Shown one piece after another: positions 1 to 64,000 of a stretch of DNA of 64,000 nucleotides (position 1 is the stretch's first letter; each line of letters starts with the position of its first letter). The notes beneath the pieces were generated by a model that did not search any database, was not told the DNA's origin, and saw only the letters and a program-made list of their open reading frames with translations. Position numbers and translations under genes: made by a program. The stretch comes from Candidatus Woesearchaeota archaeon (GTDB taxonomy: Archaea > Nanobdellota > Nanobdellia > Woesearchaeales > JAZDKJ01): contig JAZDKJ010000006.1 in assembly GCA_043803105.1 (NCBI GenBank), positions 32,001 through 96,000 on the forward strand, given 5' to 3'.

Positions 1-2
1 TC

Positions 3-647
3 ATACTCTTCATGGTTGCCTGTTGTGAAGAATGTCTTTGCCTTTAGCCCTTCAAGCGGTTGCAGCATTTCATAGCTTAGTGGCCCGCTCCCGTCCACAA
101 GGTCGCCTGTGATGAGCACCATGTCAGGATTAAGAGCATTGGTCTTGTCCACTATTTCTTTCAAGTATTCTGAGTTGTGGATTGTTCCTACGTGTATATC
201 AGAAAGCTGAACTATTGTTGTTGCTTTCTCCAGTTTGGGTATTTGCAGTTCAATGGTATGCACTCTGATGAATAGAGCATTAATCAACGCAACTGATGTA
301 AACACAATTCCTAAGATTAGGATGGCAATTCCTGCGGTCTTTGCATCTATCTTCACAAAAAGCCTAACCACTTCATGGATTGCAAGAAGGCATAAGAGAA
401 AAAAAACAGCTCCAAGCCAGCTTGCTGCCCCTGCATAAAATATCCGTGAAAAAATGCCTGTTGAGTTTCTGACGACAAAGCTCGCTATTGGAAACCATAA
501 GGCCACTGCAATTGCGATTACATAGAATATTATTCCCCGCCTAATCTGCAGTAATCCGGAAAGCCTTTGGAATACGTAGAATTGTGCTCCTAAGTAAACA
601 AGAAGGAACATTCCTAAAAACGCAATTATGCTCAACAATCTGCTCAT
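3..647 (-). CDS. Membrane-anchored calcineurin-like metallophosphoesterase (YkuE-like), truncated by the window start
   Basis: Not in the ORF track because it runs off the window. Manual translation from ATG 647 gives MSRLLSIIAFLGMFLLVY, hydrophobic helices, then IVQLSDIHVG, ITGDLVD and TGNHEEY motifs. Confidence 0.85.
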   Translation of the reverse strand, partial: MSRLLSIIAFLGMFLLVYLGAQFYVFQRLSGLLQIRRGIIFYVIAIAVALWFPIASFVVRNSTGIFSRIFYAGAASWLGAVFFLLCLLAIHEVVRLFVKIDAKTAGIAILILGIVFTSVALINALFIRVHTIELQIPKLEKATTIVQLSDIHVGTIHNSEYLKEIVDKTNALNPDMVLITGDLVDGSGPLSYEMLQPLEGLKAKTFFTTGNHEEY

Positions 648-770
648 TTTTGAATAACAAAAGGATGCCCTTTAAGAAGTTTTTGAAACATCACTAGACA
701 TTCTTGCATGAGACTTAAAAGAAAATGCATCCTCATTATGGCAAAAGACCACACCATTCACGGGGTTTTC

Positions 771-1535
771 ATGTCGTTTGACTTGTCTGCAATTGAGTTC
801 AGTAAAAAAGATATGACTAGACATGTCAACCTGCCAAGGAAGATGACAGCAGACCTTGCGGAATTCATAGGGATTATGATTGGAGATGGTCACCTGGGTC
901 TTTACATTGGCAAGCAGCGAAGTGGTACTGCGCTGAAGCGGTCATCTGTAATCATTTCGTGTAACTCAGAAGAACGAGGGTATTGTTGCCACATAGCCAA
1001 ACTATTTTACACTCTTTTCAATTTGAAACTATCATTTGAGCCTGATCCAAGGTCCAAAGCTGTTTACCTCAAAGCTCACTCAAAGGCTGTGGTGCAGTTT
1101 CTTAACCTTGTCCTGGGTATCCCTATAAACAGGAAAACCGACACAGCAAACATTCCTCAGATAATAAAAAATGGTCAAGATGAATTCAAATACGCCTTCC
1201 TGAAAGGCCTTGCTGACACTGATTTTTCGGTAACATTTAGAAAAAGGCCGGGCAAAGGACATGTTTACCCACGCATAAAGGCTGCGTTTAAGAGCAGGAG
1301 TTTAATTGATGATCTCGGAGAAATCTTGAAGGGGGTAGGTTTCACTTATTGTAAAGTTTATAACGAAAAAGTATACCGAAAAGGCTCAGAGATTCCAGAC
1401 TTGAGACATGGTTTGTATTTGAATGGTGTCTCCAATTTTAGGGCTTGGTGTGATACAATTGGCTTCTCGAATCCAAAATTCATCAAGAAAGTGGCGAAAT
1501 GGAACAAGGAGGGTGTTTGCCCTCCAGGTTGCTAA
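771..1535 (+). CDS. Free-standing double-motif LAGLIDADG endonuclease-like protein
   Basis: Motifs LAEFIGIMIGDG and FLKGLADTDF, with no intein Hint motifs. The track ORF starts at 708; ATG 771, preceded by GGGG, is the more likely start. Confidence 0.8.
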   Translation: MSFDLSAIEFSKKDMTRHVNLPRKMTADLAEFIGIMIGDGHLGLYIGKQRSGTALKRSSVIISCNSEERGYCCHIAKLFYTLFNLKLSFEPDPRSKAVYLKAHSKAVVQFLNLVLGIPINRKTDTANIPQIIKNGQDEFKYAFLKGLADTDFSVTFRKRPGKGHVYPRIKAAFKSRSLIDDLGEILKGVGFTYCKVYNEKVYRKGSEIPDLRHGLYLNGVSNFRAWCDTIGFSNPKFIKKVAKWNKEGVCPPGC

Positions 1536-1644
1536 GCCTCCGACGAGAATCGCACTCGTGACCTGCTGATAGCTTGCATGTGCTACAAGTTTCGGCCTCA
1601 TTCAAAGAATGAATCAGCCGCAATAGCTACTATGCTACGGAGGC
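1535..1644 (-). tRNA. tRNA-Thr(UGU) with two BHB introns (30/31 at 1591-1614; 37/38 at 1571-1583)
   Basis: Acceptor stem GCCTCCG/CGGAGGC with U73, anticodon stem GCTGA/TCAGC and T stem ACGAG/CTCGT. Removing the two bulge-helix-bulge-delimited introns gives the loop CT-TGT-AA. CCA is not encoded. Confidence 0.85.
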
Positions 1645-1752
1645 GCTAAACAAGGAAAATTACAAGCCTATTTATAAAATTATGCTCTGTCTAAGAAGTT
1701 TCACCTTCATCAGTATATTAAGAAATATGCCGGTCGATTTCTTGGATGCTGA

Positions 1753-2256
1753 CTAGAATCTGTAAAGGTTGAGGAAAGACTTTATCTGGTCTCGTAATGC
1801 ATATACATCCTTTCGTACCCCTGCCTGAAACCCGCTCTGGAACGGCTCGTACAAGTATTTGTCAAATATTGTCCTGAGGAAGAAAAACATTGGTTTTTGC
1901 TCCCACCTGTTTTCATAGTCTGTGCTTAGGTAGCCGTCGAAGACTATGTGCAGTTTTCCCTGGTTAAGTTTTACCTTCACTCCTTCTTTCTCCACTTCCA
2001 TGTCCTTTATCTCGCTCATGAACATTCTCAGGCGTATCTCGTTCTTTGCGTAGTCAGAGACTTTTTTCCATGGCAGGATCTCGATTTCTATGAATTTTCC
2101 ATCCTGGGAGACCCTCTCTATGTTTCGTATCTCGCGCTTGTCGTAGTTCTTGTCCTCAAACCATTCATCTATGAGTTTGTAAAGCTCTGGTATGCTGAAC
2201 AGCCCTTCGTAGTCGAAGCGCATCTTGTCAACGATTACTTCGCGTTCCATTACCAC
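1753..2256 (-). CDS. Conserved hypothetical protein, paralogue 3 of a tandem triplet
   Basis: 167 aa. Shares the YxGxF..LY..I.(D/E)W....Y and DY...W...FL....KY pattern with its two upstream neighbours. Confidence 0.75.
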   Translation of the reverse strand: MVMEREVIVDKMRFDYEGLFSIPELYKLIDEWFEDKNYDKREIRNIERVSQDGKFIEIEILPWKKVSDYAKNEIRLRMFMSEIKDMEVEKEGVKVKLNQGKLHIVFDGYLSTDYENRWEQKPMFFFLRTIFDKYLYEPFQSGFQAGVRKDVYALRDQIKSFLNLYRF

Positions 2257-2777
2257 CGGCCCTCTGATGCGTTTGTCTTTGTTTCCATGTCCAGGAATTC
2301 CTTTATTATCCTGTGTAGCTTCAATGTTCTATAGTACAATTCGTCTTCCCAGATGTTCTGTATGTTGGCCCTTATTATATATTTATTGTAAAAATCTTGT
2401 AGTGATTGCAGGAATCTGCTTCCTCCAAACCTGCCGCTGTAGTCAAGTTCTACTGTGGAGGTGAAGGTTATCTTCATCCTGAGGGTCACGAGTTTCTTCT
2501 TAATCCCGTTCCTTACTACATCAACTGTCCTCATGTCCCAGATGTGAAAATCAACTTCAAGCCAGTATTTGACGTAGGCGTTTACCCTGCGCCAGCCTTT
2601 TAGTGTTATCTCGTCTTCTGCTCCCCTTGGGTCAGGCACCTTGTGCTTGTATTTTGTTTCGTGGACCTCATAGTCCTGGTGTATCATCCAGTCGTATATT
2701 GTCTTGAACAATCCTTCTATGTCACAAATTCCTTTGAATTTGAGAATCTCTAGCCCTGCGCCTCTTTTGATTGACAT
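2250..2777 (-). CDS. Conserved hypothetical protein, paralogue 2 of a tandem triplet
   Basis: 175 aa with FKGICDIEGLFKTIYDW and DYSGRF...FLQSLQDFYNKY. Overlaps the next gene by 7 nt. Confidence 0.75.
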   Translation of the reverse strand: MSIKRGAGLEILKFKGICDIEGLFKTIYDWMIHQDYEVHETKYKHKVPDPRGAEDEITLKGWRRVNAYVKYWLEVDFHIWDMRTVDVVRNGIKKKLVTLRMKITFTSTVELDYSGRFGGSRFLQSLQDFYNKYIIRANIQNIWEDELYYRTLKLHRIIKEFLDMETKTNASEGRW

Positions 2778-2780
2778 GTT

Positions 2781-3389
2781 TTACTCAAAATCCTTGTTTG
2801 TGAAGAACTGTTCCCCTTCTGGTTCTGGCCTGTACCTGATGAGCTTGAAGTGTGTTTTCATAAATTCTGTGAACCTATACACTTCCCTGTAAAGTTCAAT
2901 CCTGTGCATCTCCATGTTCTTATAGAATATTCGCTTGAAGAACAATGTTCTTACGTGTTTGAGGAACCAGTGATTCTTCCACTTGTGTTCATAATCAGCG
3001 ATCATGCGGGCGAATATCTTTATTTCTGGTTCGCCCGTGAATGCCTTGAATTTTTTGCCGTCGATTACTACTTCTGTTCGCTTCAGGTTTACTGTCAGCA
3101 CATTAATGTCCAGTTCCCACTTGTAGAATTTGTTCTGTGTCGGGATTTTTTCCATTCTCCACCAGAATCTTACCTCTTCTCCCCCTGTCTGTGTCCATCT
3201 GTGGTGGTAGAATATCTCTTTGAAATCAGAATCCTTACTTGAAGTCCACTCCTGTTCGACAAGCCAGTCGTGCATGTCAGCGTACATCTGCTTCATGTCA
3301 AATACGTCTTTGTACTTGACCCTTGTGTCGTCAGTTACAGTGATGACCAGGTCATAATCAGCGAACCTGTTCTTTACTTTCATCATCAT
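2781..3389 (-). CDS. Conserved hypothetical protein, paralogue 1 of a tandem triplet
   Basis: 202 aa with YKDVFDMKQMYADMHDW and DYEHKW...FLKHVRTLFFK. A TTTATAAA-like box lies upstream on the minus strand near 3410-3418. Confidence 0.75.
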   Translation of the reverse strand: MMMKVKNRFADYDLVITVTDDTRVKYKDVFDMKQMYADMHDWLVEQEWTSSKDSDFKEIFYHHRWTQTGGEEVRFWWRMEKIPTQNKFYKWELDINVLTVNLKRTEVVIDGKKFKAFTGEPEIKIFARMIADYEHKWKNHWFLKHVRTLFFKRIFYKNMEMHRIELYREVYRFTEFMKTHFKLIRYRPEPEGEQFFTNKDFE

Positions 3390-3512
3390 TTCTTTCCCTG
3401 GAAATTCAGTTTATAAAACTTTCTCTTGCGCACCGTGCGTTTCAGGGTTTTGTGCTCTGAGTAAAACTTTTTCCTAGAAAACTTTTTATAAGGTCCTGCG
3501 CTTCTCTTTGCT

Positions 3513-4709
3513 ATGCTGATCGGTGTGGTTGGAAAGGCAAATGTTGGCAAGTCCACTTTTTTCAAGGCAGCCACCTTGGCGGAGGTGGAGATCGCCAATT
3601 ACCCATTTGCCACTATCAAGCCCAATCATGGTACAGGTTATGTTTTGGTTGAGTGTGCTGACAGTTTCTTTAATGTGCAGTGTAATCCTCGCTTTGGTTA
3701 CTGCATCAACCACCACCGTTTTGTTCCCGTCAACATGCTTGATGTTGCAGGTCTTGTTCCTGGAGCTCACGAGGGAAAGGGAATGGGAAACCAGTTTCTT
3801 GATGACCTGCGCCAGGCAGATGTCTTGATTCATGTTGTTGACATTGCCGGAACCACTAATGAAAAAGGTGAGCCGATTGAGCCCGGGTCTTATGACCCTG
3901 CCAATGACATTAAATTCTTGGAAGAGGAGCTTGACTTCTGGTATCTAGGTATTTTGAAGAAGGGCTGGGACCGCTTTGCACGGGAAGTGCAACAGACGCA
4001 CGCTCAGCTGAATAGGGCTCTCGCAAAGCAGCTTTCTGCGCTTGGAGTTACCGAAAAGCTGGTTGAAGACCAGATAATATTGCTTAACCTTGATCCAGAG
4101 AAGCCTACTGGCTGGTCTGAAGATGACATGCTCAAGCTTGCGAGTAGCTTTCGTAAGGCAACAAAACCAATGATTGTTGCCTGCAACAAGATTGATGTCC
4201 CTGGCGCAATTGAGAACTTTAATCGCATTTCCTCCCAAACCGACCGCATGCTTGTTCCATGCTCTGCAGAGTCTGAGCTTGCCTTGCGCGAGGCAGCAAA
4301 GGCTGGCTTGATTGATTATGTTCCTGGTTCAAAACACTTTAATATTCTTCATCCTGAAAAGCTCACCGATCGCCAGAAAAATGCGCTTCAGTTCATCAAA
4401 GTAAATATGCTCGACAAATTTGGTTCAACTGGTGTGCAGCAAATTCTTGATGATTCAGTTTTCAAGGTCTTGAAGTATATTGCAATTTTCCCAGGCGGTG
4501 TCAATAAGCTAACAGACTCTGAAGGAAGGGTTTTGCCTGACTGTTTTCTGATGCCCCCGAAAACCACAGCCCTTGATTTTGCCTTCAAGCTTCACACTGA
4601 CTTCGGCAACAAATTCATCCGGGCAATTGACGTCCGAAAGAAGTTGCCTGTAGGAAAAGACCACCCTCTTGCCCATGGTGATGTTGTGGAGATTGTCTCC
4701 GGAAGATGA
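3513..4709 (+). CDS. ychF: Obg-family GTPase/ATPase YchF with C-terminal TGS domain
   Basis: GKANVGKST, NYPFATI, DVAGLVPGAHEGKGMGNQFL, NKID and the TGS motif TALDFAFKLHTD. Confidence 0.92.
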   Translation: MLIGVVGKANVGKSTFFKAATLAEVEIANYPFATIKPNHGTGYVLVECADSFFNVQCNPRFGYCINHHRFVPVNMLDVAGLVPGAHEGKGMGNQFLDDLRQADVLIHVVDIAGTTNEKGEPIEPGSYDPANDIKFLEEELDFWYLGILKKGWDRFAREVQQTHAQLNRALAKQLSALGVTEKLVEDQIILLNLDPEKPTGWSEDDMLKLASSFRKATKPMIVACNKIDVPGAIENFNRISSQTDRMLVPCSAESELALREAAKAGLIDYVPGSKHFNILHPEKLTDRQKNALQFIKVNMLDKFGSTGVQQILDDSVFKVLKYIAIFPGGVNKLTDSEGRVLPDCFLMPPKTTALDFAFKLHTDFGNKFIRAIDVRKKLPVGKDHPLAHGDVVEIVSGR

Positions 4710-4886
4710 GATTGGTTACGTTTTGCCAGGTTCATCTGAGCGTAAGCGAGCGGTGCGCCAGAAAACCGTAGGTTTTCTGAGCGTTTTCCTATGGAAAAAA
4801 GCTGATAGTTTCTGGTCGTTAGTGTTTTCGGAAATACATTTTTCAGGATATAAAACTTTTTATTGGCAAGATTGTTCCATTGTTGT

Positions 4887-5468
4887 ATGGTAGATCCTTT
4901 AAAAAAGATTGAACACACTATAGCAAATAATGTTGACAGTGTCTGTTGGTTGGGTTATTGTATCCCAAATAAAAAGGAAATCAGGCAGAGGCTTTCTGAT
5001 CCCTGCACTAACCATTTGACTTTATTCACTTACGCAGTCATGGCAGCAAAAAATCCTGTATATTCTGTGTCGCGGCTAAACCTCCTGTTGGATGCTGCAT
5101 CTATTGGTTTGACGCCGAGCAAGGTAAATTATGCGCAACATGATTTTGGTAATTCCAAACAATTCCTTTCATTGCCCACTCTTGTTTTTTACAATACAAT
5201 TGATGATACCGAAACACTTGTTTCACGCATGAACCAAGACCCCTTTGGCAAGACTCTAAGCTTTGACTGTATATCGCCCACCGATGCTGGCAGGCTTAAG
5301 GAGTTTATTGACAGGGACATTATTCATATCATTCTCTATCCTAATTATCCCACTGCTTATGCTGCACTTGCACACACTGCATCCTATCCTGAGAACAGGT
5401 TTAAGTTTTTGAGTCTTGAAGACCTTAAGCACACTCAGCCTGGTTTTATGGACATTCCCAAGATTTAG
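4887..5468 (+). CDS. Hypothetical protein
   Basis: Long ORF with no recognised motif. The track start (TTG 4863) lies in the TATA-like box, so ATG 4887 is preferred. Confidence 0.55.
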   Translation: MVDPLKKIEHTIANNVDSVCWLGYCIPNKKEIRQRLSDPCTNHLTLFTYAVMAAKNPVYSVSRLNLLLDAASIGLTPSKVNYAQHDFGNSKQFLSLPTLVFYNTIDDTETLVSRMNQDPFGKTLSFDCISPTDAGRLKEFIDRDIIHIILYPNYPTAYAALAHTASYPENRFKFLSLEDLKHTQPGFMDIPKI

Positions 5469-5470
5469 AA

Positions 5471-5857
5471 TTATCTCTTCTTCCTGTGCTTTTTGAAGCT
5501 TGCTGCAACGTCGATGAGGTATTTTCCGTCTTCAAGCTTGAAGATTATAGGCTCTCCCTTGAACAGGTGTACCAGGTCTAATTCGTATTTGCCTGGCTTC
5601 ATTACCCTTATTGCTTCCAGGTCCAGGACGACAGGCTGGTCATCCTCGGGCTTTGCTCCCACAAGGTCAAATACATCATGCTCTATCTGTTCCTTTTCCT
5701 TTGGAGATAGGTTTACCTCCTCAGTCATTTTTTGCGCAGCTGCAAGCTTATCTTTCTTGATGTAAAAGAACAGTCTTCCGCCGCAGGGGCATCCCTTCAG
5801 GAGTTCGGTTGCTCCGTCGTCATAGAATATGCTGCATCTAACGCACTGGTGTGGCAT
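5471..5857 (-). CDS. oapC: Zn-ribbon protein (DUF2072 / OapC family)
   Basis: MPHQCVRC...LLKGCPCGGRLFFY and EAIRVMKPGKYELDL. Third gene of the GTPase-DUF2073-DUF2072 operon. Confidence 0.85.
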   Translation of the reverse strand: MPHQCVRCSIFYDDGATELLKGCPCGGRLFFYIKKDKLAAAQKMTEEVNLSPKEKEQIEHDVFDLVGAKPEDDQPVVLDLEAIRVMKPGKYELDLVHLFKGEPIIFKLEDGKYLIDVAASFKKHRKKR

Positions 5858-6250
5858 CTATTTTTTACCCTTCTTTTTTGGCTTCAAGTCTTTGGTTAGG
5901 AGCTCTATCTTTGTCGGGTCTTTCTTTATTTCTTTCACTATACTTGCAGGGCCAATTATGGTCAACCCCGTTCTTTCTCCTAGAATTATGTCTATTACGC
6001 CTTTTTTCAATTTTGACAGTCCGCCCTCAGGCTTGGATTTGGGTTCAATCACAGCTAGCTCAATTCCCCTGAATTCCTCGTTGATTTCTTCCATTGTCAC
6101 CTTGATGAGCTCTTTTTCTTCTTCCTTCTTTAGCCTTCCCTCAAGCAGCACTATCTTGTTTTCTTTTGCTATATTCAATAGCTTCCTGATTCTTCCTAAT
6201 GAACTCAAGTGCTCGATTTCTGAGTATGGCACAAATTGAAGTGTTATCAT
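5858..6250 (-). CDS. oapB: DUF2073 / OapB family protein
   Basis: IVLLEGRLKKEEEKELI, F.GIE and GLTIIGPA motifs, plus operon context. Confidence 0.85.
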   Translation of the reverse strand: MITLQFVPYSEIEHLSSLGRIRKLLNIAKENKIVLLEGRLKKEEEKELIKVTMEEINEEFRGIELAVIEPKSKPEGGLSKLKKGVIDIILGERTGLTIIGPASIVKEIKKDPTKIELLTKDLKPKKKGKK

Positions 6251-6894
6251 CCTGCCACCGCGAATAGTGCCTCATAAAATTCTTCTATGTGGTTGCCGTA
6301 TCTTGCAGATATTCCCACAACATCGTACTGCGGAAATGCTGCCTGAAGCTTTCTTATGCTTGCTTTCTTTAAATCCATCTTATTTGCCACTATTAGCACT
6401 GGTATCTTGCGTGCCTCTAAGTTGCCTATGATTGTGATGTTGACCTGTGAGTATGGATCGAGTGTTGCGTCAAGCACCACTATCACTACATCCATCTCAT
6501 CCAGCCACTTGATTGCATCTATGACTCCTCTTGTTGCCTCTTTTGCTCTTTTCTTTGCAGCTGTCTCTTTCATTCCTGCCTTGACAAAGTCCTCGTAGTC
6601 TATCCGAGTGGCAATTCCTGGCGTGTCTACAAGGTTGAAGCTCAGTTCCTTTCCGTTTGACTTGATGTTTATCTGTTCCTTTATTTGTATTTCACGTGTC
6701 TCATGCGGTATGTGAGAAACCTTGCCCATCTCCTCGCCCAGCCAGTCCTGGCATATCCTGTTTGCAAGAGTGGTTTTTCCTCCGTTTGGAGGTCCGTAGA
6801 GTCCTAGCTTGATGTGTTTCTTTTTCTTGAATAGGTCCCGGAATACCTTGTTGACAAATCTCTTTAAAATTGTGAACATCGCTGTATTGCTCAT
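6247..6894 (-). CDS. oapA: Era-like GTP-binding protein OapA
   Basis: GPPNGGKTTLANRI, PHETR, DTPG and ANKMD. ATG 6879 is a possible leaderless start. Confidence 0.88.
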   Translation of the reverse strand: MSNTAMFTILKRFVNKVFRDLFKKKKHIKLGLYGPPNGGKTTLANRICQDWLGEEMGKVSHIPHETREIQIKEQINIKSNGKELSFNLVDTPGIATRIDYEDFVKAGMKETAAKKRAKEATRGVIDAIKWLDEMDVVIVVLDATLDPYSQVNITIIGNLEARKIPVLIVANKMDLKKASIRKLQAAFPQYDVVGISARYGNHIEEFYEALFAVAG

Positions 6895-6905
6895 AAAGTG
6901 CCGTC

Positions 6906-6920
6906 TTTATATAGTTTTCG
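6906..6920 (-). promoter_or_regulatory. BRE/TATA promoter of oapABC
   Basis: Minus-strand CGAAAACTATATAAA about 26 nt upstream of ATG 6879. Confidence 0.55.
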
Positions 6921-6930
6921 ATTGACAAAC

Positions 6931-8145
6931 TCACATTGTTTGTTTGCTCTCCTGCGAGAAATATAGGCTCGACTGAACAAGCTCTTTCACGATTTCCAGG
7001 TCTGCTGCTTCAACCTTGTTCTTCAGTTGGCTTGCAGCCTTTGCCTTGGCCAGCCTTACGATTCCAACTACCAACCTGGGATTTACCTCAACTAGGAATT
7101 TCTTTTCATCTTTCTTAAGCTGCTTTGCAAACTCAACTACCTGAGCCTCAAATTCCTTTGGCAGTTCAACGTCTATTTGCCTTGCTTTCTGAATGTATTC
7201 TTTCATTAGTTTTTTGTCATGTTCATTTATGCTGATTTGCTGCTTCAGTATCCCTTTGGCTATCTCAACAAACTTGTTGATGTCAGGCTTCCTTATGAAA
7301 AATACCAGGTGAAACCTCGTCAATAGTGCAGCATCAAACGGTATCTCTTTCCTCAACTGTTCTGCGCTCTTCCCCAAAAAGTTTGAGTACCGAGGGTTTG
7401 CAGTTGCCAGAACGCTTACCCTTGCGTCAAATCTGTAGTGTTTTCCTGCCTTGTCATAAGTGACAAACCCCTTTTCCATTGCGTTGTAAAGTCCGCCTAC
7501 ATCAACCTTTTTCATGAGGTTAAGTTCATCAATCAATGCCATGCCCTTGTCAGCCAGCGGTAATATTCCCTTTTGCACTGCCTTTCCCTGCACTGTTACT
7601 GTCAAACCCACTCCGCTCATTCCAGAGCCAAGCCCAAACTCTGCTATGGGCGCTATCTCTTGACAGCTTCTCAAGATCTCTGTTTTTCCTGTTCCTGGGT
7701 CTCCTATCATCAATATGTTGATCTGCTCTTTAGAGCATAGCTGCAGAAACGCAGCGTCCTTTGCTGCCTCCAGCCCTACAATACCGCTTGCAATGAACTT
7801 TCTCGAATTTATGGTGATGTTCTTGGTGATCTCCTTGAAAACCCCTTCCTTTGCGTGTCTTTCGCTCTTGCCGTTGATTGTCTCTGCCGCCTCCATCGTT
7901 TCTTTGTCGTGGGCAGATATATCCACAGTTGGGAAGCTTCTATCGCCTATAAAATTCAAGCCTAGTTTTGCAGAGCTTATCCTGAGTTTTCCGTCCTTGA
8001 GACTGGCCTTTAGCGTTTTTAGCTCTGCTAGATTTAACAATTCCTTGAATTGGCCGAGAGCCAGGTTGTTCTCCTGTGACAAAGGGAACATTCTTTTGAT
8101 GTAATCGACTATTCTTGTCATGATGCTGCCAAAGCGCTTCTTCAT
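6931..8145 (-). CDS. Short MCM-family AAA+ ATPase lacking the canonical N-terminal Zn/OB domain
   Basis: IASGIVGLEAAK, GDPGTGKT (Walker A), SGVGLT, IDELNLM (Walker B), ATANP and LLTRF (Arg finger). Only about 115 aa precede the AAA domain. Confidence 0.85.
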   Translation of the reverse strand: MKKRFGSIMTRIVDYIKRMFPLSQENNLALGQFKELLNLAELKTLKASLKDGKLRISSAKLGLNFIGDRSFPTVDISAHDKETMEAAETINGKSERHAKEGVFKEITKNITINSRKFIASGIVGLEAAKDAAFLQLCSKEQINILMIGDPGTGKTEILRSCQEIAPIAEFGLGSGMSGVGLTVTVQGKAVQKGILPLADKGMALIDELNLMKKVDVGGLYNAMEKGFVTYDKAGKHYRFDARVSVLATANPRYSNFLGKSAEQLRKEIPFDAALLTRFHLVFFIRKPDINKFVEIAKGILKQQISINEHDKKLMKEYIQKARQIDVELPKEFEAQVVEFAKQLKKDEKKFLVEVNPRLVVGIVRLAKAKAASQLKNKVEAADLEIVKELVQSSLYFSQESKQTM

Positions 8146-8208
8146 ATAAATTTTTGGTTTATTATGCCAAGGGAAAGATTTATATAAGCATCATCCTCGT
8201 GAAAACAC

Positions 8209-8754
8209 ATGATTATTCAGGTAAAAACTGATATTCTTGCTGTGCTGAATCAGGCTGCGGAGGACATTTCAAAACGAGACCTCGCAGCCCTTTCTAGCCT
8301 GAGTAACCACACAATTCATAATGCCTCCATTTTTCAGGATGAGGACTCAGTTACCGTCGCTGTAGTGGTTTATGCCCTTTCCAAGGTCCTGGCACGGGAA
8401 CACATGTCTATAGATGAAGATATCATCAGCAAACTGGAAAAGGCGTCAGATTTCCTTTCCGAGGACAACCTCAGAAAATACAAAGACTGCATGCACGACA
8501 TTACGAAGCTTATTTCCGGTGTAGACGACAAGCTCAAGCTGTACATAGAGGAGGTCATAAGGCAGGCACAGATAAGGAAAGGCTCCAAGATATACGAGCA
8601 TGGAATTTCCCTTGCACGTGCTTCAGAGATGCTTGGCATTTCGCAGTGGGAGCTGATGGGTTATGTTGGTAACACCCAGTTTGTTGATAGGACTGAAAAA
8701 CTTAGAAGAGAGCGTGCCCGCCTGGCCTTCGCACGGAGGTTGTTTAGGATATGA
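8209..8754 (+). CDS. Helical protein with C-terminal UPF0175-like HTH (possible antitoxin or regulator)
   Basis: GISLARASEMLGISQWELM resembles the UPF0175 HTH. ATGA overlap with the downstream PIN gene. Confidence 0.6.
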   Translation: MIIQVKTDILAVLNQAAEDISKRDLAALSSLSNHTIHNASIFQDEDSVTVAVVVYALSKVLAREHMSIDEDIISKLEKASDFLSEDNLRKYKDCMHDITKLISGVDDKLKLYIEEVIRQAQIRKGSKIYEHGISLARASEMLGISQWELMGYVGNTQFVDRTEKLRRERARLAFARRLFRI

Positions 8755-9440
8755 GGAGCATTGTTTTTGACGCTAGCCCGGTAATAAGCCTCGCCATGAA
8801 TAACCTTCTCTGGGTTCTGCAGCCGCTCAAGGACTATTTTGGCGGTGATTTTAAGATAACGCCAGTTGTTGTGGACGAGCTTTTTGAGAAGCCGCTTCGC
8901 ACCAAGAAATTTAAGTTCGAGGCTTTGCAGATAAACCGTTTGATAAAGGCAAACACTCTCGCAATCGAAAATCAGGAAAAAATTGTCTCCCTGTCCAAGC
9001 AGCTTCTTCTTATAGCGAACAGCATTTACTCAGCCAAAGGTCATTCTATTCAGATAGTTCATCCCGGAGAGATGGAGTCTCTTGCTGCATGCATTGTCTT
9101 GGGTTCCGAGGCCTTGGTTGTGGATGAGCGCACTACAAGGAAATTGATTGAAGAGCCTTTGGCCTTAAAAAAAATCTTGGAAAAAAAGCTGCATACCTCG
9201 ATAGATATCGACGAACAGAATCTTAACAAGTGGAAATCCGTCGTTTCAGTGAAAGTCTTGCGTTCCTTCGAGCTTCTGGTCATTGCCTATGAGCTTGGTT
9301 TTTTGAACGAGTACAAGCCATCTTCTCCAAATGCTGATCAAGTGCTGCTCGAAGCTGTCCTCTGGGGATTGAAGCTCGAGGGCTGTGCAGTTTCAGAAGA
9401 AGAGATTGACTCTACAATTGTCTCAGAATCTCGTCGCTAA
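8751..9440 (+). CDS. PIN-domain protein (DUF3368-like)
   Basis: Acidic PIN motifs IVFDASPVI, VVDEL, HPGEMESLA and VVDERTTR. Confidence 0.75.
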   Translation: MRSIVFDASPVISLAMNNLLWVLQPLKDYFGGDFKITPVVVDELFEKPLRTKKFKFEALQINRLIKANTLAIENQEKIVSLSKQLLLIANSIYSAKGHSIQIVHPGEMESLAACIVLGSEALVVDERTTRKLIEEPLALKKILEKKLHTSIDIDEQNLNKWKSVVSVKVLRSFELLVIAYELGFLNEYKPSSPNADQVLLEAVLWGLKLEGCAVSEEEIDSTIVSESRR

Positions 9441-9567
9441 AGCAAGCTCCCAGCTACCAATCTTGACGAGAATATCTCATCTTTCAGACGAAAAGTTTAT
9501 AAACAAGTGCAATCATAGTCAAGATTCGGGGGAAATAATCCCAAAAAAAATGAGGAGGTAGACGATA

Positions 9568-9801
9568 ATGGCAAAAAAAGTTGCTAAAGTCGGAGTAAAG
9601 AAACAAAAAGGTTGGCTTTACTTTGTTGACAAAGGAGGAAATATTTCTCGTGCCCTGATGGCAAGAGGCGGCAAGAAGAAGGGCATGGTAAAGAAGAAGG
9701 AACTAGTCGCCAAAGTTGGCGTCAAGAAAGAAAACGGCTATCTATACTTTGTAGATAAACAAGGCGACATCTCCATGGCCAAGATGGCACGCGGAAGATA
9801 A
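9568..9801 (+). CDS. Small basic nucleic-acid-binding protein, Cc1-like, with two internal repeats
   Basis: Two copies of VAKVGVKK..G.LYFVDK.G.IS.A.MARG. Strong SD GAGGAGGT upstream and an oligo-T tract downstream. Confidence 0.7.
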   Translation: MAKKVAKVGVKKQKGWLYFVDKGGNISRALMARGGKKKGMVKKKELVAKVGVKKENGYLYFVDKQGDISMAKMARGR

Positions 9802-9804
9802 GCC

Positions 9805-9821
9805 TTTTTTTCTTTTTTTTT
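9805..9821 (+). terminator. Oligo-T archaeal terminator
   Basis: T7-C-T9 tract immediately after the stop codon at 9801. Confidence 0.6.
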
Positions 9822-9860
9822 CCCATAAACTTAATAAAAGTCTAGGTTTAGTTGTTCTCC

Positions 9861-10322
9861 ATGCAATTGCTTCTGGTCGCATTCAAGTACAAAAAGAAAC
9901 AGAATATTTCTAAGGCAGTGGCAGAAGCGCTGAATTTCCCAAGAGATATACTTTATGACCACCACGATATCGGACCGTTGATAGCCATAATCAAAAGAAC
10001 CAATCCGGAGTTTGTTCTCGGTATGGGACAGTCAAAGAGAGGTAAGTTGATTCGCATCGAAAGAAAAGCAAAGGATATCCTTGTCTCAAAAGGCAAGGTG
10101 ATATCAAAAGGTAAGCAAAAGCTAAGTTCCACCTGGAAGCTGCCAATGGTTAAAGGCACCAGGATTTGTTATCATGGAGGAAGTCACCTCTGTAACTACA
10201 CATTTTTTAGGCTTCTGCAGGAATTCGAGAAAAGACCGAGGATTGCGTTTTTGCACATCCCGAAAACTTTGTCAAAAGAAAAAGCAACAGCAATCGTTAT
10301 GAGGATTCTTGCTGAGGCTTGA
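9861..10322 (+). CDS. Pyroglutamyl-peptidase I (peptidase C15) family protein
   Basis: PEFVLGMGQ, IRIE (Glu), GSHLCNY (Cys) and FLHIP (His). Confidence 0.75.
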   Translation: MQLLLVAFKYKKKQNISKAVAEALNFPRDILYDHHDIGPLIAIIKRTNPEFVLGMGQSKRGKLIRIERKAKDILVSKGKVISKGKQKLSSTWKLPMVKGTRICYHGGSHLCNYTFFRLLQEFEKRPRIAFLHIPKTLSKEKATAIVMRILAEA

Positions 10323-10836
10323 TAAGTGCTTTCCAATTCCTTTTGTAGTTAGCAAGTTTTTTCTCAAAAACACTTCTTGGCGTCTCACTTAACCCAAGCT
10401 CGCCCAGCCCTTCTCTTAGCTGTTTCAATACCATATCCTTATCTTTATGGCTGCAAAGCCTCTCCAGTTCGATTATGTGTCCGTATCCCTGTGTGTGGTC
10501 AAGGCTTACGTCTATTTTTTTCCATTTGTAGTGAAGTCTTTTCCTTAGCCATTTCACTTCTGTTTTAAATCCTAGTTTGTTTAGGATTTGATTCATTTTG
10601 TTAAAGTCCTGTCTTGAGAATCTCACTTCAAGCTCTTCCCTTTGGTTGTCATGGATATTTCCGCTTTTTAGCCATATCTTGCCATAATACCTGTTCCTTT
10701 GTGTGCGCAAATCCTTTCCCTTGAAATAGTATGTCTCTTGGAAATCATCGCTTTTAAGGAATCTGTAGAGCTGTTTCTTTAGCTCTTGGTATTTCCTTTT
10801 GGTTAGCAGGCTTCTGATTTCTACTTCTATAGCCAT
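10297..10836 (-). CDS. CYTH-domain protein (class IV adenylate cyclase / triphosphatase family)
   Basis: N-terminal EVEIR, QETYYF, REELE and GHIIELE. Confidence 0.85.
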   Translation of the reverse strand: MAIEVEIRSLLTKRKYQELKKQLYRFLKSDDFQETYYFKGKDLRTQRNRYYGKIWLKSGNIHDNQREELEVRFSRQDFNKMNQILNKLGFKTEVKWLRKRLHYKWKKIDVSLDHTQGYGHIIELERLCSHKDKDMVLKQLREGLGELGLSETPRSVFEKKLANYKRNWKALIKPQQESS

Positions 10837-10911
10837 AAAGTTCGCAAAGGCCGCTTTGTCTAATAAATCTTTGCAACAAAATTTATATAAGCACTGTGCT
10901 TCTCTGCAGAC

Positions 10912-12447
10912 ATGGTTAAGGGCCTTGTGGTCAGTGGTGAGTTTGGCAAGATTTTGGTTCGTGAGAAGTCAGGTGCTGCCTTTGAGTTGGGCGAGCTCCT
11001 AATTGCCGATACCCCTGATTCTAAGTTCTTGCTGCAGGTCTATGACCTTGCTTACGGGTCCCAAGTCTCTCAATCTAACAGGGAGTTGGTTGCAGGAATG
11101 CACCTTGAAGAGAATTCTTCTTTTGAATTTCTTGATCCAGCCTTAAGAAATTACAATATGGCTTTGTTGAAGAACCTGCTCACCATCGGAAAAAATCATG
11201 TCAGCATCTCAAAGACACTGCCGATTTTTTTCTCTGAGGTGCGCGAGCTCGCTGCACAAGACATAAATTTCCTCACCAAGCCTAAGAATCCTCTTGTTAT
11301 CGGCAAGTTGCGCTCAGGTTCAAAAGTGCTCGATGTAGATGTTTGTCTTCCTGCTGATAAGGTTTTCGCGCACCATGTGCTCATAGCAGGAACTACTGGA
11401 AGAGGCAAAAGTGTTCTTATTAAGAATATTCTGTGGAGTGCGCTGCTCGACACATACTGTGGTATCCTTGTTCTTGATCCTCATGATGAGTATTATGGCA
11501 GGAACTCCATTGGCTTAAAGGATCATCCCAATTCCTCAAGGTTGATTTATTACACTCCAAAAAATGCCCCTGCAGGCGCAAGGACTATGCGTATCAACCT
11601 TGCTCTGTTAAAACCTCACCACTTTGCTGGTGTTGTTTATTGGTCTGATCCCCAGGAGCAGATGCTGACAAGTTTTTATCGGCATTACAGGGATAATTGG
11701 ATTGAGTCCCTGTTGCTCGACAACAAGCTACCTAGCGTGGAATTTGCTGAGGGCACGATAAATGTTGTCAAGCGCCGTTTGATGAACCTTCTTGGCTTGA
11801 GAGTTGTAGATGGGGCCCTCATTTGTGAAGGCATCTTTGACAAGACCTCTGGTTTAACCACCGTTGATGATATCTGCAAGGACCTTGAGGAGAGCAAGGT
11901 TGTAGTCCTTGATTCATCATCCCTTGCTGGTGATGTTGAGGTTTTGGTCGGTAGCCTTGTTGCCTCAGAGGTTTTTCACAGGTATAAGGAATACCGCACC
12001 AAGGGACAGAAGGATAAGCCAGTGATTTCCATAGTTTTGGAAGAAGCTCCTCGGGTCTTGGGTAAAGAGGTTTTGGAAAAAGGCCCTAACATTTTTTCTT
12101 CTATTGCTAGGGAAGGCAGAAAGTTTGGCGTGGGCATAACAGCCGTTACTCAGCTTCCCTCACTCATTCCGAGGGAGATTCTGGCAAATATCAACACAAA
12201 GATTATCCTTGGTATTGAGATGAAGCTTGAGCGGCAGGCAATCATTGAGTCTGCTTCCCAGGATTTGTCAGACGATGACCGAACTATCGCGTCTCTTGAC
12301 ACAGGCGAAGCCTTGGTAAGCAGCAACTTTGTTAAGTTTGCCACCCCCATAAAGATTCCGTTTTTTGAGGATCTGGTAAAGGAAAATCTGTCGTCAGGCC
12401 ATGCCGCAAAGAAAAGCTTTGCTGGCCTGAAAATGAGCTTTCAATAA
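10912..12447 (+). CDS. herA: HerA DNA double-strand-break repair ATPase
   Basis: HAS-barrel-like N-terminus, [24 protein letters not shown] and AREGRKFG. Adjacent to mre11. Confidence 0.85.
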
Positions 12448-12480
12448 GTTTTATATAACAGCTTTCTTTCTTGTGAAATA

Positions 12481-13677
12481 ATGAAATTTGCCCATCTTGC
12501 TGATTGTCACCTGGGTGCCTGGAGAGAACCCAAGTTAAGGGACCTTAATTTAAAGGCTTTTTCGAAGGCAATTGACCTTTGCATCAATGAGAAGGTTGAT
12601 TTTGTTGTCATTGCAGGCGACCTTTTCAACAATTCTTATCCAAGTCATGATAGTCTTATGTCGGCAGTAATCAAGCTTCGCGAGCTACGGGAAAAATCCA
12701 TTCCAGTCTATGTCATTGCTGGCAGCCATGATTTTTCTGCCACCGGGAAGACAATGATTGACGTCCTGGAAGAAGCAGGTTTGCTAGTGAATGTTGCTGC
12801 AGTCTCTATGAATGAAGGCAATCCAGTATTCAAGCTGACCTTGGATACTAAAACGGGCGTATTCCTTTGTGGCATTCCCGGACTAAAGGGGATGCTCGAC
12901 AAGAAGTATTACGAGTCCATTAAGCAATACGAGAACAAGCCTGGTTATAAGATTTTCCTGTTTCACACTACGCTTACCGAGCTGAAACCATCTGAACTAA
13001 AGGAAGCTGAGTCTTTGCCGCTATCTCTTCTGCCAAAGGGTTTTAGCTATTATGCAGGTGGTCATGTGCATTACGTCTTTGAAAAGACTGAACCAGGTTA
13101 TGGCACTATTGCCTTTCCAGGTCCAACATTTCCGAACAATATGAAAGAGGTTGAAGACCTTGGTCGAGGCGGTCTCTTTATAGTTGATAATGGAATTGCA
13201 AAATGGCACCCTATCCAGGTGCTCAACACTTTTGTCATCGACGTCGATTGTGATCATAAAAGCCCGCAGCAGGTGGAGTCAGCTATTGTTGAATTGTCTA
13301 AGAACAAAGAATTTAACGAGACCCTTGTTGCCTTGCGGCTTCACGGCACACTTGGTTCAGGTTCGCCGGCAGATATTGACTTTAAAAAGGTTTATGGTTT
13401 TCTATACGATAAATCCGCTTACTTTGTTATGAAGAACACAGCAAAACTGGCCTCCAAGGAATTTGTCCAGATAAACGTGGAGCACAAGTCTGTTGAGGAA
13501 ATGGAAGCTAAGCTTATTCGAGAGCATCTTGATCAAGTCAAGGGCCCTTCCAATGAACTGGAAGCCACAAAAGACCTTATGCATGCCTTGGGAAGGGAAA
13601 AGCCTGAAGGCGAGAAAGTCTCTGATTTTGAGTCAAGGATAGTCAAGGAATCCATGCATGCCTTGGACTTAGGTTAA
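12481..13677 (+). CDS. mre11: Mre11 DNA repair nuclease
   Basis: HLADCHLG, AGDLF, GSHD, FH, GGHVH and FPG motifs. Confidence 0.9.
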   Translation: MKFAHLADCHLGAWREPKLRDLNLKAFSKAIDLCINEKVDFVVIAGDLFNNSYPSHDSLMSAVIKLRELREKSIPVYVIAGSHDFSATGKTMIDVLEEAGLLVNVAAVSMNEGNPVFKLTLDTKTGVFLCGIPGLKGMLDKKYYESIKQYENKPGYKIFLFHTTLTELKPSELKEAESLPLSLLPKGFSYYAGGHVHYVFEKTEPGYGTIAFPGPTFPNNMKEVEDLGRGGLFIVDNGIAKWHPIQVLNTFVIDVDCDHKSPQQVESAIVELSKNKEFNETLVALRLHGTLGSGSPADIDFKKVYGFLYDKSAYFVMKNTAKLASKEFVQINVEHKSVEEMEAKLIREHLDQVKGPSNELEATKDLMHALGREKPEGEKVSDFESRIVKESMHALDLG

Positions 13678-13680
13678 AAA

Positions 13681-14619
13681 ATGAAGAGGTTACTGAAGCC
13701 TTTCAAGAGGCTTGGCAATAAGGAGAACTTTGTTCCAGTAAACGAGCTTGTCAAAGAGTTAAAGTCGAGGAGCATCGAGACTTGGTTCGACAGGTTGACA
13801 TTTTCGAGGATATTTCTTGCCTGGGCTTCAATTGTTGTCCTCTTTGGTTTGGTTTACTACTTTTTTGGCGGAAGCCATTCATTCCTTTATTACACGCAAA
13901 AGGCATCGCCTTCAAATTCTGTTCTGGACTACATATACTTCAGCTTCATTACCGCTACAACAACTGGCTTTGGTGACATAATCCCCTTTGGCTATTTCAA
14001 ACTGGTTGCCATCTTTGAAGTGATTTTTGGGCTCTTGCTCTTGGCTGTTGTCACCTCAAAGCTTGTTTCGATCAAGCAGGACATAATCCTAAATGAGATT
14101 TATGAAATATCTTTCAACGAGAGGATTAACCGCCTTCGCTCTTCTCTTTTGGTCTTCAGGCAGAACATCGGCAGGGTCTCCGAGAAAATCGAGGATAAGT
14201 CGATTCACAAGCGTGAAATCAATGATCTCTACGTTTACCTTTCCTCTCTTGAGGACACGCTAAACGACATGCTTGCCTTGCTTGGCGGTCCCGGCAAGAG
14301 CCGTTTCAAGAAGAGCCTCGACCCTTTGAATTCTGAGGTGCTCTTCAACAGCGTGCTGCAGTCTTTTGAGAAGATTATTGAGTTGATCAATAATGCTAAC
14401 CAGAACAAGCTTGAATGGCGTCGTGAGATAAATGTTGAGATGTTGAATAAGTGCATGTTGGTGAACGAATCGCTCTTTGCGAGGCTGAAGTCTTCACACA
14501 ATGTTGCAGACAAGATTGTTAACGACTTTGTTAACAAGAAGAACAGCCTTACAGAACAGTTAAAGAAGGAGCTGCCTGGCGAGCCACAATCTGAGCAGTC
14601 AAAGGATATCAAGAAATAG
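13681..14619 (+). CDS. Two-TM potassium channel with helical C-terminal domain
   Basis: YFSFITATTTGFGDIIP selectivity filter flanked by TM helices. Confidence 0.88.
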   Translation: MKRLLKPFKRLGNKENFVPVNELVKELKSRSIETWFDRLTFSRIFLAWASIVVLFGLVYYFFGGSHSFLYYTQKASPSNSVLDYIYFSFITATTTGFGDIIPFGYFKLVAIFEVIFGLLLLAVVTSKLVSIKQDIILNEIYEISFNERINRLRSSLLVFRQNIGRVSEKIEDKSIHKREINDLYVYLSSLEDTLNDMLALLGGPGKSRFKKSLDPLNSEVLFNSVLQSFEKIIELINNANQNKLEWRREINVEMLNKCMLVNESLFARLKSSHNVADKIVNDFVNKKNSLTEQLKKELPGEPQSEQSKDIKK

Positions 14620-14818
14620 AGTATTTGTTCAGGCACTTGCCGCAGATTCTGTACACCCGAACCTTGGTATTGTTGTTCACAACCACCCTGATGTATGGTG
14701 CCCTGGCCTTGCAAATATGGCATTTGCTGCTCTTGTTCAATGCGTTGTACAGCTTGTTTATCATGAGAGGTATTTCTTCTGTGTGAAAATCGATTACCTC
14801 CTTTCTTATTTTTACCAT
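14609..14818 (-). CDS. Small zinc-finger protein
   Basis: CHIC and CGKC pairs. Starts 1 nt after the upstream stop codon. Confidence 0.55.
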   Translation of the reverse strand: MVKIRKEVIDFHTEEIPLMINKLYNALNKSSKCHICKARAPYIRVVVNNNTKVRVYRICGKCLNKYSIS

Positions 14819-14819
14819 C

Positions 14820-15482
14820 TTAAAGCCTCTTTGGCGGAATGAACCTGTTGTTTGGGTTCCTCGGGAGTATTGGTTGTTGGTTCAAGTGCCGTTGCGGCAT
14901 TTCCCCAGGGAATATTGCTGGTTGGTTCACAGGCCTTTGTGGCATTTCGTCTTCATCATATGTTTTTGGATTAGGCAATTTTCTGTCGATTAATTCCACA
15001 AAGTAATAGAAGAGAGGAAAGAATACAATTACTGCAATTATTGCGTTCCAATCTAGTAAGGTGGCCCCATAGTAGATTGGTGTCAGCATCAGCGCAAAGT
15101 ATGTTACCACCCTTATCCTGCCGATGTAATGGGTCACCTTCTTCACCCTTATTCCAAGTATGACTATTGAAAGCCCGTAGGCTATCATCAAGCCGGAGAA
15201 TCCCATCTTGGTCCAGAAAAGCGAATTGAGCGAAATGGTCTTGCTTTGCAGCATTGTGTATGTGGTTTTGCTCCAGTCTATCCCGACCCATAATGGCACA
15301 AAGCCGTTTGATATTGCATTGCCTAGTGATGTTCCCTTTTTTTCTTGATAGAATTCTGTGAATATCCAGTTGAGGTATATTGGGATTATCAGCCACAATA
15401 GCTCAAAGTTTCTTGCTGGTGCGGTGAACAGCCCAATCCATTTTTCAAATAGGAGCCACAAGTAATCGAGCGCTGCTATCAT
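14820..15482 (-). CDS. Multi-pass membrane protein of unknown function with Pro/Gln-rich tail
   Basis: About five hydrophobic segments, a conserved-looking E.KGTSLGNAISNG motif and a repeated EMPQR tail. Confidence 0.7.
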   Translation of the reverse strand: MIAALDYLWLLFEKWIGLFTAPARNFELLWLIIPIYLNWIFTEFYQEKKGTSLGNAISNGFVPLWVGIDWSKTTYTMLQSKTISLNSLFWTKMGFSGLMIAYGLSIVILGIRVKKVTHYIGRIRVVTYFALMLTPIYYGATLLDWNAIIAVIVFFPLFYYFVELIDRKLPNPKTYDEDEMPQRPVNQPAIFPGEMPQRHLNQQPILPRNPNNRFIPPKRL

Positions 15483-15520
15483 GCCTTAGTCTCCTGCCTT
15501 GCCTGTTATTAAAGTTTTGC

Positions 15521-16060
15521 CTAACAGCTATTGAATATTATCTGTGAGGATGCCATTTTCTTGTAGAACTTGTATTCAGGCATCCTTCGCGGTGCATCAG
15601 AAAATATCTTGTCTAATCCTGTCCACGTTGTGAACCAGCCTCCGGGCTCGAAAACCACAAGGAGGAATTTGTTTATGAGCCCTTCGAAGTTGGATATTAG
15701 TGCTGCCACGAATATCATGCATATTCCTATTATTGCCCAGGCCCATCCCTGTCTCTTGATGGCTTTTTGTTCTATCTCCTTTTGGATGAAGTGCTTCTGG
15801 AAATGCTCCATCAGCCTGTGCCGTATGTGTTCTTCATCCGTTGCTCGTCTCTTTCTTCCAGGCACCAGGAATCTAAGTTCAAGGTCATACCCCTTGTCTA
15901 TTGATGCTTTCCTGCACTCGTTAAGGAAGTCGTCAGATAGCGCTCGCTCCGAGTACGGCCTTGGGTCAAAGTCAGAGAATATGTCATCGTAGGATTCAAG
16001 GATCATGCTAATGTTTCCTTGCCTTAGCCTGTTTATCTCGTACTTAGCCTCTTTTTTCAG
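15521..16060 (-). CDS. Two-TM membrane protein, probable CTG start at 16060
   Basis: YDDIFSDFDPRPYSERALSDDFL and EPGGWFTTW motifs. The frame stays open upstream of ATG 16006 to CTG 16060, which follows SD GAGGTGA. Confidence 0.65.
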   Translation of the reverse strand: MKKEAKYEINRLRQGNISMILESYDDIFSDFDPRPYSERALSDDFLNECRKASIDKGYDLELRFLVPGRKRRATDEEHIRHRLMEHFQKHFIQKEIEQKAIKRQGWAWAIIGICMIFVAALISNFEGLINKFLLVVFEPGGWFTTWTGLDKIFSDAPRRMPEYKFYKKMASSQIIFNSC

Positions 16061-16066
16061 TTTGCT

Positions 16067-17476
16067 TCACCTCTTTAGTAGTCGCTTCATAGTCTCGTTG
16101 ACCTCTTTTGGCGCTGCCTGGCCCTTTGTTTTTTGCATGACCTTCCCGATAAGGAAATTGAATGACTTGTCGTTGCCTGCCAGATACTCCTGCACCGCTG
16201 TCTGGTTCTCTGCTAGTATCTCTTTGCAGATTCTGTCTATGAAATTTGTGTCGAAGACAGCTTCAAGCCCCTGGCTTTTCACAAACTCCTTTACATCAAA
16301 GGGCTTTTCCATCAGTTTTTCCATTATGCCCTGCGCAGTTGTTTCAGTGATTTTCTTTTGCTCAAGGAGTAAAAGAAGCTCGATTAGGTGTTTCTCATCG
16401 ATTTCCAGTCCCTCCCAGCTTTTCTTGGAATAGTTCATCACCCTTGTGAGTTCTCTTCGTAGCCATTTTGCCGCAAGAATTGGGTCCACTTTTTCCGCCA
16501 CTTTCTCGAACAGCTCTGCCATCTGCTTTTCTGCTGCGATTATTTCTGCATCCTCTTTCTTCAGCTTGTGCTCTTTGACATATCTTTTTACCTTTTCTGC
16601 TGCAAGCTCAGGCATCTTGATTTTTCCTATCCAATCTTCTGTGATTTGTATTATTGTAAGGTCTGGTTCGATTATGTAGCCGTAATCCTCTTCTGTTTCC
16701 TTGCTCCGAAGTGAGAAACTCACGCCTTGTTCTGAGTCCCATGCCCTGGTTTCCTGCCTGATATTCTTCCCTTCAGACACCTCTTGTTTTTGCCTTTCCA
16801 CCTCATACTTTAGCGCCCGCTCAATCTCCTTGAATCCGCTGATGTTCTTTAATTCAGTCCTTACGTAGCCAGTTTCCTTTATTGATACGTTGGCATCTGC
16901 CTTGATTATGCACGTGTTGACATTGAAGATTTCAAGGTAGTTTAGGATTTCAATCAGCACTTTCATGAATTCCCTTGCCTCCTCAGCGCTGTTAAGCTCA
17001 GGTTCGGTCACTACCTCAACCAATGGATCTCCGCTCCTGTTGTAGTCCACCAGCACATAGCTTGATTTTTGCATTCCTGAGGGATGCACGAGTGCTGCTG
17101 GGTCTTCTTCCATGTGTATCCTTGTTATTCCTATCTCCTTTCCTGTCTTAAGGCTTATTGCTCCTTTTGTGGCAAGTGGTATCTCGTATTGTGATATTTG
17201 GTAGTTCTTGCTCATGTCAGGGTAAAAGTATGATTTTCTCGAGAATATGAGTTCCTTGTTGATCTTGCATCCTAACGCCTTTGCAAGCTTTATTGCATGG
17301 TTTATTGCCTCCTTGTTTATCGCAGGTTTTGAACCTGGGTGGCCGAGGCACACCTGGCATGTCCGTGTGTTTGGCTCTTCACTTCCAGTCCTGGGGCATC
17401 CGCAGAACAGCTTTGTTTTTGTTTGTAGCTCAACGTGGCATTCCATCCCGATTACAACATCCTGCGTGAATTTCAT
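16067..17476 (-). CDS. gatB: Asp/Glu-tRNA amidotransferase subunit B
   Basis: IGMECHVEL, FSRKSYFYPD, HMEED, DYNRSG, EVVTEP and a C-terminal Yqey domain. Confidence 0.95.
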   Translation of the reverse strand: MKFTQDVVIGMECHVELQTKTKLFCGCPRTGSEEPNTRTCQVCLGHPGSKPAINKEAINHAIKLAKALGCKINKELIFSRKSYFYPDMSKNYQISQYEIPLATKGAISLKTGKEIGITRIHMEEDPAALVHPSGMQKSSYVLVDYNRSGDPLVEVVTEPELNSAEEAREFMKVLIEILNYLEIFNVNTCIIKADANVSIKETGYVRTELKNISGFKEIERALKYEVERQKQEVSEGKNIRQETRAWDSEQGVSFSLRSKETEEDYGYIIEPDLTIIQITEDWIGKIKMPELAAEKVKRYVKEHKLKKEDAEIIAAEKQMAELFEKVAEKVDPILAAKWLRRELTRVMNYSKKSWEGLEIDEKHLIELLLLLEQKKITETTAQGIMEKLMEKPFDVKEFVKSQGLEAVFDTNFIDRICKEILAENQTAVQEYLAGNDKSFNFLIGKVMQKTKGQAAPKEVNETMKRLLKR

Positions 17477-17637
17477 GTTACCAGTCCGTATAGTGTTTGC
17501 TCGCTTCGGTGGAATATAAGCCCCATTATATACATGGCAGGCAGTATGAATATTGCAGCCTGGAAGAATAGAACTGCTGTACGGTTTATTCTCCTTAGCT
17601 TTGAAAATGCCACTGTTGCGATTCTATTTATTTGCAT
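17473..17637 (-). CDS. Small (54 aa) hydrophobic protein between gatA and gatB
   Basis: Manual translation: MQINRIATVAFSKLRRINRTAVLFFQAAIFILPAMYIMGLIFHRSEQTLYGLVT. Overlaps the gatA stop and is ATGA-coupled to gatB. Confidence 0.45.
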   Translation of the reverse strand: MQINRIATVAFSKLRRINRTAVLFFQAAIFILPAMYIMGLIFHRSEQTLYGLVT

Positions 17638-19031
17638 GTTGCAATCCTCAGTATTGTGGCTTCTTCCAAGTGGTCTCCTGTCAGGAGTGCTCCTATTGGG
17701 AGCCCTTTTTCAGTTCCTACAGGCACGTTAAGGTGAGGCATTCCTGCAAGATTTGGTCCCACTGTCAGGATGTCCATCATATAATTCTGTAATGGTGTGA
17801 GTTCACTAATCTCGCTGAATCTTGGAGGCAGTACAGGCATTGTTGGTGTAATTATTGCTTCCACTTTCTTGAATACCTTTTTGTATTCTTCAATCAGCAT
17901 TGTTCTGACTTTTGTAGCCTTGATATAGTACGCATCCCTAAAGCCAGCCATTCGTGCATAGGTTCCTATGATTATTCTTCTTTTTGCCTCTTTCCCGAAA
18001 TTCTCTGCCCTGACCTTGGAAAAATATTCGTTAAAGCTTCCTGCTATTGTGTCGTGCGCTCCATATCTCATTCCGCATAGTTTTGCAAGGTTTGTTGATG
18101 CCTCAGATGTTGCTAGTATATAGTAAGTCTGTATTCCGTATTTTGCATTAAGGGGCAAGCTTACCTCTTCGTATTTTATTCCTTCTTGCTCAAGCTTTTT
18201 CACATAATCCCATACCTTTTTTTCTACTGCTTTGTCTATTCCCTCTCCCAAAGCTTCCTTGACTATCCCAATCCGCATTCCCTTGCAGCCTTGCGCCAAT
18301 TCCTTTTCATAATTGGGTACTTTGTCAGTCAGTGTGGTTGATTCTTTGGCATCATAGCCAGATATTACCTGTTGCACCATGGCAACATCCTCAACATGTT
18401 TTCCCATCGGCCCGATCTTGTCAAGGCTGTTTGCATAGTCAATCAAACCATATCTTGATACCCTTCCATATGTTGGGCATAGTCCAAAAACCCCGCAGAA
18501 TGAAGCTGGGTCAACTATTGAGCCTCCTGTGCTCTCAGCGATGCTTACGTGTGCAAATCCTGCTTTTTGTGTTATCCCACCCGAGCCGCCTGACGAGCCT
18601 CCGCATGCTCTTTCCTTGTCAAAGGGATTTAACGGTATCTTGAATCCTATCCCAACATTGACAGAGAAGCTCCCAAATCCAAATTCGTCCTGTGCTGTTT
18701 TTCCTATTATTATTGCGCCCTCTTGCTTCAGTCTTTCGACCACTGTTGCATCAAACACAGGCTTGTAACCGCTTAATATTTTTGATCCTGCCCTGGACTC
18801 TATTCCCTTTACGCAGATGCAGTCTTTTATTGAAACCGGCAGCCCGCAAAGTTTTCCCTTAGGATTTTTCTTGATTGCCTTTGCTTGCTCTATCGCCAGC
18901 TCTTCAGTAAGGGTATTGAAATAGAAGTATTCCTTGTTTATTTTCTTGCATTCATCCAGAACTTTGTGGATGTTTTCGATCGGGTCAATCTCGCCCTTTT
19001 TCACTTTTTCCACAAACTCTGTTGCTTTCAT
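17628..19031 (-). CDS. gatA: Asp/Glu-tRNA amidotransferase subunit A
   Basis: Amidase signature SIKD, GGSSGGS, TGGS, PTYGRVSRYGL and EAKRRIIIG. Confidence 0.95.
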   Translation of the reverse strand: MKATEFVEKVKKGEIDPIENIHKVLDECKKINKEYFYFNTLTEELAIEQAKAIKKNPKGKLCGLPVSIKDCICVKGIESRAGSKILSGYKPVFDATVVERLKQEGAIIIGKTAQDEFGFGSFSVNVGIGFKIPLNPFDKERACGGSSGGSGGITQKAGFAHVSIAESTGGSIVDPASFCGVFGLCPTYGRVSRYGLIDYANSLDKIGPMGKHVEDVAMVQQVISGYDAKESTTLTDKVPNYEKELAQGCKGMRIGIVKEALGEGIDKAVEKKVWDYVKKLEQEGIKYEEVSLPLNAKYGIQTYYILATSEASTNLAKLCGMRYGAHDTIAGSFNEYFSKVRAENFGKEAKRRIIIGTYARMAGFRDAYYIKATKVRTMLIEEYKKVFKKVEAIITPTMPVLPPRFSEISELTPLQNYMMDILTVGPNLAGMPHLNVPVGTEKGLPIGALLTGDHLEEATILRIATCK

Positions 19032-19050
19032 CTGCCTTTCCCGATTTCCC

Positions 19051-19227
19051 TCATTTGTGTAGCTTCTTCCTAAACTCCTTCACTTTCTCAATCTCTACTT
19101 CAGGAAAATTCCCTATGTTGCCGCAGTCATGGCATTGGTCTTCTGCAGTCATTATCCCTCTCCCGCCCTTTGGTATCCTGATGTCTATACCGCCGCACTG
19201 TGGGCAGATTTTAACAAATTTGTTCAT
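19051..19227 (-). CDS. Small Zn-ribbon protein (58 aa)
   Basis: MNKFVKICPQCG...QCHDCG. ATG 19227 overlaps the gatC stop (ATGA). Confidence 0.65.
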   Translation of the reverse strand: MNKFVKICPQCGGIDIRIPKGGRGIMTAEDQCHDCGNIGNFPEVEIEKVKEFRKKLHK

Positions 19228-19508
19228 ACAGCCCTCGGCCCTTTGAAGTATCCTTCTTTGGTGTTTGGCGAGTTTGACAATGCCTCTTTCTGGCTTAAGC
19301 ATTTTCCCTCTTTGTCCTCTCTCATAGCATCTTTGAGTTCGATTGGCTGGAAGCTCGATCTTACTCCTTCAACCTTGACTTCATCAAGCTTTGAGAATGC
19401 ATCAAGCAGTTCCTTGAGCTGTGGTACGAACTCTTCTATCTCCTTCTCGCTCAACTTTAGTCTTGCCACTTCTGCAACATGCCTTACTGTTTCCTTGTCT
19501 AGTTTCAT
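19224..19508 (-). CDS. gatC: Asp/Glu-tRNA amidotransferase subunit C
   Basis: VRHVAEVARL, MRED and GYFKGPR motifs, plus operon context. Confidence 0.92.
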   Translation of the reverse strand: MKLDKETVRHVAEVARLKLSEKEIEEFVPQLKELLDAFSKLDEVKVEGVRSSFQPIELKDAMREDKEGKCLSQKEALSNSPNTKEGYFKGPRAV

Positions 19509-20167
19509 CTTTTCAATAAGGTTGGAGACCTCTTATAAAAGTTTTGCCTCAATACTAAAGTCAAGTCCTTGCCTTCGATGCTGATGTCACAGATTTTTTT
19601 CAGAACCTTGGATTCAGAATTAAAGGCAATTGACAAACCAACCTTTTTGCATACACCTACATCATTATCGTTGTCTCCCACAAACGCAACTTCCTGTAGA
19701 GATATTCCGAGCTTTTGGCTCAGACTCTTCACTATTCGTATTTTCTCTTTGGTACCGTGTCCTATTGGCCAATTGAACTTTCCAGTTATCTTATTGTCCC
19801 TGATGACAAGCCCATTATAGAAGACAAAGTCAATTCCAAGTTCTTTTTTTGCCCTGACAGCCAAGTCCTTTGGTCCAGAACTTATTATCGCGGTCTTAAT
19901 ACCCATTTTCTTTAATTCTTTTACTGTCGCTTTCGCACCCTTGGTGTATCTTGTTTTTCGCACCAGTTCAAAATACTTGTCTGCTTTTTTTCCTTTCCAA
20001 AGCTTGGCAACTACCTCTTCAACAAGCCTTGCGTAGTCTTTCTTCAGGTGTTTCTCGGTCAGTTCTTTGCCTTTCTCATAAGTCCCCAGCGCTTTGTGCA
20101 ATTCCATCCAGAAATTCTTTTTCTCGAATATGACCCCATCCATGTCAAAGCAAACAAGCCTTATCAT
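19505..20167 (-). CDS. HAD-IB phosphatase (SerB-like)
   Basis: FDMDG, ISSG, K and GDNDND HAD motifs. Confidence 0.85.
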   Translation of the reverse strand: MIRLVCFDMDGVIFEKKNFWMELHKALGTYEKGKELTEKHLKKDYARLVEEVVAKLWKGKKADKYFELVRKTRYTKGAKATVKELKKMGIKTAIISSGPKDLAVRAKKELGIDFVFYNGLVIRDNKITGKFNWPIGHGTKEKIRIVKSLSQKLGISLQEVAFVGDNDNDVGVCKKVGLSIAFNSESKVLKKICDISIEGKDLTLVLRQNFYKRSPTLLKR

Positions 20168-20170
20168 CCT

Positions 20171-20854
20171 TCACCTTATCAATGGATATTTTCCATTGTT
20201 TTGACCCCTTCTGTGTTGCAGGAATACTCTGACCCAGAAAAGCATTACGTTGAAATATCCTAGTCTTTCAAACCTTCTGATAGAAGTCGCAGCGTTTGAG
20301 CTTCTGATGAAAGAGTATTTGCCGTACAGCAGTGCTTTGTGCGTGAAGTCCCCGTCTTCATACCTGTATAATGAGGTGTCAAATCCTCCTACTTTATTGA
20401 ACAGGCTTTTCCTGCAGAAGATTAGCCCATTTGAACCAGGATACAAATGCAGTGTGAAAGCGAGATTTTTCAATGCCATTAGCATGCTTGCGATTGCTTT
20501 CTTTGGATAAGGCTTAACCTTGAGTGTTCCAAACTCATTTTCTCTGGTAAGTTCCCGCATGATGTCCCTTACCCCATTCTTGGAAATTGTTGTGTCTGCG
20601 TCAAGGAATATGTAATGTTCAGATGCTGCGTTGCTTGCACCTACATTTTTTGCTACCCCAGGTTTTCTGGCTTGCACATAATATATTTTTGCTTTGTATT
20701 TTGATGCTACTCTTTTTGTGTCATCTGTGCAGCTGTCACAGACTACGATTGTCTCAATCCTTGGGTAGCTTTGCTCTTTAACAGATTCCAGCGTGCGTGC
20801 AATGTATTTTTCTTCATTGCATGCTGGGATTATTATGCTTACCTTCTCCTGCAT
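20171..20854 (-). CDS. Family 2 glycosyltransferase
   Basis: SIIIPACNEE, FLDAD, GGFD..L..ED and TSIRR. Confidence 0.9.
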   Translation of the reverse strand: MQEKVSIIIPACNEEKYIARTLESVKEQSYPRIETIVVCDSCTDDTKRVASKYKAKIYYVQARKPGVAKNVGASNAASEHYIFLDADTTISKNGVRDIMRELTRENEFGTLKVKPYPKKAIASMLMALKNLAFTLHLYPGSNGLIFCRKSLFNKVGGFDTSLYRYEDGDFTHKALLYGKYSFIRSSNAATSIRRFERLGYFNVMLFWVRVFLQHRRGQNNGKYPLIR

Positions 20855-20970
20855 TATCGAAAAGCTTTTTCTCTGCTTTATATGTCTTTCCAGAACAAAT
20901 TACTGCGGTTGAGTGATAAACAAGATTTATAAGCACACCGAATCCTCAAATCAAAAAAGAGGTAATACAA

Positions 20971-21138
20971 ATGGGAGTTCAATGTAACATCTGTAATGGT
21001 GTGTTCAACAACAGTCCTGATTCGCTAGTCTTGTGCGATTTCAAGGATGGCATTGTGCATCTTGGCTGCTGTGTGGATAATTGCAGCATAGATAAGAAAC
21101 CGTGCAAGCACGCTGTTTCAGTTTACGACAAGCTTTAG
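20971..21138 (+). CDS. 55-aa Cys/His-rich putative zinc-finger micro-protein
   Basis: Below the track cut-off. Translation: MGVQCNICNGVFNNSPDSLVLCDFKDGIVHLGCCVDNCSIDKKPCKHAVSVYDKL. TTTATAAG box near 20927 and SD GAGGT at 20959. Confidence 0.75.
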   Translation: MGVQCNICNGVFNNSPDSLVLCDFKDGIVHLGCCVDNCSIDKKPCKHAVSVYDKL

Positions 21139-22892
21139 GTTTTTTTCTTTACAATATCTATTTTTAGGTGTAGGTCTTTTAATGTCTCCGGGGGCACATC
21201 TGATGGGCATCCGTCCATAGGGCATTCTGCATTCTTGTTCTTTGGGAATGCGATTACTTCTCTTATGTCACTAAATCCAAGAAGCAGCGCCGATATTCTG
21301 TCCACCCCTAAACCCATTCCACCGTGTGGTGGAGCACCGTACTTGAACGCTTCAAGCAGGAATCCGAATTTCTTCATCGCTTCTTCATGGCTCAAACCGA
21401 TGACCTTCATCACTTTCTCCTGCATTTCAGGCTGGTTAATCCTGATTGACCCGGAGCCGAGCTCTAACCCGTTCAACACAAGGTCATGCAAGAGGCCGAT
21501 TACCTTTGATAGGTCAGATTCAAGGTATTGAATTGTCCCATCTGATGGTCTTGAGAAAATATGATGCATCGAGTCCCACTTTTGCTCTTCCTCATTCCAT
21601 TCAAATAATGGCCAGTCTATTACCCAGCAGAACTTCAATTCTCCAGGTTTTATTATTTCCATTCTCCTTGCAAGTTCATTCCTGAGCTGTCCTAGCACAA
21701 TGTGCACTGTCTTGAAATTCCCTGCCATAAAGAATAGTGTGCTCCCTTTTTTTGCCTTTGTTGCTTCCAGGAGTTCCTTTTGCACCTCTGGTTTAAGGTA
21801 CTTTGTGATCGAACTCTCAAGTCCTTTATCAGTCACTTTGATCCATGCCAAGCCCTTTGCACCGTATGATGCTACGAATTGTGTTAGCTCATCAATTTCC
21901 TTTCTCGAGAAATCCCTTTCTGGGTTTAGGCATTTGACATGTTCAGCTTTCTTGAAAATCTCAAAGTCAGATTTCTTTGCAACATGAGCTACATCAATTA
22001 GTTCCATTCCAAACCTCAGGTCAGGCTTGTCCACTCCAAACCTGTTCATTGCCTCTTGCCAGCTGAATCTTGGAAACTTTTCTTTAATCTCTACTCCAAG
22101 TGTTTTCTTGACTATGTGTTTGTACAAGCCCTCGACAAGCTGCAGTATGTCTTCCTGATGCACAAAACTCATTTCGAGGTCTATTTGTGTGTGTTCTGGT
22201 TGTCTGTCTGCCCTAAGGTCCTCATCTCTAAGGCATCTTGCTATTTGATAATACCTGTCGCATCCTGATACCATCAGTATTTGCTTGTAAAGCTGAGGGC
22301 TTTGCGGTAGGGCATAGAACTTGCCTGGATTAACTCTTGACGGCACCACATAGTCTCTTGCCCCTTCTGGTGTCGCCCTCACAAGTAAAGGTGTTTCAAT
22401 CTCAAGAAAATCATGATTGTTCATGTATTCTCTTACTGCTGTAACCACATTGTGCCTGAATGCCAGTCTTTGCTGCATTATTGGTCTTCTCAGGTCAATA
22501 TACCTGTACTTGAGCCTTATTTCTTCATTTCCTTCTATCCTGTCATCAACCTCTAAGGGAGGTGTTTCTGCTCGGTTGAGAATCTCGATTTTTGAGCATA
22601 TTACTTCTATTTCTCCTGTGGCAAGCTTTGGATTCTGCATTCCTGGCTTTCTCTCCCTGACCTTGCCAACTATGCCTATTACATCTTCGCGCCTAAGTTT
22701 TTCTGCCTCAGAATGTGTTTCCTTGTTGAGCGCAGGGTCAAACACTACCTGTGTCAACCCATATCTGTCTCTTAGGTCGATAAAGATGAGCCCTCCATGG
22801 TCTCTTCTTGACTGGACCCATCCTGCAAGCTTGGCTTCTTTTCCCAGGTCGCCTTTCCTAAGCTCTCCGCACGTATGGTCTCTGTACATCAA
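21135..22892 (-). CDS. aspS: Aspartyl-tRNA synthetase, bacterial type, probably non-discriminating
   Basis: RDHGGLIFIDLRD, TPEGARDY, LPQSPQLYKQ, RDEDLRADRQPE, a GAD insert and PPHGG. 585 aa. Confidence 0.95.
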   Translation of the reverse strand: MMYRDHTCGELRKGDLGKEAKLAGWVQSRRDHGGLIFIDLRDRYGLTQVVFDPALNKETHSEAEKLRREDVIGIVGKVRERKPGMQNPKLATGEIEVICSKIEILNRAETPPLEVDDRIEGNEEIRLKYRYIDLRRPIMQQRLAFRHNVVTAVREYMNNHDFLEIETPLLVRATPEGARDYVVPSRVNPGKFYALPQSPQLYKQILMVSGCDRYYQIARCLRDEDLRADRQPEHTQIDLEMSFVHQEDILQLVEGLYKHIVKKTLGVEIKEKFPRFSWQEAMNRFGVDKPDLRFGMELIDVAHVAKKSDFEIFKKAEHVKCLNPERDFSRKEIDELTQFVASYGAKGLAWIKVTDKGLESSITKYLKPEVQKELLEATKAKKGSTLFFMAGNFKTVHIVLGQLRNELARRMEIIKPGELKFCWVIDWPLFEWNEEEQKWDSMHHIFSRPSDGTIQYLESDLSKVIGLLHDLVLNGLELGSGSIRINQPEMQEKVMKVIGLSHEEAMKKFGFLLEAFKYGAPPHGGMGLGVDRISALLLGFSDIREVIAFPKNKNAECPMDGCPSDVPPETLKDLHLKIDIVKKKT

Positions 22893-22967
22893 ACCATGGA
22901 ATGCCGACGCAATTTATAAACGTTTTGGCAAAAAGCTTTTTATATGCAGTGCGCACTTTGTTTGTTC

Positions 22968-23210
22968 ATGAGCACTTATACTCCACGGGATTTGTTGAAT
23001 TTTGTGAGAGCCAGCTACCAAGAATTAGCTGTTGGTCATTCTAATCAGATAGTAGCTGTAGTTGATTCTGCAGAAATGCACATCCTGTACGGAAAAAATT
23101 ATGACGAAGTGATGACGAAGCTCCTGCAAACGCCCACTTCCGATCGTCAGGCGAATGTTGTGATTACAAAGCTCCCAGCTTCTATCGACCAGAAGGTTTT
23201 GGAAGAATAA
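22968..23210 (+). CDS. Hypothetical protein
   Basis: Short ORF with a TATA-like box about 24 nt upstream of ATG 22968. Confidence 0.5.
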   Translation: MSTYTPRDLLNFVRASYQELAVGHSNQIVAVVDSAEMHILYGKNYDEVMTKLLQTPTSDRQANVVITKLPASIDQKVLEE

Positions 23211-23242
23211 AACTTATAAGGGGTTGGCTTTCTCTGTTTCTT

Positions 23243-24334
23243 ATGTTTAGGATTGTAAAATCAGACTCTTCCGCTAGGTTGGCAAGGCTTTCCACTCTTC
23301 ATGGCGTCTTGGAGACTCCGGTCTTTCTCCCTGTGGCAACAAAAGCTACTGCAAAGCATCTTAGTCCGCACGAATTATCCGCTCTTGGTTCCAAAGCCAT
23401 TATCTGTAACTCTTTCCTGCTGTCCCTCAGGCCTGGCGTCAAGCTTGTGAAAAAGTTTGGTGGTCTGCACAAATTCATGGACTGGCATAACGTGATTTTT
23501 ACCGACAGCGGTGGTTTCCAAATTTTAAGTGAGCCTTTCTTCAAGAAGACCACCCCTGCGGGCGGCTATTTCAAGTCTCCCTTTGATGGCCAAACCTCTT
23601 TTCTTTCTCCAGAGAAAGCGATTGGCATTCAGGAATCGCTTGGTTCCGACGTGATGATGTGCCTGGATGAAATGCCCTTGTTCTCACAGACTAAGAACCA
23701 GGTTGCAGCATCCACACGAATGACTCACAGCTGGGCTCGAAAATGCTTAGCTGCCAGAAAAAATAGAAAGCACCTATTGTTTGGCATCTGTCAGGGAGGG
23801 ATCTATCCTGATTTGAGAAAGGAAAGTGCAAAGTTAATCTCTTCCCTGGATTTTGATGGCATCTCGATTGGCGGTCTTGCCGTGGGTGAGCCCCAAAAGA
23901 AGATGCTAGACATGCTAAAAGTTGTAGAGCATATACTTCCTGAAGACAAGCCTCATTATTTGATGGGTGTTGGTTCTCCTGATGACATGATAAAGGCCAT
24001 TTCCCTTGGAGTTGACATTTTTGATAGTGCTTTTCCTACCCAGAGTGCAAGGCACGGCACCTTGTTCACTTTTGGCGGCAAGCTTAAGATAACAAATGTC
24101 AAATACAGGGAAGACAGGAAGTCGGTGGAAAAAGATTGTGATTGTTATTTGTGCAGGAGCTTTTCCCGTGCTTATCTTCACCACCTTTTCCGTATTAACG
24201 AGCCATTTGGTTTGAGGCTTGCCTCAATGCATAACATCCGTTTCATTAACCGCTTTATTGGTCAAGTAAAGCTCGCAATAAAAGACAACAATCTGGAGAA
24301 ATATAAGGCAAGGTTTCTGCGTTCCTTTTGTTGA
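23243..24334 (+). CDS. tgt: tRNA-guanine transglycosylase, bacterial (position 34) type
   Basis: TPVFLPVAT, TDSGGFQ, QGG, GGLAVGE, YLMGVG, D.FD and the CDCYLC..H zinc site. No PUA extension. Confidence 0.9.
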   Translation: MFRIVKSDSSARLARLSTLHGVLETPVFLPVATKATAKHLSPHELSALGSKAIICNSFLLSLRPGVKLVKKFGGLHKFMDWHNVIFTDSGGFQILSEPFFKKTTPAGGYFKSPFDGQTSFLSPEKAIGIQESLGSDVMMCLDEMPLFSQTKNQVAASTRMTHSWARKCLAARKNRKHLLFGICQGGIYPDLRKESAKLISSLDFDGISIGGLAVGEPQKKMLDMLKVVEHILPEDKPHYLMGVGSPDDMIKAISLGVDIFDSAFPTQSARHGTLFTFGGKLKITNVKYREDRKSVEKDCDCYLCRSFSRAYLHHLFRINEPFGLRLASMHNIRFINRFIGQVKLAIKDNNLEKYKARFLRSFC

Positions 24335-24388
24335 TAATCCGCAATTTCTACCACAAACTATTTTAAACCAGCTCAAAACCTTCAATCT

Positions 24389-26251
24389 ATGCAGAGCGTC
24401 ATGGACTTCTTCCCTTTTGAATCTGTACGACCTGTGCAGAAGGACTGCATGGACCTTGTGGATAATGCGATTTCCTCAAAATCTCATCTGATAATGCACG
24501 CTCCCACAGGCTTGGGCAAGACTGCCGCAACACTAGTTCCTGCAATAAAATATGCTTTGGATAACGACAAGACTGTTTTTTTCCTGACCTCAAGAAATAC
24601 TCAGCATCATCTCGCGATAGAAACCATATCAGCAATCAAGCAAAAGAGCCAAAGTGATTTTTTGGCAACTGATATTATCGGCAAGCAATCACTATGTTCA
24701 GTTCCTTTTGTCGAGAAGCTTTACGCTGGCGAGTTTTCAGAGTTCTGCAATAAGATGAAGGAGGATCGAAAATGCATTTTCTTCGAGAAGACAAAAAAGC
24801 AGAGCGGTGCCATGACGCCTGAAGCCAAGCTTCTGCTTGACCAGCTCAAGGTGAAAAACCCTGTGCATTCTGAGGAATTTCTCGACCTCTGCAAGTCTGC
24901 AGAGCTCTGCCCTTACGAGATGGCAACTACCCTGGCCTCGCAGTCAAGAGTGATTGTGGCTGACCAGTATCATCTGTTTCATCCTAGCATCAGGCCTGCT
25001 TTCCTTGGCAAGATAAAAAAGAACCTAGCTGATTCCATCATCATAGTGGACGAAGCACACAACCTTCCTCAACGCTTGAGAGACACTCTCACAGCAAGGC
25101 TTACCACGAACTCGCTGAAACTCTCTGTCAAGGAAGCAAAAAAGTTTGGGTTTACAGCCGCTCTGGAGAAACTTGTTAATATCCAAGACGCACTTAATGC
25201 GCTTTCCAAAGGCATGAGGGTCTCAGAAGAAAAACTTCTCAAGATGCAAGACCTTGTCCTAAAAATAAGGTTTCCCTATGAAAAGCTTGTTGAGGAACTT
25301 GCTTCAATAGGTGAAAAGATAAGGGAGGAACAGCACTTGAGTCACCTGGCAAGGGTTGCCGAGTTCCTTAAAGCGTGGAAAAGTGATGCCTCTGGCTTCG
25401 CCAGAATAATTTCAATGCAGGAACTTCAAAAGCAACCCAATATTGTCTTGTCTTATCGCTGCCTTGACCCAAACATCTGCTCTGCCGAGGTCGTTAAGGG
25501 GTCTCATTCAACCATACTGGTCTCAGGTACACTCAATCCCACCTACATGTACAAGGACCTGCTAGGCTTTCCTGATAATACCAAGGAAGCGAGCCTCTCA
25601 AGTCCTTTTCCAGCTGCAAACAAGCTTGCACTAATTGTTCCTGAAACGACGACAAAGTTTGCGAAGCGCAGTCCAGAACAGTTTGACAAAATTGCCAACA
25701 TTTGTTCTAGTATAGCCATGTCTGTCCCAGGAAACATTGCTGTTTTTTTTCCGAGCTATTCCTTGTTGGAGGCTATCAAGCTTCGCCTTAATCTTTTTTC
25801 AAAACCAGTTTTTGTTGAGGACCCTCATTATTCAAGGCAGGAAAGAAAGGAGCTTTTGGACACTTTCAAGAAACAAAAGAAAGCAGGTGCAGTGCTCCTG
25901 GCAGTCTCTTCAGGCTCTTTTGGTGAGGGAATTGACCTTCCAGGGGACCTTCTTAGGGCAGTGATTGTTGTGGGAATGCCTTTCAAGACCCCAAACCTTG
26001 AGACCAAAGAACTCATTAATTATTACGATAAGAAATTTGGTAAGGGTTGGGAATATGGTTATGTCCTGCCAACCATGACTCGGATTCTGCAGAATGCTGG
26101 CAGATGCATCCGTAGCGAGACAGACCGCGGTGTTATCGTCTTTTTGGACGAGCGCTATTCATTCTATAGAAGGTGTTTTCCTTCAGAATGGGACACTGAG
26201 ATTTCCAGGGATTGCATTAGCCGCATCCGGGATTTCTTCTCTGTCAAATAG
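24389..26251 (+). CDS. XPD/Rad3 (DinG-family) Fe-S DNA helicase
   Basis: APTGLGKT, four-Cys cluster region ending CPYE, DEAHN, SGTL, EGIDLPG and QNAGRCIRS. Confidence 0.92.
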   Translation: MQSVMDFFPFESVRPVQKDCMDLVDNAISSKSHLIMHAPTGLGKTAATLVPAIKYALDNDKTVFFLTSRNTQHHLAIETISAIKQKSQSDFLATDIIGKQSLCSVPFVEKLYAGEFSEFCNKMKEDRKCIFFEKTKKQSGAMTPEAKLLLDQLKVKNPVHSEEFLDLCKSAELCPYEMATTLASQSRVIVADQYHLFHPSIRPAFLGKIKKNLADSIIIVDEAHNLPQRLRDTLTARLTTNSLKLSVKEAKKFGFTAALEKLVNIQDALNALSKGMRVSEEKLLKMQDLVLKIRFPYEKLVEELASIGEKIREEQHLSHLARVAEFLKAWKSDASGFARIISMQELQKQPNIVLSYRCLDPNICSAEVVKGSHSTILVSGTLNPTYMYKDLLGFPDNTKEASLSSPFPAANKLALIVPETTTKFAKRSPEQFDKIANICSSIAMSVPGNIAVFFPSYSLLEAIKLRLNLFSKPVFVEDPHYSRQERKELLDTFKKQKKAGAVLLAVSSGSFGEGIDLPGDLLRAVIVVGMPFKTPNLETKELINYYDKKFGKGWEYGYVLPTMTRILQNAGRCIRSETDRGVIVFLDERYSFYRRCFPSEWDTEISRDCISRIRDFFSVK

Positions 26252-26296
26252 GACAAAAGTATTTATATAGTAGTTATTAGTGTGTTTAGCCAGTAG

Positions 26297-29200
26297 ATGA
26301 GAGTAAAAAGAGGGCAGCTTGAATCCCATAGTTTGGGTTATTTTTTTCTAGTCGTTGTGGTGCTTGCAGTTTTGATTATAGGTTATAATGCTGTTTTGAG
26401 CCTTGCTACCAACAGCGATCGCCTGAAAGTCCAAAATTTTCAGACAAAGTTGTCTGCAGATACTGATGCTTTAGGTTCAAAGGTTCAGTCTGTCCGCCAA
26501 GTTCAATACTCTTTGCCACAGTATGCAACAAAAGCCTGTTTTTTAGATACAGAGGCGAGTACTCAGTCTATTGGTGCAGTTGAGATTCGTTCCTATCCTT
26601 CAATCTGGAATTCTTATGCTTCAGGTTCAGACAAAAATGTGTTTATTATTTCAGACACGCTCAAAGATTCTTTTCATGTGGATAATCTCGCCTTGCCTCC
26701 AGGTGTTCTTTTCACTTGTCTTCCTGTGCAGAGCGGTGTTGTTCATTTGTCCTTGGAAGCGACCTCAGATGGTCCTATACTCCTGCAGAACTTTCGGGTG
26801 ACAGAGACTTTTGATTCAACTACGACCTCTGTTGTAAGTAACGGCAAGGTTACTGTCACAGTTAGCCCAAATTCTGCTGTTCCAGTTGGTCCAATGCCTT
26901 CTGAGTTGTTTATCGAGACAATCCCTTCTAAAGATACTGAGGGCCATCTTACCGAAACCTACAAGTTTGGTCCGCCTGGCCTGCGATTTGAGCCTGCTGC
27001 AACCCTGACCTTGGCTTATTATCCTGAACTGATTGGCGAGGATTGTCCATCTGAGCTTTTCTTTTTCCATTATGATGATGACGGTAATTTCATCGAGAGG
27101 ATTGATGCAAACAGCATTGATTGTGCTGCAAACACTGCTGATTTCAGCCTTTCTTCCTTTAGCACCGGCTTTGGTGGCAATGCTCAAGCAACCTGTGATG
27201 TCTGTTCTTCCGGCCAGAAGAAGTGTGTTGCCGACGGTACAAAACCATATTATCAATGCAAAAAAGTCAGTGGCTGTTGGGATTGGTCCACAGACACAAC
27301 CGATTGTGGAGGAAACAAAGTCTGCGACGGCGGTGAAAACGGTGAGTGCTGCATCCCAAATGGTGTTTATTATGCTGGCAGCAAGAGCTATTGCTGTAGC
27401 GGTATTATTGATCCAGATTATCATTGCTCCGCTACCGCATGTCCTGAAGGGCACGCTTGTGATGACGGTAAATTCTGCACAGAAAATCCTGATCACTGTG
27501 CCAGCGGAGTCTGCACAGGTACTCCAATGGATTGTTCTGCTTACAGTTCTCAGTGCAACACTGGTTATTGTGATGAAACTTATGACCTCTGCAATTCAAG
27601 AGCAGACACAGGCACCTCTTGCCCTTCAGGCAAGTGCCTTGCAGGCAATTGTTGTGTTGGCTGTATAATCACATCATCCAATAGCTGTGTTGTTGGCACA
27701 AACAAGCGTAACTGCGGCAAGGGCGGCGCTTCTTGTGTTGATTGCGGCTCCTCAGGCACCTGCACCAATGGCGCCTGTGCAGGCTCGTGTACAGATCCCT
27801 GCAGCGACGATTCAGTTTATTGTACATACGACGATCATTGCGTCAGCGGCACCTGCGTTGGCACTCCAATAACCTGCCCAGGTGATGAATGCAACACCGG
27901 GATATGTATGGAATTAATAGGGGGTTGCACTAAAAAGCCCAAGACTGATGGCACAGCGTGCACAGGTGGCCAATGCGTTAAAGGTAATTGTGTTCCTTCA
28001 TCCTGCCAGTCCGTTACCAGTTGCACTTCAGGCGATGGTTGTTGCCCAACCTCTTGCACGAATCCTACTGACACTGACTGCCCCGCAACTTGCTTGGATG
28101 GATGTCATATTGGCAGTAACTGTTACCGAGGTGCTCAGGCCAATGATCCAAGCCATTGTGGCTTGCCGAACACCGTATGCATTGTTTGTGGAGGGAGTAC
28201 TCCTTTCTGCCAGAATGGAGCCTGCGTAGCTCAGTCTGCGTGCAAAACAATTAGTCAGCCTTGTTCTACTTCAAGCCCTTGCTGTGCAGGCCTCTCCTGT
28301 CAGGCTGGAGTTTGTGCCAATTCAGCTGTTTCTTGCAGTCCTTCCCCCTCCTATAGTATCTCACCATCTGGCGTTTATGAGCCCGAAGCCCAAATGACAA
28401 TGACATGGACTTTGCCTGCTTGCGCCTGCAATACCCAAAACTGCTGGGTTAAATGGTATGAAAGCAGTGATAGCTCTGCTTATGCACAAGTCTTCAAAGT
28501 GCAATGTGCTGATCCTGGTCTGGGTTGTCCAACCCCAACTTCTAACACAGGTCCTGTGCACGCTGCTGACCACTGTTATAGCAAAACTGGAGTGGTCTTA
28601 AATGCGCAAAAAATAGTGATAACTAGTTATGATGAACAGCAACAGCTTGCTGAATCCAATTATGTTGATTATAAATTGAATTGTGGTTGTAACGCAATAG
28701 GCTCGCCTTGCACTGCTGCAACTGCAAGAGCATGCTGCAGCACTTTCTGTAGTAATGCTGGTCAGTGTTCTTGCCTTGACCCATGTGAACTTACAGAAGA
28801 AGGTAATTACCAGTGTTCAGATACTGGAGTTGGTCCTGTCAAGAATTACGATTTAAAAGTCTGCTATAAAGGATGCTGGGTTCACCAGACAATCTGCCTA
28901 GAGTCTTGTAATGCTGCAACAGGCACATGCACTGATCCAGGTACATGTAAAGGAACTTGTTATTCTGGTTCCTGTTATTCGCTTGGTGCTACTTCTTGCA
29001 CTCAGGCTACTGGCACTTGCTCTGACACATCGAAGCCATATTGCTGCTCAGGCACGTGCTCGCAGCAGTGCAGTTCTGCCAATTGTCATGACAATATTGG
29101 TTGTGGCGGCCTTAACTGCTATTGCCTTGGCAGCAATTGTGTTTCATGTTCTGGCTGCGTGTTAAATGGCCAATGTTACACTTCAAGCACTGACTTGCAC

Positions 29201-31906
29201 TGTGGTACTAGTGGTAATTGTGTTAATTGTATCTTACAAGGCAAGGTCTGCCAGAATGGTATCTGCAAACTGCAGTGCGATAGCTCAAATTGTTACGGTA
29301 ACACCGGTTGTGGCACTGGCCAGACTGGATGCCATTGTGAGAGTGGAGTTTGTGTTCCAGGCTCTTCTTGCACCCAGCACACGATGGTCATTGATGGAAA
29401 CACAAATGATTGGGCAGGGATTGATCCTTTGGCAAGCTACACTTCCGGAAACTTTGCCAAGATCTATGTTGCAAATGACGCCCCAAAAATGTATTTTTGG
29501 GCTGTTTTTGCCGGGTTCAACGATGTTATTCGTTGGATAATGTTTGACCTTGACAATAATGCAGCGACAGGTTGCTGGGGCGGTGCAGATGCTTACCTAT
29601 ATATCAAGCCTTCCTCGCCTAGTCAGGTCATCTTCGCAAAGACAAATACAGATTGCACTGGCACTACTATTGAAGACGCTCCTTTTTCCTTGTCTGGAAA
29701 CAACATTGAAATTTCGCTGCCAATTTCCACGCTAAACTCTGTAATGGCTTTTTCTGACAGGTTCAAGGTTTTTGGTTATGAACAATCTGGTTACGTTTAT
29801 ACTGTTTGCTCTGTCTGTTCTGCTGAAAACTGTCATGACAATATTGGTTGTGGTGCTGGCCAGACTGGTTGTCATTGTAGCCCCACAGGCTCTTGCGTGC
29901 CTGGTGCCTCTTGCTCAGAGACTGACAGCGGCAACGATCCTTTTGTTTGGAGCATAACTCAGGCAGCCTCTCTTAAATCAAATGACACATGCGTAGGCAC
30001 TTCGGCAATTACCGAATGGTATTGTCAACCATTGGACAACATACATTATGACATGGGGGCAGGGCTTTTTTTGAATTATCCTATATCCATTTACGGGCAC
30101 AAGATCATGGCAACGCAGTCAACCGTAAGCTCTGTGACCTTCCAGTTGGACAGCCAATCAACTCAGGCTTACAACCAAGGGCAAGTTGCAGAATTCGGTT
30201 CGACTGGGATAATGATTCATCTCCAAAGTTGGGGCGGCAGCCCTGTCATAGTCAATTATGAAGCTGCTAACAGGTTCTTTAGAAACGACATTTTGTCTTG
30301 TGCTGATGGTTGTCTCAATGGTGCTTGTATATCCGGGACTTTGCCCGATTATTACGTTAATTCCGGTGCATTAGTAGACATTGGTGGTGTGCCCCAATTC
30401 AATGCTACTATATGCAATAATGGTCTTGTCGCTGTTGGTGCTTCAAATTCGATTAGCTACAGTTTTGGTGTTAACGGCCGTCAAGGAACAGGATCTATTG
30501 GCGGAGGCATTTCCACTCTGGTGAAAGGTTGTCAGCCCGTTCCATTGGCTTTGACTCAAGAGCAGACGGCAGGCCTTCAATGTTCGAACAACATTGAGTT
30601 TACGATTGACTCAACTCACCAGATTACAGAGAGCAACGAGAATAATAATGTTTACAGTGCAACGAATGTTGCTTACACTCCCAGGTGCGCTGTTCAGTGT
30701 TCCAGTTATGCAAGCGCTGCTACCTGTCCAGTCTCTAGCTGTGATTGGTGCCCCAAATGCAAGAGCGCTTTTTATACTGGAGGCAATGACCGTTGCGTCA
30801 ATAAGGACTCTTGCCCCGTAGGCTCCTGCACCATCAACCAATGCAGTGCAACCTGTGACTCAACTCATGGATTTGTTTTCCCTTCAACCTGCACTTTAAG
30901 CACTTGCTCTCCTTTGTGCGTTGATACAGATAGGGGCATGAATTACACTGTCAAGGGAAAGACTGCTAAAGGTCTTGAGTTAAGGATAGACAACTGCACT
31001 TCAGGCAAGCTTATGGAGCATGTCTGCATTGATAATCAAATTGTTGCCGAAGCATACACCTGTCCTTCGCCAACCACCTGCTATAACGGCACGTGTACAA
31101 TCGTTGGCACGTGTACAGACACTGATCCTGTTGGTGATTTATTCGTGAGAGGAACTGTCTCCGGCCAATTGAAGGACGGGACACCTTATACTTGGTATGA
31201 TACTTGTGTTGCCAGCATGGTAAACGAGCGCTTCTGTGTTTCACAAGGCATTCACAAAGTGCCTTCTTCCAAGACTTACGACTGTGATTTTGCCTGCGAG
31301 AATGGCAAGTGCATCAACTTCAGTTCCTGCTCCAACTGTACAAAGAACTGGTTCAGTTTATTCACCTGTCACAGGCAGGATTGCCAAAGGATTCCTGGCG
31401 GCTGCTATTTTATAAATAATCCACTTTTTGTCCAATGTCTGAGCTGTGCAAAGGCTGTCTGCTCTAACTTCACCCAGGACAAGACTACCTGCGAGGATGA
31501 TCCATGCAGGTTAGGTTGTGTCTGGGATTATAGTAAGCGGCTCTGCAAGACGCCGCAAGCCTGCGTAGCAGAGGTTTGTTCCAACGGCAAAGATGATGAT
31601 TGTGATGGCAAGGCTGATTCTCAGGACGAGGACTGCTGGCAGTGTGCAACAGGCGTCTGTTGCGATACCCTTGCCCATAACTACAGGCCCCAGAACTTTG
31701 CCTGCTCCACCGAACAGACATTACATTTTTGTAATGAGGGTGAAGGTTGCGGCAAGAATGTCTATCGTCAGGACAAGAGGCGTTATTGTTCCGGTACTTC
31801 CTCTGGCTGCACCGGAAGCATAACCTGGGATGTGCCGTACATTACTGACTACTGCACCTCCACTGAAAGATGTGTCTCTGGAAATTCTGCCTGCCAACCG
31901 TGCTGA
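26297..31906 (+). CDS. Giant Cys-rich multidomain surface protein with prepilin-like N-terminus
   Basis: KRG/Q followed by a hydrophobic helix, ZU5-like YKFGPPGLRF, many disulfide-rich repeats, CBM9/DOMON-like IDGNTNDW, CARDB-like ITESNENNN and MopE-like EVCSNGKDDDCDG. Confidence 0.8.
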   Translation: MRVKRGQLESHSLGYFFLVVVVLAVLIIGYNAVLSLATNSDRLKVQNFQTKLSADTDALGSKVQSVRQVQYSLPQYATKACFLDTEASTQSIGAVEIRSYPSIWNSYASGSDKNVFIISDTLKDSFHVDNLALPPGVLFTCLPVQSGVVHLSLEATSDGPILLQNFRVTETFDSTTTSVVSNGKVTVTVSPNSAVPVGPMPSELFIETIPSKDTEGHLTETYKFGPPGLRFEPAATLTLAYYPELIGEDCPSELFFFHYDDDGNFIERIDANSIDCAANTADFSLSSFSTGFGGNAQATCDVCSSGQKKCVADGTKPYYQCKKVSGCWDWSTDTTDCGGNKVCDGGENGECCIPNGVYYAGSKSYCCSGIIDPDYHCSATACPEGHACDDGKFCTENPDHCASGVCTGTPMDCSAYSSQCNTGYCDETYDLCNSRADTGTSCPSGKCLAGNCCVGCIITSSNSCVVGTNKRNCGKGGASCVDCGSSGTCTNGACAGSCTDPCSDDSVYCTYDDHCVSGTCVGTPITCPGDECNTGICMELIGGCTKKPKTDGTACTGGQCVKGNCVPSSCQSVTSCTSGDGCCPTSCTNPTDTDCPATCLDGCHIGSNCYRGAQANDPSHCGLPNTVCIVCGGSTPFCQNGACVAQSACKTISQPCSTSSPCCAGLSCQAGVCANSAVSCSPSPSYSISPSGVYEPEAQMTMTWTLPACACNTQNCWVKWYESSDSSAYAQVFKVQCADPGLGCPTPTSNTGPVHAADHCYSKTGVVLNAQKIVITSYDEQQQLAESNYVDYKLNCGCNAIGSPCTAATARACCSTFCSNAGQCSCLDPCELTEEGNYQCSDTGVGPVKNYDLKVCYKGCWVHQTICLESCNAATGTCTDPGTCKGTCYSGSCYSLGATSCTQATGTCSDTSKPYCCSGTCSQQCSSANCHDNIGCGGLNCYCLGSNCVSCSGCVLNGQCYTSSTDLHCGTSGNCVNCILQGKVCQNGICKLQCDSSNCYGNTGCGTGQTGCHCESGVCVPGSSCTQHTMVIDGNTNDWAGIDPLASYTSGNFAKIYVANDAPKMYFWAVFAGFNDVIRWIMFDLDNNAATGCWGGADAYLYIKPSSPSQVIFAKTNTDCTGTTIEDAPFSLSGNNIEISLPISTLNSVMAFSDRFKVFGYEQSGYVYTVCSVCSAENCHDNIGCGAGQTGCHCSPTGSCVPGASCSETDSGNDPFVWSITQAASLKSNDTCVGTSAITEWYCQPLDNIHYDMGAGLFLNYPISIYGHKIMATQSTVSSVTFQLDSQSTQAYNQGQVAEFGSTGIMIHLQSWGGSPVIVNYEAANRFFRNDILSCADGCLNGACISGTLPDYYVNSGALVDIGGVPQFNATICNNGLVAVGASNSISYSFGVNGRQGTGSIGGGISTLVKGCQPVPLALTQEQTAGLQCSNNIEFTIDSTHQITESNENNNVYSATNVAYTPRCAVQCSSYASAATCPVSSCDWCPKCKSAFYTGGNDRCVNKDSCPVGSCTINQCSATCDSTHGFVFPSTCTLSTCSPLCVDTDRGMNYTVKGKTAKGLELRIDNCTSGKLMEHVCIDNQIVAEAYTCPSPTTCYNGTCTIVGTCTDTDPVGDLFVRGTVSGQLKDGTPYTWYDTCVASMVNERFCVSQGIHKVPSSKTYDCDFACENGKCINFSSCSNCTKNWFSLFTCHRQDCQRIPGGCYFINNPLFVQCLSCAKAVCSNFTQDKTTCEDDPCRLGCVWDYSKRLCKTPQACVAEVCSNGKDDDCDGKADSQDEDCWQCATGVCCDTLAHNYRPQNFACSTEQTLHFCNEGEGCGKNVYRQDKRRYCSGTSSGCTGSITWDVPYITDYCTSTERCVSGNSACQPC

Positions 31907-31965
31907 TGTATTGACTTCTCCCGAACAGCAATCTTTTAAAACCCTGTGCGCACTCTTTATTCTGC

Positions 31966-33060
31966 GTGGATAATATGCGATTGGAAGAAATAGCTAAACT
32001 TCATTTTGTTCTTATGGCAGGAGGCGGTCCTGACACAATGAAGGTGGATGGCCGCAACAAGTGCTTTGCCGTCCTACAAGGCAGACAGGTTTTTGAGTAT
32101 GGGCTTGATGCCTTGTTTAGCCTTGGCGCCAAAAATATATCCGTTACCTGTTCAGATGAAGACAGCTCTGACATTACCAGGTACAATGGACACGTCAATA
32201 TTCTAGAGAGCAATAAACAAATGAGCCTCGCCGAGCGTCTGCTTCTTCTTGCTGACGGATTTAAGGCGCACGAGCCTGTTGCCTTATTGTATGGTGATCA
32301 TCCTTTTGTTTCGGCAAAGTCCTTAACCCATTCCTTGATTGCCGCTGACTTGGCAAAAGCAGATTTGTTCCTTCCAGTGATTCCATCCGAGTTTGAAAGT
32401 GTCTTTTCACACTATCAGCCGCATGATTACGTATACTTTAAGGAGTTCAAATGGTATCACAGTCCATTGATAATAGCAAAACCTGCAAACCTTGACCTCA
32501 GGCATTTAAGAAAAGTGGCTGGGATGAGAAAGGTCTACCAGAAAGGCACTTACAACTCTGTCAAGACGTATTCAAATATCATTGCGTACGGAAGTTGGCA
32601 TCTTGGACCGAGGATCGTGCCTGCAGTGCTTGCTTCTCCAGCCTCAAAAATGCTTGAAAAAGGAGGTTTTGATTCTTTGGCACACTACGTGCGAAGATTA
32701 GCTCCTGCCTCTCTTTTTGTTTCCAAGACGCAAAAATTGTTTAACGCACCCTGCTCATTTTTGGTTAGTTGCTACGGTGAACTTGCTTTAGAAATCGACA
32801 GGCCATCCCATATTGAACCTTTTAGAGAGCATTTTTTCGAAATTCAAGAGAAAATATCTTCTACTCATGACCTCATCGAAAGTTTTCATCAGAATGCCGA
32901 ATTTTTTGCTGAACTCGCAAAATACAATTATGAGGATGCGTCAAACCATCCCAGGGTGCGGGAGATTTTTTCCAATCACAAAGCTCACCCTTTAGTCCGT
33001 TCTCTAAAAATCAATTGGAAAAATGCTCTTGCCAGTCTCAAGACTTACAACTTAGTCTAA
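31966..33060 (+). CDS. MobA-like nucleotidyltransferase (NTP transferase) family protein
   Basis: LMAGG..., NKCF and LLYGDHPFV. Confidence 0.7.
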   Translation: MDNMRLEEIAKLHFVLMAGGGPDTMKVDGRNKCFAVLQGRQVFEYGLDALFSLGAKNISVTCSDEDSSDITRYNGHVNILESNKQMSLAERLLLLADGFKAHEPVALLYGDHPFVSAKSLTHSLIAADLAKADLFLPVIPSEFESVFSHYQPHDYVYFKEFKWYHSPLIIAKPANLDLRHLRKVAGMRKVYQKGTYNSVKTYSNIIAYGSWHLGPRIVPAVLASPASKMLEKGGFDSLAHYVRRLAPASLFVSKTQKLFNAPCSFLVSCYGELALEIDRPSHIEPFREHFFEIQEKISSTHDLIESFHQNAEFFAELAKYNYEDASNHPRVREIFSNHKAHPLVRSLKINWKNALASLKTYNLV

Positions 33061-33127
33061 TATACAAAAAGCTATACCAATACACAAAAACATAACATTT
33101 ATATATTAGTTAGTCTTGATATGTCTA

Positions 33128-33535
33128 ATGGTTATTTTGTATGACCGCTTTAACCTCTCTGAGGACATCTTTGAGGTTATCTTTTCCACAGGCTCGCAGA
33201 AGATTGTGGCAAAGGCACTTATCGAGTACTTGAAAGAAAACGAGGGTGAAGTGAACAAGACGCAAATGTCCTTGTTTGCTACAGCACTTCACGAAGGTAA
33301 GTTCCAGACTGTGCTCGACGAAGAACCCTACCGAGGGAAAAAAGTCCAGTTGGCCTACAACAAGAGGCAGTTTTACGACAGGATACTTACCCCTATGAAG
33401 AGTATGGGCATAATAGATTATGACATGTACAAGAAGACCTACAAACTTAGCGATAAGTTCAACAAGGATATGCTGCGCATCGGCTTGATGTGGCTCCAGG
33501 AGCTGAGGAAGCCTGCGCACACCTACAAAAAATGA
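33128..33535 (+). CDS. Conserved hypothetical protein, probably winged-helix; paralogue of 57737..58141
   Basis: YNKRQFYDRILTPMKSMGIIDYD...TYKLS fits a helix-plus-wing pattern. The TATA box at about 33098 supports ATG 33128. Confidence 0.75.
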   Translation: MVILYDRFNLSEDIFEVIFSTGSQKIVAKALIEYLKENEGEVNKTQMSLFATALHEGKFQTVLDEEPYRGKKVQLAYNKRQFYDRILTPMKSMGIIDYDMYKKTYKLSDKFNKDMLRIGLMWLQELRKPAHTYKK

Positions 33536-33543
33536 CGATCAAA

Positions 33544-33600
33544 AGGCTCCCTGCATAACGCCCTTTCTTCCAAACCACCCCCTCAATTCTCAGGGAGCCT
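33544..33600. repeat. 10-bp perfect inverted repeat enclosing 37 nt (terminator or small RNA)
   Basis: AGGCTCCCTG (33544-33553) and CAGGGAGCCT (33591-33600). Followed by Ts on the minus strand. Confidence 0.6.
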
Positions 33601-33669
33601 ATCCTAATCACACTGCAATGATATAATTATTAGCAAAATTTATATAATAGCTCTCCAAGTAAAACCCTT

Positions 33670-34377
33670 ATGGACGACATGGGTATGGACAAGAGGTCTA
33701 GGGATAAGGTTCTGAATCAGATAATTGAGGACAAGCAAAGGCCCAGGAAATCCGGTGCTTGGAAATTTATCACCTTAGCTATATTGATTATTGCTGTTCT
33801 TGCAGCGCTTTCCTTCGTCTATTTCAAGCAAGGTGGCAAGATTACCGGCAATGTTATACAGGAGACAAAGACAGCAACTGTGCAGAACACGCAGGCCCAG
33901 GTTGCTGAAAAGCATCTTGCGGAGCCAAGTGAACTAATCGCTTATATTCTCGATTTAAGAGATTATTCAAACTCCGGTGACATTGTCAAGATTGCCGATA
34001 GCGTTTCTTGGCTTAATCAAGAAGTGGAAAACTATGATGCTGCAGAGATAAAGGTTGGCTGGCAGGCCATTGTTGGTTGTGCTTACCAGAAGTGTTCTGA
34101 TGCTGATTACCTGAGCATGATTGATGCTATCTCGATAAAGCAGATAGCCAAGAACAATAATGGGCTCATACATTCCCTGATCGAGACTTTTAACTTATGG
34201 AATGGAAAGAACCAGGTGTATTTTTCAGATTCCTTGAGCACCACCAACGCCCTGATCACAGGCCTGAAGAATGCAAGCGTCACAGCTGCCTGGAATAACT
34301 TGGTCACCTGTAACGGTATCTGTGAGACATTCTCTTCCCAGACACTCGGCTTGATTAAGCTGATTAATTCTGCTTGA
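33670..34377 (+). CDS. Single-pass membrane protein with ITG motif and helical Cys-containing ectodomain
   Basis: TM helix followed by GKITGNVI, then two W..(I/L)V.C....C repeats. Confidence 0.7.
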   Translation: MDDMGMDKRSRDKVLNQIIEDKQRPRKSGAWKFITLAILIIAVLAALSFVYFKQGGKITGNVIQETKTATVQNTQAQVAEKHLAEPSELIAYILDLRDYSNSGDIVKIADSVSWLNQEVENYDAAEIKVGWQAIVGCAYQKCSDADYLSMIDAISIKQIAKNNNGLIHSLIETFNLWNGKNQVYFSDSLSTTNALITGLKNASVTAAWNNLVTCNGICETFSSQTLGLIKLINSA

Positions 34378-34956
34378 TTACCTTACTATTTTTTTCAGGT
34401 TATGCCACCAATCGTTAGAATTAGTCTTTTCTATTAATGTCAAGAGTCTTTTCCCACTCTCAGTCTTTATAATTTTCCATGTGTTATCTATCCAGTTTTG
34501 AGCATCTTTATAACCAATCTCTATATACTCTTTTGCTTGGCACGCTGTCTCCAGCAAGTCCGCATCTCTCGCAACCTGTGCCTCCTTGCTCTGGTCGTTT
34601 CGTAATTCTTCGAAAAGCTTTAACAGTTCGTCTGAGGCCTCAACAGGAAGGTTTTCATACTGCTCAAGAACAGCTTTGTGCTTTGCTGCATGAGAATCTA
34701 TGTATCTTTGATTGACTTTGTGAAAATCGTTAAGTCTTGTCTCTGCAACATTGTGAAAAAGGCATTCCAGCACTACTTTTTTCGTATCTGCACCTTCCAA
34801 TCTGGCAAGGACATAGCCAATAAGTGCTGTCCTGAATGAATGCTCTGCAACACTCTCCGGGTCTTTTATGTTCACCAGCCACCAGCCGCTTCTCTTTACT
34901 CTTTTGAGCTGGCCCACCTCGAAGAAGAAATCCACAATCTGTTTTTCGTCTTTCAT
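34378..34956 (-). CDS. HD-domain protein (HDDC2/YfbR-like) with HD changed to HN
   Basis: LKRVKRSGW, ESVAEHSFR, CLFHNVAE and DADLLE. Confidence 0.85.
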   Translation of the reverse strand: MKDEKQIVDFFFEVGQLKRVKRSGWWLVNIKDPESVAEHSFRTALIGYVLARLEGADTKKVVLECLFHNVAETRLNDFHKVNQRYIDSHAAKHKAVLEQYENLPVEASDELLKLFEELRNDQSKEAQVARDADLLETACQAKEYIEIGYKDAQNWIDNTWKIIKTESGKRLLTLIEKTNSNDWWHNLKKIVR

Positions 34957-34964
34957 CTTCTGTC

Positions 34965-35540
34965 CTACCGCGTTATATTCTTCAAGTCATGCCACCATGA
35001 ACTGGAATCAGTACCTTCAATTATCCTAAGTAGTTTTTTCGCAGACTCTGTTTTGAGTAAGCTACCTGCATTGTGAATCCAATCCAATGAGTCTTTATAA
35101 CCAATATCAAGATATTCCTTGTGCTGCACAACATCTTCCAATAAATCAGCATCTCTGGCGATTATCCCTTCTTTTGTAGAATCTATTCCATATTGCTTGA
35201 AAAGTTCTATTGATTCTGCTGCCATTTCTTTTGGCAGCCGCTGCATCTGTTCTTCAAATGCTTGCTTTTCTGCACCCTTTACCTCAAGGTATCTTTGTCC
35301 TATTTTGTGGATGTCATTTAATCTTGCCTCAGGCAAATCCTGAAGCAGGCACATCATTACAACCTTGTAAGGGTCTGCTTTTTCCAGTTTTGCAAGCACA
35401 TACCCAATCACTGCAGCGCGGAAAGAGTGTTCAGCTACTGTATCAGGGTCCTTTATCTTTGCTATCCAGCAACCGCTCCTTTTAACCCTCTTCAGTTGCC
35501 CTGCCTCAAAAAAGAAGTCTACGATGTCTTTCTCTGTCAA
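34965..35540 (-). CDS. HD-domain protein (HDDC2/YfbR-like) with HD changed to QD
   Basis: LKRVKRSG, DTVAEHSFR, CLLQDLPE and DADLLE. Confidence 0.85.
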   Translation of the reverse strand: MTEKDIVDFFFEAGQLKRVKRSGCWIAKIKDPDTVAEHSFRAAVIGYVLAKLEKADPYKVVMMCLLQDLPEARLNDIHKIGQRYLEVKGAEKQAFEEQMQRLPKEMAAESIELFKQYGIDSTKEGIIARDADLLEDVVQHKEYLDIGYKDSLDWIHNAGSLLKTESAKKLLRIIEGTDSSSWWHDLKNITR

Positions 35541-35544
35541 GATG

Positions 35545-36105
35545 TTATCCCCTTTTCATTGCCACATCATAAAGCAGGTCGTCTAATCTCTTCAGATTCC
35601 ACTTGATAGAGTCTGCTTTTTTTCTTAGTTCTCCGTTGCGCAGATCGAATTTCAAGAATTCCTCATAGATCTCCTGCACAAGTTCATGTATTTCATTTGC
35701 AGAATTAAAGTCTTTGTTTATCCCGTCCATCACTGCCTTTCGCACAAGTTCTCCTGTTAGGTCGCACAGCCCAAGAAGATAGTTTTCATCCTCTACTCCT
35801 AGCTCTTTCGGCGTGGGTATTTTCTTGTTGGCCACAAATTCATAGAAGCACATTGCCTCAACAAATTCTTGTTTTGCAACGTTCTGGATATTCGCGTCAA
35901 ATTGTTCTTGAGGCAGTTTTTTGACGAGCGCTTTTATCTCTTTTATGAGCCCTTCTGCTTTTTTCCGGTCACTTCTCTGCAATCCGAAGATTATCTGTTT
36001 TGAGAGGTTGATGATTACCCTTGATGTCTGGATTACTGTTTCCCTTTGTTCCTCGAATCTCTTGAATTCCTGTCTTATGCGCTCAAATTGTTTTTTGTCA
36101 AGCAT
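35545..36105 (-). CDS. Translin/TRAX-family (archaeal C3PO-like) RNase
   Basis: QEFVEA, YLLGLCDLTGELVR and LRKKAD. Confidence 0.88.
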   Translation of the reverse strand: MLDKKQFERIRQEFKRFEEQRETVIQTSRVIINLSKQIIFGLQRSDRKKAEGLIKEIKALVKKLPQEQFDANIQNVAKQEFVEAMCFYEFVANKKIPTPKELGVEDENYLLGLCDLTGELVRKAVMDGINKDFNSANEIHELVQEIYEEFLKFDLRNGELRKKADSIKWNLKRLDDLLYDVAMKRG

Positions 36106-36157
36106 TTTATCTGAAAAACGAGGTGATATTATTTAAACCTATTGCTAGCTTTCCGGA

Positions 36158-36268
36158 GGTTGAATTGCCCTGCCTCACTCTAGTCAACTGGTTCAAGGAG
36201 TTATACTCCCTATACTTACCATCACCAGTGACTAAGTTGCCGTTAGCGTCGTAAACTAAATTGTTTTG
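36158..36268 (-). pseudogene. Truncated remnant of a second Rhs core cassette
   Basis: Encodes QNNLVYDANGNLVTGDGKYREYNSLNQLTRVRQGNST, matching the mature N-terminus of 36953..38239 (38054-38164). No signal peptide and no Rhs core. Confidence 0.75.
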
Positions 36269-36350
36269 GGCACAGTAGAATATCATGATGTTGTGGATGT
36301 ATTCAAATGCACTTTTCATCTCATGCTGTATTTCTTTCCGATGTTCATTT

Positions 36351-36971
36351 TTAAGAAGCAGTCTTGTTTAGTGGTATATAAACCCACACACAGATTATCA
36401 AAGCGTATAACAGTGCAATAATAAAATGTTCTACAGCAGATACTTTGAAATGACTAAGGTTAAGGTCAAATGTTAAGGGAATAAGGTCAAAAGTGATTGC
36501 CGTGAGACATATTGATGCAATTTTCTTCTTTTCTGACCAGGCACGTTGGGTATAGGCTAGATACTTGTTACTAGAAACTAAAAATAAAATCGAGCTTCCA
36601 GACCAGACCAGACCAATTGCAAAGAGATGAATGTTTGTAAAAATTGAGAATAGTAAACAAATCAAACCTACCAGGAACCCGTACTTAGGCTTGGGTTGTA
36701 TTTGGGTGTTTATCAGTCCTGAGCGACTAATAGAGTAAATATAAACAAATAACCACAAAATGAGGCTGGCGGCAACCAAGGGAGTGAGAGTTACTGGCAC
36801 ACTTTTATTGGTGTCACCTAGTATGGATTTTATAAAGATACTTATACTTGCTATAATCCCTAGTGAACAGAACACATAAAATAAGAAGGATATATGTAAA
36901 TAAATCTTTTTCTTCGCCGAATTTTGTGGATGGCTTTTATTTGTAGAGTTATCTAAGCCTTTGTTTTCCAT
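36351..36971 (-). CDS. Multi-pass membrane protein, candidate immunity protein
   Basis: About six hydrophobic segments, AT-rich, and its start overlaps the Rhs toxin stop by 19 nt. Confidence 0.55.
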   Translation of the reverse strand: MENKGLDNSTNKSHPQNSAKKKIYLHISFLFYVFCSLGIIASISIFIKSILGDTNKSVPVTLTPLVAASLILWLFVYIYSISRSGLINTQIQPKPKYGFLVGLICLLFSIFTNIHLFAIGLVWSGSSILFLVSSNKYLAYTQRAWSEKKKIASICLTAITFDLIPLTFDLNLSHFKVSAVEHFIIALLYALIICVWVYIPLNKTAS

Positions 36972-38239
36972 TTAATATTACCTGTATCAGGGTTTATAAA
37001 CCAGATTATATCATTTTGTTCTACTGTTCCAGTACTGCTATGACTTATGTCCTCCCTTATGTTTTTTGCCCTATTTGGATTGCTTACGCTGTATCGGTAC
37101 TCCGATGATTGCACCATTTGGGTCCTGCCGGAAGCGAGTCCGTAGCTGCTAGGTTGAGTATTCACAGTAGATGTCCCTACCATCTTGTTGCTCTCGTCGA
37201 GAGATTTGGAAATGGTTTTTGAACTACACGTGACATAAACTTGTGATTCGCACACTTGATTGTCAAGAGGCCCGTTTCTTAAATCATAAATCGGTTTGGC
37301 ATCATGCATAATCGGTTTTTCCTTAGGTTTGAACGCCTCATTATTGTTAGTGTTAGCTTCATCGGGAGTTCTTGCTGTTGCATAGACGTAAAAAACGAAG
37401 GTCACGATTATTAGTCCAATAGTTACTATCGCTCCGAATTGTCCCATAAATAATGGCCAAGCAGGAGGTATCTGATGTCCCGTTTTATCAATATTTTTAT
37501 AGGGGTTATTTCTTTCAAACGAGTATCTGTTTAGGCTTTGCGGGTCATACACATTCTGTATTACTGTGTCTGGCTGTGTGAATTTTGCCCATTCGGGGTT
37601 GTATTGTCTGAAGTGGAAGTCAAAGTTTGAGGAGAGTGAGTCGAGTTCTTTACCTTCGTAGGTGTACCGAGTTTTTGTTCCTCCTGCAAGGATTTTGCCG
37701 AAGGGCTCGTAGAACGTCTGCTCAATGATGCTTCCGGTGCCGTTGGTCACGACTGCTACACTGCTTTTTTGGTCATTGTGATAGAACAATGTTTTGCCTT
37801 TCGTGAAATTTTTGTCTTTTGCTAATCGGGTGCCGTTGTATTTAATTTCTCCGATGGTTCCTGCGTCGTCTTTTGTGTAGTACGTATCGTTTATTTTTAG
37901 GTAGCCGCTGTTTAGTGCTCCGTATTCTCTGACAAAGTTTTCGTTCACATAAAGGATTATTTTTCTTGGTTCGTTGGTTCCGTCGTAAATTCTTTTAACG
38001 AGAACTCGTTCTTCTGTTGGGTGGTAGATATAGTCTTCCAGGAGGGTTCCTGCGGTTGAATTGCCTTGCCTGACCTTAACGAGCTGGTTGAAGGCGTTGT
38101 ACTCGCGATACTTGCCATCACCAGTAATTAAATTACCGTTCGCATCATAAACTAAGTTCTGCTGCGAAGCAATCGCAACAGGTATGGAAATAACTGTAAG
38201 GCAAAGAAACAAAGCGATGACACTCTTTTTCTTGTTCAT
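36953..38239 (-). CDS. Rhs repeat-associated core protein with own signal peptide and C-terminal putative toxin tip
   Basis: Signal MNKKKSVIALFLCLTVISIPVAIA, then YEPFG, YEGKELD, RQYNPEWAKFTQPD, LNRYSF and NNPYKNIDKTG. Confidence 0.88.
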   Translation of the reverse strand: MNKKKSVIALFLCLTVISIPVAIASQQNLVYDANGNLITGDGKYREYNAFNQLVKVRQGNSTAGTLLEDYIYHPTEERVLVKRIYDGTNEPRKIILYVNENFVREYGALNSGYLKINDTYYTKDDAGTIGEIKYNGTRLAKDKNFTKGKTLFYHNDQKSSVAVVTNGTGSIIEQTFYEPFGKILAGGTKTRYTYEGKELDSLSSNFDFHFRQYNPEWAKFTQPDTVIQNVYDPQSLNRYSFERNNPYKNIDKTGHQIPPAWPLFMGQFGAIVTIGLIIVTFVFYVYATARTPDEANTNNNEAFKPKEKPIMHDAKPIYDLRNGPLDNQVCESQVYVTCSSKTISKSLDESNKMVGTSTVNTQPSSYGLASGRTQMVQSSEYRYSVSNPNRAKNIREDISHSSTGTVEQNDIIWFINPDTGNIKWKTKA

Positions 38240-38250
38240 TTTGATTTAAT

Positions 38251-41200
38251 TCAGGTTATTGTTATTGTGACTAAATTGGACTTGGCTTTGATGCTGTTAT
38301 TGGATATTTTACTGGCGTTGATAAAAAAGAGGTAATCTCTCTTGGTGCCTGTTGCGTTGACTTTCCAGGTTACGTTCTTGCACTCGTTCTGTTGCAAGTC
38401 GACGAGATAGGGGTTAGCGGTTGTGGTGTAGAATGGTGTTTCCCCTTTGGTGGTGGAAACTTTGCCTTTGAGGATGTATGTTATGTTTAGGTATGGCTTG
38501 CTGCCTGTTGAATCTCTGGAATTGAAGTCCACGTCCCCACCTGTAGTAACTAGCTGGCTATTGGTGTAAAGGTAGAAACTTTCATTCATCTTTTTCTGCC
38601 TCACGATGGATGTAACATTCCAGAAAATGTACTGGCTGCTAGTTCCGTGTGCGATGTTAATCTTGTCTGCGGCAGTGTGATTAAATTGGGTTGCGTTGGG
38701 CCTTTTAGCCCACGTGACGCCGGTTTCTGTCCAATTATACGTGTGGTATATGCGGTACACTGAGATGTTAGCACTCGCACCACTGGGAAGGTTATTGGCA
38801 TAGATGTGCAAGTGAAGTCTTGCATTTTCAACTAATGCTTCTCTCGGGATTTGTGAAAGGTTAAACTTAATCAGGGAGTACATCATGGAGGTTGTCGTAT
38901 TCCTGACCATAAGCCTGATGTCAGTACCGTAATTTGTCCGATTATAAGTCGCCTGGCTCCTTATGTAGGCATCACCCAGATTCTTGCTAGAAGTGTCCCG
39001 AATGGTGACTAGGGTAGAATGCTCGCCCCATTTGAATGCTTGTGTCAGCACAGTCTCTGCTGTATCTGAGAGGTCAATCACAGCAGTTTTCTTTTCTTTG
39101 CTAAAGAAATTGACACTGATATCCTTGTTCACGATGTTTCCCGAAGTGTCTCGCGGTAAAGCTGTTGAATTGAACCTGCTGTAAACCCTTAATGGAATGC
39201 CTCTCAAAAGATTCCAGCTTGAAGCTATGCCAACATTCAAAGTGATAGAGGTAAGATTAAAATCAACGACTTCCACAGGAAAGCCAGGGTCCTGTTCAAT
39301 GCTGTATTTTAGTGTGTCTTTCAGACTGTGGGCGGACTCTATTTTTTTCCATGTGCCATCTTCAAGGACAAATCTGGTACCGGAGTAGATCGCTAGGTTG
39401 CAGGAGCTGCCGTCGCAGTGAGTTTCAGTATTGGTTGTGAAGCCTTCTTCGATTGGGTCCAAGGTCAGGTTGATACCCCAACAATCATTCTGTCGGCAGC
39501 AGGCTTGTCCTGTGACGTTGAAGAATCTGAACTGGCTGACAGTTGTGGACTGGTTAGGTTTGATTAATGTTAGCTGGATGGTTGCTGAAGGTCTGGAGAT
39601 TTTGGTTACAACCGAAGGAGTGTGAGGCAGATTACTGTACGAGAAAGTACTGTTATATTTGTCCGAGATAGTCCTTAGCATGTTCCCAATCCTATCGTAC
39701 TGGTAAATGAGTCGCTCGTGCTCCATGCTATTGAAATCAGATATCTTTGTTGTGGTGAGCCTGCTGAGATTGTCGTACTGCATTGAGTACAGTTTATTGT
39801 TCCTAGAGTCATTTATCTGCAGGATATTACCCAGGGAGTCATAACTGTAATTCAAGGCTTGGACTGTGCTTCTTAATCCAGTCGTTCGGCCAAGATTGTC
39901 GAAAGAATATTTTACAGCAATGCCATTGGCAAAAGTTTTGTTGGATTGGCTCCCGAATGCGTTGTAGTTGACGGAATCTAGGAAGCCTTGGGCCTTGGCC
40001 ACTTTACCGATTAGATTGTAACTGTAGTTAAGGTTGGTCTGAGGTAAGTACATCTTTATGACCCTATCGGATGAATCGTAATCGATTGATGTATTAACCC
40101 ACTGCTTGAAGGTGCTTGTAACCGGCATGTAAACAGATTCCTTTATGACCCTTAACCTCTCGCCATAATAATACTTAAAAGAAATCGGCACGGACGGCGA
40201 AGCGTTCAAAGTAATGTTAGATAAAGTTCCTTTGTACTGCACATCATAGAAAAATTTGACTGTGTTGTTAACTACAGACTTCCTAACGACCCTGTTTAAA
40301 GTATCATAGACCAAGGAGATGGTCTTGTTACGACCGTCAGTCTGGTTAATTAGGTTACCATTCAAATCATAGACGTACCTCCATCTGGCCATGTTAGGGT
40401 CCTTGAAACTAGTTTTTCTGCCCAAACTGTCATATTCGAAAACAAATAAGTTACCTTTCGAATCGGTGATGTTCATTAGCAGATCGTCTGCTCGATACCT
40501 ATAGGTAGTATTGTAAATTTCTCTCCCGCCCGTAAAGTTGGTGTTGTACTCCCGAACCTTGATAATCCTGCCGTAGACATCCAGTAAGTAGTCAATTCTG
40601 TTGTGGTTTTCGTCGAATTGACTCACAGTTGTTTTATTGAACAATATAAGGATGGACTTTGCGTTCTGCTTCATTACTTTGGTAGTCCGATCAAGAGCAT
40701 CGTATGTATACGAAATATTGGGACCTGGTAATGGGGTGGCAAGACTGGTCGAATAAGGGTCAAAATAGGGATTTTGTTCAGCCTTAATTCGGAACTTCGA
40801 GTCATAGAAGTAGTTTTTGACGATTTGTTTGGTAGCGGAATATTTGGTTTTGGTTTGTACTACGTTACCGAAGCCATCGTAGATAAAGTAGTCTTCGGAG
40901 TATGAGGTAGCATTGTTCTTGGTTTGCATCCTGATTATTTCCGGTGCTACTCCGTCAAAATAGTATGTGTAGTTCTTTGATGGGCTGATTATGTTGTCAG
41001 GCGGATATATTTCTGTAATCAACCTGTCGCCAACATCATAGTCGAAGTAGTTTATGATGCCGTCGCGTTGTAAGGTAAGCAGGTAGCCAATCGGCAGGTA
41101 GTAATCGTAGAGAGTTTGGTGTCCGAGAGCGTTAAGGTCTTGAGTTTTAAGGGTGCCGGTAGCGTCGTACTGGTAAAAGGTGGGATTGCCTAACGGGTCA

Positions 41201-44046
41201 GTCTTGGAAAGTATGTTTCCGAAGGAATCGTACGTGAATTGTGTCTCTGGATTTGTGCCAAGGCTATTGTAGTTCATTACTTTAGTCAGATCGCCTTTGC
41301 TTACTCCAACTGTCTTGTTGTCATAATAGTAAAATTCTTGTTTAACAATCGTGAGGTTATTCCGGCCTAGTAGGCTGTAGTTTGAAGGTTTGCTGACCAC
41401 AAAGGACGTCAAATTGTAAACATAACCAAAGACTTCAAATTTCTCGTCACCGGTAAATTGTGCGTTTCCCAGATGCATAATTGATACTGGGTTGCTGTAG
41501 TAATCGTAAGAGAAGGATGTATTGATGGTAACTGGTTGCGGGTTACCGTCAAATATGGATGAAGATGTTCGTCTTAAGAAGATAGTGCGGTCATCCGTAT
41601 AGTCAAAGAAATTTGAGTCTTCTTTTAATTTTATGCTTGAATTGTCGTACATGATTGTCTTGTATTCTCGGCCTTTCAAGACCTTGTCTTGGTGGAATAA
41701 GTGAGTTCTGACTGATTTGTCCGGGAGGCTTTCGTTTACTTGGCCGAAGCCCCGGAATTCTTGGTCTTGGTAACTGTATTTTCCTCCAGAATAATAGTAG
41801 GAATTCGTTGAAATGATGGAAAAGGGCTGTCCTAATGAGTTGTTGAGGGTCAGGTTCCCTACTATCCAAAGATTGAATCCTAAGTCCCAACCGTTGTTTG
41901 CCAGGGTTGACTGTGCGTACCCGATGTTGGTTTTTCCGCCGTAAGCGTTAGTTACTTGTTTGAGCAGGAAGGCACTGTCAGCCTTTTTGATGAACGTAAC
42001 ATTTTCGTAGCCGGTGCCCTGGTAGGCAACAACAATATCTGGGTAACCGTCACCGTTGACGTCAGCGATCCTGCGCCCGATATTGTAGCCTGCGGAGGTG
42101 AATCGTACTGGGCTCAGCCAGCCTGCTTTGGAGACCCATCCGGTGCCGTTATTGAGTTTGGTGTTGGTGTTGAAGCTTGCGTTGTAGGAGATGATTGTGC
42201 AGTTCTCAGTACTGTTCTTTAGTTCCATGCAGGTTAGGTTGATTTCTCTCTTCGTGATGTTGCTGAAGAAATTTTGTAGGATGTCCACGAGCTTGTCGCC
42301 GTTGATGTCCATGAATCTTACTCCTAAGTCTGGTCTGTCTCCTGGGTAGTCTGTGAAGGTTAGGTTTGGCCTGAAACCTGTGTTGTTGAGCCAGCCTGAA
42401 CCGTTGTTCAGCCATGCGCTGCCCGGGGTTCCGCCTTTGATTAGGTCGGGGAGGGCGTCGTTGTTAAGGTCCAATATTCTTAAACTGTTGTCCTTGCTGT
42501 CGTTTGTTGTCAAGAAGTCCGGGAGAAGCCATTCGGAAACGTTTTTCCATCCGGTTCCGTTGTTTAGGTAGGTTCTTTTAACATTTGGAGATCTTGCAAC
42601 AGTTATGTCTGTTCGCCCGTCGCCATTAAGGTCTACAAACTGTACTCCGAGGTCTTTTCCTTCGCTGTTAACAAAATATTCGGGAATTGGCCATTGCGTA
42701 GTGGAATTTGTCCACCCTGTGCCATTATTTAGGAATACTGCTTTTCCGGTGTTGTTTTGGGAGATTATGATATCTATTAGTCCGTCAGAGTTTATGTCTT
42801 CAAACCTTGTCCCTTTGTCCTTGCCCTCACTGTCGACAATATTTATACTGGCCGGAACAACCAGCATTGAGCTGTTTGCCCAGCCGTCAATTTTGTTGTT
42901 TATACTAGTTCTGTGGGGACTGCCTGCTTTGGCTTTTATTAAGTCAGGAAAGCCGTCATTGTTTACGTCTAGGAGTCTGACCCCGAAATCCTGGCCTTGA
43001 GCAGAATTTGAGGAAAAGGCAAAGTCTGCCGGGACAACCCATTTGTTTGTGGTGTTGTCAAAACCCTGTATTGAGTCGTAGTACTGGAGCCGGATGGTGT
43101 GTACCCGGGTGTCGCCAAATCCAAGATAGGTTATGTTTGCAAGAGATGATAGTGAATTCCAATCATTGAGGGTTTTGTAACCTAGGGCGTATTTCCTCAC
43201 CGGAGTTTCGTCGTTGTAGATGACAGTGATTTGTTTTAGTCTTCTGCTTGTGTCAACAACGTTTCCTTGCTCGTAGGCCATTCTGCGGTCAGGTCTGGCT
43301 TGACTTTCGTATGTGAAGGTGATGAGTTTTAGACGGTCAGTGTTGTACGTTATATTATCTAGGTATGCTGTTCCTTTGTCTTCCGGAAAGGGATTTTGTT
43401 TGTAGGCATAAAGTATTGTGTTGTTATGCATGTCTTTAACTAAATCCAGGTTCCATCTGACGCTATAGTTTCTTCCGGAGTTGGAGCCAAGTAAGGAGTC
43501 TGCAGTGTAGCCGAACCTGTATTGCATCCCGTTGACTGTTGTTACCAAAAAGTATGTTTTTCCATTGTGACTTAAGTTTTGTATTCTAAGTTGCCGCGGA
43601 TTGATTTCCTTTTTGAAAGCAGTTCCGTTAAAGCCGAACTTGTATCTATTGTTATTGATGTTTAGGATGAAATAGTCGTCTCGGGTGTTGTCTAGACTGT
43701 AGTTTACGTGTCTTAATATAGAATTTTCCGATACGGACCATCCTGCTCCCAGAATTCCTGGTCTTTCGGTTCCTGATTGGCTGTTGTATGTTAGGGAGAG
43801 TGTTGGCTGCATGCCTGCGGCACCGGGCGGGACTTTGATGTCATAAGTGTATGTGCCGGCACCGAGGTATAGTTCGGTGGTAAAAGTTCCGAAGGTGTCT
43901 AGTTTTGGCGTTGAGCCGACGCTTGGCTTGTGAAGGTAAGGCTTGTATTCATCCGCAGCCAAGGCAAGAGAGGATAACAGAATCAGCAAAATGAGAAGTT
44001 TTGCTATTCGAGAAAATGCCTTCCCCGAAAAATAGAACTGTACCAA
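38251..44046 (-). CDS. Secreted SpvB-like/FG-GAP/YD-repeat shell protein with C-terminal DNRLRE-like domain and no Rhs core
   Basis: Signal peptide, PTLSLTYNS..G.LGAGWS, repeated D.N.DG..D, EFRGFG, many YD..G repeats, then DAYI..NYG..LIKFNLS..W.ETGVTW..KPYLNITY. Confidence 0.88.
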   Translation of the reverse strand: MVQFYFSGKAFSRIAKLLILLILLSSLALAADEYKPYLHKPSVGSTPKLDTFGTFTTELYLGAGTYTYDIKVPPGAAGMQPTLSLTYNSQSGTERPGILGAGWSVSENSILRHVNYSLDNTRDDYFILNINNNRYKFGFNGTAFKKEINPRQLRIQNLSHNGKTYFLVTTVNGMQYRFGYTADSLLGSNSGRNYSVRWNLDLVKDMHNNTILYAYKQNPFPEDKGTAYLDNITYNTDRLKLITFTYESQARPDRRMAYEQGNVVDTSRRLKQITVIYNDETPVRKYALGYKTLNDWNSLSSLANITYLGFGDTRVHTIRLQYYDSIQGFDNTTNKWVVPADFAFSSNSAQGQDFGVRLLDVNNDGFPDLIKAKAGSPHRTSINNKIDGWANSSMLVVPASINIVDSEGKDKGTRFEDINSDGLIDIIISQNNTGKAVFLNNGTGWTNSTTQWPIPEYFVNSEGKDLGVQFVDLNGDGRTDITVARSPNVKRTYLNNGTGWKNVSEWLLPDFLTTNDSKDNSLRILDLNNDALPDLIKGGTPGSAWLNNGSGWLNNTGFRPNLTFTDYPGDRPDLGVRFMDINGDKLVDILQNFFSNITKREINLTCMELKNSTENCTIISYNASFNTNTKLNNGTGWVSKAGWLSPVRFTSAGYNIGRRIADVNGDGYPDIVVAYQGTGYENVTFIKKADSAFLLKQVTNAYGGKTNIGYAQSTLANNGWDLGFNLWIVGNLTLNNSLGQPFSIISTNSYYYSGGKYSYQDQEFRGFGQVNESLPDKSVRTHLFHQDKVLKGREYKTIMYDNSSIKLKEDSNFFDYTDDRTIFLRRTSSSIFDGNPQPVTINTSFSYDYYSNPVSIMHLGNAQFTGDEKFEVFGYVYNLTSFVVSKPSNYSLLGRNNLTIVKQEFYYYDNKTVGVSKGDLTKVMNYNSLGTNPETQFTYDSFGNILSKTDPLGNPTFYQYDATGTLKTQDLNALGHQTLYDYYLPIGYLLTLQRDGIINYFDYDVGDRLITEIYPPDNIISPSKNYTYYFDGVAPEIIRMQTKNNATSYSEDYFIYDGFGNVVQTKTKYSATKQIVKNYFYDSKFRIKAEQNPYFDPYSTSLATPLPGPNISYTYDALDRTTKVMKQNAKSILILFNKTTVSQFDENHNRIDYLLDVYGRIIKVREYNTNFTGGREIYNTTYRYRADDLLMNITDSKGNLFVFEYDSLGRKTSFKDPNMARWRYVYDLNGNLINQTDGRNKTISLVYDTLNRVVRKSVVNNTVKFFYDVQYKGTLSNITLNASPSVPISFKYYYGERLRVIKESVYMPVTSTFKQWVNTSIDYDSSDRVIKMYLPQTNLNYSYNLIGKVAKAQGFLDSVNYNAFGSQSNKTFANGIAVKYSFDNLGRTTGLRSTVQALNYSYDSLGNILQINDSRNNKLYSMQYDNLSRLTTTKISDFNSMEHERLIYQYDRIGNMLRTISDKYNSTFSYSNLPHTPSVVTKISRPSATIQLTLIKPNQSTTVSQFRFFNVTGQACCRQNDCWGINLTLDPIEEGFTTNTETHCDGSSCNLAIYSGTRFVLEDGTWKKIESAHSLKDTLKYSIEQDPGFPVEVVDFNLTSITLNVGIASSWNLLRGIPLRVYSRFNSTALPRDTSGNIVNKDISVNFFSKEKKTAVIDLSDTAETVLTQAFKWGEHSTLVTIRDTSSKNLGDAYIRSQATYNRTNYGTDIRLMVRNTTTSMMYSLIKFNLSQIPREALVENARLHLHIYANNLPSGASANISVYRIYHTYNWTETGVTWAKRPNATQFNHTAADKINIAHGTSSQYIFWNVTSIVRQKKMNESFYLYTNSQLVTTGGDVDFNSRDSTGSKPYLNITYILKGKVSTTKGETPFYTTTANPYLVDLQQNECKNVTWKVNATGTKRDYLFFINASKISNNSIKAKSNLVTITIT

Positions 44047-44242
44047 ACAATCCCCCAGAACTACCTTTGAAAAGGCTACTTTAACTAATTATGTAATCAC
44101 ACAAGAATAATATCTGACAAAGCGCCTTGCATTCTTTTCACAAGTTCTTTCTGCAATCATAAACCACTGTGCAAGAAGTAGACCCATTCCCCGTATAGAC
44201 AAGCGAAAGTTTTATATACCAACATTCTCAGTTGCATACTCT

Positions 44243-44812
44243 ATGGTATCGACTTTTAGAGATATACTAATATTTTTCGATAAGATCGGTGTCTATGATG
44301 TTATCCTTCCCTTTCTGCTTGTTTTTACGATTGTCTTTGCAATACTTGAGAAGACAAAAGTCTTCGGCACAGAAGAGGTTGCGGGCAAGAAGCAGACAAG
44401 GAAAAACATCAACGCGATGGTTGCCTTTGTCATCAGTTTCTTTGTTATTGCCTCAAGCAAGCTTGTCGAGGTCATAACAACTGTGTCTTCCTGGATGGTC
44501 ATACTCCTTTTGCTCTCAGTCTTGTTTCTTATACTCATCGGCTCGTTCATGAAAGAAGGAGAGGGTGTTTTCCTACAGGGTGGCTGGCAGACGCTTTTCA
44601 TGATTATAATGTTTGTTGGTGTCGTTGCCATTTTCCTTGAGGCCATCAAGACTGACAAGGGAGAGCCCTGGCTGGAGTTTGTCATCAGGTTTGTTGTCGA
44701 AAACTTCACAAGCACAGCGGTTGCTTCAATTGTGCTTATACTTGTCATCATTTTGTTTATGTGGTTCATCGTGCATGAGCCAAAGCCTAAGGCTGTTGAG
44801 AAAAAAGAATGA
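44243..44812 (+). CDS. Multi-pass membrane protein, paralogue 1 of a triplet
   Basis: LPFLLVFTIVFAILEKT...NAMVA. TTTATATA box at about 44211. Confidence 0.75.
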   Translation: MVSTFRDILIFFDKIGVYDVILPFLLVFTIVFAILEKTKVFGTEEVAGKKQTRKNINAMVAFVISFFVIASSKLVEVITTVSSWMVILLLLSVLFLILIGSFMKEGEGVFLQGGWQTLFMIIMFVGVVAIFLEAIKTDKGEPWLEFVIRFVVENFTSTAVASIVLILVIILFMWFIVHEPKPKAVEKKE

Positions 44813-44823
44813 GGTGTTAGAAC

Positions 44824-45411
44824 ATGGTTATCAGTGGGAGTTTCCAAGAAGCTTTGCAAAACCTGGAGGACCTCGGATTGTCTGATGTACTTCTTCCTTT
44901 CCTTTTGGTCTTCACGATCATCTTTGCTGTGCTGCAGAAGACCAATATTCTTGGCAAGGACAAGCGCAACTGGAACATAATTGTTGCCCTGGTTATTTCA
45001 CTTTCTGTTGTTATTCCGCACGTCACAGGCACTTATCCTGCTGACGGCGACATTGTAACGATAATGAATCACTCTCTGCCTAATGTCTCGATTGTGATAG
45101 TTGCGATCGTGATGTTCCTGATACTGATTGGCCTTCTCGGTGGCGAAGCCAAGTGGATGGGTGGCTCTCTTTCCGGATGGATTGTGATCCTGTCAGCGAT
45201 ACTCGTGTTTTTCATATTCGGCAGGTCTGCTGGCTGGTTTGAGACATTGCCAAATTGGCTTCAGTGGCTGGACAATTCAGAAACGCAAGCCTTGATTATT
45301 GTCATCCTGGTGTTTGGCATAATCATCTGGTTCATCACAAAAGATGACAAGAAGGAAGGCCCGCGCACGAAGTTCATGAGCGACATTGGTGACTTTTTCA
45401 AGGGAAAATAA
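44824..45411 (+). CDS. Multi-pass membrane protein, paralogue 2 of a triplet
   Basis: LPFLLVFTIIFAVLQKT...NIIVA. SD GAGGTG upstream. Confidence 0.75.
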   Translation: MVISGSFQEALQNLEDLGLSDVLLPFLLVFTIIFAVLQKTNILGKDKRNWNIIVALVISLSVVIPHVTGTYPADGDIVTIMNHSLPNVSIVIVAIVMFLILIGLLGGEAKWMGGSLSGWIVILSAILVFFIFGRSAGWFETLPNWLQWLDNSETQALIIVILVFGIIIWFITKDDKKEGPRTKFMSDIGDFFKGK

Positions 45412-45969
45412 ATGGCTACTCCAATCGACTTTGGCTTTTTGGCAAAGTTTGGGGACATTTTTCCCTTTTTATTTGTCTTGATTGTTGTCTATGCAGCCTT
45501 GGTTAAGATAAAGGTTTTTGGTGACAACAAGACCCTTAATGTGCTCATCGCTCTTGTTCTTGCACTGATAACAATGCTCTCCCGGACCGCAAAGGATTCT
45601 ATAATGCTCATGGCTCCCTGGTTTGTCTTGTTTTTTTTTCTCTTGGTCTTCCTGTCTATTGCCTATATGATGTTTGGCGCAAAGACTGAGGATTTCTACA
45701 GTGTGCTCAAGAATTACTCTTCTGCAATTTACTGGGTGCTTGCGATTGTCATCATGATATGGCTTGGCTCCATCACCTCAGTTCTCTCGCAGCAGGGTGG
45801 GGTTGGCACAACTACAACAACCACCACAGTCAATGCTTCAGGTTCTGTGATGTCTTCTAATCAGCAGAGCGCTTTCTGGGCTACGCTTACTCATCCAAAG
45901 GTCTTGGGTTTGGCTTTGATATTGTTGATTGCGACCTTTACAATTCAAAGGCTTACCTTAAGCCAATAA
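45412..45969 (+). CDS. Multi-pass membrane protein, paralogue 3 of a triplet
   Basis: FPFLFVLIVVYAALVK...NVLIA, with a Thr-rich loop. Confidence 0.72.
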   Translation: MATPIDFGFLAKFGDIFPFLFVLIVVYAALVKIKVFGDNKTLNVLIALVLALITMLSRTAKDSIMLMAPWFVLFFFLLVFLSIAYMMFGAKTEDFYSVLKNYSSAIYWVLAIVIMIWLGSITSVLSQQGGVGTTTTTTTVNASGSVMSSNQQSAFWATLTHPKVLGLALILLIATFTIQRLTLSQ

Positions 45970-45998
45970 TCGAAGACCAAAAATTATTGAAGAATTAA

Positions 45999-46643
45999 TC
46001 AAGGCCTCTTCTTTATCCCCTTTGTTATCCTTGACAGTTCGCTTACATTCTCTGTGAATGTTGGCAATATTTGCTGGAACACCTTTTCCATTGCCTTTAT
46101 TTCAGTGCCCACGTTGAGAATGTTCTGGTCATATTCAGCTATCTTTCCAATTAGCGCCTTGTGCAATTTGTCAAAGCTCTCCTTTAGGTCTTTCATCTCC
46201 TGCTCGTTCTTGAGTAGTCTTGCCTCTGTCTTGTCTTTCCAATCCACTATCTTGTTGATGTTCTTTATGAGCTCGTCCCATTTTTCATCGATTATGGTCT
46301 CTGCCATCTCTTCGATGCGCTCCCTCTCGCCTCCAAACATTGCCTGGGATGGGTATTGCTGGCCCTGGTCATAGCCTTGCTCTTGTGGCATAGGTTGCTG
46401 CATCTGCATTTCCTGGTATCCCTGCTGTGGAGCTCCTGTTTGCAGGTCAGCCTGGCTTAATGCATCAAAAATCCTTGCAGAATCAAATCCATCCCGTTGA
46501 AGTGTTTGTACTATCTGGTTGTTTGTTAAGCCTTGTTGCCTCATCATCATGACTTGGTCCACAGGCAAGCCGCTCCCTGGTTGCGGATTGTATTGTGCTG
46601 GTGCGCTGCCTTGGCTCTTCTTTCCAAAATTGAATAGGGCCAT
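45999..46643 (-). CDS. Hypothetical protein: HTH-like N-domain, Gln/Pro linker and coiled coil
   Basis: GLTNNQIVQTLQRDGF, then IEEMAETIIDEKW and heptad repeats. Confidence 0.7.
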   Translation of the reverse strand: MALFNFGKKSQGSAPAQYNPQPGSGLPVDQVMMMRQQGLTNNQIVQTLQRDGFDSARIFDALSQADLQTGAPQQGYQEMQMQQPMPQEQGYDQGQQYPSQAMFGGERERIEEMAETIIDEKWDELIKNINKIVDWKDKTEARLLKNEQEMKDLKESFDKLHKALIGKIAEYDQNILNVGTEIKAMEKVFQQILPTFTENVSELSRITKGIKKRP

Positions 46644-46687
46644 CTTTGTTTCACCGCTTTTTAGCTAGAACATGCAGTCGACGATAT

Positions 46688-47095
46688 TTAAACCTTTCGT
46701 TCAGCTAGCATCTCCTCAATTATCTTTTCTACCTCTCTTCTCGTCACAAAATTCACCGGCGCCCACATGTTGATGTATTTCTGCAGCACATTGACCTCTT
46801 CTTTTTTTGCGCAGAGCCTTATCTCCTTGATTATTAACAGCAAATTGTTTTGCATATCATCCAGGATGTGCCTAAGTTCGTTGATATCCATGTTTACCGT
46901 CTTTATCTCTGTGATGTTTTTCTTGTTGTAGCTTAGCATGTTCTGGTCTGTTACCTGCATCTTTCTTCGCAGGTTTGTGTACTGCTCTTCGAGTATCCTG
47001 AGCCTTCGGGTTAGTAAGGTTACCTCGCTTAGTTTCTCATTTTTGTCTTCTGCGAACATGGTTCGCTTCTTGTCGTCAGGGATAAGGCTATCCAT
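46688..47095 (-). CDS. Coiled-coil hypothetical protein
   Basis: RRLRILEE and LQKYINMW.P..FVTR. ATG 47095 is preceded by GAAGGGA (track start 47161). Confidence 0.7.
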   Translation of the reverse strand: MDSLIPDDKKRTMFAEDKNEKLSEVTLLTRRLRILEEQYTNLRRKMQVTDQNMLSYNKKNITEIKTVNMDINELRHILDDMQNNLLLIIKEIRLCAKKEEVNVLQKYINMWAPVNFVTRREVEKIIEEMLAERKV

Positions 47096-47233
47096 GACAA
47101 GTCCCTTCTCTTGGCAGTTTATTAAATTTATGTTCCCATACTGTAGTGGTACATGCACCATCGAAAGCTTTATTAAGCACTATATTATAAAATGTACAAA
47201 ATAAATAAAAAAATATAAAATATATTTTATAAT

Positions 47234-47383
47234 ATGAAGCGTCCTATTAGCGCAACGATTGATGAGGGTCTGTTAGATTGGGTTGATTCCCAATTGGCTG
47301 ACACTAAACGGTATAGGAACAAGTCTCATCTAATTGAGATTGCGCTTGAGCTGTTAAAGTCTGAGGTGCAAAAAAAGAGGTAG
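47234..47383 (+). CDS. Ribbon-helix-helix regulator (49 aa)
   Basis: Below the track cut-off. Translation: MKRPISATIDEGLLDWVDSQLADTKRYRNKSHLIEIALELLKSEVQKKR. Ends 3 nt before the pilus ATPase gene. Confidence 0.8.
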   Translation: MKRPISATIDEGLLDWVDSQLADTKRYRNKSHLIEIALELLKSEVQKKR

Positions 47384-47386
47384 ATC

Positions 47387-49669
47387 ATGGCTTTGTTTTC
47401 GTCTGAAAAAGTATGCAGTTACGAGCTCGTTCACCAGGGTGAGGACACGATCCTCCGGGTCAATTGCGAGGAGTGCTCCCGCATCCCTAGTGTTGAGGAT
47501 AATGGTTTGTGCATGGCAAAGACCATTGAGAAGCTTAGCGAGGCTGGCAATGTCACCAAGCTCGTCTTTGCTCAGAAGCGGGATTATGAGTATGATTATG
47601 CCCAGACCCAGATGCTCTTAGAGGTTGCAAGGCTCTACACAAAGCTTGTGAGGCAGAGGATTGTAAGTTATGATGCCCTTTCCCAGAAGCTTCCGAGAAC
47701 TGGCACTGACGATAAGTATGCTGAGATACAGAACATTGTCTATCATCTCTTGAAGAGTGATCCCCTTGGCGCCTATGTTGAGTTGAAGCGCATTCTAAGA
47801 AGGGAGAAGATTGAGCTTGAATCCCTGGCTGATCCAAACATGGTAAACAGCCAGCAAAAGTACATTTCTGTGATATCCTATCTGATCAATGTGCTGGACA
47901 AGACCCGGCTTGTTACTGTCGCCAAGCCCTATCTTGCAGGCTATCAGGTCGGCGACCGCGACATTTACAGACGGCTTTTCTCTCCCACAATCAAGCCCGA
48001 TTTCATGTATACAAAGCTCATGGCTAATTATCCTGTTGATGGTGAGGAGATGGACAGCTACGACGTAAACGGCGCCGAGATCACAATCTTTGGCCTTCCG
48101 GATACGACACAGGTGCTCTATCATGTTCTTCCACCTGAATTCAAGCTTAGCGAGGACAAGTACGACCTGCTTGATATTGCTAGGAAGATCCTCTCAGAGC
48201 ACAAGCCCAACAAGTCTGAGTTCGTAGATCCAGAGCGCATGCGCCATGTTTTTTCTTCAGTTGGTTCGGACCTTCTTGAGGAGCTCTCTGCCAACAGGGG
48301 CATGAGGCTAAGGGATTCTGAACTTCAGGAGTTGACTGAGATCCTTGTTAGGTATACAGTTGGTTTCGGCCTTATCGAAGTTCTGCTAAATGATGAGAAG
48401 GTTCAGGATATTACGATTAATAGCCCGATGGGCCAGATTCCCATGTTTCTTGTTCATTCTGATTATGATGACTGCAAGACAAATATCATCCCCACTATGA
48501 CTGAAGCAGAGTCTTGGGCCTCCAAGATGAGGATGATTTCCGGTCGACCACTTGATGAGGCAAATCCCATCCTAGACACCGAGCTTGTCTTGCCAGGTGC
48601 TAATGCTCGCGTCTGTATCGTTTCACCCCCTTTGAACCCCAGCGGCCTTGCTTATGCCTTCAGGCGCCACAGAGACAAGCCATGGACTTTGCCGCTTTTC
48701 ATTAATAACAGGATGATGAACCCGTTGGCTGCTGGGGTCTTAAGCTTCGTGATTGACGGTTCAAGGACAATACTTGTTGCAGGAACAAGGTCTGCAGGCA
48801 AGAGCTCCCTTCTCGGTAGCATGCTTGTTGAGATTATGCGTAAGTACAGGATAATAACTATTGAGGATACTCTTGAGCTTCCATGTGACCAGCTGCGAAA
48901 GCTCGGTTACAACATCCAGTCCTTGAAGGTTGCCTCAGCCCTGTCAAAGGGCGGTGCCGAGGTGCCTGCTGATGTGGGCATCAGGACCACCTTGAGGATG
49001 GGTGACTCTTGCCTGATTGTCGGTGAGGTGCGTTCAACCGAGGCTCGATCCTTGTATGAGGCTATGCGCGTCGGAGCTTTGGCAAATGTTGTTGCAGGCA
49101 CAATTCACGGTGATTCCCCGTACGGTGTATTCGACCGTGTGGTTAACGATCTCAACGTCCCGAAGACGAGTTTCAAGGCAACTGATATTATTGTTGTTGC
49201 AAACCCTGTGAGAAGCGCTGACGGATTGCACAGGTGGAGGCGCATCACGCAGATAACTGAGGTGCGAAAGCACTGGCAGGATGACCCGATGGCTGAGAAC
49301 GGTTTTGTCGATCTTTTCAAGTACGACGCAAGGACAGACCAGCTTGAGCCTTCAAAAGATTTGATGAATGGTGAGTCAGAGATTCTCAAGTCCATAGCAG
49401 GGAATGTCAAGGAATGGGCTGGCAACTGGGATGCTGTCTGGGAGAACATAATGCTGCGCACCCAGATAAAGCAGGCTATTGTTGATTCTGCCAACACCCT
49501 GCGCATGCCTGACCTGCTTGAGGCAAAATTTGTGATCCAATGCAATGACCAGTTTCACCGGATTACCGAGCAAGTTAAGGAAGAGTTTGGTACTGTCGAC
49601 GCCAAGCGCGTTTTGTTCAACTGGACGAGCTGGTTGAATAGGACAGTCAAAAAAATCAATTTGAGCTAA
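47387..49669 (+). CDS. Type II/IV secretion (type IV pilus) ATPase, VirB11/TadA/FlaI family
   Basis: GTRSAGKSS, TIEDTLEL, LRMGD..IVGEVR and GTIHG. Confidence 0.92.
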   Translation: MALFSSEKVCSYELVHQGEDTILRVNCEECSRIPSVEDNGLCMAKTIEKLSEAGNVTKLVFAQKRDYEYDYAQTQMLLEVARLYTKLVRQRIVSYDALSQKLPRTGTDDKYAEIQNIVYHLLKSDPLGAYVELKRILRREKIELESLADPNMVNSQQKYISVISYLINVLDKTRLVTVAKPYLAGYQVGDRDIYRRLFSPTIKPDFMYTKLMANYPVDGEEMDSYDVNGAEITIFGLPDTTQVLYHVLPPEFKLSEDKYDLLDIARKILSEHKPNKSEFVDPERMRHVFSSVGSDLLEELSANRGMRLRDSELQELTEILVRYTVGFGLIEVLLNDEKVQDITINSPMGQIPMFLVHSDYDDCKTNIIPTMTEAESWASKMRMISGRPLDEANPILDTELVLPGANARVCIVSPPLNPSGLAYAFRRHRDKPWTLPLFINNRMMNPLAAGVLSFVIDGSRTILVAGTRSAGKSSLLGSMLVEIMRKYRIITIEDTLELPCDQLRKLGYNIQSLKVASALSKGGAEVPADVGIRTTLRMGDSCLIVGEVRSTEARSLYEAMRVGALANVVAGTIHGDSPYGVFDRVVNDLNVPKTSFKATDIIVVANPVRSADGLHRWRRITQITEVRKHWQDDPMAENGFVDLFKYDARTDQLEPSKDLMNGESEILKSIAGNVKEWAGNWDAVWENIMLRTQIKQAIVDSANTLRMPDLLEAKFVIQCNDQFHRITEQVKEEFGTVDAKRVLFNWTSWLNRTVKKINLS

Positions 49670-49672
49670 AAA

Positions 49673-51814
49673 ATGTCAAGTGCTGAAGTCCAGGAGTTGA
49701 TGCGTAAATACAAGGACAAGATAGACTCACAGTTTGGCACTGATGAAAAGGAGCCTCTGCCTGTCGAATCCCGGGAGTATCAAGAATTCAAGAAGGCCAC
49801 CTTGCCGAAGGCGATGACCATATATGAGTCTCTCTGCAACCAGGCTGAGCATCTTCTTAAGATCAAGCCTGATCCCAAGCGCGAGCAGGAGTTGCAGGAA
49901 GCCATTAACATCTGTCATCTCAATGTCACCCCTTCCGGTACAGCGAGCTTTGCGATTGTCTACCCGCTGCTCTTGATGGTTGTGGGTGGAGCCTTCAGCT
50001 ATCTTGCGACTGGCAGCATGTTCTTTGTTGCTTTCTTTCTGATTTCCGGAAGCTTGCTGATGGTTTTCCTTGGAAAGATTCCTCAGTACCTCGCTACTTC
50101 GTGGAGGATGCGCGCAAGCAACCAGATGATTATATGTATTTTTTATGTTGTGACCTATATGAGGCACACGAGCAACCTCGAGAAAGCGATTGCCTTTGCT
50201 GCAGACCACCTTGCACCCCCGCTCTCTCTTGACCTAAAAAAGGTTCTCTGGGATGTGGAGACAGGCAAACGCGAGTCTGTTAAGGAGAGCCTTGAGACAT
50301 ATCTTGAGTCTTGGCGCAAGTGGAACCTTGAGTTCATCGAGGCCTTCCACCTGATTGAGTCATCACTCTACGAAGGCCTGGAGGAGCGAAGGCTTGCATT
50401 GCTCGATAAGAGCCTGGACGTAATCCTCGAAGAGACCTATGAGCGCATGATGCATTATGCGCAGAACTTGAAGAGCCCCATAACGATGCTTCACATGATG
50501 GGCATAATCCTTCCAATCCTTGGCCTTGTTATCCTCCCTCTTGTGGTTAGCTTTATGGAGAACGTGAAATGGTACCATATTGCCACCCTTTACAACATTG
50601 TCCTGCCGATATCTGTTTATTATCTTGGCAAGACCATCCTTTCGACAAGACCTACAGGCTACGGTGACACTGATATCGCTGAAGAGAATCCTGAACTAAA
50701 GAAGTACCGCAACATCGTGGTCAATTTTTTCGGTGCTGAGATCCAGATAAACCCTCTGCCTGTCTCTGTCTTCATAGGTGCTGTCCTCTTTTTCATAGGT
50801 ATAAGCCCCCTCGTGATTCATTTTCTTAGCCCTAGCTTTGACATGCAGATAGTCGAAGGCGTTGAACTTATTGGTTATAGGGAATCTGTCACGACCCCTG
50901 GCTTGATTCTTGGTCCTTATGGCATGGGTGCTGCTGTCTTGAGCCTATTCGTTCCCTTGAGTTTTGGCATAGGTGTAGGCCTTTATTATAGGTTGCGCTC
51001 GCAGAATGTGATAAAGATTCGTGAGCAGGCAAAGCAGCTTGAGGACGAGTTTGCCTCAGCCCTTTTCCAGTTAGGCAACAGGCTTGGAGACAACATTCCT
51101 GCTGAGATCGCCTTTGGTCGTGTAAGCGATGTGATGGAGGGCACAATCTCAGGCAATTTCTTCAGGACTATAAATACCAACATAAAGAAGCTGGGCATGA
51201 GCGTGCCGGACGCAATCTTTGATTCAAAGGTAGGTGCCCTTGTTTATTTTCCAAGTAATGTCATTGCAAGCTCGATGAAGGTTCTCATCCAAAGCATCAA
51301 GAAAGGACCTGTTATTGCAGCCCAGGCCCTGCTTAACATCTCTCGTTACATCAAGGAAATTCACAGGGTGAATGAGCGCTTGAAAGACCTCATGGCTGAC
51401 ATTATCTCATCAATGAAATCCCAGATTAGCTTTCTCACGCCAGTTATCTCTGGCATTGTTATTGGAATCACTTCCATGATAACAAATATAATCGGTAAGC
51501 TCGGCTCCCAGATGAAGACCCTTGGAGGCGAGGCTGGTGGTACTGCTTCAAGCATGGCTGACTTCTTTGGTGATGGGCTTCCAACCTATTATTTCCAGAT
51601 AGTTGTCGGTGTATATGTTGTGCAGATTATTTTCATCCTGACGATTCTTGCAAATGGCATCGAGAATGGCGAGGACAAGCTCCAGGAGCGCTACATGCTC
51701 GGAGTCAATCTGATTAGGAGCACTATCATTTATTGTTTTGTCGCAATGTTTGTCATGGTCGTTTTCAACATCATAGCGATGAACATAATGGGCGTCAATG
51801 TCCCCACGCAGTAA
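49673..51814 (+). CDS. Type IV pilus membrane platform protein (TadC/FlaJ-like, duplicated domain)
   Basis: Multiple TM helices and two T2SSF-like cytoplasmic domains (NLEKAI; EDEFASALFQLG). Directly follows the ATPase gene. Confidence 0.8.
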   Translation: MSSAEVQELMRKYKDKIDSQFGTDEKEPLPVESREYQEFKKATLPKAMTIYESLCNQAEHLLKIKPDPKREQELQEAINICHLNVTPSGTASFAIVYPLLLMVVGGAFSYLATGSMFFVAFFLISGSLLMVFLGKIPQYLATSWRMRASNQMIICIFYVVTYMRHTSNLEKAIAFAADHLAPPLSLDLKKVLWDVETGKRESVKESLETYLESWRKWNLEFIEAFHLIESSLYEGLEERRLALLDKSLDVILEETYERMMHYAQNLKSPITMLHMMGIILPILGLVILPLVVSFMENVKWYHIATLYNIVLPISVYYLGKTILSTRPTGYGDTDIAEENPELKKYRNIVVNFFGAEIQINPLPVSVFIGAVLFFIGISPLVIHFLSPSFDMQIVEGVELIGYRESVTTPGLILGPYGMGAAVLSLFVPLSFGIGVGLYYRLRSQNVIKIREQAKQLEDEFASALFQLGNRLGDNIPAEIAFGRVSDVMEGTISGNFFRTINTNIKKLGMSVPDAIFDSKVGALVYFPSNVIASSMKVLIQSIKKGPVIAAQALLNISRYIKEIHRVNERLKDLMADIISSMKSQISFLTPVISGIVIGITSMITNIIGKLGSQMKTLGGEAGGTASSMADFFGDGLPTYYFQIVVGVYVVQIIFILTILANGIENGEDKLQERYMLGVNLIRSTIIYCFVAMFVMVVFNIIAMNIMGVNVPTQ

Positions 51815-51838
51815 ATCGCGATGTGCTAAAAGAATCAA

Positions 51839-51926
51839 TGGGTCTGCCCGGATTTTCGTTCAGCTCTCTCGAACCGGGGACCTTCACCGTGTGAAGGTGA
51901 CGTCATAGCCACTAGACTACAGACCC
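51839..51926 (-). tRNA. tRNA-Val(CAC) with a 15-nt T-loop intron (59/60; 51853-51867)
   Basis: GGGTCTG/CAGACCC with A73, anticodon arm TCACC-TTCACAC-GGTGA and T stem CCCGG/CCGGG enclosing TTCG-AGA...CGAA-AAT. Confidence 0.9.
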
Positions 51927-51992
51927 GTATACTTTGTTGTTTCACATGCCTATTTTAATTTATTGGATTCTCAAACTGTCAAGATGAGGCAG

Positions 51993-52652
51993 CTAAGGAG
52001 CAGGTGTGCTAGAAGTCTGTTTTGCCTCAAGTTTCTGCTTTACTTTGTTTGCATACTTGTGGGCAAGTGCCAGCGGCAGAGGTACTTTGTAGGGTTCTTC
52101 TGCGAACTTTTTGACGATCTCGATGCTTGTCTTCAGGCTGATGAGGTGTCCTGGTGAGACCACAACAGGATTGCCGGTTTCCTTTATTTTAACCTTCTTT
52201 CCAACAGCTTCCTTGTCAATATATATAGAGTCGCCCCGTACTATTCCGTATAGGGGTTTTTTCGCTACTCCTATTGTTGGCTTGTTCAAAAGGAGTCCTA
52301 TGTGTGATGCAAGTCCTATTCTTCGCGGATGCAAAATCCCGTTCCCTTTTACTATAAGTATGTCTGGTTTGTTGTTCAGCTTGTTGTATGCCTCGATTAT
52401 TGCCGGCGACTCCCTGTACGCCAGGAATCCTGCCACATACGGGATTTTTGTCTCAAGCACAGCGTATTTTTTCTCCACTATTGCCATTGTCTTGGCGTCT
52501 ATAACCACAATTCCACAAATTATCTGGTTGCCCATCGCTAATTGGTCCACACCAGCTATGGTTGAATAACCTTCAAACTCATCCTTTAGAATTATCTTTA
52601 GGGCGAGCTTTTTTTGCTCTTCCTTTAGCTTTTCCAGGTTTAGATCCACCAC
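51993..52652 (-). CDS. nfi: Endonuclease V family protein with a catalytic Asp replaced by Lys
   Basis: AGVD, PYVAGFLAYRE, VKGNGILHPR, PTIGVAK and SPGH. Confidence 0.85.
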   Translation of the reverse strand: MVDLNLEKLKEEQKKLALKIILKDEFEGYSTIAGVDQLAMGNQIICGIVVIDAKTMAIVEKKYAVLETKIPYVAGFLAYRESPAIIEAYNKLNNKPDILIVKGNGILHPRRIGLASHIGLLLNKPTIGVAKKPLYGIVRGDSIYIDKEAVGKKVKIKETGNPVVVSPGHLISLKTSIEIVKKFAEEPYKVPLPLALAHKYANKVKQKLEAKQTSSTPAP

Positions 52653-53187
52653 TTTTGATTAACCCCGTCAATTCCGAATGAAGCTGTGCGATTCTGTTCG
52701 CAGCCATAATCCCGAATTTCTTTTTAAAGCTTTCTAGTGTGCTCGAGAGAGTAATACATTCGTCGTTTTGGCCTACCAGTTTGTCAGCATAACAGACAAT
52801 CTTTTCCTCTGTTGTTAACGGCAAGAAGTCTTTTCTTGGCAGCCTAAGCCTTCGTTCGATTATGTCCTCTTTGCGCAGTCCTCCCCCTAAGTGCCTTTCT
52901 GCAATCCTCGCCAGACTGCAGTGCCCTTCAGCCCTCAGTATTTTTGCTCCTTCGATTCCGTGTCTTTCTGAATCTTTCCATGGTGGGCACTTGTATCTTC
53001 CTATGTCATGCAGGAGTGCTCCACACCTGACAAGGTTCAAGTCCGCCTCAGGAATCCTCTGTGCGATTTCCTCTGCGACCTCCCTAACTTTGATTGCGTG
53101 TCGCAGCACTATCCTGAAGGTTCTATCGTCAGGGCTGTATTTCTTGAGGAGCTGAACAGCCTGTTTTTTATTCATAATATCCTTCAC
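52579..53187 (-). CDS. HDIG-type HD-domain phosphohydrolase
   Basis: H..KV, LLHDIGR, HG..GA, ERH.G.G and EEKIVCYADK. Confidence 0.85.
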   Translation of the reverse strand: MKDIMNKKQAVQLLKKYSPDDRTFRIVLRHAIKVREVAEEIAQRIPEADLNLVRCGALLHDIGRYKCPPWKDSERHGIEGAKILRAEGHCSLARIAERHLGGGLRKEDIIERRLRLPRKDFLPLTTEEKIVCYADKLVGQNDECITLSSTLESFKKKFGIMAANRIAQLHSELTGLIKSGGSKPGKAKGRAKKARPKDNSKG

Positions 53188-53221
53188 GAAAGCACTGATT
53201 ATTAAGCTTTGGGGATTAGGC

Positions 53222-54109
53222 GGTTCTGTAGAAAGTCATATTAACCCGAGCAGCCGTTAGGCTGCTTGGGGGTGGGGAGCACGCCCCACCATGAGAAGTA
53301 AAGAGACACTGAAAGAAAAAGCTTACTATTTGTGGAAGAAAGCAGGACTTCCTAAGTTCTTGAATCACTTCGGTCCGAAGAAGACACCTGCATGGAAGGT
53401 CTATCTGTGCTACCTCGAGTACACAGCGCATGCTCCGGCATGGAGAAGGGTGGCTGGATTTATGGAAGATTACCATAGCGAAAAAAGGCATTGGACATCT
53501 TGGCAGAAGGCCATTGCGAAATGGCCTCAGAGCGTCTGGGACGCTCTGAAAGTGGCTAGCATCGAGGCTGACGAATGCAAAGTCGGAGCGATTGACGGCA
53601 CCACACTCACAAGGAGCGACGCCAGCCAACACTACCTGAAGCGCATCGACCGCGAAGACAAAGTAGGCAGGCCAGTTCAAGAGGTGCTCCTGGTAGACAT
53701 TGCCAAGCGTAAGTTCCTGTCGTGGCGCATCCGCGCCACACCCCGAGGAGAGAAATGCGATGTACCTTATCTTATCAGAACATGCCCTGTCCAATTAGAT
53801 GGCGTCGTTATGGACAAAGGATTTGACAGCAATCCCTTGTATGGATTTCTGCGGGACGCAGGAATCTGGAGCGTCGCTCCAGTCAGAAAAGGATGCAAAA
53901 GAGGTCAGTACCGTCGACAGCTAAGAGACTGCTTCGACTGGGCACTCTACTGGCAGAGAAGCATCATCGAAAGCATGATCAGCGCGGTTAAAAGACTATT
54001 TGGCTCGCACGTCCGTGCTCGCACTGCGCGCATGCAGCGCGCAGAACTATCCATGAGACTCATCGCTTACAACATAGGCGCAATAACAATCACGACTTTC
54101 TACTAAGCC
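53222..54109 (+). mobile_element. Insertion sequence, IS5 family (IS903-like ends), 888 bp
   Basis: Imperfect TIRs GGTTCTGTAGAAAGTCAT and GGCTTAGTAGAAAGTCGT. 9-bp direct repeat GGATTAGGC at 53213-53221 and 54110-54118. Confidence 0.88.
53291..54106 (+). CDS. DDE transposase (DDE_Tnp_1 / IS5-like)
   Basis: AIDGT, MDKGFD and YWQRSIIESMISAVK. The stop codon lies inside the right TIR. Confidence 0.9.
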   Translation: MRSKETLKEKAYYLWKKAGLPKFLNHFGPKKTPAWKVYLCYLEYTAHAPAWRRVAGFMEDYHSEKRHWTSWQKAIAKWPQSVWDALKVASIEADECKVGAIDGTTLTRSDASQHYLKRIDREDKVGRPVQEVLLVDIAKRKFLSWRIRATPRGEKCDVPYLIRTCPVQLDGVVMDKGFDSNPLYGFLRDAGIWSVAPVRKGCKRGQYRRQLRDCFDWALYWQRSIIESMISAVKRLFGSHVRARTARMQRAELSMRLIAYNIGAITITTFY

Positions 54110-54112
54110 GGA

Positions 54113-57100
54113 TTAGGCAGCCTTCTTAAATGGCATAGTTTTATGCTCAGAATTGAATTTTATCACTGGCGTGCCAGCGTACCACCTATCTGCCAACAGT
54201 GTTGCAACATCTTGCCTGTCATTAACATTTGCTTCGTTTGCAGTAGTTGTACCGCAACGCTGCGCTAATTCTAGGGTGTACTCCTCAAAAACACTGTCTA
54301 AGTCCAATTCAGGATAATTGTTGTAGACACCTAGCTGTATTATTTTTCCTTGGTTTGTCATTGCTATCAGCCTTCTGGCCATGATGTCACCTGCTTTATC
54401 AAAACAATAAAGTACCCTCTTGTTAACATCCAAAGCGTTCGTCACAGTAGTCCATGAATTAGAACCGTCTGTGGCAAGACAGCTGCCTCCAACAACATTG
54501 CCCATCTGCAATATTTTTATTGGGTTCTGTTCCGTGTAGACTGTTACTCTTCTTGCATTCTGTATGAACTGTGTCTTGCCTTGCAGTCCTTTGATCGCGT
54601 TCAGATGTCCTGCTATATCCTTGGCTAAGTCCTGCTTATCCTTCAAATCAGTGAGTCTTTTATCAAACTCATCTTCTTTGACTTCTAAACCTGCTTCCCG
54701 AAAATGGCGTACTATTTCTTCCCTGTGTTCTCCGATTATTTTCTCTGTGTTTGCCGAAAAATCAGTTAGGTTTGCTAGGTACTCTTTTTTAAAACCTTCA
54801 ACCCAAATGTTCATGTCTATTCCCCAGCTTTTCATTTTCCCCATGTATTCAATATTTGCCTGTTGGTTGTAAGGATACGCTTGAGGTAATCTCTTGAATG
54901 GATACGTATTCTTGAGGCATATCTCCTGTACAAGCCTTTTGGCCGGCTCTCTATTCTGGCCTGGATGGCACTTGACTGCGATTTGTAGCACATCCGTTAT
55001 GTCCTCCTCATTGTCCAGCTCAGCAGGCAAAGGTACTCCACAATATTTTTCAAAAGCATCCCGCACTTTCTGGCTGGTTAACGCATTAAAGTATTCAATT
55101 GATAGGTCCATCAAGACTTTATTGATGTATTCAAATGCCGACTTCTCGTTTTGTGTATTGAACTTTTCTATGTTCTTCCTCAATTTGTCTAGGTTCTTTG
55201 GCTTCTTTGAGAGTTGTGAGGTTAGGAAAAGATAAACTCTTTCTATGTCTGCTGGATTCAAGCTTTCTTTGTTGCCTTTTGAGACAAAAAGTCTGTAACT
55301 TCTGCAGGCTCTTGCCAGCACAAGCAATTCCCTTGAGATATCCTCATTAAGTATTGTTAGGTGCGCAATATTAAATAATACTCGCATGAAATTTTTGGGA
55401 GATTGCTCCATCAGGTTGATTATGTAGTCACCAAAATGTTCAAAAATACTTGAGCTTATCTTGTCGAGATACTTCATTTGCCGAAGTTTTACCCTGCTGT
55501 GCTCAACCTCTGCAGACATGAACCTGAAGCAACTGTTGAAAATGCGAATCACTTCTGCGTTGGTACTTGGGTCCACCTTTTCAACCATTTTGCTGCAAAG
55601 GTTCAGCAATTCTTCGCGCGGTGATTCATTAAAGTCCTTTAAGGTCTGGACTACCTCTTTTCCACCGTTCTCTATGAAAGTCTGAAAGCTGGCAATATGC
55701 TTGGGTTGCAAGATCTTGAGCACTGAAAACAAGCTGGCAAGAAGGTTTGTGTCAAAATCACCCAATACTTGCCACAGGTAGTCCACCTCATTCAGATTTG
55801 TTAGGAATGGCAAGATCGAGATTAGGTTGCCTTCATAAACGTCAATGTTTGGACCATATTTGCTAACGTTGAATTCAAGGTAGCCCAGTAAAGTCTTATG
55901 TTCCAATGCTGTAGACAATCTCTGTCCAGTCATCTTCATTATACTGCGAAAGAGGAGCTTAGGATATTTTGTAGACCTTGCTGCTTCAATTATCTGAGGA
56001 AGCTGCTGCCTGACCCCTTCTCTTTGCTCCCTTGCCAGGAGCATTTGCAGCAATTCTTCATCAGTAATCTCTTCACAAAGGCTTAGCAATAGGTCGATAT
56101 CTGATTGTTCTAGAAGAGGTTTTGAAAGCCTGGAAATAGGTTGGCAAAAAGAGAAGAAATCCATCTCTGTCCCCGGTTCTGCGAATTGCCATTTCTTGTA
56201 AACTCTAATGAGTCTTTTTAGGTTTTTTTCGGTGAAAGACAAATCACATGCAAATGACCTCCAATCTCGCAAGCAAAGCCATAAGGCATATCCCAGTTCA
56301 TCCACCCTTAGGCCTGCGCTCTTATAGCTCTTCATAACTGCAAAAAGTGTGTCAAATAATTGCCCATGATAATTGTTGAAGAGGTATCCTGAATCTTCAA
56401 AAACCGCAGTCAGCACAAAGCAAGGAGCACGCTCATCAAATAAAAAGAATTTCTCCGCCACTGAACTGATTAGATGCAAGTCTTCTGGGCTTTTTATTTC
56501 TTTCCTTACGCGAGGGATTTGTTCCTGGCAGACAGTCCTGCCAAGGTGTTCTCCGGTTGTTCCTCCTCTTATTATTGTGGCGAGCAAAATTAATGTCTCT
56601 CTTAGCCGAACTACTGTTGCTTCAAGCATCTTCGTTTTCTTTGCTGTCCATTGAACATAAAAGTCTCTCAGATTCTCTTGGAAATATGGGTCCTGGTAGA
56701 CTTCTTCTGGATTTTTGCCATATGCAGAAAATTGGTCCCTAAGGTTTTTTATCTCTTCAGGAGGCACATCCTTGAAAATGATATCCTCAAATGGCACTAG
56801 GCATAACCACACATACCAGTAGTGGTCAGAATAGAACTGCGCAGGGCCAATGATTTTCTTGACTTTCTCAACTAAGTTCCAGTTTTCAAGCAAAATCTTG
56901 GTTAGAAACGGATTAGCAAACTGGTTGTAACCATTTTTCAGGAGCCATTTTCTTCTTTCAAAGTATTGGTCTTTTTTATACATGCTCTGCAATAAATGGA
57001 GCCTTCGGATATTTAAAAGAAAAGCCGAATCTAATTGGCAAACAAGTCTCTGCATTTTTTCTTGAAGTTGTGACTGTGCATCTGTTGATATCGAAGTTGA

Positions 57101-57379
57101 GTTTTTCATTTGTTCTGCTAAAACCCTAAGCGATTTGAGATACTCATCTACATGATTGAACAATTCTTCCAGATTGTTATACTGAAAGTGTCTTTTCCAA
57201 GTGTAACCTGGCATTTTTTTCATTCGCGTTTCAATCAATTTAGATACATCTATCAATGATTGAATCGACTCTTTGTGCCAGAACCAGCTCTTGGGGATCT
57301 TATACTTTGGTGATGTCAACAAATCGTGCAGCTTTTGGATCTCAATAACAGTTTCTTGGATATTTCCATTCGGCGGCAT
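54113..57379 (-). CDS. Large (1088 aa) helical hypothetical protein with a conserved-looking C-terminal alpha/beta domain
   Basis: Long ORF. C-terminal NPIKILQMG...SCL..DG.N.....NALDVNKRVLY....ARRLI. Confidence 0.7.
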   Translation of the reverse strand: MPPNGNIQETVIEIQKLHDLLTSPKYKIPKSWFWHKESIQSLIDVSKLIETRMKKMPGYTWKRHFQYNNLEELFNHVDEYLKSLRVLAEQMKNSTSISTDAQSQLQEKMQRLVCQLDSAFLLNIRRLHLLQSMYKKDQYFERRKWLLKNGYNQFANPFLTKILLENWNLVEKVKKIIGPAQFYSDHYWYVWLCLVPFEDIIFKDVPPEEIKNLRDQFSAYGKNPEEVYQDPYFQENLRDFYVQWTAKKTKMLEATVVRLRETLILLATIIRGGTTGEHLGRTVCQEQIPRVRKEIKSPEDLHLISSVAEKFFLFDERAPCFVLTAVFEDSGYLFNNYHGQLFDTLFAVMKSYKSAGLRVDELGYALWLCLRDWRSFACDLSFTEKNLKRLIRVYKKWQFAEPGTEMDFFSFCQPISRLSKPLLEQSDIDLLLSLCEEITDEELLQMLLAREQREGVRQQLPQIIEAARSTKYPKLLFRSIMKMTGQRLSTALEHKTLLGYLEFNVSKYGPNIDVYEGNLISILPFLTNLNEVDYLWQVLGDFDTNLLASLFSVLKILQPKHIASFQTFIENGGKEVVQTLKDFNESPREELLNLCSKMVEKVDPSTNAEVIRIFNSCFRFMSAEVEHSRVKLRQMKYLDKISSSIFEHFGDYIINLMEQSPKNFMRVLFNIAHLTILNEDISRELLVLARACRSYRLFVSKGNKESLNPADIERVYLFLTSQLSKKPKNLDKLRKNIEKFNTQNEKSAFEYINKVLMDLSIEYFNALTSQKVRDAFEKYCGVPLPAELDNEEDITDVLQIAVKCHPGQNREPAKRLVQEICLKNTYPFKRLPQAYPYNQQANIEYMGKMKSWGIDMNIWVEGFKKEYLANLTDFSANTEKIIGEHREEIVRHFREAGLEVKEDEFDKRLTDLKDKQDLAKDIAGHLNAIKGLQGKTQFIQNARRVTVYTEQNPIKILQMGNVVGGSCLATDGSNSWTTVTNALDVNKRVLYCFDKAGDIMARRLIAMTNQGKIIQLGVYNNYPELDLDSVFEEYTLELAQRCGTTTANEANVNDRQDVATLLADRWYAGTPVIKFNSEHKTMPFKKAA

Positions 57380-57736
57380 TCCATTGATAATTCACAACTT
57401 ACTTTATTTAAACATTTGGACAAAATCTTTGCATTCTAAGAAAAATTATGGGTGAACTAAAGTTCACCCACACCATATCGAAAGCTGACTTCATTTATAA
57501 TGCGCTGGTCAAGCGCAGACAGCCAAATTACTGCAAAATAAATTGCTATAATAGTAGACACTTATGTATACTAATATATAAACTTTTTGATTTTTGGCGC
57601 TTTTGTTCTCTATTTTACCTTCAAATCTAGTATTGTTCTACATATACTAACACCAGTTTCCATAGAAAAGATAAACTAAGGTAGTGAAAAACAACATTTA
57701 TATATCAGTTGCTACTATACCTTTATAGGGGATGGC

Positions 57737-58141
57737 ATGGTAGTTTTGTTTGATAAGTTTAATCTTCCTGAGGAAGTTCTGGATGTAATTTTTGCTACAA
57801 AGCAGCAGAAAATCGTAGCTACTGAGCTTATAAAATTCATAGTCAAGAACAAGTGTTCTATCGGTAAGGTTGACATGTCACTTTTTGCCACCCAGCTTCA
57901 TGATGGTACATTTGAGACAACAATAGAGGAGGAGCCCTACAAGGGAAAAAAAGTGAGGATCTCCTACAACCGTCGCCAATTCTATGACAGGATCCTTACC
58001 CCAATGAAAAGCATGGGAATGATCGACTATGACTTGTACAAGAAAACATACAGCATCTCTGAGCATTTCAATGCTGAGATGATAAGGATTGGCATTATGT
58101 GGGTCGCTTACCTAAACAAGTTAAAAGCTCAAACACAATAA
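57737..58141 (+). CDS. Conserved hypothetical protein, probably winged-helix; paralogue of 33128..33535
   Basis: YNRRQFYDRILTPMKSMGMIDYD, aligning without gaps to the paralogue. Confidence 0.78.
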   Translation: MVVLFDKFNLPEEVLDVIFATKQQKIVATELIKFIVKNKCSIGKVDMSLFATQLHDGTFETTIEEEPYKGKKVRISYNRRQFYDRILTPMKSMGMIDYDLYKKTYSISEHFNAEMIRIGIMWVAYLNKLKAQTQ

Positions 58142-58179
58142 GCACTCTTTCTCTGCATTTTTTTGGCAAGTATGTGTCA

Positions 58180-58270
58180 CACAAATATCATACAATGAAT
58201 TACAAAAAAGCAATATTTATCGGTAAGTTTAAATATAACGTATTACAAATATCACATAATATAATACAAT
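58180..58270 (+). promoter_or_regulatory. TATA box flanked by phased direct repeats (candidate RHH operator)
   Basis: ACAAATATCA at 58181 and 58245 either side of TTTAAATA (58228-58235). (T/C)ACAA-like units recur every 10-11 bp. Confidence 0.5.
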
Positions 58271-58306
58271 TAGCAACTTTAACCGCCTTTTACAGAAATG
58301 ACAGCG

Positions 58307-58450
58307 ATGAAACAGAAAATCTCTGTAGTGAACGTCAGACTTCCAAGCGAGGCTGTTGCCTGGATTGATTCTTTAGTAATTAAGGGGATCTACTCTAGCA
58401 GGTCCGAGGCTATCAGGGCTTTTGTTCGCGAGTATTTACATGAACGGTGA
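58307..58450 (+). CDS. Ribbon-helix-helix regulator (CopG/CdrS-like, 47 aa)
   Basis: Below the track cut-off. Translation: MKQKISVVNVRLPSEAVAWIDSLVIKGIYSSRSEAIRAFVREYLHER. Alternative in-frame ATG at 58298. Confidence 0.85.
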   Translation: MKQKISVVNVRLPSEAVAWIDSLVIKGIYSSRSEAIRAFVREYLHER

Positions 58451-58456
58451 CTTTGA

Positions 58457-58672
58457 GTGACTGACAAGCTGGTGAGCTTTCGCGTACCTTTAGCCTTAGT
58501 TCTTGAGTCAAGGAGCCGCGTTGAACAAGAGCATTTCAAGGACCTTTCTGAACTCATCCGGGCTGCTATCAGGAGAAAGTTTGCTGAGTCGCAAAAGCCT
58601 GAGCTTGCCGAACTTACAAAACAGGACATCATCAGGGAACTTCAAACCCTGATTGAGAGGCTGAAAAAATGA
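58457..58672 (+). CDS. Second ribbon-helix-helix protein
   Basis: LVSFRVP...FKDLSELIRAAIR. ATGA-coupled to the next gene. Confidence 0.75.
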   Translation: MTDKLVSFRVPLALVLESRSRVEQEHFKDLSELIRAAIRRKFAESQKPELAELTKQDIIRELQTLIERLKK

Positions 58673-61407
58673 AAAAGCCTCTCTTGACTCTTGTTTGCCT
58701 CCTTGCCACGCTCGCGGCCTTGCAGATTTCGCGTGCCGACGAAACAAATTCTTCTATGTACAATCTCACTTTCAACAAGACCATTTGCCTGCTCTCCAAT
58801 GGAACCAATTTCACTTCTTACGACTGCGATAACGACAGCTTCCCCTATTGGCTCGACTGCAATGATTCCAACCAAAATATTAATCCAAATGCCACAGAGC
58901 TATGCAACCGCCTTGATGACAACTGTAATGGCCTGGTTGACGAAGGCTTTGACCAGGACATTGACGGATTTTATCCTGCCTCTTGCGGGTACGGCACATT
59001 TGACTGCAATGATTCCAACCCATTTGTAAACCCCAACTCAACAGAGGTCTTTGGTAATGGATTGGACGATGATTGCAATGCCTCAACCCCTGACAAGCCC
59101 TATCTTAGGGTTCTCATCACAAAGCCTAGCTATCTCCTGGGTGAGACAGGTGCATTAATAGTCAACGCTACCCAAGGGTCATATGTTTACCTCACAATAA
59201 CCACGCCATCGAGCTCGCACAATTCCATCTTGTCCTTGCACGGGCCCTATCCTGTGGTCCAGATGCTTCCGTACATTAGGAAGGTTGGAACATACATTGT
59301 TGACGCGAGTCTTGATTACATGAATTATGCAAATAGCACCAGAATAACATTCTCTGTTGAGAATACAATCGCCGCCCAGATCATTGGTAGCTCATCAGTC
59401 CCAAGGAACGGGCAGCTCCAATTAAGTGCCACAGCTGCCGGCGGCATAGGTACACTAAGATACTACTGGGATTTTGGGGATTCTACTTTCTCCGTAGGAA
59501 GCTCCCAGACTCACATTTATACGAGTGTTGGCAGGCGCACTATTTGGCTGTATGTAAATGACTCTGAACAAAACCAATGGAGGACATCAAAAGATATTGA
59601 CGTTTATGACAATTACCGCTTGACTGTTGCTGTGCGCAACTCCTCCTTTGGGGTGAAGAACGCTAAGGTGGAGCTAAATAGCGACCAAAAACTCACGAAT
59701 GATTCTGGCCTCGTGCAATTCACTTCTCTTCTGAGGGGTATTTACTATCTTAAGGTCTCGCGCTCAGGTTATGAGCCCTACTTAGAGACAATCAATCTCA
59801 CTGCGAATCTGTCAAGGATTGTGCAGCTCATAGCAACTGAAACTACCCTGCCAGTTGTAACCCTGGTGGCTCCTGCTGATGGTCAGGAGTTTGAACCTGG
59901 CAAGGTACAGTTGCGATTTCATGCCTCTGACAGCAGCAACATGGAATGTGTGCTCTACTTGAGCTTGGACAATTCTTGGTGGAGCAAGGAGGCTGTTTTC
60001 GAAAATGTGGTAAGCAACCAAGAGTACTCGTATGCATTGAACAACCCTCAGCAAACTACCTACTGGTGGAAAGTCCGCTGCCAGGATTCTGACTCCAATG
60101 CGCAGTTTAGTCAGGTGTTTAAGTTCATTGTGAGATCAAAGGAAGCACAGCAAGACGCGTCCCAAGACACGACAATACAACCTGTTGCCACTGATGATGA
60201 GAATGCCGACCTCCTCGCCCAGATTGATACTTACCGTGACTCTCTGGCAAAGCTTCCGTCCGTTGAAGCAGAGGCGGCTCAACTGCTTGGGCTGGACGCT
60301 CAACTGCTTGATGCCAAGAAGAATATCCAGAACTATGGTCGTGATATCTTTAATGTCAAGTTCCGCAAACTCACCGATGCCGAGAAGGCTAATCTTACTT
60401 ATGACCTAACACAGAGGCTGGAGTTTCAAAAAAAGAGCATAATCAAGAACCTGCAGGTGCTTAAGCACAACAACTTTGTCAAGTATAGTTCCAGCGCAGA
60501 CCTCAAGCTCTTGGTCTCGCTGCTCACCAATTCGTCTGTCACAGCCTCTTCCCTCACACCGCTTCAACACCTGCTAACAGTCTCTACAAAGGTCTTTGTG
60601 GTGAGGCTTGAGTTCTTGGGCTTGGAGCCCAAGATCCTTACACTAGTGCAAAAATCAGTGCAAATCTCAAACGCTTCTCAACTGGGTTCTGTTTTGGAGG
60701 TTGTGCCTAAAGAGTTTGCTAGGTCAGCATCTGAATTGAAGGTTCTTGGCGTTTACAAGGTTTTGCAGGATGATCCAGTCCTTGAGTTTGTTCCTAACGA
60801 TTCTCTTGTAATCCAATACAGTGTGGATAAGGAGGTTGATCCGGCGATTGTTGAGTCATCAATCACCGCTGGTCTCCCCACAACTGTTGCGTTGTCAAAT
60901 AAGGTTACCGGATTTGCGGTTGGAAATCTCTCAAAGGGTATAATGGATAATTCCCTTTATATCCTCATAATTGCAGTCCTTGTCAGTGTCATGCTACTTC
61001 TTGCATACAAATGGGAGGACCTTAGCCAAAGTTTTGCTAAAGTCAATACCCCTATGCCTCGAGAGTTTATTGTTTTATCACAGAAGTTGATAGAGCGCCT
61101 GAATAATGACAATCTAACAAGCGCGAGAACTATCTATAGGGAGCTGCAGCAGGAATACGCAAAGTCACCTAAGGAGGTTAAGGCTGCTGTCTCGTTTGAA
61201 GTTCTTCATCTCTTTCATCGGTTGCAGTTCTCTGAGTTGCAGCACACCGCAGCCCGCATAAAAACCTATTGCGAGGATGGCGATCTTGAGCAGGCAAAGC
61301 ACCACTACCATTCAATTAATCAAATGTATTCCAAACTGCCACGGCACCTAAAGGAGCAGGCCTTTGAGACCTGCATCGGGGCTCGCAAGAGGATAGATGA
61401 GAACTAG
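58669..61407 (+). CDS. Secreted, membrane-anchored multidomain surface protein
   Basis: Signal peptide, MopE-like DCND...NP.ATE.C..LDD.C repeats, PKD (YYWDFGD), carboxypeptidase-regulatory-like and Ig-like domains, VTGFAV plus TM helix, and two cytoplasmic helical repeats. Confidence 0.8.
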   Translation: MKKPLLTLVCLLATLAALQISRADETNSSMYNLTFNKTICLLSNGTNFTSYDCDNDSFPYWLDCNDSNQNINPNATELCNRLDDNCNGLVDEGFDQDIDGFYPASCGYGTFDCNDSNPFVNPNSTEVFGNGLDDDCNASTPDKPYLRVLITKPSYLLGETGALIVNATQGSYVYLTITTPSSSHNSILSLHGPYPVVQMLPYIRKVGTYIVDASLDYMNYANSTRITFSVENTIAAQIIGSSSVPRNGQLQLSATAAGGIGTLRYYWDFGDSTFSVGSSQTHIYTSVGRRTIWLYVNDSEQNQWRTSKDIDVYDNYRLTVAVRNSSFGVKNAKVELNSDQKLTNDSGLVQFTSLLRGIYYLKVSRSGYEPYLETINLTANLSRIVQLIATETTLPVVTLVAPADGQEFEPGKVQLRFHASDSSNMECVLYLSLDNSWWSKEAVFENVVSNQEYSYALNNPQQTTYWWKVRCQDSDSNAQFSQVFKFIVRSKEAQQDASQDTTIQPVATDDENADLLAQIDTYRDSLAKLPSVEAEAAQLLGLDAQLLDAKKNIQNYGRDIFNVKFRKLTDAEKANLTYDLTQRLEFQKKSIIKNLQVLKHNNFVKYSSSADLKLLVSLLTNSSVTASSLTPLQHLLTVSTKVFVVRLEFLGLEPKILTLVQKSVQISNASQLGSVLEVVPKEFARSASELKVLGVYKVLQDDPVLEFVPNDSLVIQYSVDKEVDPAIVESSITAGLPTTVALSNKVTGFAVGNLSKGIMDNSLYILIIAVLVSVMLLLAYKWEDLSQSFAKVNTPMPREFIVLSQKLIERLNNDNLTSARTIYRELQQEYAKSPKEVKAAVSFEVLHLFHRLQFSELQHTAARIKTYCEDGDLEQAKHHYHSINQMYSKLPRHLKEQAFETCIGARKRIDEN

Positions 61408-64000
61408 AAAAAAGAATAGCATTGGAATAAAGTACTTTCTCTCCATAACTGTGCTCTTAATACTTGCAGTCTCTGTCATGGTGTTGGTAAATCGTTTCAT
61501 AGGTTATGTTTACGTTGAAACCGAGCCTGGGACTATCACCCAAATCAACCTTGCTATAAAGGATCCAACAGTTTACTGGCATGGTTTTTATGGTATTATT
61601 ATGATGGTTCCCCAGTTTGACGCCCAGCAGTCTGCTTTAGCACAGAACGGCAAGATTGACCTCATACATTTGTTATTCCCTTGCCTGCAACCCAATATAC
61701 CGCATGAACTCTATGCCTCCTTGACCCAATACCCTCAATGGGAAACTGTTGTTGCCGCCTTGCCAGCAGATGTGGACGCTTTCCTTGGCCTAAATTCTTC
61801 CGCATATTCCTCAGCAAATAATACATTCACCACAAACATCACCGTAAGATTAGGCCCGACAGTCATTTCCAATGTTCCCGGTACATACACAAAACAGCAG
61901 GTTGCCAACCTTTCATCTTTCAATCTGGGAATCTTGAAAGATGGGCTGGGCAATCTGATTTATGTCACGCAGATTGCTGATTACGTTGAAGGTTTTAGCG
62001 GCCTTACCACAAATTATCAAATAATGGTTGCCACCGGAAACAATACAAACCGGAGGTACTACTTTTTTACAGATCCTTATGATGAGTGCCCCAAGGGCAT
62101 CACCTTCGGCCTTTTTGGCCAGCGCGCCAGGTTGTATGGTTGGGTGAAAGACAATGCCACAGGAGCAAGACTGGATACAGTTGCAGTGATGCTCGCTGAC
62201 AACATGACCTTGACAGATTCTCATGGATTCTATAACTTCAGTGTTCTCTCTGGCATCCAGATAATCGCAGCTGCCAAGAATGGTTACAACAATTTCATCG
62301 ATCTCCTCAACATCTCCCCAGATTCTGTCAGGGAGTATAACATTTCCATGTCCCAGACTGCCAAATATACCTATACTTCTACTGGTGTTGGTCCTGGAAT
62401 CGGGCCTGGCCAGTCTGTTGGTCCTGGCGTAGGTCCGGGCGTGTCGTTTAAGCCTGACGTAGGGCCCTATACTGAAGAGCCAAAGAGGTTCGAAGGGCTT
62501 GACATCTGGATTTCCACAACCAACATAGACAAGATTCTTCGCACAGGCACTTTTGCAGAGGATCCTATTTTTATCTTCAATTTCGGGGTTGATCCATTGC
62601 TTATTGAGTTTTCTGTGAGGGGTAACGTGAGTCCTTCCTTAAAGCTGGACCGAACAACGCTTAGGATTCAGCCTAACTCAATGGCTAATTTGACTGCCAC
62701 TTTCTTCGGAAACCAGCCGCTTGGAAACTATTTCGGAAATATTGACCTTGGTGGTGATATCAATTTCTCAATACCACTCAAGGTGAAGATTGTCAGTGAG
62801 GAAATGCTGCCTGTCGAAGCCCTTATTGTTACGGTCACCCCGACAAAGACCCGGCTTACTCCGGATTCTGACCTGAGATACAAGGTGGACTTGAACAATC
62901 TGTTGACTGATCAGGAGTATGAAGTTTACCTCAAGTATTTCATCAAGGACTTGAACAATTCAAAGATTTTTAGTACCGATGAGGACAAGGTTCATTTGCA
63001 GACCAGTTATTCCCTTTTAAAAAGCTATCATATTCCACGGAATGCTTCGCTTGGTGAATACATTATACAGGTTGATGCCCACTACCTTGAGCTTGTTACT
63101 ACAGGAACAGCCATCTTTGATGTTGTCGCGCCTTTCTTCCAGTACATGGTTTTCGGTTTGATTCCTTTGTGGCAGCTTTTTCTTATGATTGTAGCTCTGC
63201 TGTTCATAATATTCGCAGTCTGGTACATCCGTCGTATGATAAGCCAAAAGAAGCGCTTCCACGTCAAGGTGGAGTTTGACCTTCTTCCAAGTCAAGGCCC
63301 GCGGTCAATTTTTGTGGGCAAGGTCGCAGAGACCAACAAGAAGACCTATCTTGACATGGACAATTTGACTGTCCATACAATAGTTGCGGGTTCCACCGGT
63401 GGTGGTAAGACAATCTCAGCCCAGGTTATAGTAGAGGAATGCTTGATGAAGAACGTGGCTGTTGTGGTTTTTGATCCGACTGCCCAGTGGTCTGGCTATT
63501 TGCGTAAGTGCACTGACAAGAAGATGATGACCTTCTATCCAAAGTTCAACCTGAAAAAGTCTGATGCAAGAGCATTTAAGGGTAACATCCGTTATGTCGA
63601 GAACCCCTATGAGATAATTGACTTGAAAAAGTACATGATTCCCGGCAACATACAGGTTTTCACCATGAACAAGCTTGACCCAAAGGACATAGACATTTTT
63701 GTGGCAAACACTGTTCGCGAGGTGTTCCACTTAAATCTTCCTGAAGCGCGCGAGCTCAAACTCCTGCTTGTATACGATGAAGTTCATAGGCTTTTGCCGA
63801 AGTTCGGTGGCTCGGGTGAAGGGTTTATCCAGATAGAAAGGGCATGCAGAGAGTTCAGAAAATGGGGTGTGGGCGTAATGCTCATCTCACAGGTACTTGC
63901 TGACTTCGTTGGCCAGATTAAGGCAAACATCAACACAGAAATCCAGATGAAAACTAGAGATGAAGGCGACCTGAACAGGATAGAGACCAAATTCGGCAAG
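61397..64000 (+). CDS. Ectodomain-TM-HerA/DUF87-like ATPase fusion protein, truncated by the window end
   Basis: Not in the track. Open for 868 codons from ATG 61397: N-terminal hydrophobic segment, WHGFYG domain, Ig-like domains, TM at about 63150-63230, then HTIVAGSTGGGKT, FDPT, YDEVHR, REFRKWG and ISQ. Confidence 0.88.
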   Translation, partial: MRTRKKNSIGIKYFLSITVLLILAVSVMVLVNRFIGYVYVETEPGTITQINLAIKDPTVYWHGFYGIIMMVPQFDAQQSALAQNGKIDLIHLLFPCLQPNIPHELYASLTQYPQWETVVAALPADVDAFLGLNSSAYSSANNTFTTNITVRLGPTVISNVPGTYTKQQVANLSSFNLGILKDGLGNLIYVTQIADYVEGFSGLTTNYQIMVATGNNTNRRYYFFTDPYDECPKGITFGLFGQRARLYGWVKDNATGARLDTVAVMLADNMTLTDSHGFYNFSVLSGIQIIAAAKNGYNNFIDLLNISPDSVREYNISMSQTAKYTYTSTGVGPGIGPGQSVGPGVGPGVSFKPDVGPYTEEPKRFEGLDIWISTTNIDKILRTGTFAEDPIFIFNFGVDPLLIEFSVRGNVSPSLKLDRTTLRIQPNSMANLTATFFGNQPLGNYFGNIDLGGDINFSIPLKVKIVSEEMLPVEALIVTVTPTKTRLTPDSDLRYKVDLNNLLTDQEYEVYLKYFIKDLNNSKIFSTDEDKVHLQTSYSLLKSYHIPRNASLGEYIIQVDAHYLELVTTGTAIFDVVAPFFQYMVFGLIPLWQLFLMIVALLFIIFAVWYIRRMISQKKRFHVKVEFDLLPSQGPRSIFVGKVAETNKKTYLDMDNLTVHTIVAGSTGGGKTISAQVIVEECLMKNVAVVVFDPTAQWSGYLRKCTDKKMMTFYPKFNLKKSDARAFKGNIRYVENPYEIIDLKKYMIPGNIQVFTMNKLDPKDIDIFVANTVREVFHLNLPEARELKLLLVYDEVHRLLPKFGGSGEGFIQIERACREFRKWGVGVMLISQVLADFVGQIKANINTEIQMKTRDEGDLNRIETKFGK

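What the first reader, a model, noticed from the sequence alone, without database searches (positions are those of the whole stretch)
36351..44046. Split, two-gene Rhs toxin system: separately secreted shell and swappable core-plus-toxin cassette
Seen: the 1931-aa gene has a signal peptide, an SpvB-like start, FG-GAP-like repeats and YD repeats. These stop at YQYDRIGNM...YSNLPHTP, and the protein ends in a DNRLRE-like domain rather than an Rhs core. The next gene, 11 nt downstream, has its own signal peptide. It resumes with the next YD unit (LVYDANGNL...EYNAFNQL), then the Rhs core, the autoprotease-like motif QPD...NNPYKNIDKTG and an unrecognised tip of about 170 aa starting with a hydrophobic helix. 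An overlapping membrane protein gene follows. Established: Rhs/TcC-type proteins normally carry YD repeats, core and toxin in one chain, and Tc toxins split differently (TcB versus TcC). Inference: the cocoon assembles after independent Sec export of two chains, the shell carries a glycan-binding targeting domain, and small core-toxin/immunity cassettes are exchangeable. This could be a polymorphic toxin system of a host-dependent archaeon. No T6SS, TcA or injection genes are present in the window.
Basis: partly seen in the sequence, partly recalled or inferred. Interest (0 to 1): 0.88.

Follow-up and report, generated by a model that had tools for sequence, protein, structure and literature searches.

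The report
Two-gene archaeal Rhs toxin capsule
A small DPANN-type archaeon encodes a protein capsule of the kind bacteria use to package toxins, built here from two separately exported chains; the smaller chain carries a swappable tip of unknown function next to a likely protection gene.

Summary
Window 38251-44046(-) encodes a 1931-aa signal-peptide protein with SpvB, FG-GAP, TcdB_midN and YD repeats. It ends in a CBM96/DNRLRE tail, not an Rhs core. Eleven nt downstream, 36953-38239(-) encodes a 428-aa signal-peptide protein. It holds the last YD hairpins, a full Rhs core, then an orphan 173-aa tip that starts with a hydrophobic helix. An orphan 5-TM gene overlaps its end.

The split is a lineage-wide design, not damage. 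There are 476 small relatives against 26 longer ones. The small genes usually sit beside a shell gene in Woese-/Pacearchaeota-type genomes. Single-chain relatives, and separate fold alignments to TcdB2-TccC3, place the two chains end to end (shell ends at fusion residue about 1920, small chain starts at 1921). The break lies about 490 residues beyond the TcB|TcC junction.

Tips are hypervariable (median identity 11% against 54% for the core part). They co-vary with the downstream membrane gene and occur in arrays with truncated copies. A relic second cassette lies at 36107-36319.

Best reading: a Sec-exported, TcA-less, two-chain polymorphic toxin system. Toxicity, export and assembly are not shown. 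A SPEARE-like membrane-anchored reading remains open. It is a new variant of a known kind.

The parts
38251..44046 (-). Shell gene (P0001, 1931 aa). TcB-like N-terminal part and YD shell, with a lectin-type tail and no Rhs core.
   Evidence: It is a single copy in the 1.56-Mb genome.
43954..44046 (-). Signal-peptide-like N-terminus of the shell protein (residues 1 to about 31). TTG start preceded by GGGGGA.
   Evidence: Sequence. The family consensus MK..L..L...AD.YKPYLH comes. This is a heuristic only; no SignalP was run.
43393..43863 (-). SpvB-like domain (residues 62-218).
   Evidence: PF03534, E 5.5e-9.
41977..43029 (-). FG-GAP beta-propeller region (about residues 340-690) with conserved D.N.DG..D motifs.
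   Evidence: PF13517 E 1.4e-18; PF01839. The limits are approximate.
41704..42081 (-). TcdB_toxin_midN domain (residues 656-781).
   Evidence: PF12256, E 1.2e-17.
39601..41679 (-). YD-repeat shell wall (residues 790-1482). It ends at FSYSNLPHTPS.
   Evidence: Modelled as a beta-hairpin spiral with pLDDT about 80-90. It aligns to Rhs/Tc/teneurin shells: Tse15 Z 16.7; TcdB2-TccC3 fusion residues 867-1920, Z 9.7.
38254..39600 (-). C-terminal extension of the shell protein (residues 1483-1931): Ig-like sandwiches plus CBM96.
   Evidence: The same extension is fused in front of the small-chain part in proteins P0125, P0126, P0128 and P0129.
38476..38982 (-). CBM96 / DNRLRE carbohydrate-binding module (residues 1689-1857).
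   Evidence: E 2.1e-23; E 3.1e-23. Fold match to a chondroitin-sulfate-binding CBM, 8wab_B: Z 11.1, rmsd 3.9, 149 residues aligned.
38240..38250 (-). 11-nt spacer between the stop of the shell gene and the ATG of the small gene. The two genes are in different frames.
36953..38239 (-). Small chain gene (P0002, 428 aa): signal peptide, last YD hairpins, Rhs core, tip.
38165..38239 (-). Signal-peptide-like N-terminus of the small chain (residues 1 to about 24/25; ...VAIA|S).
   Evidence: Modelled as a helix at 2-26. Heuristic only.
37475..38164 (-). Conserved YD plus Rhs-core part (residues 26-255). The core domain is 177-255, with D232-P-Q-S-L and D251-K-T-G-H.
   Evidence: TIGR03696. (D251 and G254 invariant, D232 in at least 90% of 46 sequences)..
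36956..37474 (-). Variable tip (residues 256-428). Orphan, with no family.
   Evidence: only itself among 1.84 billion representatives.. Low-confidence model.
37370..37462 (-). Hydrophobic helix at the start of the tip (residues 260-290).
   Evidence: Helix 264-288 in the model.
36351..36971 (-). Downstream gene (P0003, 206 aa, about 5 TM-like segments). Overlaps the small gene by 19 nt. Candidate immunity protein.
   Evidence: Orphan. By analogy with 43 of 51 downstream ORFs in relatives that have at least 1 TM segment and co-vary with the tip.
36107..36319 (-). Relic of a second small-chain gene (P0123, 70 aa). It keeps NLVYDANGNLVTGDGKYREYNSLNQL, has a degenerate signal peptide and is truncated after about 55 residues.
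   Evidence: 71% identity to P0002 residues 19-66..

Best explanation
This is a two-chain Rhs/BC-type protein capsule that works as a polymorphic toxin system in a DPANN-type archaeon. It has no TcA or T6SS partner.

Shown here:
- The shell gene and the small gene are the two halves of one canonical YD shell.
- The cut falls between the ...PH(T/A)PS motif and the next Y-x-YDANGNL hairpin.
- A roughly 450-aa lectin-type module (CBM96 in this window) is appended at the cut, and a signal peptide is prepended to the second half.
- This design is conserved across many Woese-/Pacearchaeota-type genomes.
- The part after the Rhs core is hypervariable and co-varies with the next gene.

Inferred:
1. 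Both chains are exported unfolded by Sec, like Gram-positive WapA.
2. The small chain adds its roughly 11 beta-strands to the open edge of the shell outside the cell. It plugs the shell with its core, and the tip ends up inside.
3. The core cuts after D251-K-T-G-H255.
4. The CBM96 tail docks the capsule on a glycan of another cell's envelope.
5. The released tip, which starts with a hydrophobic helix, acts on the target membrane.
6. The overlapping 5-TM protein protects the producer.
7. Cassettes of small gene plus protection gene are exchanged by recombination in the conserved 5' part.
For: Domains.

The family is mostly small chains:
- 476 relatives of 235-749 aa; the best 120 are nearly all 390-490 aa.
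- 95 of 120 have a signal-peptide-like segment directly before YD.NGNL.
- Only 26 longer relatives reach E<=1e-10.

Linkage to a shell gene:
- 37 of 66 fetched loci hold a shell gene.
- In 20 of them the small gene starts 1.2-1.4 kb after the end of shell homology.
- In 14 the small gene lies upstream of the shell gene.
- 17 small genes overlap by 4 nt the stop of an upstream ORF of at least 496 aa.
- In one sample of 301 genomes of the phylum, the shell is in 29, the small chain in 43 and both in 27.

The two chains abut when compared with single-chain proteins:
- Single-chain relatives P0145, P0142 and P0149 read ...YDSIGNM...PHA.T, then 6-8 residues, then Y.YDANGNL. They match P0001 up to residues 1475-1483 and then P0002 from residue 31.
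- Separate models show the same. P0001 790-1482 aligns to TcdB2-TccC3 fusion 867-1920. P0002 23-235 aligns to fusion 1921-2139.
- On Rhs1 (7pq5) the ranges are 414-1090 and 1093-1299.

Cutting motif: D251 and G254 are invariant in 46 sequences. In Rhs1 the catalytic Asp lies in the second DPLGL motif (PMC8636562, passages).

Polymorphism:
- Median pairwise identity is 54% for residues 28-255 and 11% for the tip.
- 52 tips fall into 31 clusters.
- Of 1326 locus pairs, 25 are tip-similar, 17 are similar in the downstream ORF and 11 are both (Fisher p 1e-16).
- Arrays of 2-5 small genes occur, with 5'-truncated copies that lack a signal peptide.
- The genome holds two relics.

Toxin domains in relatives: Ntox28, Tox-REase-9 and Ribonuclease sit in the tip position of 3 of 9 scanned longer relatives.

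Precedents:
- Sec export of a single-chain Rhs toxin, WapA (PMC12704120, passages).
- An encapsulated hydrophobic Rhs toxin, Tse5 (PMC10684867, abstract only).
Against: - No toxicity evidence exists for this tip. It and the downstream protein have no relatives at all. None of 107 small relatives has a known toxin family in its tip.
- The roughly 27-residue hydrophobic helix starts about 5 residues after the predicted cut. It should act as a Sec stop-transfer signal, which conflicts with full export and encapsulation. 66 of 103 relatives share such a helix.
- The core part of the small chain (residues 193-256) is modelled with low confidence on its own.
- Structural Z scores for the small chain are moderate (7.9-8.9).
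- Co-variation of tip and neighbour also follows from simple co-inheritance of adjacent DNA, and related genomes are not independent.
- Signal peptides were judged by a heuristic only.
- The closest shell relatives (L001, L002, L003, L017) have the gene order small, membrane gene, shell, unlike the window.
- A few small genes stand alone with 10 kb free on both sides (4 loci).
Confidence: 0.58

Rival explanations
1. SPEARE-like anchored device. In this reading the small chain is a type I membrane protein of the producer, with the YD/core part outside, helix 260-290 in the membrane and the variable tail in the cytoplasm. The shell with its lectin tail is held at the cell surface as a host-contact or pore-forming organelle, not a released toxin. 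The downstream membrane protein is a partner in the same membrane.
For: - The hydrophobic helix lies directly after the core in the window and in 66 of 103 relatives.
- Only about 5 residues separate the predicted cut and the helix.
- Nanohaloarchaeal SPEARE proteins are described with laminin-G and adhesion domains, a BC-toxin-like domain, then a C-terminal transmembrane segment and a cytoplasmic domain. In that study the outer and inner parts ran in different size fractions (PMC6642349, passages).
- Relatives co-encode secreted Laminin_G_3 and Ig-like proteins.
- 43 of 51 downstream ORFs are membrane proteins whether or not the tip has a helix.
Against: - There is no positive-inside bias after the helix. 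Mean K+R is 1.81 in the 15 residues after it, against 1.83 expected. The window has 1 K/R and 3 D/E.
- 37 of 103 tips have no such helix within the first 30 residues of the tip.
- Known soluble nuclease-type toxin domains occupy the tip position in longer relatives.
- Arrays with truncated copies lacking a signal peptide are typical of toxin cassettes, not of anchors.
- In solved Rhs/Tc shells the end of the core points into the cavity (recalled, not tested here). A helix 5 residues later could not then reach a membrane if the shell closes.
Confidence: 0.24
2. Adhesin only. The shell and small chain form a surface YD shell, as in teneurins or bacterial teneurin-like proteins, used for glycan-based attachment. 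The tip has no effector role and varies only because it is unconstrained.
For: - The best sequence match of the small chain in the PDB is a bacterial teneurin-like protein (9pt5, E 3.8e-5).
- The shell protein carries a lectin tail.
- The tip is modelled as disordered and has no family.
Against: - An unconstrained tail would not keep a typical length (median 191 aa, range 71-243).
- It would not co-vary with the next gene or be kept in multi-copy arrays.
- The cutting-motif residues are conserved, whereas teneurins are described as not encapsulating their C-terminal domain (PMC8636562, passage).
Confidence: 0.1
3. Decayed gene. A single-chain Rhs gene was broken by a mutation or an insertion, and the two ORFs are remnants without joint function.
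For: - Rhs loci rearrange often. The genome holds two small-gene relics.
- Recombinant fusions occur, for example L018, which is joined at a YDSNGNL unit.
Against: - Both ORFs are intact.
- The second has its own start and signal peptide, and the first has a roughly 450-aa folded tail instead of a truncation.
- The same design recurs in dozens of genomes, with 4-nt overlaps typical of coupled genes.
Confidence: 0.03

Closest known systems
TcB-TcC (BC) cocoon of bacterial Tc (ABC) toxins, e.g. TcdB2-TccC3, YenB-YenC2
   Same: - The same N-terminal architecture: SpvB, FG-GAP propeller, TcdB_midN, YD wall.
- A shell made of two gene products.
- The second chain carries the Rhs core and a variable C-terminal region.
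- These are among the best fold matches for both chains.
   Different: - The break lies about 490 residues further along. The TcC N-terminus maps to about P0001 residue 994, and the break is at about 1480.
- The second chain is 428 aa, whereas 97.2% of TcC proteins are 851-1050 aa (PMC7861908, passage).
- Both chains have signal-peptide-like N-termini.
- A lectin module sits at the break.
- No TcA family was found in the genome (the controls were silent).
- The organism is an archaeon.
Rhs / WapA polymorphic toxins (single-chain; T6SS-linked in Gram-negatives, Sec-exported WapA in Gram-positives)
   Same: - YD shell, Rhs core with a DP..G-type cutting motif, a hypervariable tip and an adjacent protection gene.
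- Extra cassettes downstream.
- WapA is exported by Sec and folds outside the cell (PMC12704120, passages).
- C-terminal displacement is the known route of rhs diversification (PMC2935791, abstract only).
   Different: - Here the shell is encoded by two genes.
- The exchangeable unit is a complete small gene with its own signal peptide, not only a 3' gene end.
- No PAAR, VgrG or cell-wall-anchor domains are present.
- The tips of close relatives hit no known toxin family (0 of 107).
SPEARE proteins of Nanohaloarchaeota (DPANN)
   Same: - A DPANN surface system that combines lectin or adhesion domains and a BC-toxin-like domain.
- This is followed by a transmembrane segment and a C-terminal domain (PMC6642349, passages).
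   Different: - SPEARE is one giant chain (up to 8,553 aa) with serine-protease and restriction-enzyme-type domains.
- The window system is two chains of 1931 and 428 aa with an orphan tail.
- No sequence comparison with SPEARE was made here.
Teneurins and bacterial teneurin-like proteins (TLP, 9pt5/9ifo)
   Same: - YD shell fold.
- P0002 residues 30-254 align by sequence to TLP 1927-2143.
- P0001 residues 790-1484 align by fold to TLP 1280-1941.
   Different: - These proteins are single chains.
- The teneurin C-terminal domain sits outside the shell (PMC8636562, passage).
- There is no cassette polymorphism.

Membership tests
Rhs / YD-repeat polymorphic toxin | YD (RHS) repeats forming a shell | tested here: met
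   PF05593 E 2e-20 and TIGR01643 E 2e-13 in P0001. Beta-hairpin spiral model that matches Rhs shells, Tse15 Z 16.7.
Rhs / YD-repeat polymorphic toxin | Rhs-associated core domain (TIGR03696) before the tip | tested here: met
   P0002 residues 177-255, model 1-76 of 76, 53 bits against a cut-off of 32.5. Absent from P0001.
Rhs / YD-repeat polymorphic toxin | Two DPxGL-type motifs with a catalytic Asp in the second; self-cleavage | tested here: inconclusive
   D232-P-Q-S-L and D251-K-T-G-H are 14 residues apart, against 17 in Rhs1. D251 and G254 are invariant in 46 sequences (motif definition from PMC8636562). The Pro of the second motif is Lys in the window. Cleavage itself cannot be tested with these tools.
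Rhs / YD-repeat polymorphic toxin | Hypervariable C-terminal tip with a co-varying adjacent protection gene | tested here: met
   Median identity 54% against 11%. 31 clusters among 52 tips. Tip and neighbour co-vary, p 1e-16. The function of either protein was not tested.
Rhs / YD-repeat polymorphic toxin | Shell, core and tip in one polypeptide | tested here: not met
   Two ORFs in different frames, 11 nt apart. The same split occurs in most relatives.
Tc toxin BC subcomplex (TcB + TcC) | TcB-type N-terminal architecture (SpvB, FG-GAP propeller, TcdB_midN) | tested here: met
Tc toxin BC subcomplex (TcB + TcC) | TcC of typical size, with the chain break at the TcB|TcC position | tested here: not met
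   P0002 is 428 aa, against 851-1050 aa for 97.2% of TcC (PMC7861908). P0002 23-235 aligns to YenC2 455-672 and TccC2 435-646. TcC residues 6-8 align to about P0001 residue 994.
Tc toxin BC subcomplex (TcB + TcC) | TcA translocator partner | tested here: inconclusive
   PF18276 and PF03538 give no match in the 96.5%-complete genome. However, the control genomes were also silent. None was found among 33 window ORFs.
WapA-type Sec-exported Rhs | N-terminal Sec signal peptide | tested here: inconclusive
   Signal-peptide-like n/h/c regions are present on both chains and in 95 of 120 relatives, by a heuristic only. No SignalP and no experiment.
WapA-type Sec-exported Rhs | Cell-wall-binding or anchor domain and a single chain | tested here: not met
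   No such domain appears. The system has two chains.
SPEARE-like DPANN surface protein | BC-like domain followed by a transmembrane segment and a cytoplasmic domain, with lectin or adhesion domains outside | tested here: inconclusive
   The order of parts is alike (PMC6642349). There is no charge bias that would support a cytoplasmic tail. No sequence comparison with SPEARE was made.

The most novel reading that the evidence does not exclude
DPANN archaea of the Woese-/Pacearchaeota type have a lineage-wide, TcA-independent capsule that is put together outside the cell from two Sec-exported chains. The chain break flanks an inserted lectin module, and this module can sit on either chain. The small chains form a large, almost wholly uncharted pool of effectors aimed at archaeal envelopes, many of them membrane-inserting. 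In that case the system would be a main tool of DPANN-host or DPANN-DPANN conflict. It would also be a natural example of a toxin shell completed after export.
Probability: 0.35. Interest if true: 0.85.

Novelty: new variant of a known kind. Interest (0 to 1): 0.68.

Why it matters
How DPANN archaea attach to, feed on or fight other cells is largely unknown. This finding bears on that question in four ways.
- It gives a defined, widespread and compact gene set: shell, small chain and membrane partner. In the phylum sample the small chain was found in 43 of 301 genomes and the shell in 29.
- It shows that an Rhs/BC shell can be encoded in two pieces at a position other than the TcB|TcC one, and with both pieces carrying export signals. 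This raises a testable question about whether and how a toxin shell closes outside the cell.
- The tips are a large set of proteins without any known family, which makes them candidate new membrane-active or archaeon-specific effectors.
- The lectin module at the break (CBM96 in cis, or Laminin_G_3 proteins in trans in relatives) points to the glycan that selects the target.

Tried and rejected
The two natural chains were folded separately instead (and 56/116).
- The look-up of sequencing runs listed no run. Read support and expression therefore remain unchecked.
- Tip searches led nowhere. There was no relative among the 120 listed homologues or among 1.84 billion representatives, and the Atlas gave no usable lead (best score 0.81, TM at most 0.31).
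- P0003 has no relative.
- The search of earlier findings by place, sequence and words returned nothing.
- Literature searches:
  - No paper held all of 'polymorphic toxin', archaea, Rhs and DPANN.
  - DPANN plus Rhs as whole words gave 3 papers. One cites the BC-toxin structure for SPEARE. The other two were seen only as listings.
  - One search listed 25 of 529 papers, and none of them combined DPANN or Nanoarchaeota with RHS, Tc or YD terms.
- The survey of archaeal polymorphic toxins by Makarova et al. 2019 (mBio) is not held. From recall, it sorts archaeal toxin systems by delivery component and may already list archaeal Rhs-type proteins. I could not check whether it describes this split form.
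- The frameshift or pseudogene reading was considered and rejected (see the rivals).
- TGA read-through was set aside because the two ORFs are in different frames.
- The sigma-70 and terminator scan is not informative for an archaeon.
- A charge-bias test for a membrane anchor gave no bias.
- My regular expression missed the core-end motif in 14 of 117 homologues; these were left out of the tip counts.
- In one search my coordinates for L001-L003 were off frame, so those three extensions cluster apart. Their homology to the window tail rests on the tblastn (query residues 14-1930).

Full report
**What is in the window.** The minus strand holds three tightly packed ORFs:
- 38251-44046 (1931 aa, TTG start preceded by GGGGGA);
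- 36953-38239 (428 aa);
- 36351-36971 (206 aa).

The first two are 11 nt apart and in different frames. The last two overlap by 19 nt.

The large protein has these domains:
- a signal-peptide-like start;
- SpvB (62-218);
- FG-GAP repeats;
- TcdB_toxin_midN (656-781);
- RHS/YD repeats;
- after ...FSYSNLPHTPS (about residue 1478), a tail of about 450 aa with CBM96/DNRLRE (1689-1857).

It has no Rhs core. The small protein has a signal-peptide-like start (MNKKK...VAIA|S) and a YD unit (LVYDANGNL). It also has a complete Rhs-associated core (TIGR03696, 177-255, 53 bits against a cut-off of 32.5). After the core come a hydrophobic segment at 260-290 and a polar tail, neither with any family. The third protein has about five TM-like segments and no family. 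No SignalP tool was available, and signal peptides rest on a hydropathy and charge heuristic.

**Organism and setting.** Neighbouring genes are archaeal housekeeping genes: MCM, HerA, Mre11-like, XPD-like helicase, GatB, AspRS and TGT. The genome has 1.56 Mb in 13 contigs and is 96.5% complete. The nearest relatives of both genes lie in records titled Pacearchaeota, Woesearchaeota, Nanoarchaeota or Nanoarchaeia. Some records labelled Methanosarcinales or as bacteria also appear; I did not check those labels. Host dependence was not tested. No TcA, T6SS or injection family occurs among 33 window ORFs. Two TcA families gave no match in the whole genome, but the control genomes were silent too, so this is weak evidence.

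**The split is a conserved design.**
- A search restricted to 235-749 aa found 476 relatives of the small protein. The best 120 are almost all 390-490 aa and match only its first roughly 255 residues.
- In 95 of 120 a hydrophobic, K/R-preceded segment lies directly before YD.NGNL. 13 more begin inside that segment, which looks like late start calls.
- A search restricted to 750-2140 aa found only 26 relatives at E<=1e-10.
- A scan of species genomes found 299 encoding stretches, and 66 loci were fetched.
- 37 of the 66 loci hold a shell gene. In 20 the small gene starts 1.2-1.4 kb after the end of shell homology, that is, right after a tail of about 420 aa. In 14 the small gene lies upstream of the shell gene. 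3 are other cases.
- 17 small genes overlap by 4 nt the stop of an upstream ORF of at least 496 aa.
- The closest shell relatives (L001, L002, L003, L017; 45-52% identity over residues 6-1931, CBM96 tail included) have the order small gene, membrane gene, shell gene, with overlaps. The trio is therefore kept while the order differs from the window.
- In one sample of 301 genomes of the phylum, the small chain is found in 43 (38 of 225 genera) and the shell in 29. 27 genomes have both. The two shell-only cases are a contig-end fragment and a match to the tail alone. Related genomes are not independent, so no test was made.

**The two chains are two halves of one shell.**
- More distant single-chain relatives read ...YDSIGNM...Y..PHA(P/V/L)T, then 6-8 residues, then Y.YDANGNL. 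They match P0001 up to residues 1475-1483 and then P0002 from residue 31 (P0145, P0142, P0149).
- The window's chains end and begin exactly there (...LPHTPS and SQQNLVYDANGNL).
- The chains were folded separately and gave the same answer. P0002 forms about 11 confident strands (43-185, pLDDT 80-93). Its residues 23-235 align to TcdB2-TccC3 fusion residues 1921-2139 (Z 8.3-8.9) and to Rhs1 1093-1299 (Z 8.0).
- P0001 790-1482 forms a hairpin spiral (pLDDT about 80-90). It aligns to fusion residues 867-1920 (Z 9.7) and Rhs1 414-1090 (Z 11.3). The best match is Tse15, Z 16.7.
- The Z values for the small chain are moderate, and repeats can slide. Even so, the abutting ranges in two independent references agree with the sequence evidence.
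- The N-terminus of TcC (YenC2 residue 6, TccC2 residue 8) maps to about P0001 residue 994. The archaeal break therefore lies about 490 residues beyond the TcB|TcC junction. The small chain equals only the last roughly 215 residues of the conserved part of TcC (YenC2 455-672).
- Canonical TcC proteins are 851-1050 aa in 97.2% of cases (PMC7861908, passage).

**The module at the break.**
- In 19 of 30 shell proteins compared, the tail is one conserved family of about 420 aa without a Pfam name (only weak PKD hits). The window, L017 and part of L011 share the CBM96 type.
- The window tail matches a chondroitin-sulfate-binding CBM (8wab_B, Z 11.1) and Ig-like sandwiches (Z about 10). It has a weak Disaggr_repeat hit.
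- In proteins P0125, P0126, P0128 and P0129 the same tail is instead fused in front of the small-chain part, behind its own signal peptide. P0124 and P0098 carry a Laminin_G_3 domain in front of the small-chain part.
- The module therefore sits between the two shell halves, and the chain break can fall on either side of it.
- Loci with the unnamed tail type also encode secreted Laminin_G_3 proteins (11 loci) and Ig-like proteins (9 loci) upstream. The window has none of these.
- A glycan-binding role is inferred from these names and folds only.

**Cassette behaviour.**
- Among 46 aligned small proteins, the median pairwise identity is 54% for residues 28-255 and 11% for the tip.
- 52 tips fall into 31 clusters.
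- Of 1326 locus pairs, 25 have similar tips, 17 have similar downstream ORFs and 11 have both (Fisher p 1e-16). Adjacent DNA is co-inherited, so this shows a linked pair, not yet a functional one.
- Arrays of 2-5 small genes occur (L004, L009, L012, L023). They include 5'-truncated copies that lack the signal peptide. There are also modules made of a 3' shell-gene fragment, a small gene and a membrane gene (L012, L018, L040).
- L018 holds a single-chain recombinant joined at a YDSNGNL unit.
- In the window, a 70-aa relic of a second small gene lies at 36107-36319, just past the membrane gene. Another relic lies on contig 2.
- Downstream ORFs are short (median 133 aa), and 43 of 51 have at least one TM-like segment.

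**Is the tip a toxin?** The evidence is indirect.
- The cutting motif is kept. D232-P-Q-S-L and D251-K-T-G-H are present, with D251 and G254 invariant. In Rhs1 the catalytic Asp is in the second DPLGL motif and the cut follows it (PMC8636562, passages).
- In 3 of 9 scanned longer relatives, the tip position holds Ntox28, Tox-REase-9 or a barnase-type Ribonuclease.
- Against this, 0 of 107 small relatives show a toxin family in the tip.
- The window tip has no relative at all, and neither has the downstream protein.
- The tip is modelled as disordered apart from helix 264-288.

**An unsolved point.**
- 66 of 103 tips, the window's included, begin with a TM-like helix within 30 residues of the core. 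Exported by Sec, such a helix should stop transfer. That would leave the tail in the producer's cytoplasm, as described for SPEARE proteins of Nanohaloarchaeota. Those combine laminin-G and adhesion domains, a BC-toxin-like domain, a C-terminal TM segment and a cytoplasmic domain (PMC6642349, passages).
- Against a stable anchor, there is no excess of K/R after the helix (1.81 against 1.83 expected; the window has 1 K/R and 3 D/E). 37 of 103 tips lack an early helix. Also, the helix starts about 5 residues after the predicted cut, which in solved shells faces the cavity (recalled).
- Precedents for the toxin reading are Sec-exported WapA (PMC12704120, passages) and the encapsulated hydrophobic toxin Tse5 (PMC10684867, abstract only).
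- I rate the toxin capsule at 0.58 and the anchored device at 0.24.

**Novelty.**
- Each ingredient is known: the BC split, Sec-exported Rhs, cassette exchange, and a BC-like domain in one DPANN protein.
- The combination was not found in the papers I could search. It consists of a break at a new position, signal peptides on both chains, a lectin module at the break, complete small genes as the exchange unit, wide spread in one archaeal phylum and almost entirely unnamed tips.
- The survey by Makarova et al. 2019 could not be read and may list related proteins.
- Public records call these proteins 'hypothetical' or 'RHS repeat-associated protein'.
- Verdict: a real feature and a new variant of a known kind.

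Noticed in passing
window 36107-36319 (-): 70-aa relic of a second small-chain gene just downstream of the membrane gene. It keeps the first YD unit (71% identity to P0002 residues 19-66), but its signal peptide is degenerate and it stops after about 55 residues.
   Followed up: yes
L069:1402-1650 (-) = G000 contig 2, about 118.9 kb: An 82-aa ORF matches P0002 residues 45-86. This is a second small-gene fragment elsewhere in the same genome, next to a PEP-utilising-enzyme-like ORF.
   Followed up: partly
window 44243-45969 (+): Three tandem paralogous ORFs of about 190 aa, each with several hydrophobic segments and a shared D(V/L)(I/L)LPFLLVFTI motif. They have no Pfam family and are divergent from the shell gene.
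   Followed up: no
window 45999-51814: A pilus- or archaellum-like assembly locus. It has two coiled-coil-like ORFs on the minus strand, a 760-aa T2SSE-type ATPase (47387-49669) and a 713-aa ORF without a family (49673-51814).
   Followed up: no
window 26297-31906 (+), 54113-57379 (-), 58669-61407 (+): Three further large ORFs. The 1869-aa ORF has only a weak CARDB hit, the 1088-aa ORF has no family, and the 912-aa ORF has MopE and PKD domains. They may be additional surface proteins.
   Followed up: no
window 60591-60668 (+): ARAGORN calls a tRNA-Pro(tgg) inside the 912-aa ORF 58669-61407, and Rfam found no tRNA there at its gathering score. Either the tRNA call or part of the ORF is spurious.
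   Followed up: no
L004:4673 and 11571; L009:6616 and 8315: The 5'-truncated small-gene copies in two unrelated loci begin with a similar stretch of about 35 aa (QTLHPSQ...V.V...F/ALG) that is not part of the family. It may be a conserved junction or DNA element at cassette borders.
   Followed up: no
L012, L015, L016, L018, L025, L030, L032, L034, L036, L043 (upstream of the shell genes): Loci whose shell has the unnamed tail of about 420 aa also encode secreted Laminin_G_3 proteins (11 loci) and Ig-like proteins (9 loci) directly upstream. The window lacks both.
   Followed up: partly
window 34378-35540 (-): Two tandem HD_3 / YfbR-like phosphohydrolase genes, followed by a Translin-family gene (35545-36105).
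   Followed up: no
window 708-1535 (+): A 275-aa ORF with a weak LAGLIDADG_3 hit (E 3e-4, below the cut-off).
   Followed up: no

Follow-up and report, generated by a model that had tools for sequence, protein, structure and literature searches.

The window, which is the whole 64,000-nucleotide stretch of DNA that was analysed, comes from a tiny symbiotic-type archaeon (DPANN, Woesearchaeota-like) and ends inside a gene whose frame is open from 61397 to the window end (61397..64000, +; 868 aa). In the source genome, this frame continues to a stop at would-be window coordinate 65278 (G000:C6:97278), giving a product of 1293 aa of which the first 868 codons lie within the window. Extension of the contig therefore supplied the C-terminus, and the continuous frame that had been proposed to join an ectodomain to an ATPase runs through all 1293 codons without internal stops. 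The ATG at 61397 lies upstream of the TAG (61405-61407) of the preceding 912-aa gene, an 11-nt overlap that agrees with the predicted overlap with the stop of a surface-protein gene, and an AGAGGA Shine-Dalgarno-like stretch occurs 4–9 nt 5′ of the start. From the N-terminus, the protein consists of a signal/anchor helix, a 556-aa ectodomain, one transmembrane (TM) helix, a HerA-clade ATPase, and a helical tail, and an identical protein already has an entry in a public collection of proteins as well as in the ESM Atlas.

The gene is part of a conserved operon of two RHH genes, a surface protein, the 1293-aa gene, a coiled-coil protein, and giant adhesins. Gene order in the cluster was fixed across 20 loci, with the coiled-coil protein present in 19, the 912-aa surface protein directly upstream in 18, and a giant adhesin in 12. 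Two RHH genes had been predicted to lead the operon, which holds outright for the first (CopG-type, 50 aa, 58298..58450, +; PF01402 RHH_1, E = 8.8e-9), a homologue of which lies upstream in the same orientation in 15 of the 20 related loci. The second (71 aa, 58457..58672, +; kept upstream in 16/20 loci) had no Pfam match and is probably RHH-like, judging by its strand-helix-helix pattern alone. The 912-aa surface protein (58669..61407, +) possesses a signal peptide, a MopE/PKD/CarboxypepD_reg/Big_7 ectodomain, and a TM helix at residues 762–780 (Pfam and hydropathy), followed by a 132-aa cytoplasmic tail of two helical-hairpin repeats (tail alignment of 16 orthologues) with similarity to a 196-aa downstream protein (E = 7e-5). 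Profile searches found no nuclease or relaxase in the operon and, based on hydropathy only, none of the 16 genes that make up the cluster plus its extension encodes a polytopic membrane protein (>2 hydrophobic helices). A normal herA was correctly predicted at 10912; this canonical gene (DUF87, E = 4.8e-21; 10912-12447) adjoins an Mre11-like phosphoesterase, and the herA-mre11 pair (10912-13677) is located apart from the operon.

The N-terminal hydrophobic helix (residues 13–31, 61433..61489, +; Kyte-Doolittle 2.73), either a signal peptide or a signal anchor, has five K/R in the preceding 12 residues and was kept in 115 of the 118 homologues scored. The TM helix (residues 588–606, 63158..63214, +; Kyte-Doolittle 2.69) is followed by RRMISQKKR, with five K/R in the next 15 residues and none before, and was kept in all 118 homologues (median K/R, 6 after and 2 before). 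Read by eye in 15 orthologues, these TM helices share no common motif and are almost wholly hydrophobic. N-glycosylation sequons occurred 1430 times in 67685 ectodomain residues compared to 205 times in 80858 cytoplasmic residues, with the higher density in the ectodomain for 118/118 homologues, and the ectodomain of the 1293-aa protein itself holds 2.70 sequons per 100 aa compared to 0.95 expected from composition. The sequon distribution and the positive-inside rule together place the ectodomain outside and the ATPase inside, such that the protein is predicted to be a glycosylated, bitopic membrane protein. The fusion is real, and its two halves lie across the membrane from each other, as originally proposed.

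The ectodomain comprises D1 and a transthyretin-like domain on one side of a Gly-Pro hinge and a pair of Ig-like domains on the other, five parts in all. D1 (~residues 39–225, 61511..62071, +) is rich in beta structure and belongs to an uncharacterised family of Woesearchaeota; it was modelled by AF2 with pLDDT values of mostly 76–93 and carries the motifs GTITQINL (45–52), WHGFYG (61–66), and YYFF (221–224). In an alignment of 16 orthologues, two cysteines (C96 and C231) are invariant. D2 (~residues 243–322, 62123..62362, +) is a transthyretin-like/carboxypeptidase-regulatory-like beta-sandwich. Though Pfam gave no match for this domain on the query sequence at E ≤ 0.1, the predicted carboxypeptidase-regulatory-like domain is borne out by its fold (VIA-align: carboxypeptidase D transthyretin-like domain 5aq0_B, Z = 13.2, rmsd 1.4 Å, 79 aligned residues, spanning 213–291 in ectodomain numbering; 1qmu_A, Z = 12.6), and homologues of the 1293-aa protein bear PF13620/PF13715. 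The hinge repeat GVGPGIGPGQSVGPGVGPGV (residues 330–349), predicted as a (V/I)GPG linker and found exactly at the stated 62384..62443 (+), sits within a disordered linker (~residues 322–361; pLDDT 27–32 over 291–330 in ectodomain numbering) that differs in length among 16 orthologues and includes a 12-nt tandem repeat (1.9 copies, 62420-62442). D3 and D4 (~residues 368–469 and 473–579, 62498..63133, +) are two Ig-like beta-sandwiches, both recovered as predicted by fold comparison (VIA-align), with D3 being PapD/ASH/MSP-like (6fvi_A, Z = 11.6; 2e6j, Z = 11.3) and D4 akin to Ig-like domains found in dextranase, in GH2 enzymes, and in macroglobulins (5axg_A, Z = 13.6). The Foldseek matches of D3/D4 were limited to proteins built of tandem beta-sandwiches, for example RbmA and transglutaminase barrels. 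No laminin-G (E ≤ 0.1), protease-like, or toxin-like regions were found in the 1293-aa protein using Pfam.

The cytoplasmic P-loop ATPase (residues 612–~1000, 63230..64000, +; reaching residue 868 in the window) retains a Walker A (GSTGGGKT, residues 665–672, 63389..63412, +; G, T, G, G, and K invariant in 34 sequences), a Walker B (LLLVYDEVH, residues 789–797, 63761..63787, +; D794 and E795 invariant in 34 sequences), and REFRKWG (residues 818–824, 63848..63868, +). The last aligns with the conserved REGRKFG of HerA, both in HMMER alignments to 4d2i and 9c1m and in an hhalign comparison with the genome's own HerA. Amongst the 120 listed homologues, Walker A was found in 118, Walker B in 117, and an RE.RK.G-type motif in 118. 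The original prediction of an ATPase with intact motifs is upheld, and every motif it quoted (GTITQINL, WHGFYG, YYFF, the GPG repeat, RRMISQKKR, GSTGGGKT, DEVH, and REFRKWG) was found where it had been placed. Matches to Pfam DUF87 (PF01935; 44.4 bits, cut-off 23.2) and HerA_C (25.3 bits, cut-off 22) were above threshold. The AF2 model of the module (pLDDT 89.7, pTM 0.90) had HerA as its top Foldseek match (4d2i_A, E = 9.6e-12, TMq 0.52), with HerA entries ranked ahead of TcpA (1.7e-8) and FtsK, and in PDB profile searches the HerA family (E = 2.6e-10 to 6.6e-7) preceded FtsK (6e-3, 28 residues), IcmO (0.13), and VirB4-like proteins (0.16). Profile and modelled fold thus assign the ATPase to the HerA clade of the FtsK-HerA superfamily, not to VirB4/TraG.

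The canonical HerA of the HerA-NurA end-resection helicase (4d2i, 9x1l/9x1m) has the same RecA-like core, Walker motifs, and RE.RK.G motif, but scores for the NCBIfam HerA equivalogs are low (28.8 vs 800 and 21.6 vs 970 bits), the hhalign match to the genome's own HerA spans only 86 columns, and the 1293-aa protein is membrane-anchored and neighboured by RHH, surface, and coiled-coil genes rather than nurA, mre11, or rad50. Further, there is no room for the N-terminal HAS barrel of canonical HerA, as only 58 residues separate the end of the TM helix (606) from the start of Walker A (665), with the DUF87 match beginning at profile position 1 at residue 638; a ring formed by this ATPase would sit against the membrane.

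Beyond the ATPase, the chain continues as a helical stalk, then a KNDF..W module, and finally a set of helical-hairpin repeats, with long helices in the AF2 model at module residues 300–370 (protein residues 911–981). The C-terminal tail resembles the 196-aa downstream protein (E = 1e-6) and the KNDF module resembles a 253-aa protein encoded just upstream of the small-protein cluster (E = 1e-8), while the match of the tail to that of the 912-aa protein is not significant alone (E = 0.36). The hairpin tail is missing in 4 of 16 orthologues.

A total of 488 homologues (711–2263 aa) were identified at E ≤ 1e-3 from 7999 scored candidates. The 120 listed homologues span 59–100% of the query and, together with 20/20 fetched loci, join ectodomain and ATPase in one frame, in keeping with the proposed fusion; by sequence comparison, this fusion is conserved in hundreds of DPANN proteins. 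The ATPase module occupies the C-terminal part of proteins that range from 253 aa up to 6253 aa (150 of the 1127 matches were listed), and 87 of the 401 genomes of the phylum carry it, in frames of up to 12056 aa.

This architecture had been thought to have no characterised counterpart, a claim that is out of date with regard to the design itself, which has been published for the SPEARE proteins (‘giant membrane-anchored extracellular proteins’) of the Nanohaloarchaeota. These consist of a signal peptide, a giant, mostly extracytoplasmic ectodomain, a single TM helix towards the C-terminal end, a cytoplasmic ATPase that is conserved, and a coiled coil (PMC6642349, PMC10266531). Hamm et al. 2019 had already seen similar cytoplasmic parts in Woesearchaeota (PMC6642349). 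The 1293-aa protein likewise has its extracytoplasmic bulk at the N-terminus, a TM helix, and a conserved cytoplasmic C-terminal part. Its ATPase module is of the same family, being 61% identical to giant P0161 (‘Nanohaloarchaea archaeon’) and 51% identical to giant P0238 (‘Candidatus Nanosalina sp.’), identities that refer to giants so named by their source and not to published SPEARE accessions. The helical region after the ATPase (residues 911–981) may be compared to the terminal coiled coil described for the nanohaloarchaeal giants by Reva et al. 2023 (PMC10266531), and the protein has, as do many giants, the weak ResIII match that lay behind the original authors' mistaken ‘restriction endonuclease’ label. 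There are distinct differences: the ectodomain is 556 aa compared to 3000–9000 aa in SPEARE; laminin-G, protease-like, and toxin-like regions are lacking; D1 is absent from the giant-fused forms; the adhesins are separate genes of the same cluster; no VirB4-type gene lies downstream, unlike in nanohaloarchaeal loci; and the ATPase is placed in the HerA clade by profile and fold, not in VirB4/TraG. With a 556-aa ectodomain of four domains and no laminin-G, the protein is a compact relative rather than a strict SPEARE protein and, on the basis of these comparisons, is assigned as a compact member of the SPEARE-type family of DPANN archaea.

Downstream of the gene is a 4873-aa giant adhesin with a signal peptide and no TM anchor, and a second anchor-less secreted adhesin (718 aa) also ends in a D1-homologous domain. 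Using hhalign, D1 matched the domain at the extreme C-terminus of the giant adhesins (97.0% probability, E = 1.1e-10, 117 columns) and six small secreted paralogues (probability 98.5%, E = 1.4e-15, 177 columns), and the C-terminal domain of the giants in turn matched the small secreted family (E = 1.3e-14). The C-terminal domain occupied the extreme C-terminus in 22/22 aligned sequences. The small D1-family proteins are found in 103 of 401 genomes, usually with four to six or more copies per genome (six here). Of the 54 genomes with both the C-terminal domain and the ATPase, 40 were examined; a C-terminal-domain gene was on the ATPase contig in 24 and, in 22 of these, downstream on the same strand at 9.6–43.7 kb from the ATPase. 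The match of D1 to the adhesin ends hints at how the parts may plug together.

Fused and split arrangements were distributed differently amongst the genomes. The C-terminal domain was detected in 33 of the 43 compact-ATPase genomes (no match in 10), compared to 3 of 17 with only giant-fused ATPases, though these counts are drawn from related, non-independent genomes and from a single-sequence query that may miss C-terminal-domain copies in the giant-only genomes, which are on the whole more distant. The D1 profile matched 128 compact forms as well as 13 of mid length, in each case at residues ~26–268, and 0/119 giant-fused forms; these counts, like the tree, were obtained from proteins gathered by length-limited searches and so over-sample the compact forms. 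The C-terminal domain also turned up where the ATPase is lacking (35 of 314 such genomes), as did the small D1-family proteins (41 genomes), indicating that a D1-family assembly does not need the motor.

Collectively, the 1293-aa protein may serve a surface apparatus of several proteins, a ‘split SPEARE’, as both its membrane-anchored base and its motor, a reading to which a probability of roughly one half is assigned. In the giant forms, the adhesin is on the same chain as the ATPase; here, the adhesins (4873 aa and 718 aa) are separate, secreted proteins lacking an anchor. D1-type contacts with their C-terminal domain would hold them on the cell, possibly with the help of the small secreted proteins of the D1 family. 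Inside the cell, the ATPase would assemble into a hexamer beneath the membrane that would bundle six stalks and couple ATP hydrolysis to the surface apparatus. As a point against this reading, no HerA-type ring is known to act on partners outside the cell via a single TM helix. It is plausible that the protein functions at the cell surface or in contact with a host, as originally suggested, while a contact-activated motor would be purely inferential. The proposed single-chain device is at odds with a gene that is one of a conserved multi-gene cluster and with an outer tip domain common to separately encoded giant adhesins.

An alternative, and a rather unlikely one, is a membrane-embedded DNA translocase, in which a hexameric HerA-type ring with 6 or 12 TM helices would pump DNA in or out at a contact site and the ectodomain would be only a contact stalk or conduit. 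Such a machine would be like CedB/CedD (crenarchaeal DNA-exchange, or Ced, system of the Sulfolobales), T4SS coupling proteins, or FtsK/SpoIIIE, and it corresponds to the ‘trans-envelope pump’ of the original prediction. Coupling proteins (TrwB/VirD4/TraG) and FtsK/SpoIIIE are superfamily ring ATPases held at the membrane by N-terminal TM helices, as are EssC/EccC of type VII systems, and the order N-in, TM, outer loop, TM, ATPase agrees with that of the coupling proteins if the first helix is kept. The HerA-clade ATPase, a ring placed against the membrane, and the two RHH DNA-binding genes (the second putative) leading the operon are each compatible with a translocase, and DNA uptake was proposed for SPEARE by Hamm et al. 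(PMC6642349). Among NCBIfam models, CedD ranks first, with a match restricted to a partial stretch (residues 639–704). CedB and CedD, the sole functionally tested membrane-anchored archaeal HerA-clade ATPases encountered in this analysis, combine a TM anchor with a HerA/VirB4-like ATPase and are required for DNA import (PMC11868833). Ced proteins are not known to have a large ectodomain. However, scores fall far under the respective cut-offs (CedD, 32.3 vs 600; TraD, 27.4 vs 366) or below threshold (T4SS-DNA_transf, 16.1 vs 20.1; TrwB_AAD_bind, 14.1–15.5 vs 20.5; FtsK/SpoIIIE PF01580, 15.5 vs 24 bits), and the outer loop is 556 aa compared to a few dozen in coupling proteins. The 1293-aa protein has no VirB4-like N-terminal domain, the cluster holds no partner secretion gene such as VirB4, and PF03135 (VirB4 N-domain) was not found in the 96.5%-complete genome. 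Against a ‘pump’ in particular, the conserved cluster contains only bitopic or soluble products by hydropathy, with no CedA/VirB6-like polytopic channel protein amongst the 16 genes, and the motif-less, hydrophobic TM helices of the 15 orthologues and the absence of a nuclease or relaxase from the operon point the same way. A translocase also leaves the D1 match to the ends of the neighbouring giants unexplained.

A type IV secretion-like ‘straw’, through which effector proteins would be secreted into the host cell via the protein's own ectodomain, was proposed by Reva et al. 2023 for nanohaloarchaeal giants of the same architecture (PMC10266531) and could draw on the weak matches to coupling-protein and VirB4-type models. 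For the 1293-aa protein this is quite improbable: the ATPase is nearer to HerA than to VirB4/coupling proteins (profile, 1e-10 vs 0.13–0.16; Foldseek, 1e-11 vs 1.7e-8 for TcpA), the VirB4-type neighbour of the nanohaloarchaeal loci is missing, and four small beta-sandwich domains and a disordered hinge (whole-ectodomain pTM 0.38) do not suggest a tube. Antiviral defence, with a membrane-tethered HerA triggered at the envelope as in Sir2-HerA, DUF4297-HerA, or MADS, is very unlikely, as the PADLOC matches (mad8, 50.2 bits; HerA, 48.4 bits) are limited to the common ATPase core. In its favour, Sir2-HerA and DUF4297-HerA complexes are amongst the closest solved structures. The other six operon proteins scanned had no credible defence-family match (best, coiled-coil or helix-turn-helix similarities at 12–21 bits), no Sir2, nuclease, or other effector is nearby, the partners are surface proteins with domains common to the ectodomain, and the gene order is fixed across 20 loci compared to the usual variable make-up of defence islands. 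An assembly chimera or frameshifted join of two genes is next to negligible, with no supporting point found, the same fusion and domain order in 20/20 loci fetched from other genomes, a TM helix and Walker A on one chain in 118/120 listed homologues, a homologue alignment unbroken across the ectodomain/ATPase junction, and the ATPase match inside a single open frame.

For the base and motor of a split surface apparatus, two uses of ATP hydrolysis can be tentatively put forward on an equal footing: it may drive the passage of DNA (or protein) through the cell's own membrane at the contact site, as for CedB/CedD or coupling proteins, or it may drive the assembly, clustering, or remodelling of the surface assembly; otherwise, it would serve something else. 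A more speculative and doubtful extension is that the small D1-family proteins polymerise into an extracellular filament or lattice, which a hexameric, transmembrane HerA-type motor would root in the membrane through its D1 tip and which the giants would cap or decorate via their D1-type C-terminal domains. If true, this would amount to a tether or conduit that is powered by ATP and leads to the host cell. It would be an archaeal surface apparatus of a new class, with no relation to type IV pili, archaella, Ced/T4SS, or threads, and the giant SPEARE proteins would represent the single-chain version of this machine.

The forward-strand gene beginning at window position 61397 remained open up to the window end (868 aa) and, on the same contig beyond the window, its frame runs on to 1293 aa. 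The window itself corresponds to positions 32001–96000 of that contig (G000:C6). The original prediction had read an ectodomain joined by a transmembrane (TM) helix to a HerA/FtsK-superfamily ATPase; the feature is real and correctly described, with all of the named motifs in their places and the Gly-Pro repeat at exactly 62384–62443. The start codon, with a purine-rich stretch 5′ of it, overlaps the stop of a 912-aa gene by 11 nt, also as proposed. Part of the Gly-Pro hinge is encoded by a 12-nt tandem repeat (1.9 copies, 62420–62442), and the hinge differs in length among 16 orthologues. The source genome possesses three DUF87 genes in total, with the ATPase module of this protein present as a single copy. 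At window 10912–13677 on the forward strand lies, as expected, a canonical herA (511 aa), with genes for an Mre11-like phosphoesterase (398 aa) and an ion channel after it; the third DUF87 gene is a 447-aa frame on contig C12.

Two hydrophobic helices frame the ectodomain, with five K/R residues before helix 13–31 and five after helix 588–606. Between them lie 15 of the 17 N-X-S/T sequons, so that sequon density is 2.70 per 100 aa in the ectodomain (0.95 expected from composition) and 0.29 per 100 aa in the cytoplasmic part (0.37 expected). The same distribution occurred in 118 of 120 listed homologues (two lacking a recognisable Walker A were excluded), with 1430 sequons in 67685 ectodomain residues compared to 205 in 80858 cytoplasmic residues, and the ectodomain was the denser part in all 118. 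From the K/R flanks and sequon densities, the 556-aa ectodomain is predicted to be outside and the ATPase inside.

A model of the ectodomain built from an alignment of 16 sequences (pLDDT 75.4, pTM 0.38) consisted of four beta-rich domains (D1–D4) and the disordered Gly-Pro linker. D2 corresponds to the transthyretin-like domain of carboxypeptidase D (Z 13.2, rmsd 1.4 Å), while D3 and D4 are Ig-like sandwiches with Foldseek matches only to generic tandem beta-sandwich proteins. For D1 (residues 32–242) there was no usable match in the ESM Atlas, and in VIA-align and Foldseek searches with the whole ectodomain the match lists were taken up by Ig-like domains. The cytoplasmic module (34 sequences; mean column identity, 74%) has a predicted fold (pLDDT 89.7) that most resembles HerA (4d2i, E 9.6e-12), followed by Sir2-HerA and HerA-NurA, all ahead of TcpA and FtsK. 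A profile search of the PDB gave a comparable order (HerA, E 1e-10; FtsK, 6e-3; IcmO, 0.13; VirB4-like, 0.16), and by both profile and fold comparisons the module belongs to the HerA clade rather than to VirB4/TraG. The Walker A motif begins only 58 residues after the TM helix, so there is no HAS barrel. The ATPase core is followed by three long helices and then by a low-complexity stretch, a KNDF..W module (DUF5752, weakly, in this protein; PF19027 in many homologues), and two helical-hairpin repeats. A reading as a defence system was rejected, with PADLOC matches confined to the ATPase core.

Of 7999 candidates scored in a full-length search, 488 matched; the matches listed were ~1200–1400 aa long, 41–66% identical, and labelled by their sources as ‘DUF87 domain-containing protein’ of Woesearchaeota, Pacearchaeota, or Nanoarchaeota. 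An exhaustive search with residues 560–1000 recovered 1127 representatives at E ≤ 1e-3, with 376 remaining at 1e-30; in the matches listed, which ranged from 253 to 6253 aa, the module is located in the C-terminal part. Within the phylum it was present in 87 of 401 genomes (71 of 281 genera), in frames of up to 12056 aa. Amongst proteins of 2264–5000 aa, 191 matched the module at E ≤ 1e-5, some assigned by their sources to Nanohaloarchaea, Nanosalina, Aenigmatarchaeota, Micrarchaeota, Anstonellales, and Hadarchaeales. A FastTree phylogeny of 336 modules, from a sample gathered such that compact forms were over-represented, placed 123 of 134 compact forms in one 133-tip clade (support 95) nested, on a midpoint root, among longer forms. 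Elsewhere, frames of ~800–1050 aa matched only the first ~80–105 residues of the 441-aa query, a stretch that runs from the end of D4 through the TM helix into the juxtamembrane segment, and no ATPase was seen in them (for example, in other genomes, G012:C24:18377–18691, G290:C100:9988–10302, and G214:C13:21390–21614); thus, the anchor module also occurs without the motor.

The original prediction knew of no characterised protein with this architecture, a statement superseded by the design already published for the SPEARE proteins. These were described as chains lying mostly outside the cell with a TM helix near the C-terminus and a cytoplasmic portion that is the most conserved part (Hamm et al. 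2019, PMC6642349). That portion was there taken as restriction-enzyme-like, with similar sequences noted in Woesearchaeota and other DPANN (PMC6642349), and was later reinterpreted as a VirB4/TraG-like ATPase with a coiled coil after it, for which a secretion ‘straw’ was proposed (Reva et al. 2023, PMC10266531). The 1293-aa protein has the same design in miniature and the same ATPase module, and is a compact, D1-bearing variant of this published kind. The CedB and CedD proteins of the Sulfolobales are also membrane-tethered HerA-clade ATPases and are required for DNA import (PMC11868833), but the protein matches CedD only partially, with a score far short of the CedD cut-off. The literature found on SPEARE or DPANN ATPases from 2022 onwards concerned nanohaloarchaea only and did not include the compact family. 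Neither the operon nor the shared-domain wiring described below was found in the literature searched, though the non-halophilic relatives in Fig. S17/Table S3 of PMC6642349 may already include compact-family members.

The genomic neighbourhood was compared for 20 loci from other genomes, a non-random sample picked from the best matches on long contigs. Same-strand neighbours included a coiled-coil protein (19/20 loci), an upstream bitopic surface protein (18/20), a second RHH-like gene (16/20), a first RHH gene (15/20), a 196-aa type (6/20), and an HTH-like 186-aa type (4/20). A giant surface protein followed downstream on the same strand in 12/20, several loci ending too early to tell. The upstream surface protein always terminates in a TM helix and a 132–200-aa cytoplasmic tail of two helical hairpins, a module that recurs in the 196-aa product (E 7e-5). 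The tail of the ATPase protein also matched the 196-aa product (E 1e-6), while the two tails compared directly were not significantly similar (E 0.36), nor were the two ectodomains (best E 0.07). Each of the 16 proteins encoded by the cluster and its extension has at most two hydrophobic helices. Immediately upstream of the operon, the reverse strand carries a 1088-aa open frame (window 54113–57379) with no Pfam match at E ≤ 0.01. A 134-aa product (window 57737–58141, forward strand) had no family match, though homologues 62–69% identical occur near the operon in 3/20 loci, two of them upstream on the same strand.

Downstream of the window, at positions 99620–116388 of the source contig (G000:C6; L002:10621 to L053:9392 in two named stretches of it), a gene for a giant adhesin of 4873 aa is followed by a gene for a 718-aa protein. 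The giant is secreted, with a signal peptide, 5.8 sequons per 100 aa, and no TM anchor. Over its last ~390 residues it shares homology with the end of the 718-aa product (38% identity, E 2e-65), and this common end consists of an Ig-like domain, a CARDB domain, and a terminal domain of ~180 aa. With a single-sequence query the terminal domain was found in the source genome in these two genes only; a profile of 22 such ends gave four further, weaker matches, all within a group of six paralogous genes for secreted proteins of 241–274 aa (C6:160860–168160; L077:2860–10162), ~65 kb downstream of the ATPase gene and outside the window. All six small proteins end in YYFYVEL[ET]; interspersed among their genes are two paralogous ones for membrane proteins of ~330 aa and two for HTH regulators. 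Beyond the adhesins, G000:C6:116448–125740 (L053:9449–18741) carries two KaiC-like ATPase genes (253 and 232 aa) along with DUF7504/DUF835-like and V4R-domain genes and genes for bitopic proteins of 1523 aa (a surface protein) and 471 aa.

Profile-profile comparisons linked D1, the C-terminal domain, and the small family in all three pairings: D1 with the C-terminal domain (probability 97.0%, E 1.1e-10), D1 with the small family (98.5%, E 1.4e-15), and the C-terminal domain with the small family (98.3%, E 1.3e-14). In Pfam, the 22 C-terminal-domain members gave four stray single-member matches, none credible (best E 0.0085), and the six small proteins gave none; against PDB sequences, nothing was significant for the C-terminal domain (best E 0.17) and the small-protein profile gave only non-significant legume-lectin matches (best E 0.037). 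Matches in the ESM Atlas were confined to Woesearchaeota ‘hypothetical protein’ clusters. The KNDF..W module of the ATPase tail recurs (E 1e-8, 76 residues) in a 253-aa protein that has no hydrophobic helices and is encoded immediately upstream of the small-protein genes (L077:1605–2366); in other genomes, small proteins encoded further down the operon carry the module too. A predicted complex of the ectodomain and the giant’s C-terminal domain scored 0.02 against a mark of 0.32, which is evidence neither way.

Across the 401 genomes, which are related and not independent, the C-terminal domain was found in 89 (including unpublished genomes G243 and G396), the small D1-family, usually in several copies per genome, in 103 (including G243), and both in 84. 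The ATPase and C-terminal domain occurred together in 54 genomes, the ATPase without the domain in 33, the domain without the ATPase in 35, and neither in 279. Among 40 tabulated genomes of the 54 with both, 24 had them on one contig, and in 22 of these the C-terminal-domain gene was downstream on the same strand, 9.6–43.7 kb away. Divided by ATPase frame length (15 genomes with partial matches excluded), the C-terminal domain was present in 33 of 43 genomes with compact forms, 7 of 12 others, and 3 of 17 with only giant-fused forms (adhesin and ATPase in one chain), though distant giant-only genomes may hide diverged copies. Of 353 collected proteins, the D1 profile matched 141, of which 128 were compact and 13 mid-length; every match lay at the N-terminus, and the 119 giant-fused forms gave no match.

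These observations are most simply explained by a split version of the SPEARE design, in which the compact protein would be the membrane base and motor. Its D1 tip would join a D1-family assembly to which the anchor-less giants also belong; giant-fused forms, with their adhesin already part of the chain, would have no need of D1. Genes of the D1-family assembly occur without the motor in 41 genomes, suggesting that the motor is an optional addition and not the core. For the role of ATP hydrolysis, DNA transport is favoured by the HerA-clade assignment, a ring that would sit against the membrane, and the two RHH genes in the operon. The lack of a channel protein in the cluster, a TM helix that is plain and not conserved, and the domains common to the ATPase protein and its surface partners instead speak against transport and favour an ATPase that organises or remodels the surface assembly.

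DPANN archaea live attached to other cells. SPEARE-type proteins are, to our knowledge, among the few candidates for the machinery of this contact. Here the SPEARE motor is found in a compact and strongly conserved form as well, within a fixed operon, and the shared D1-type domain offers a concrete, testable wiring plan connecting the motor, giant adhesins, and a small secreted family. At 1293 aa, and with soluble domains that can be separated, the compact form is much more tractable for expression, assays, and imaging than a giant of 6000–9000 aa, and thus could settle whether the ATPase of the whole family serves DNA transport, protein transport, or surface assembly.
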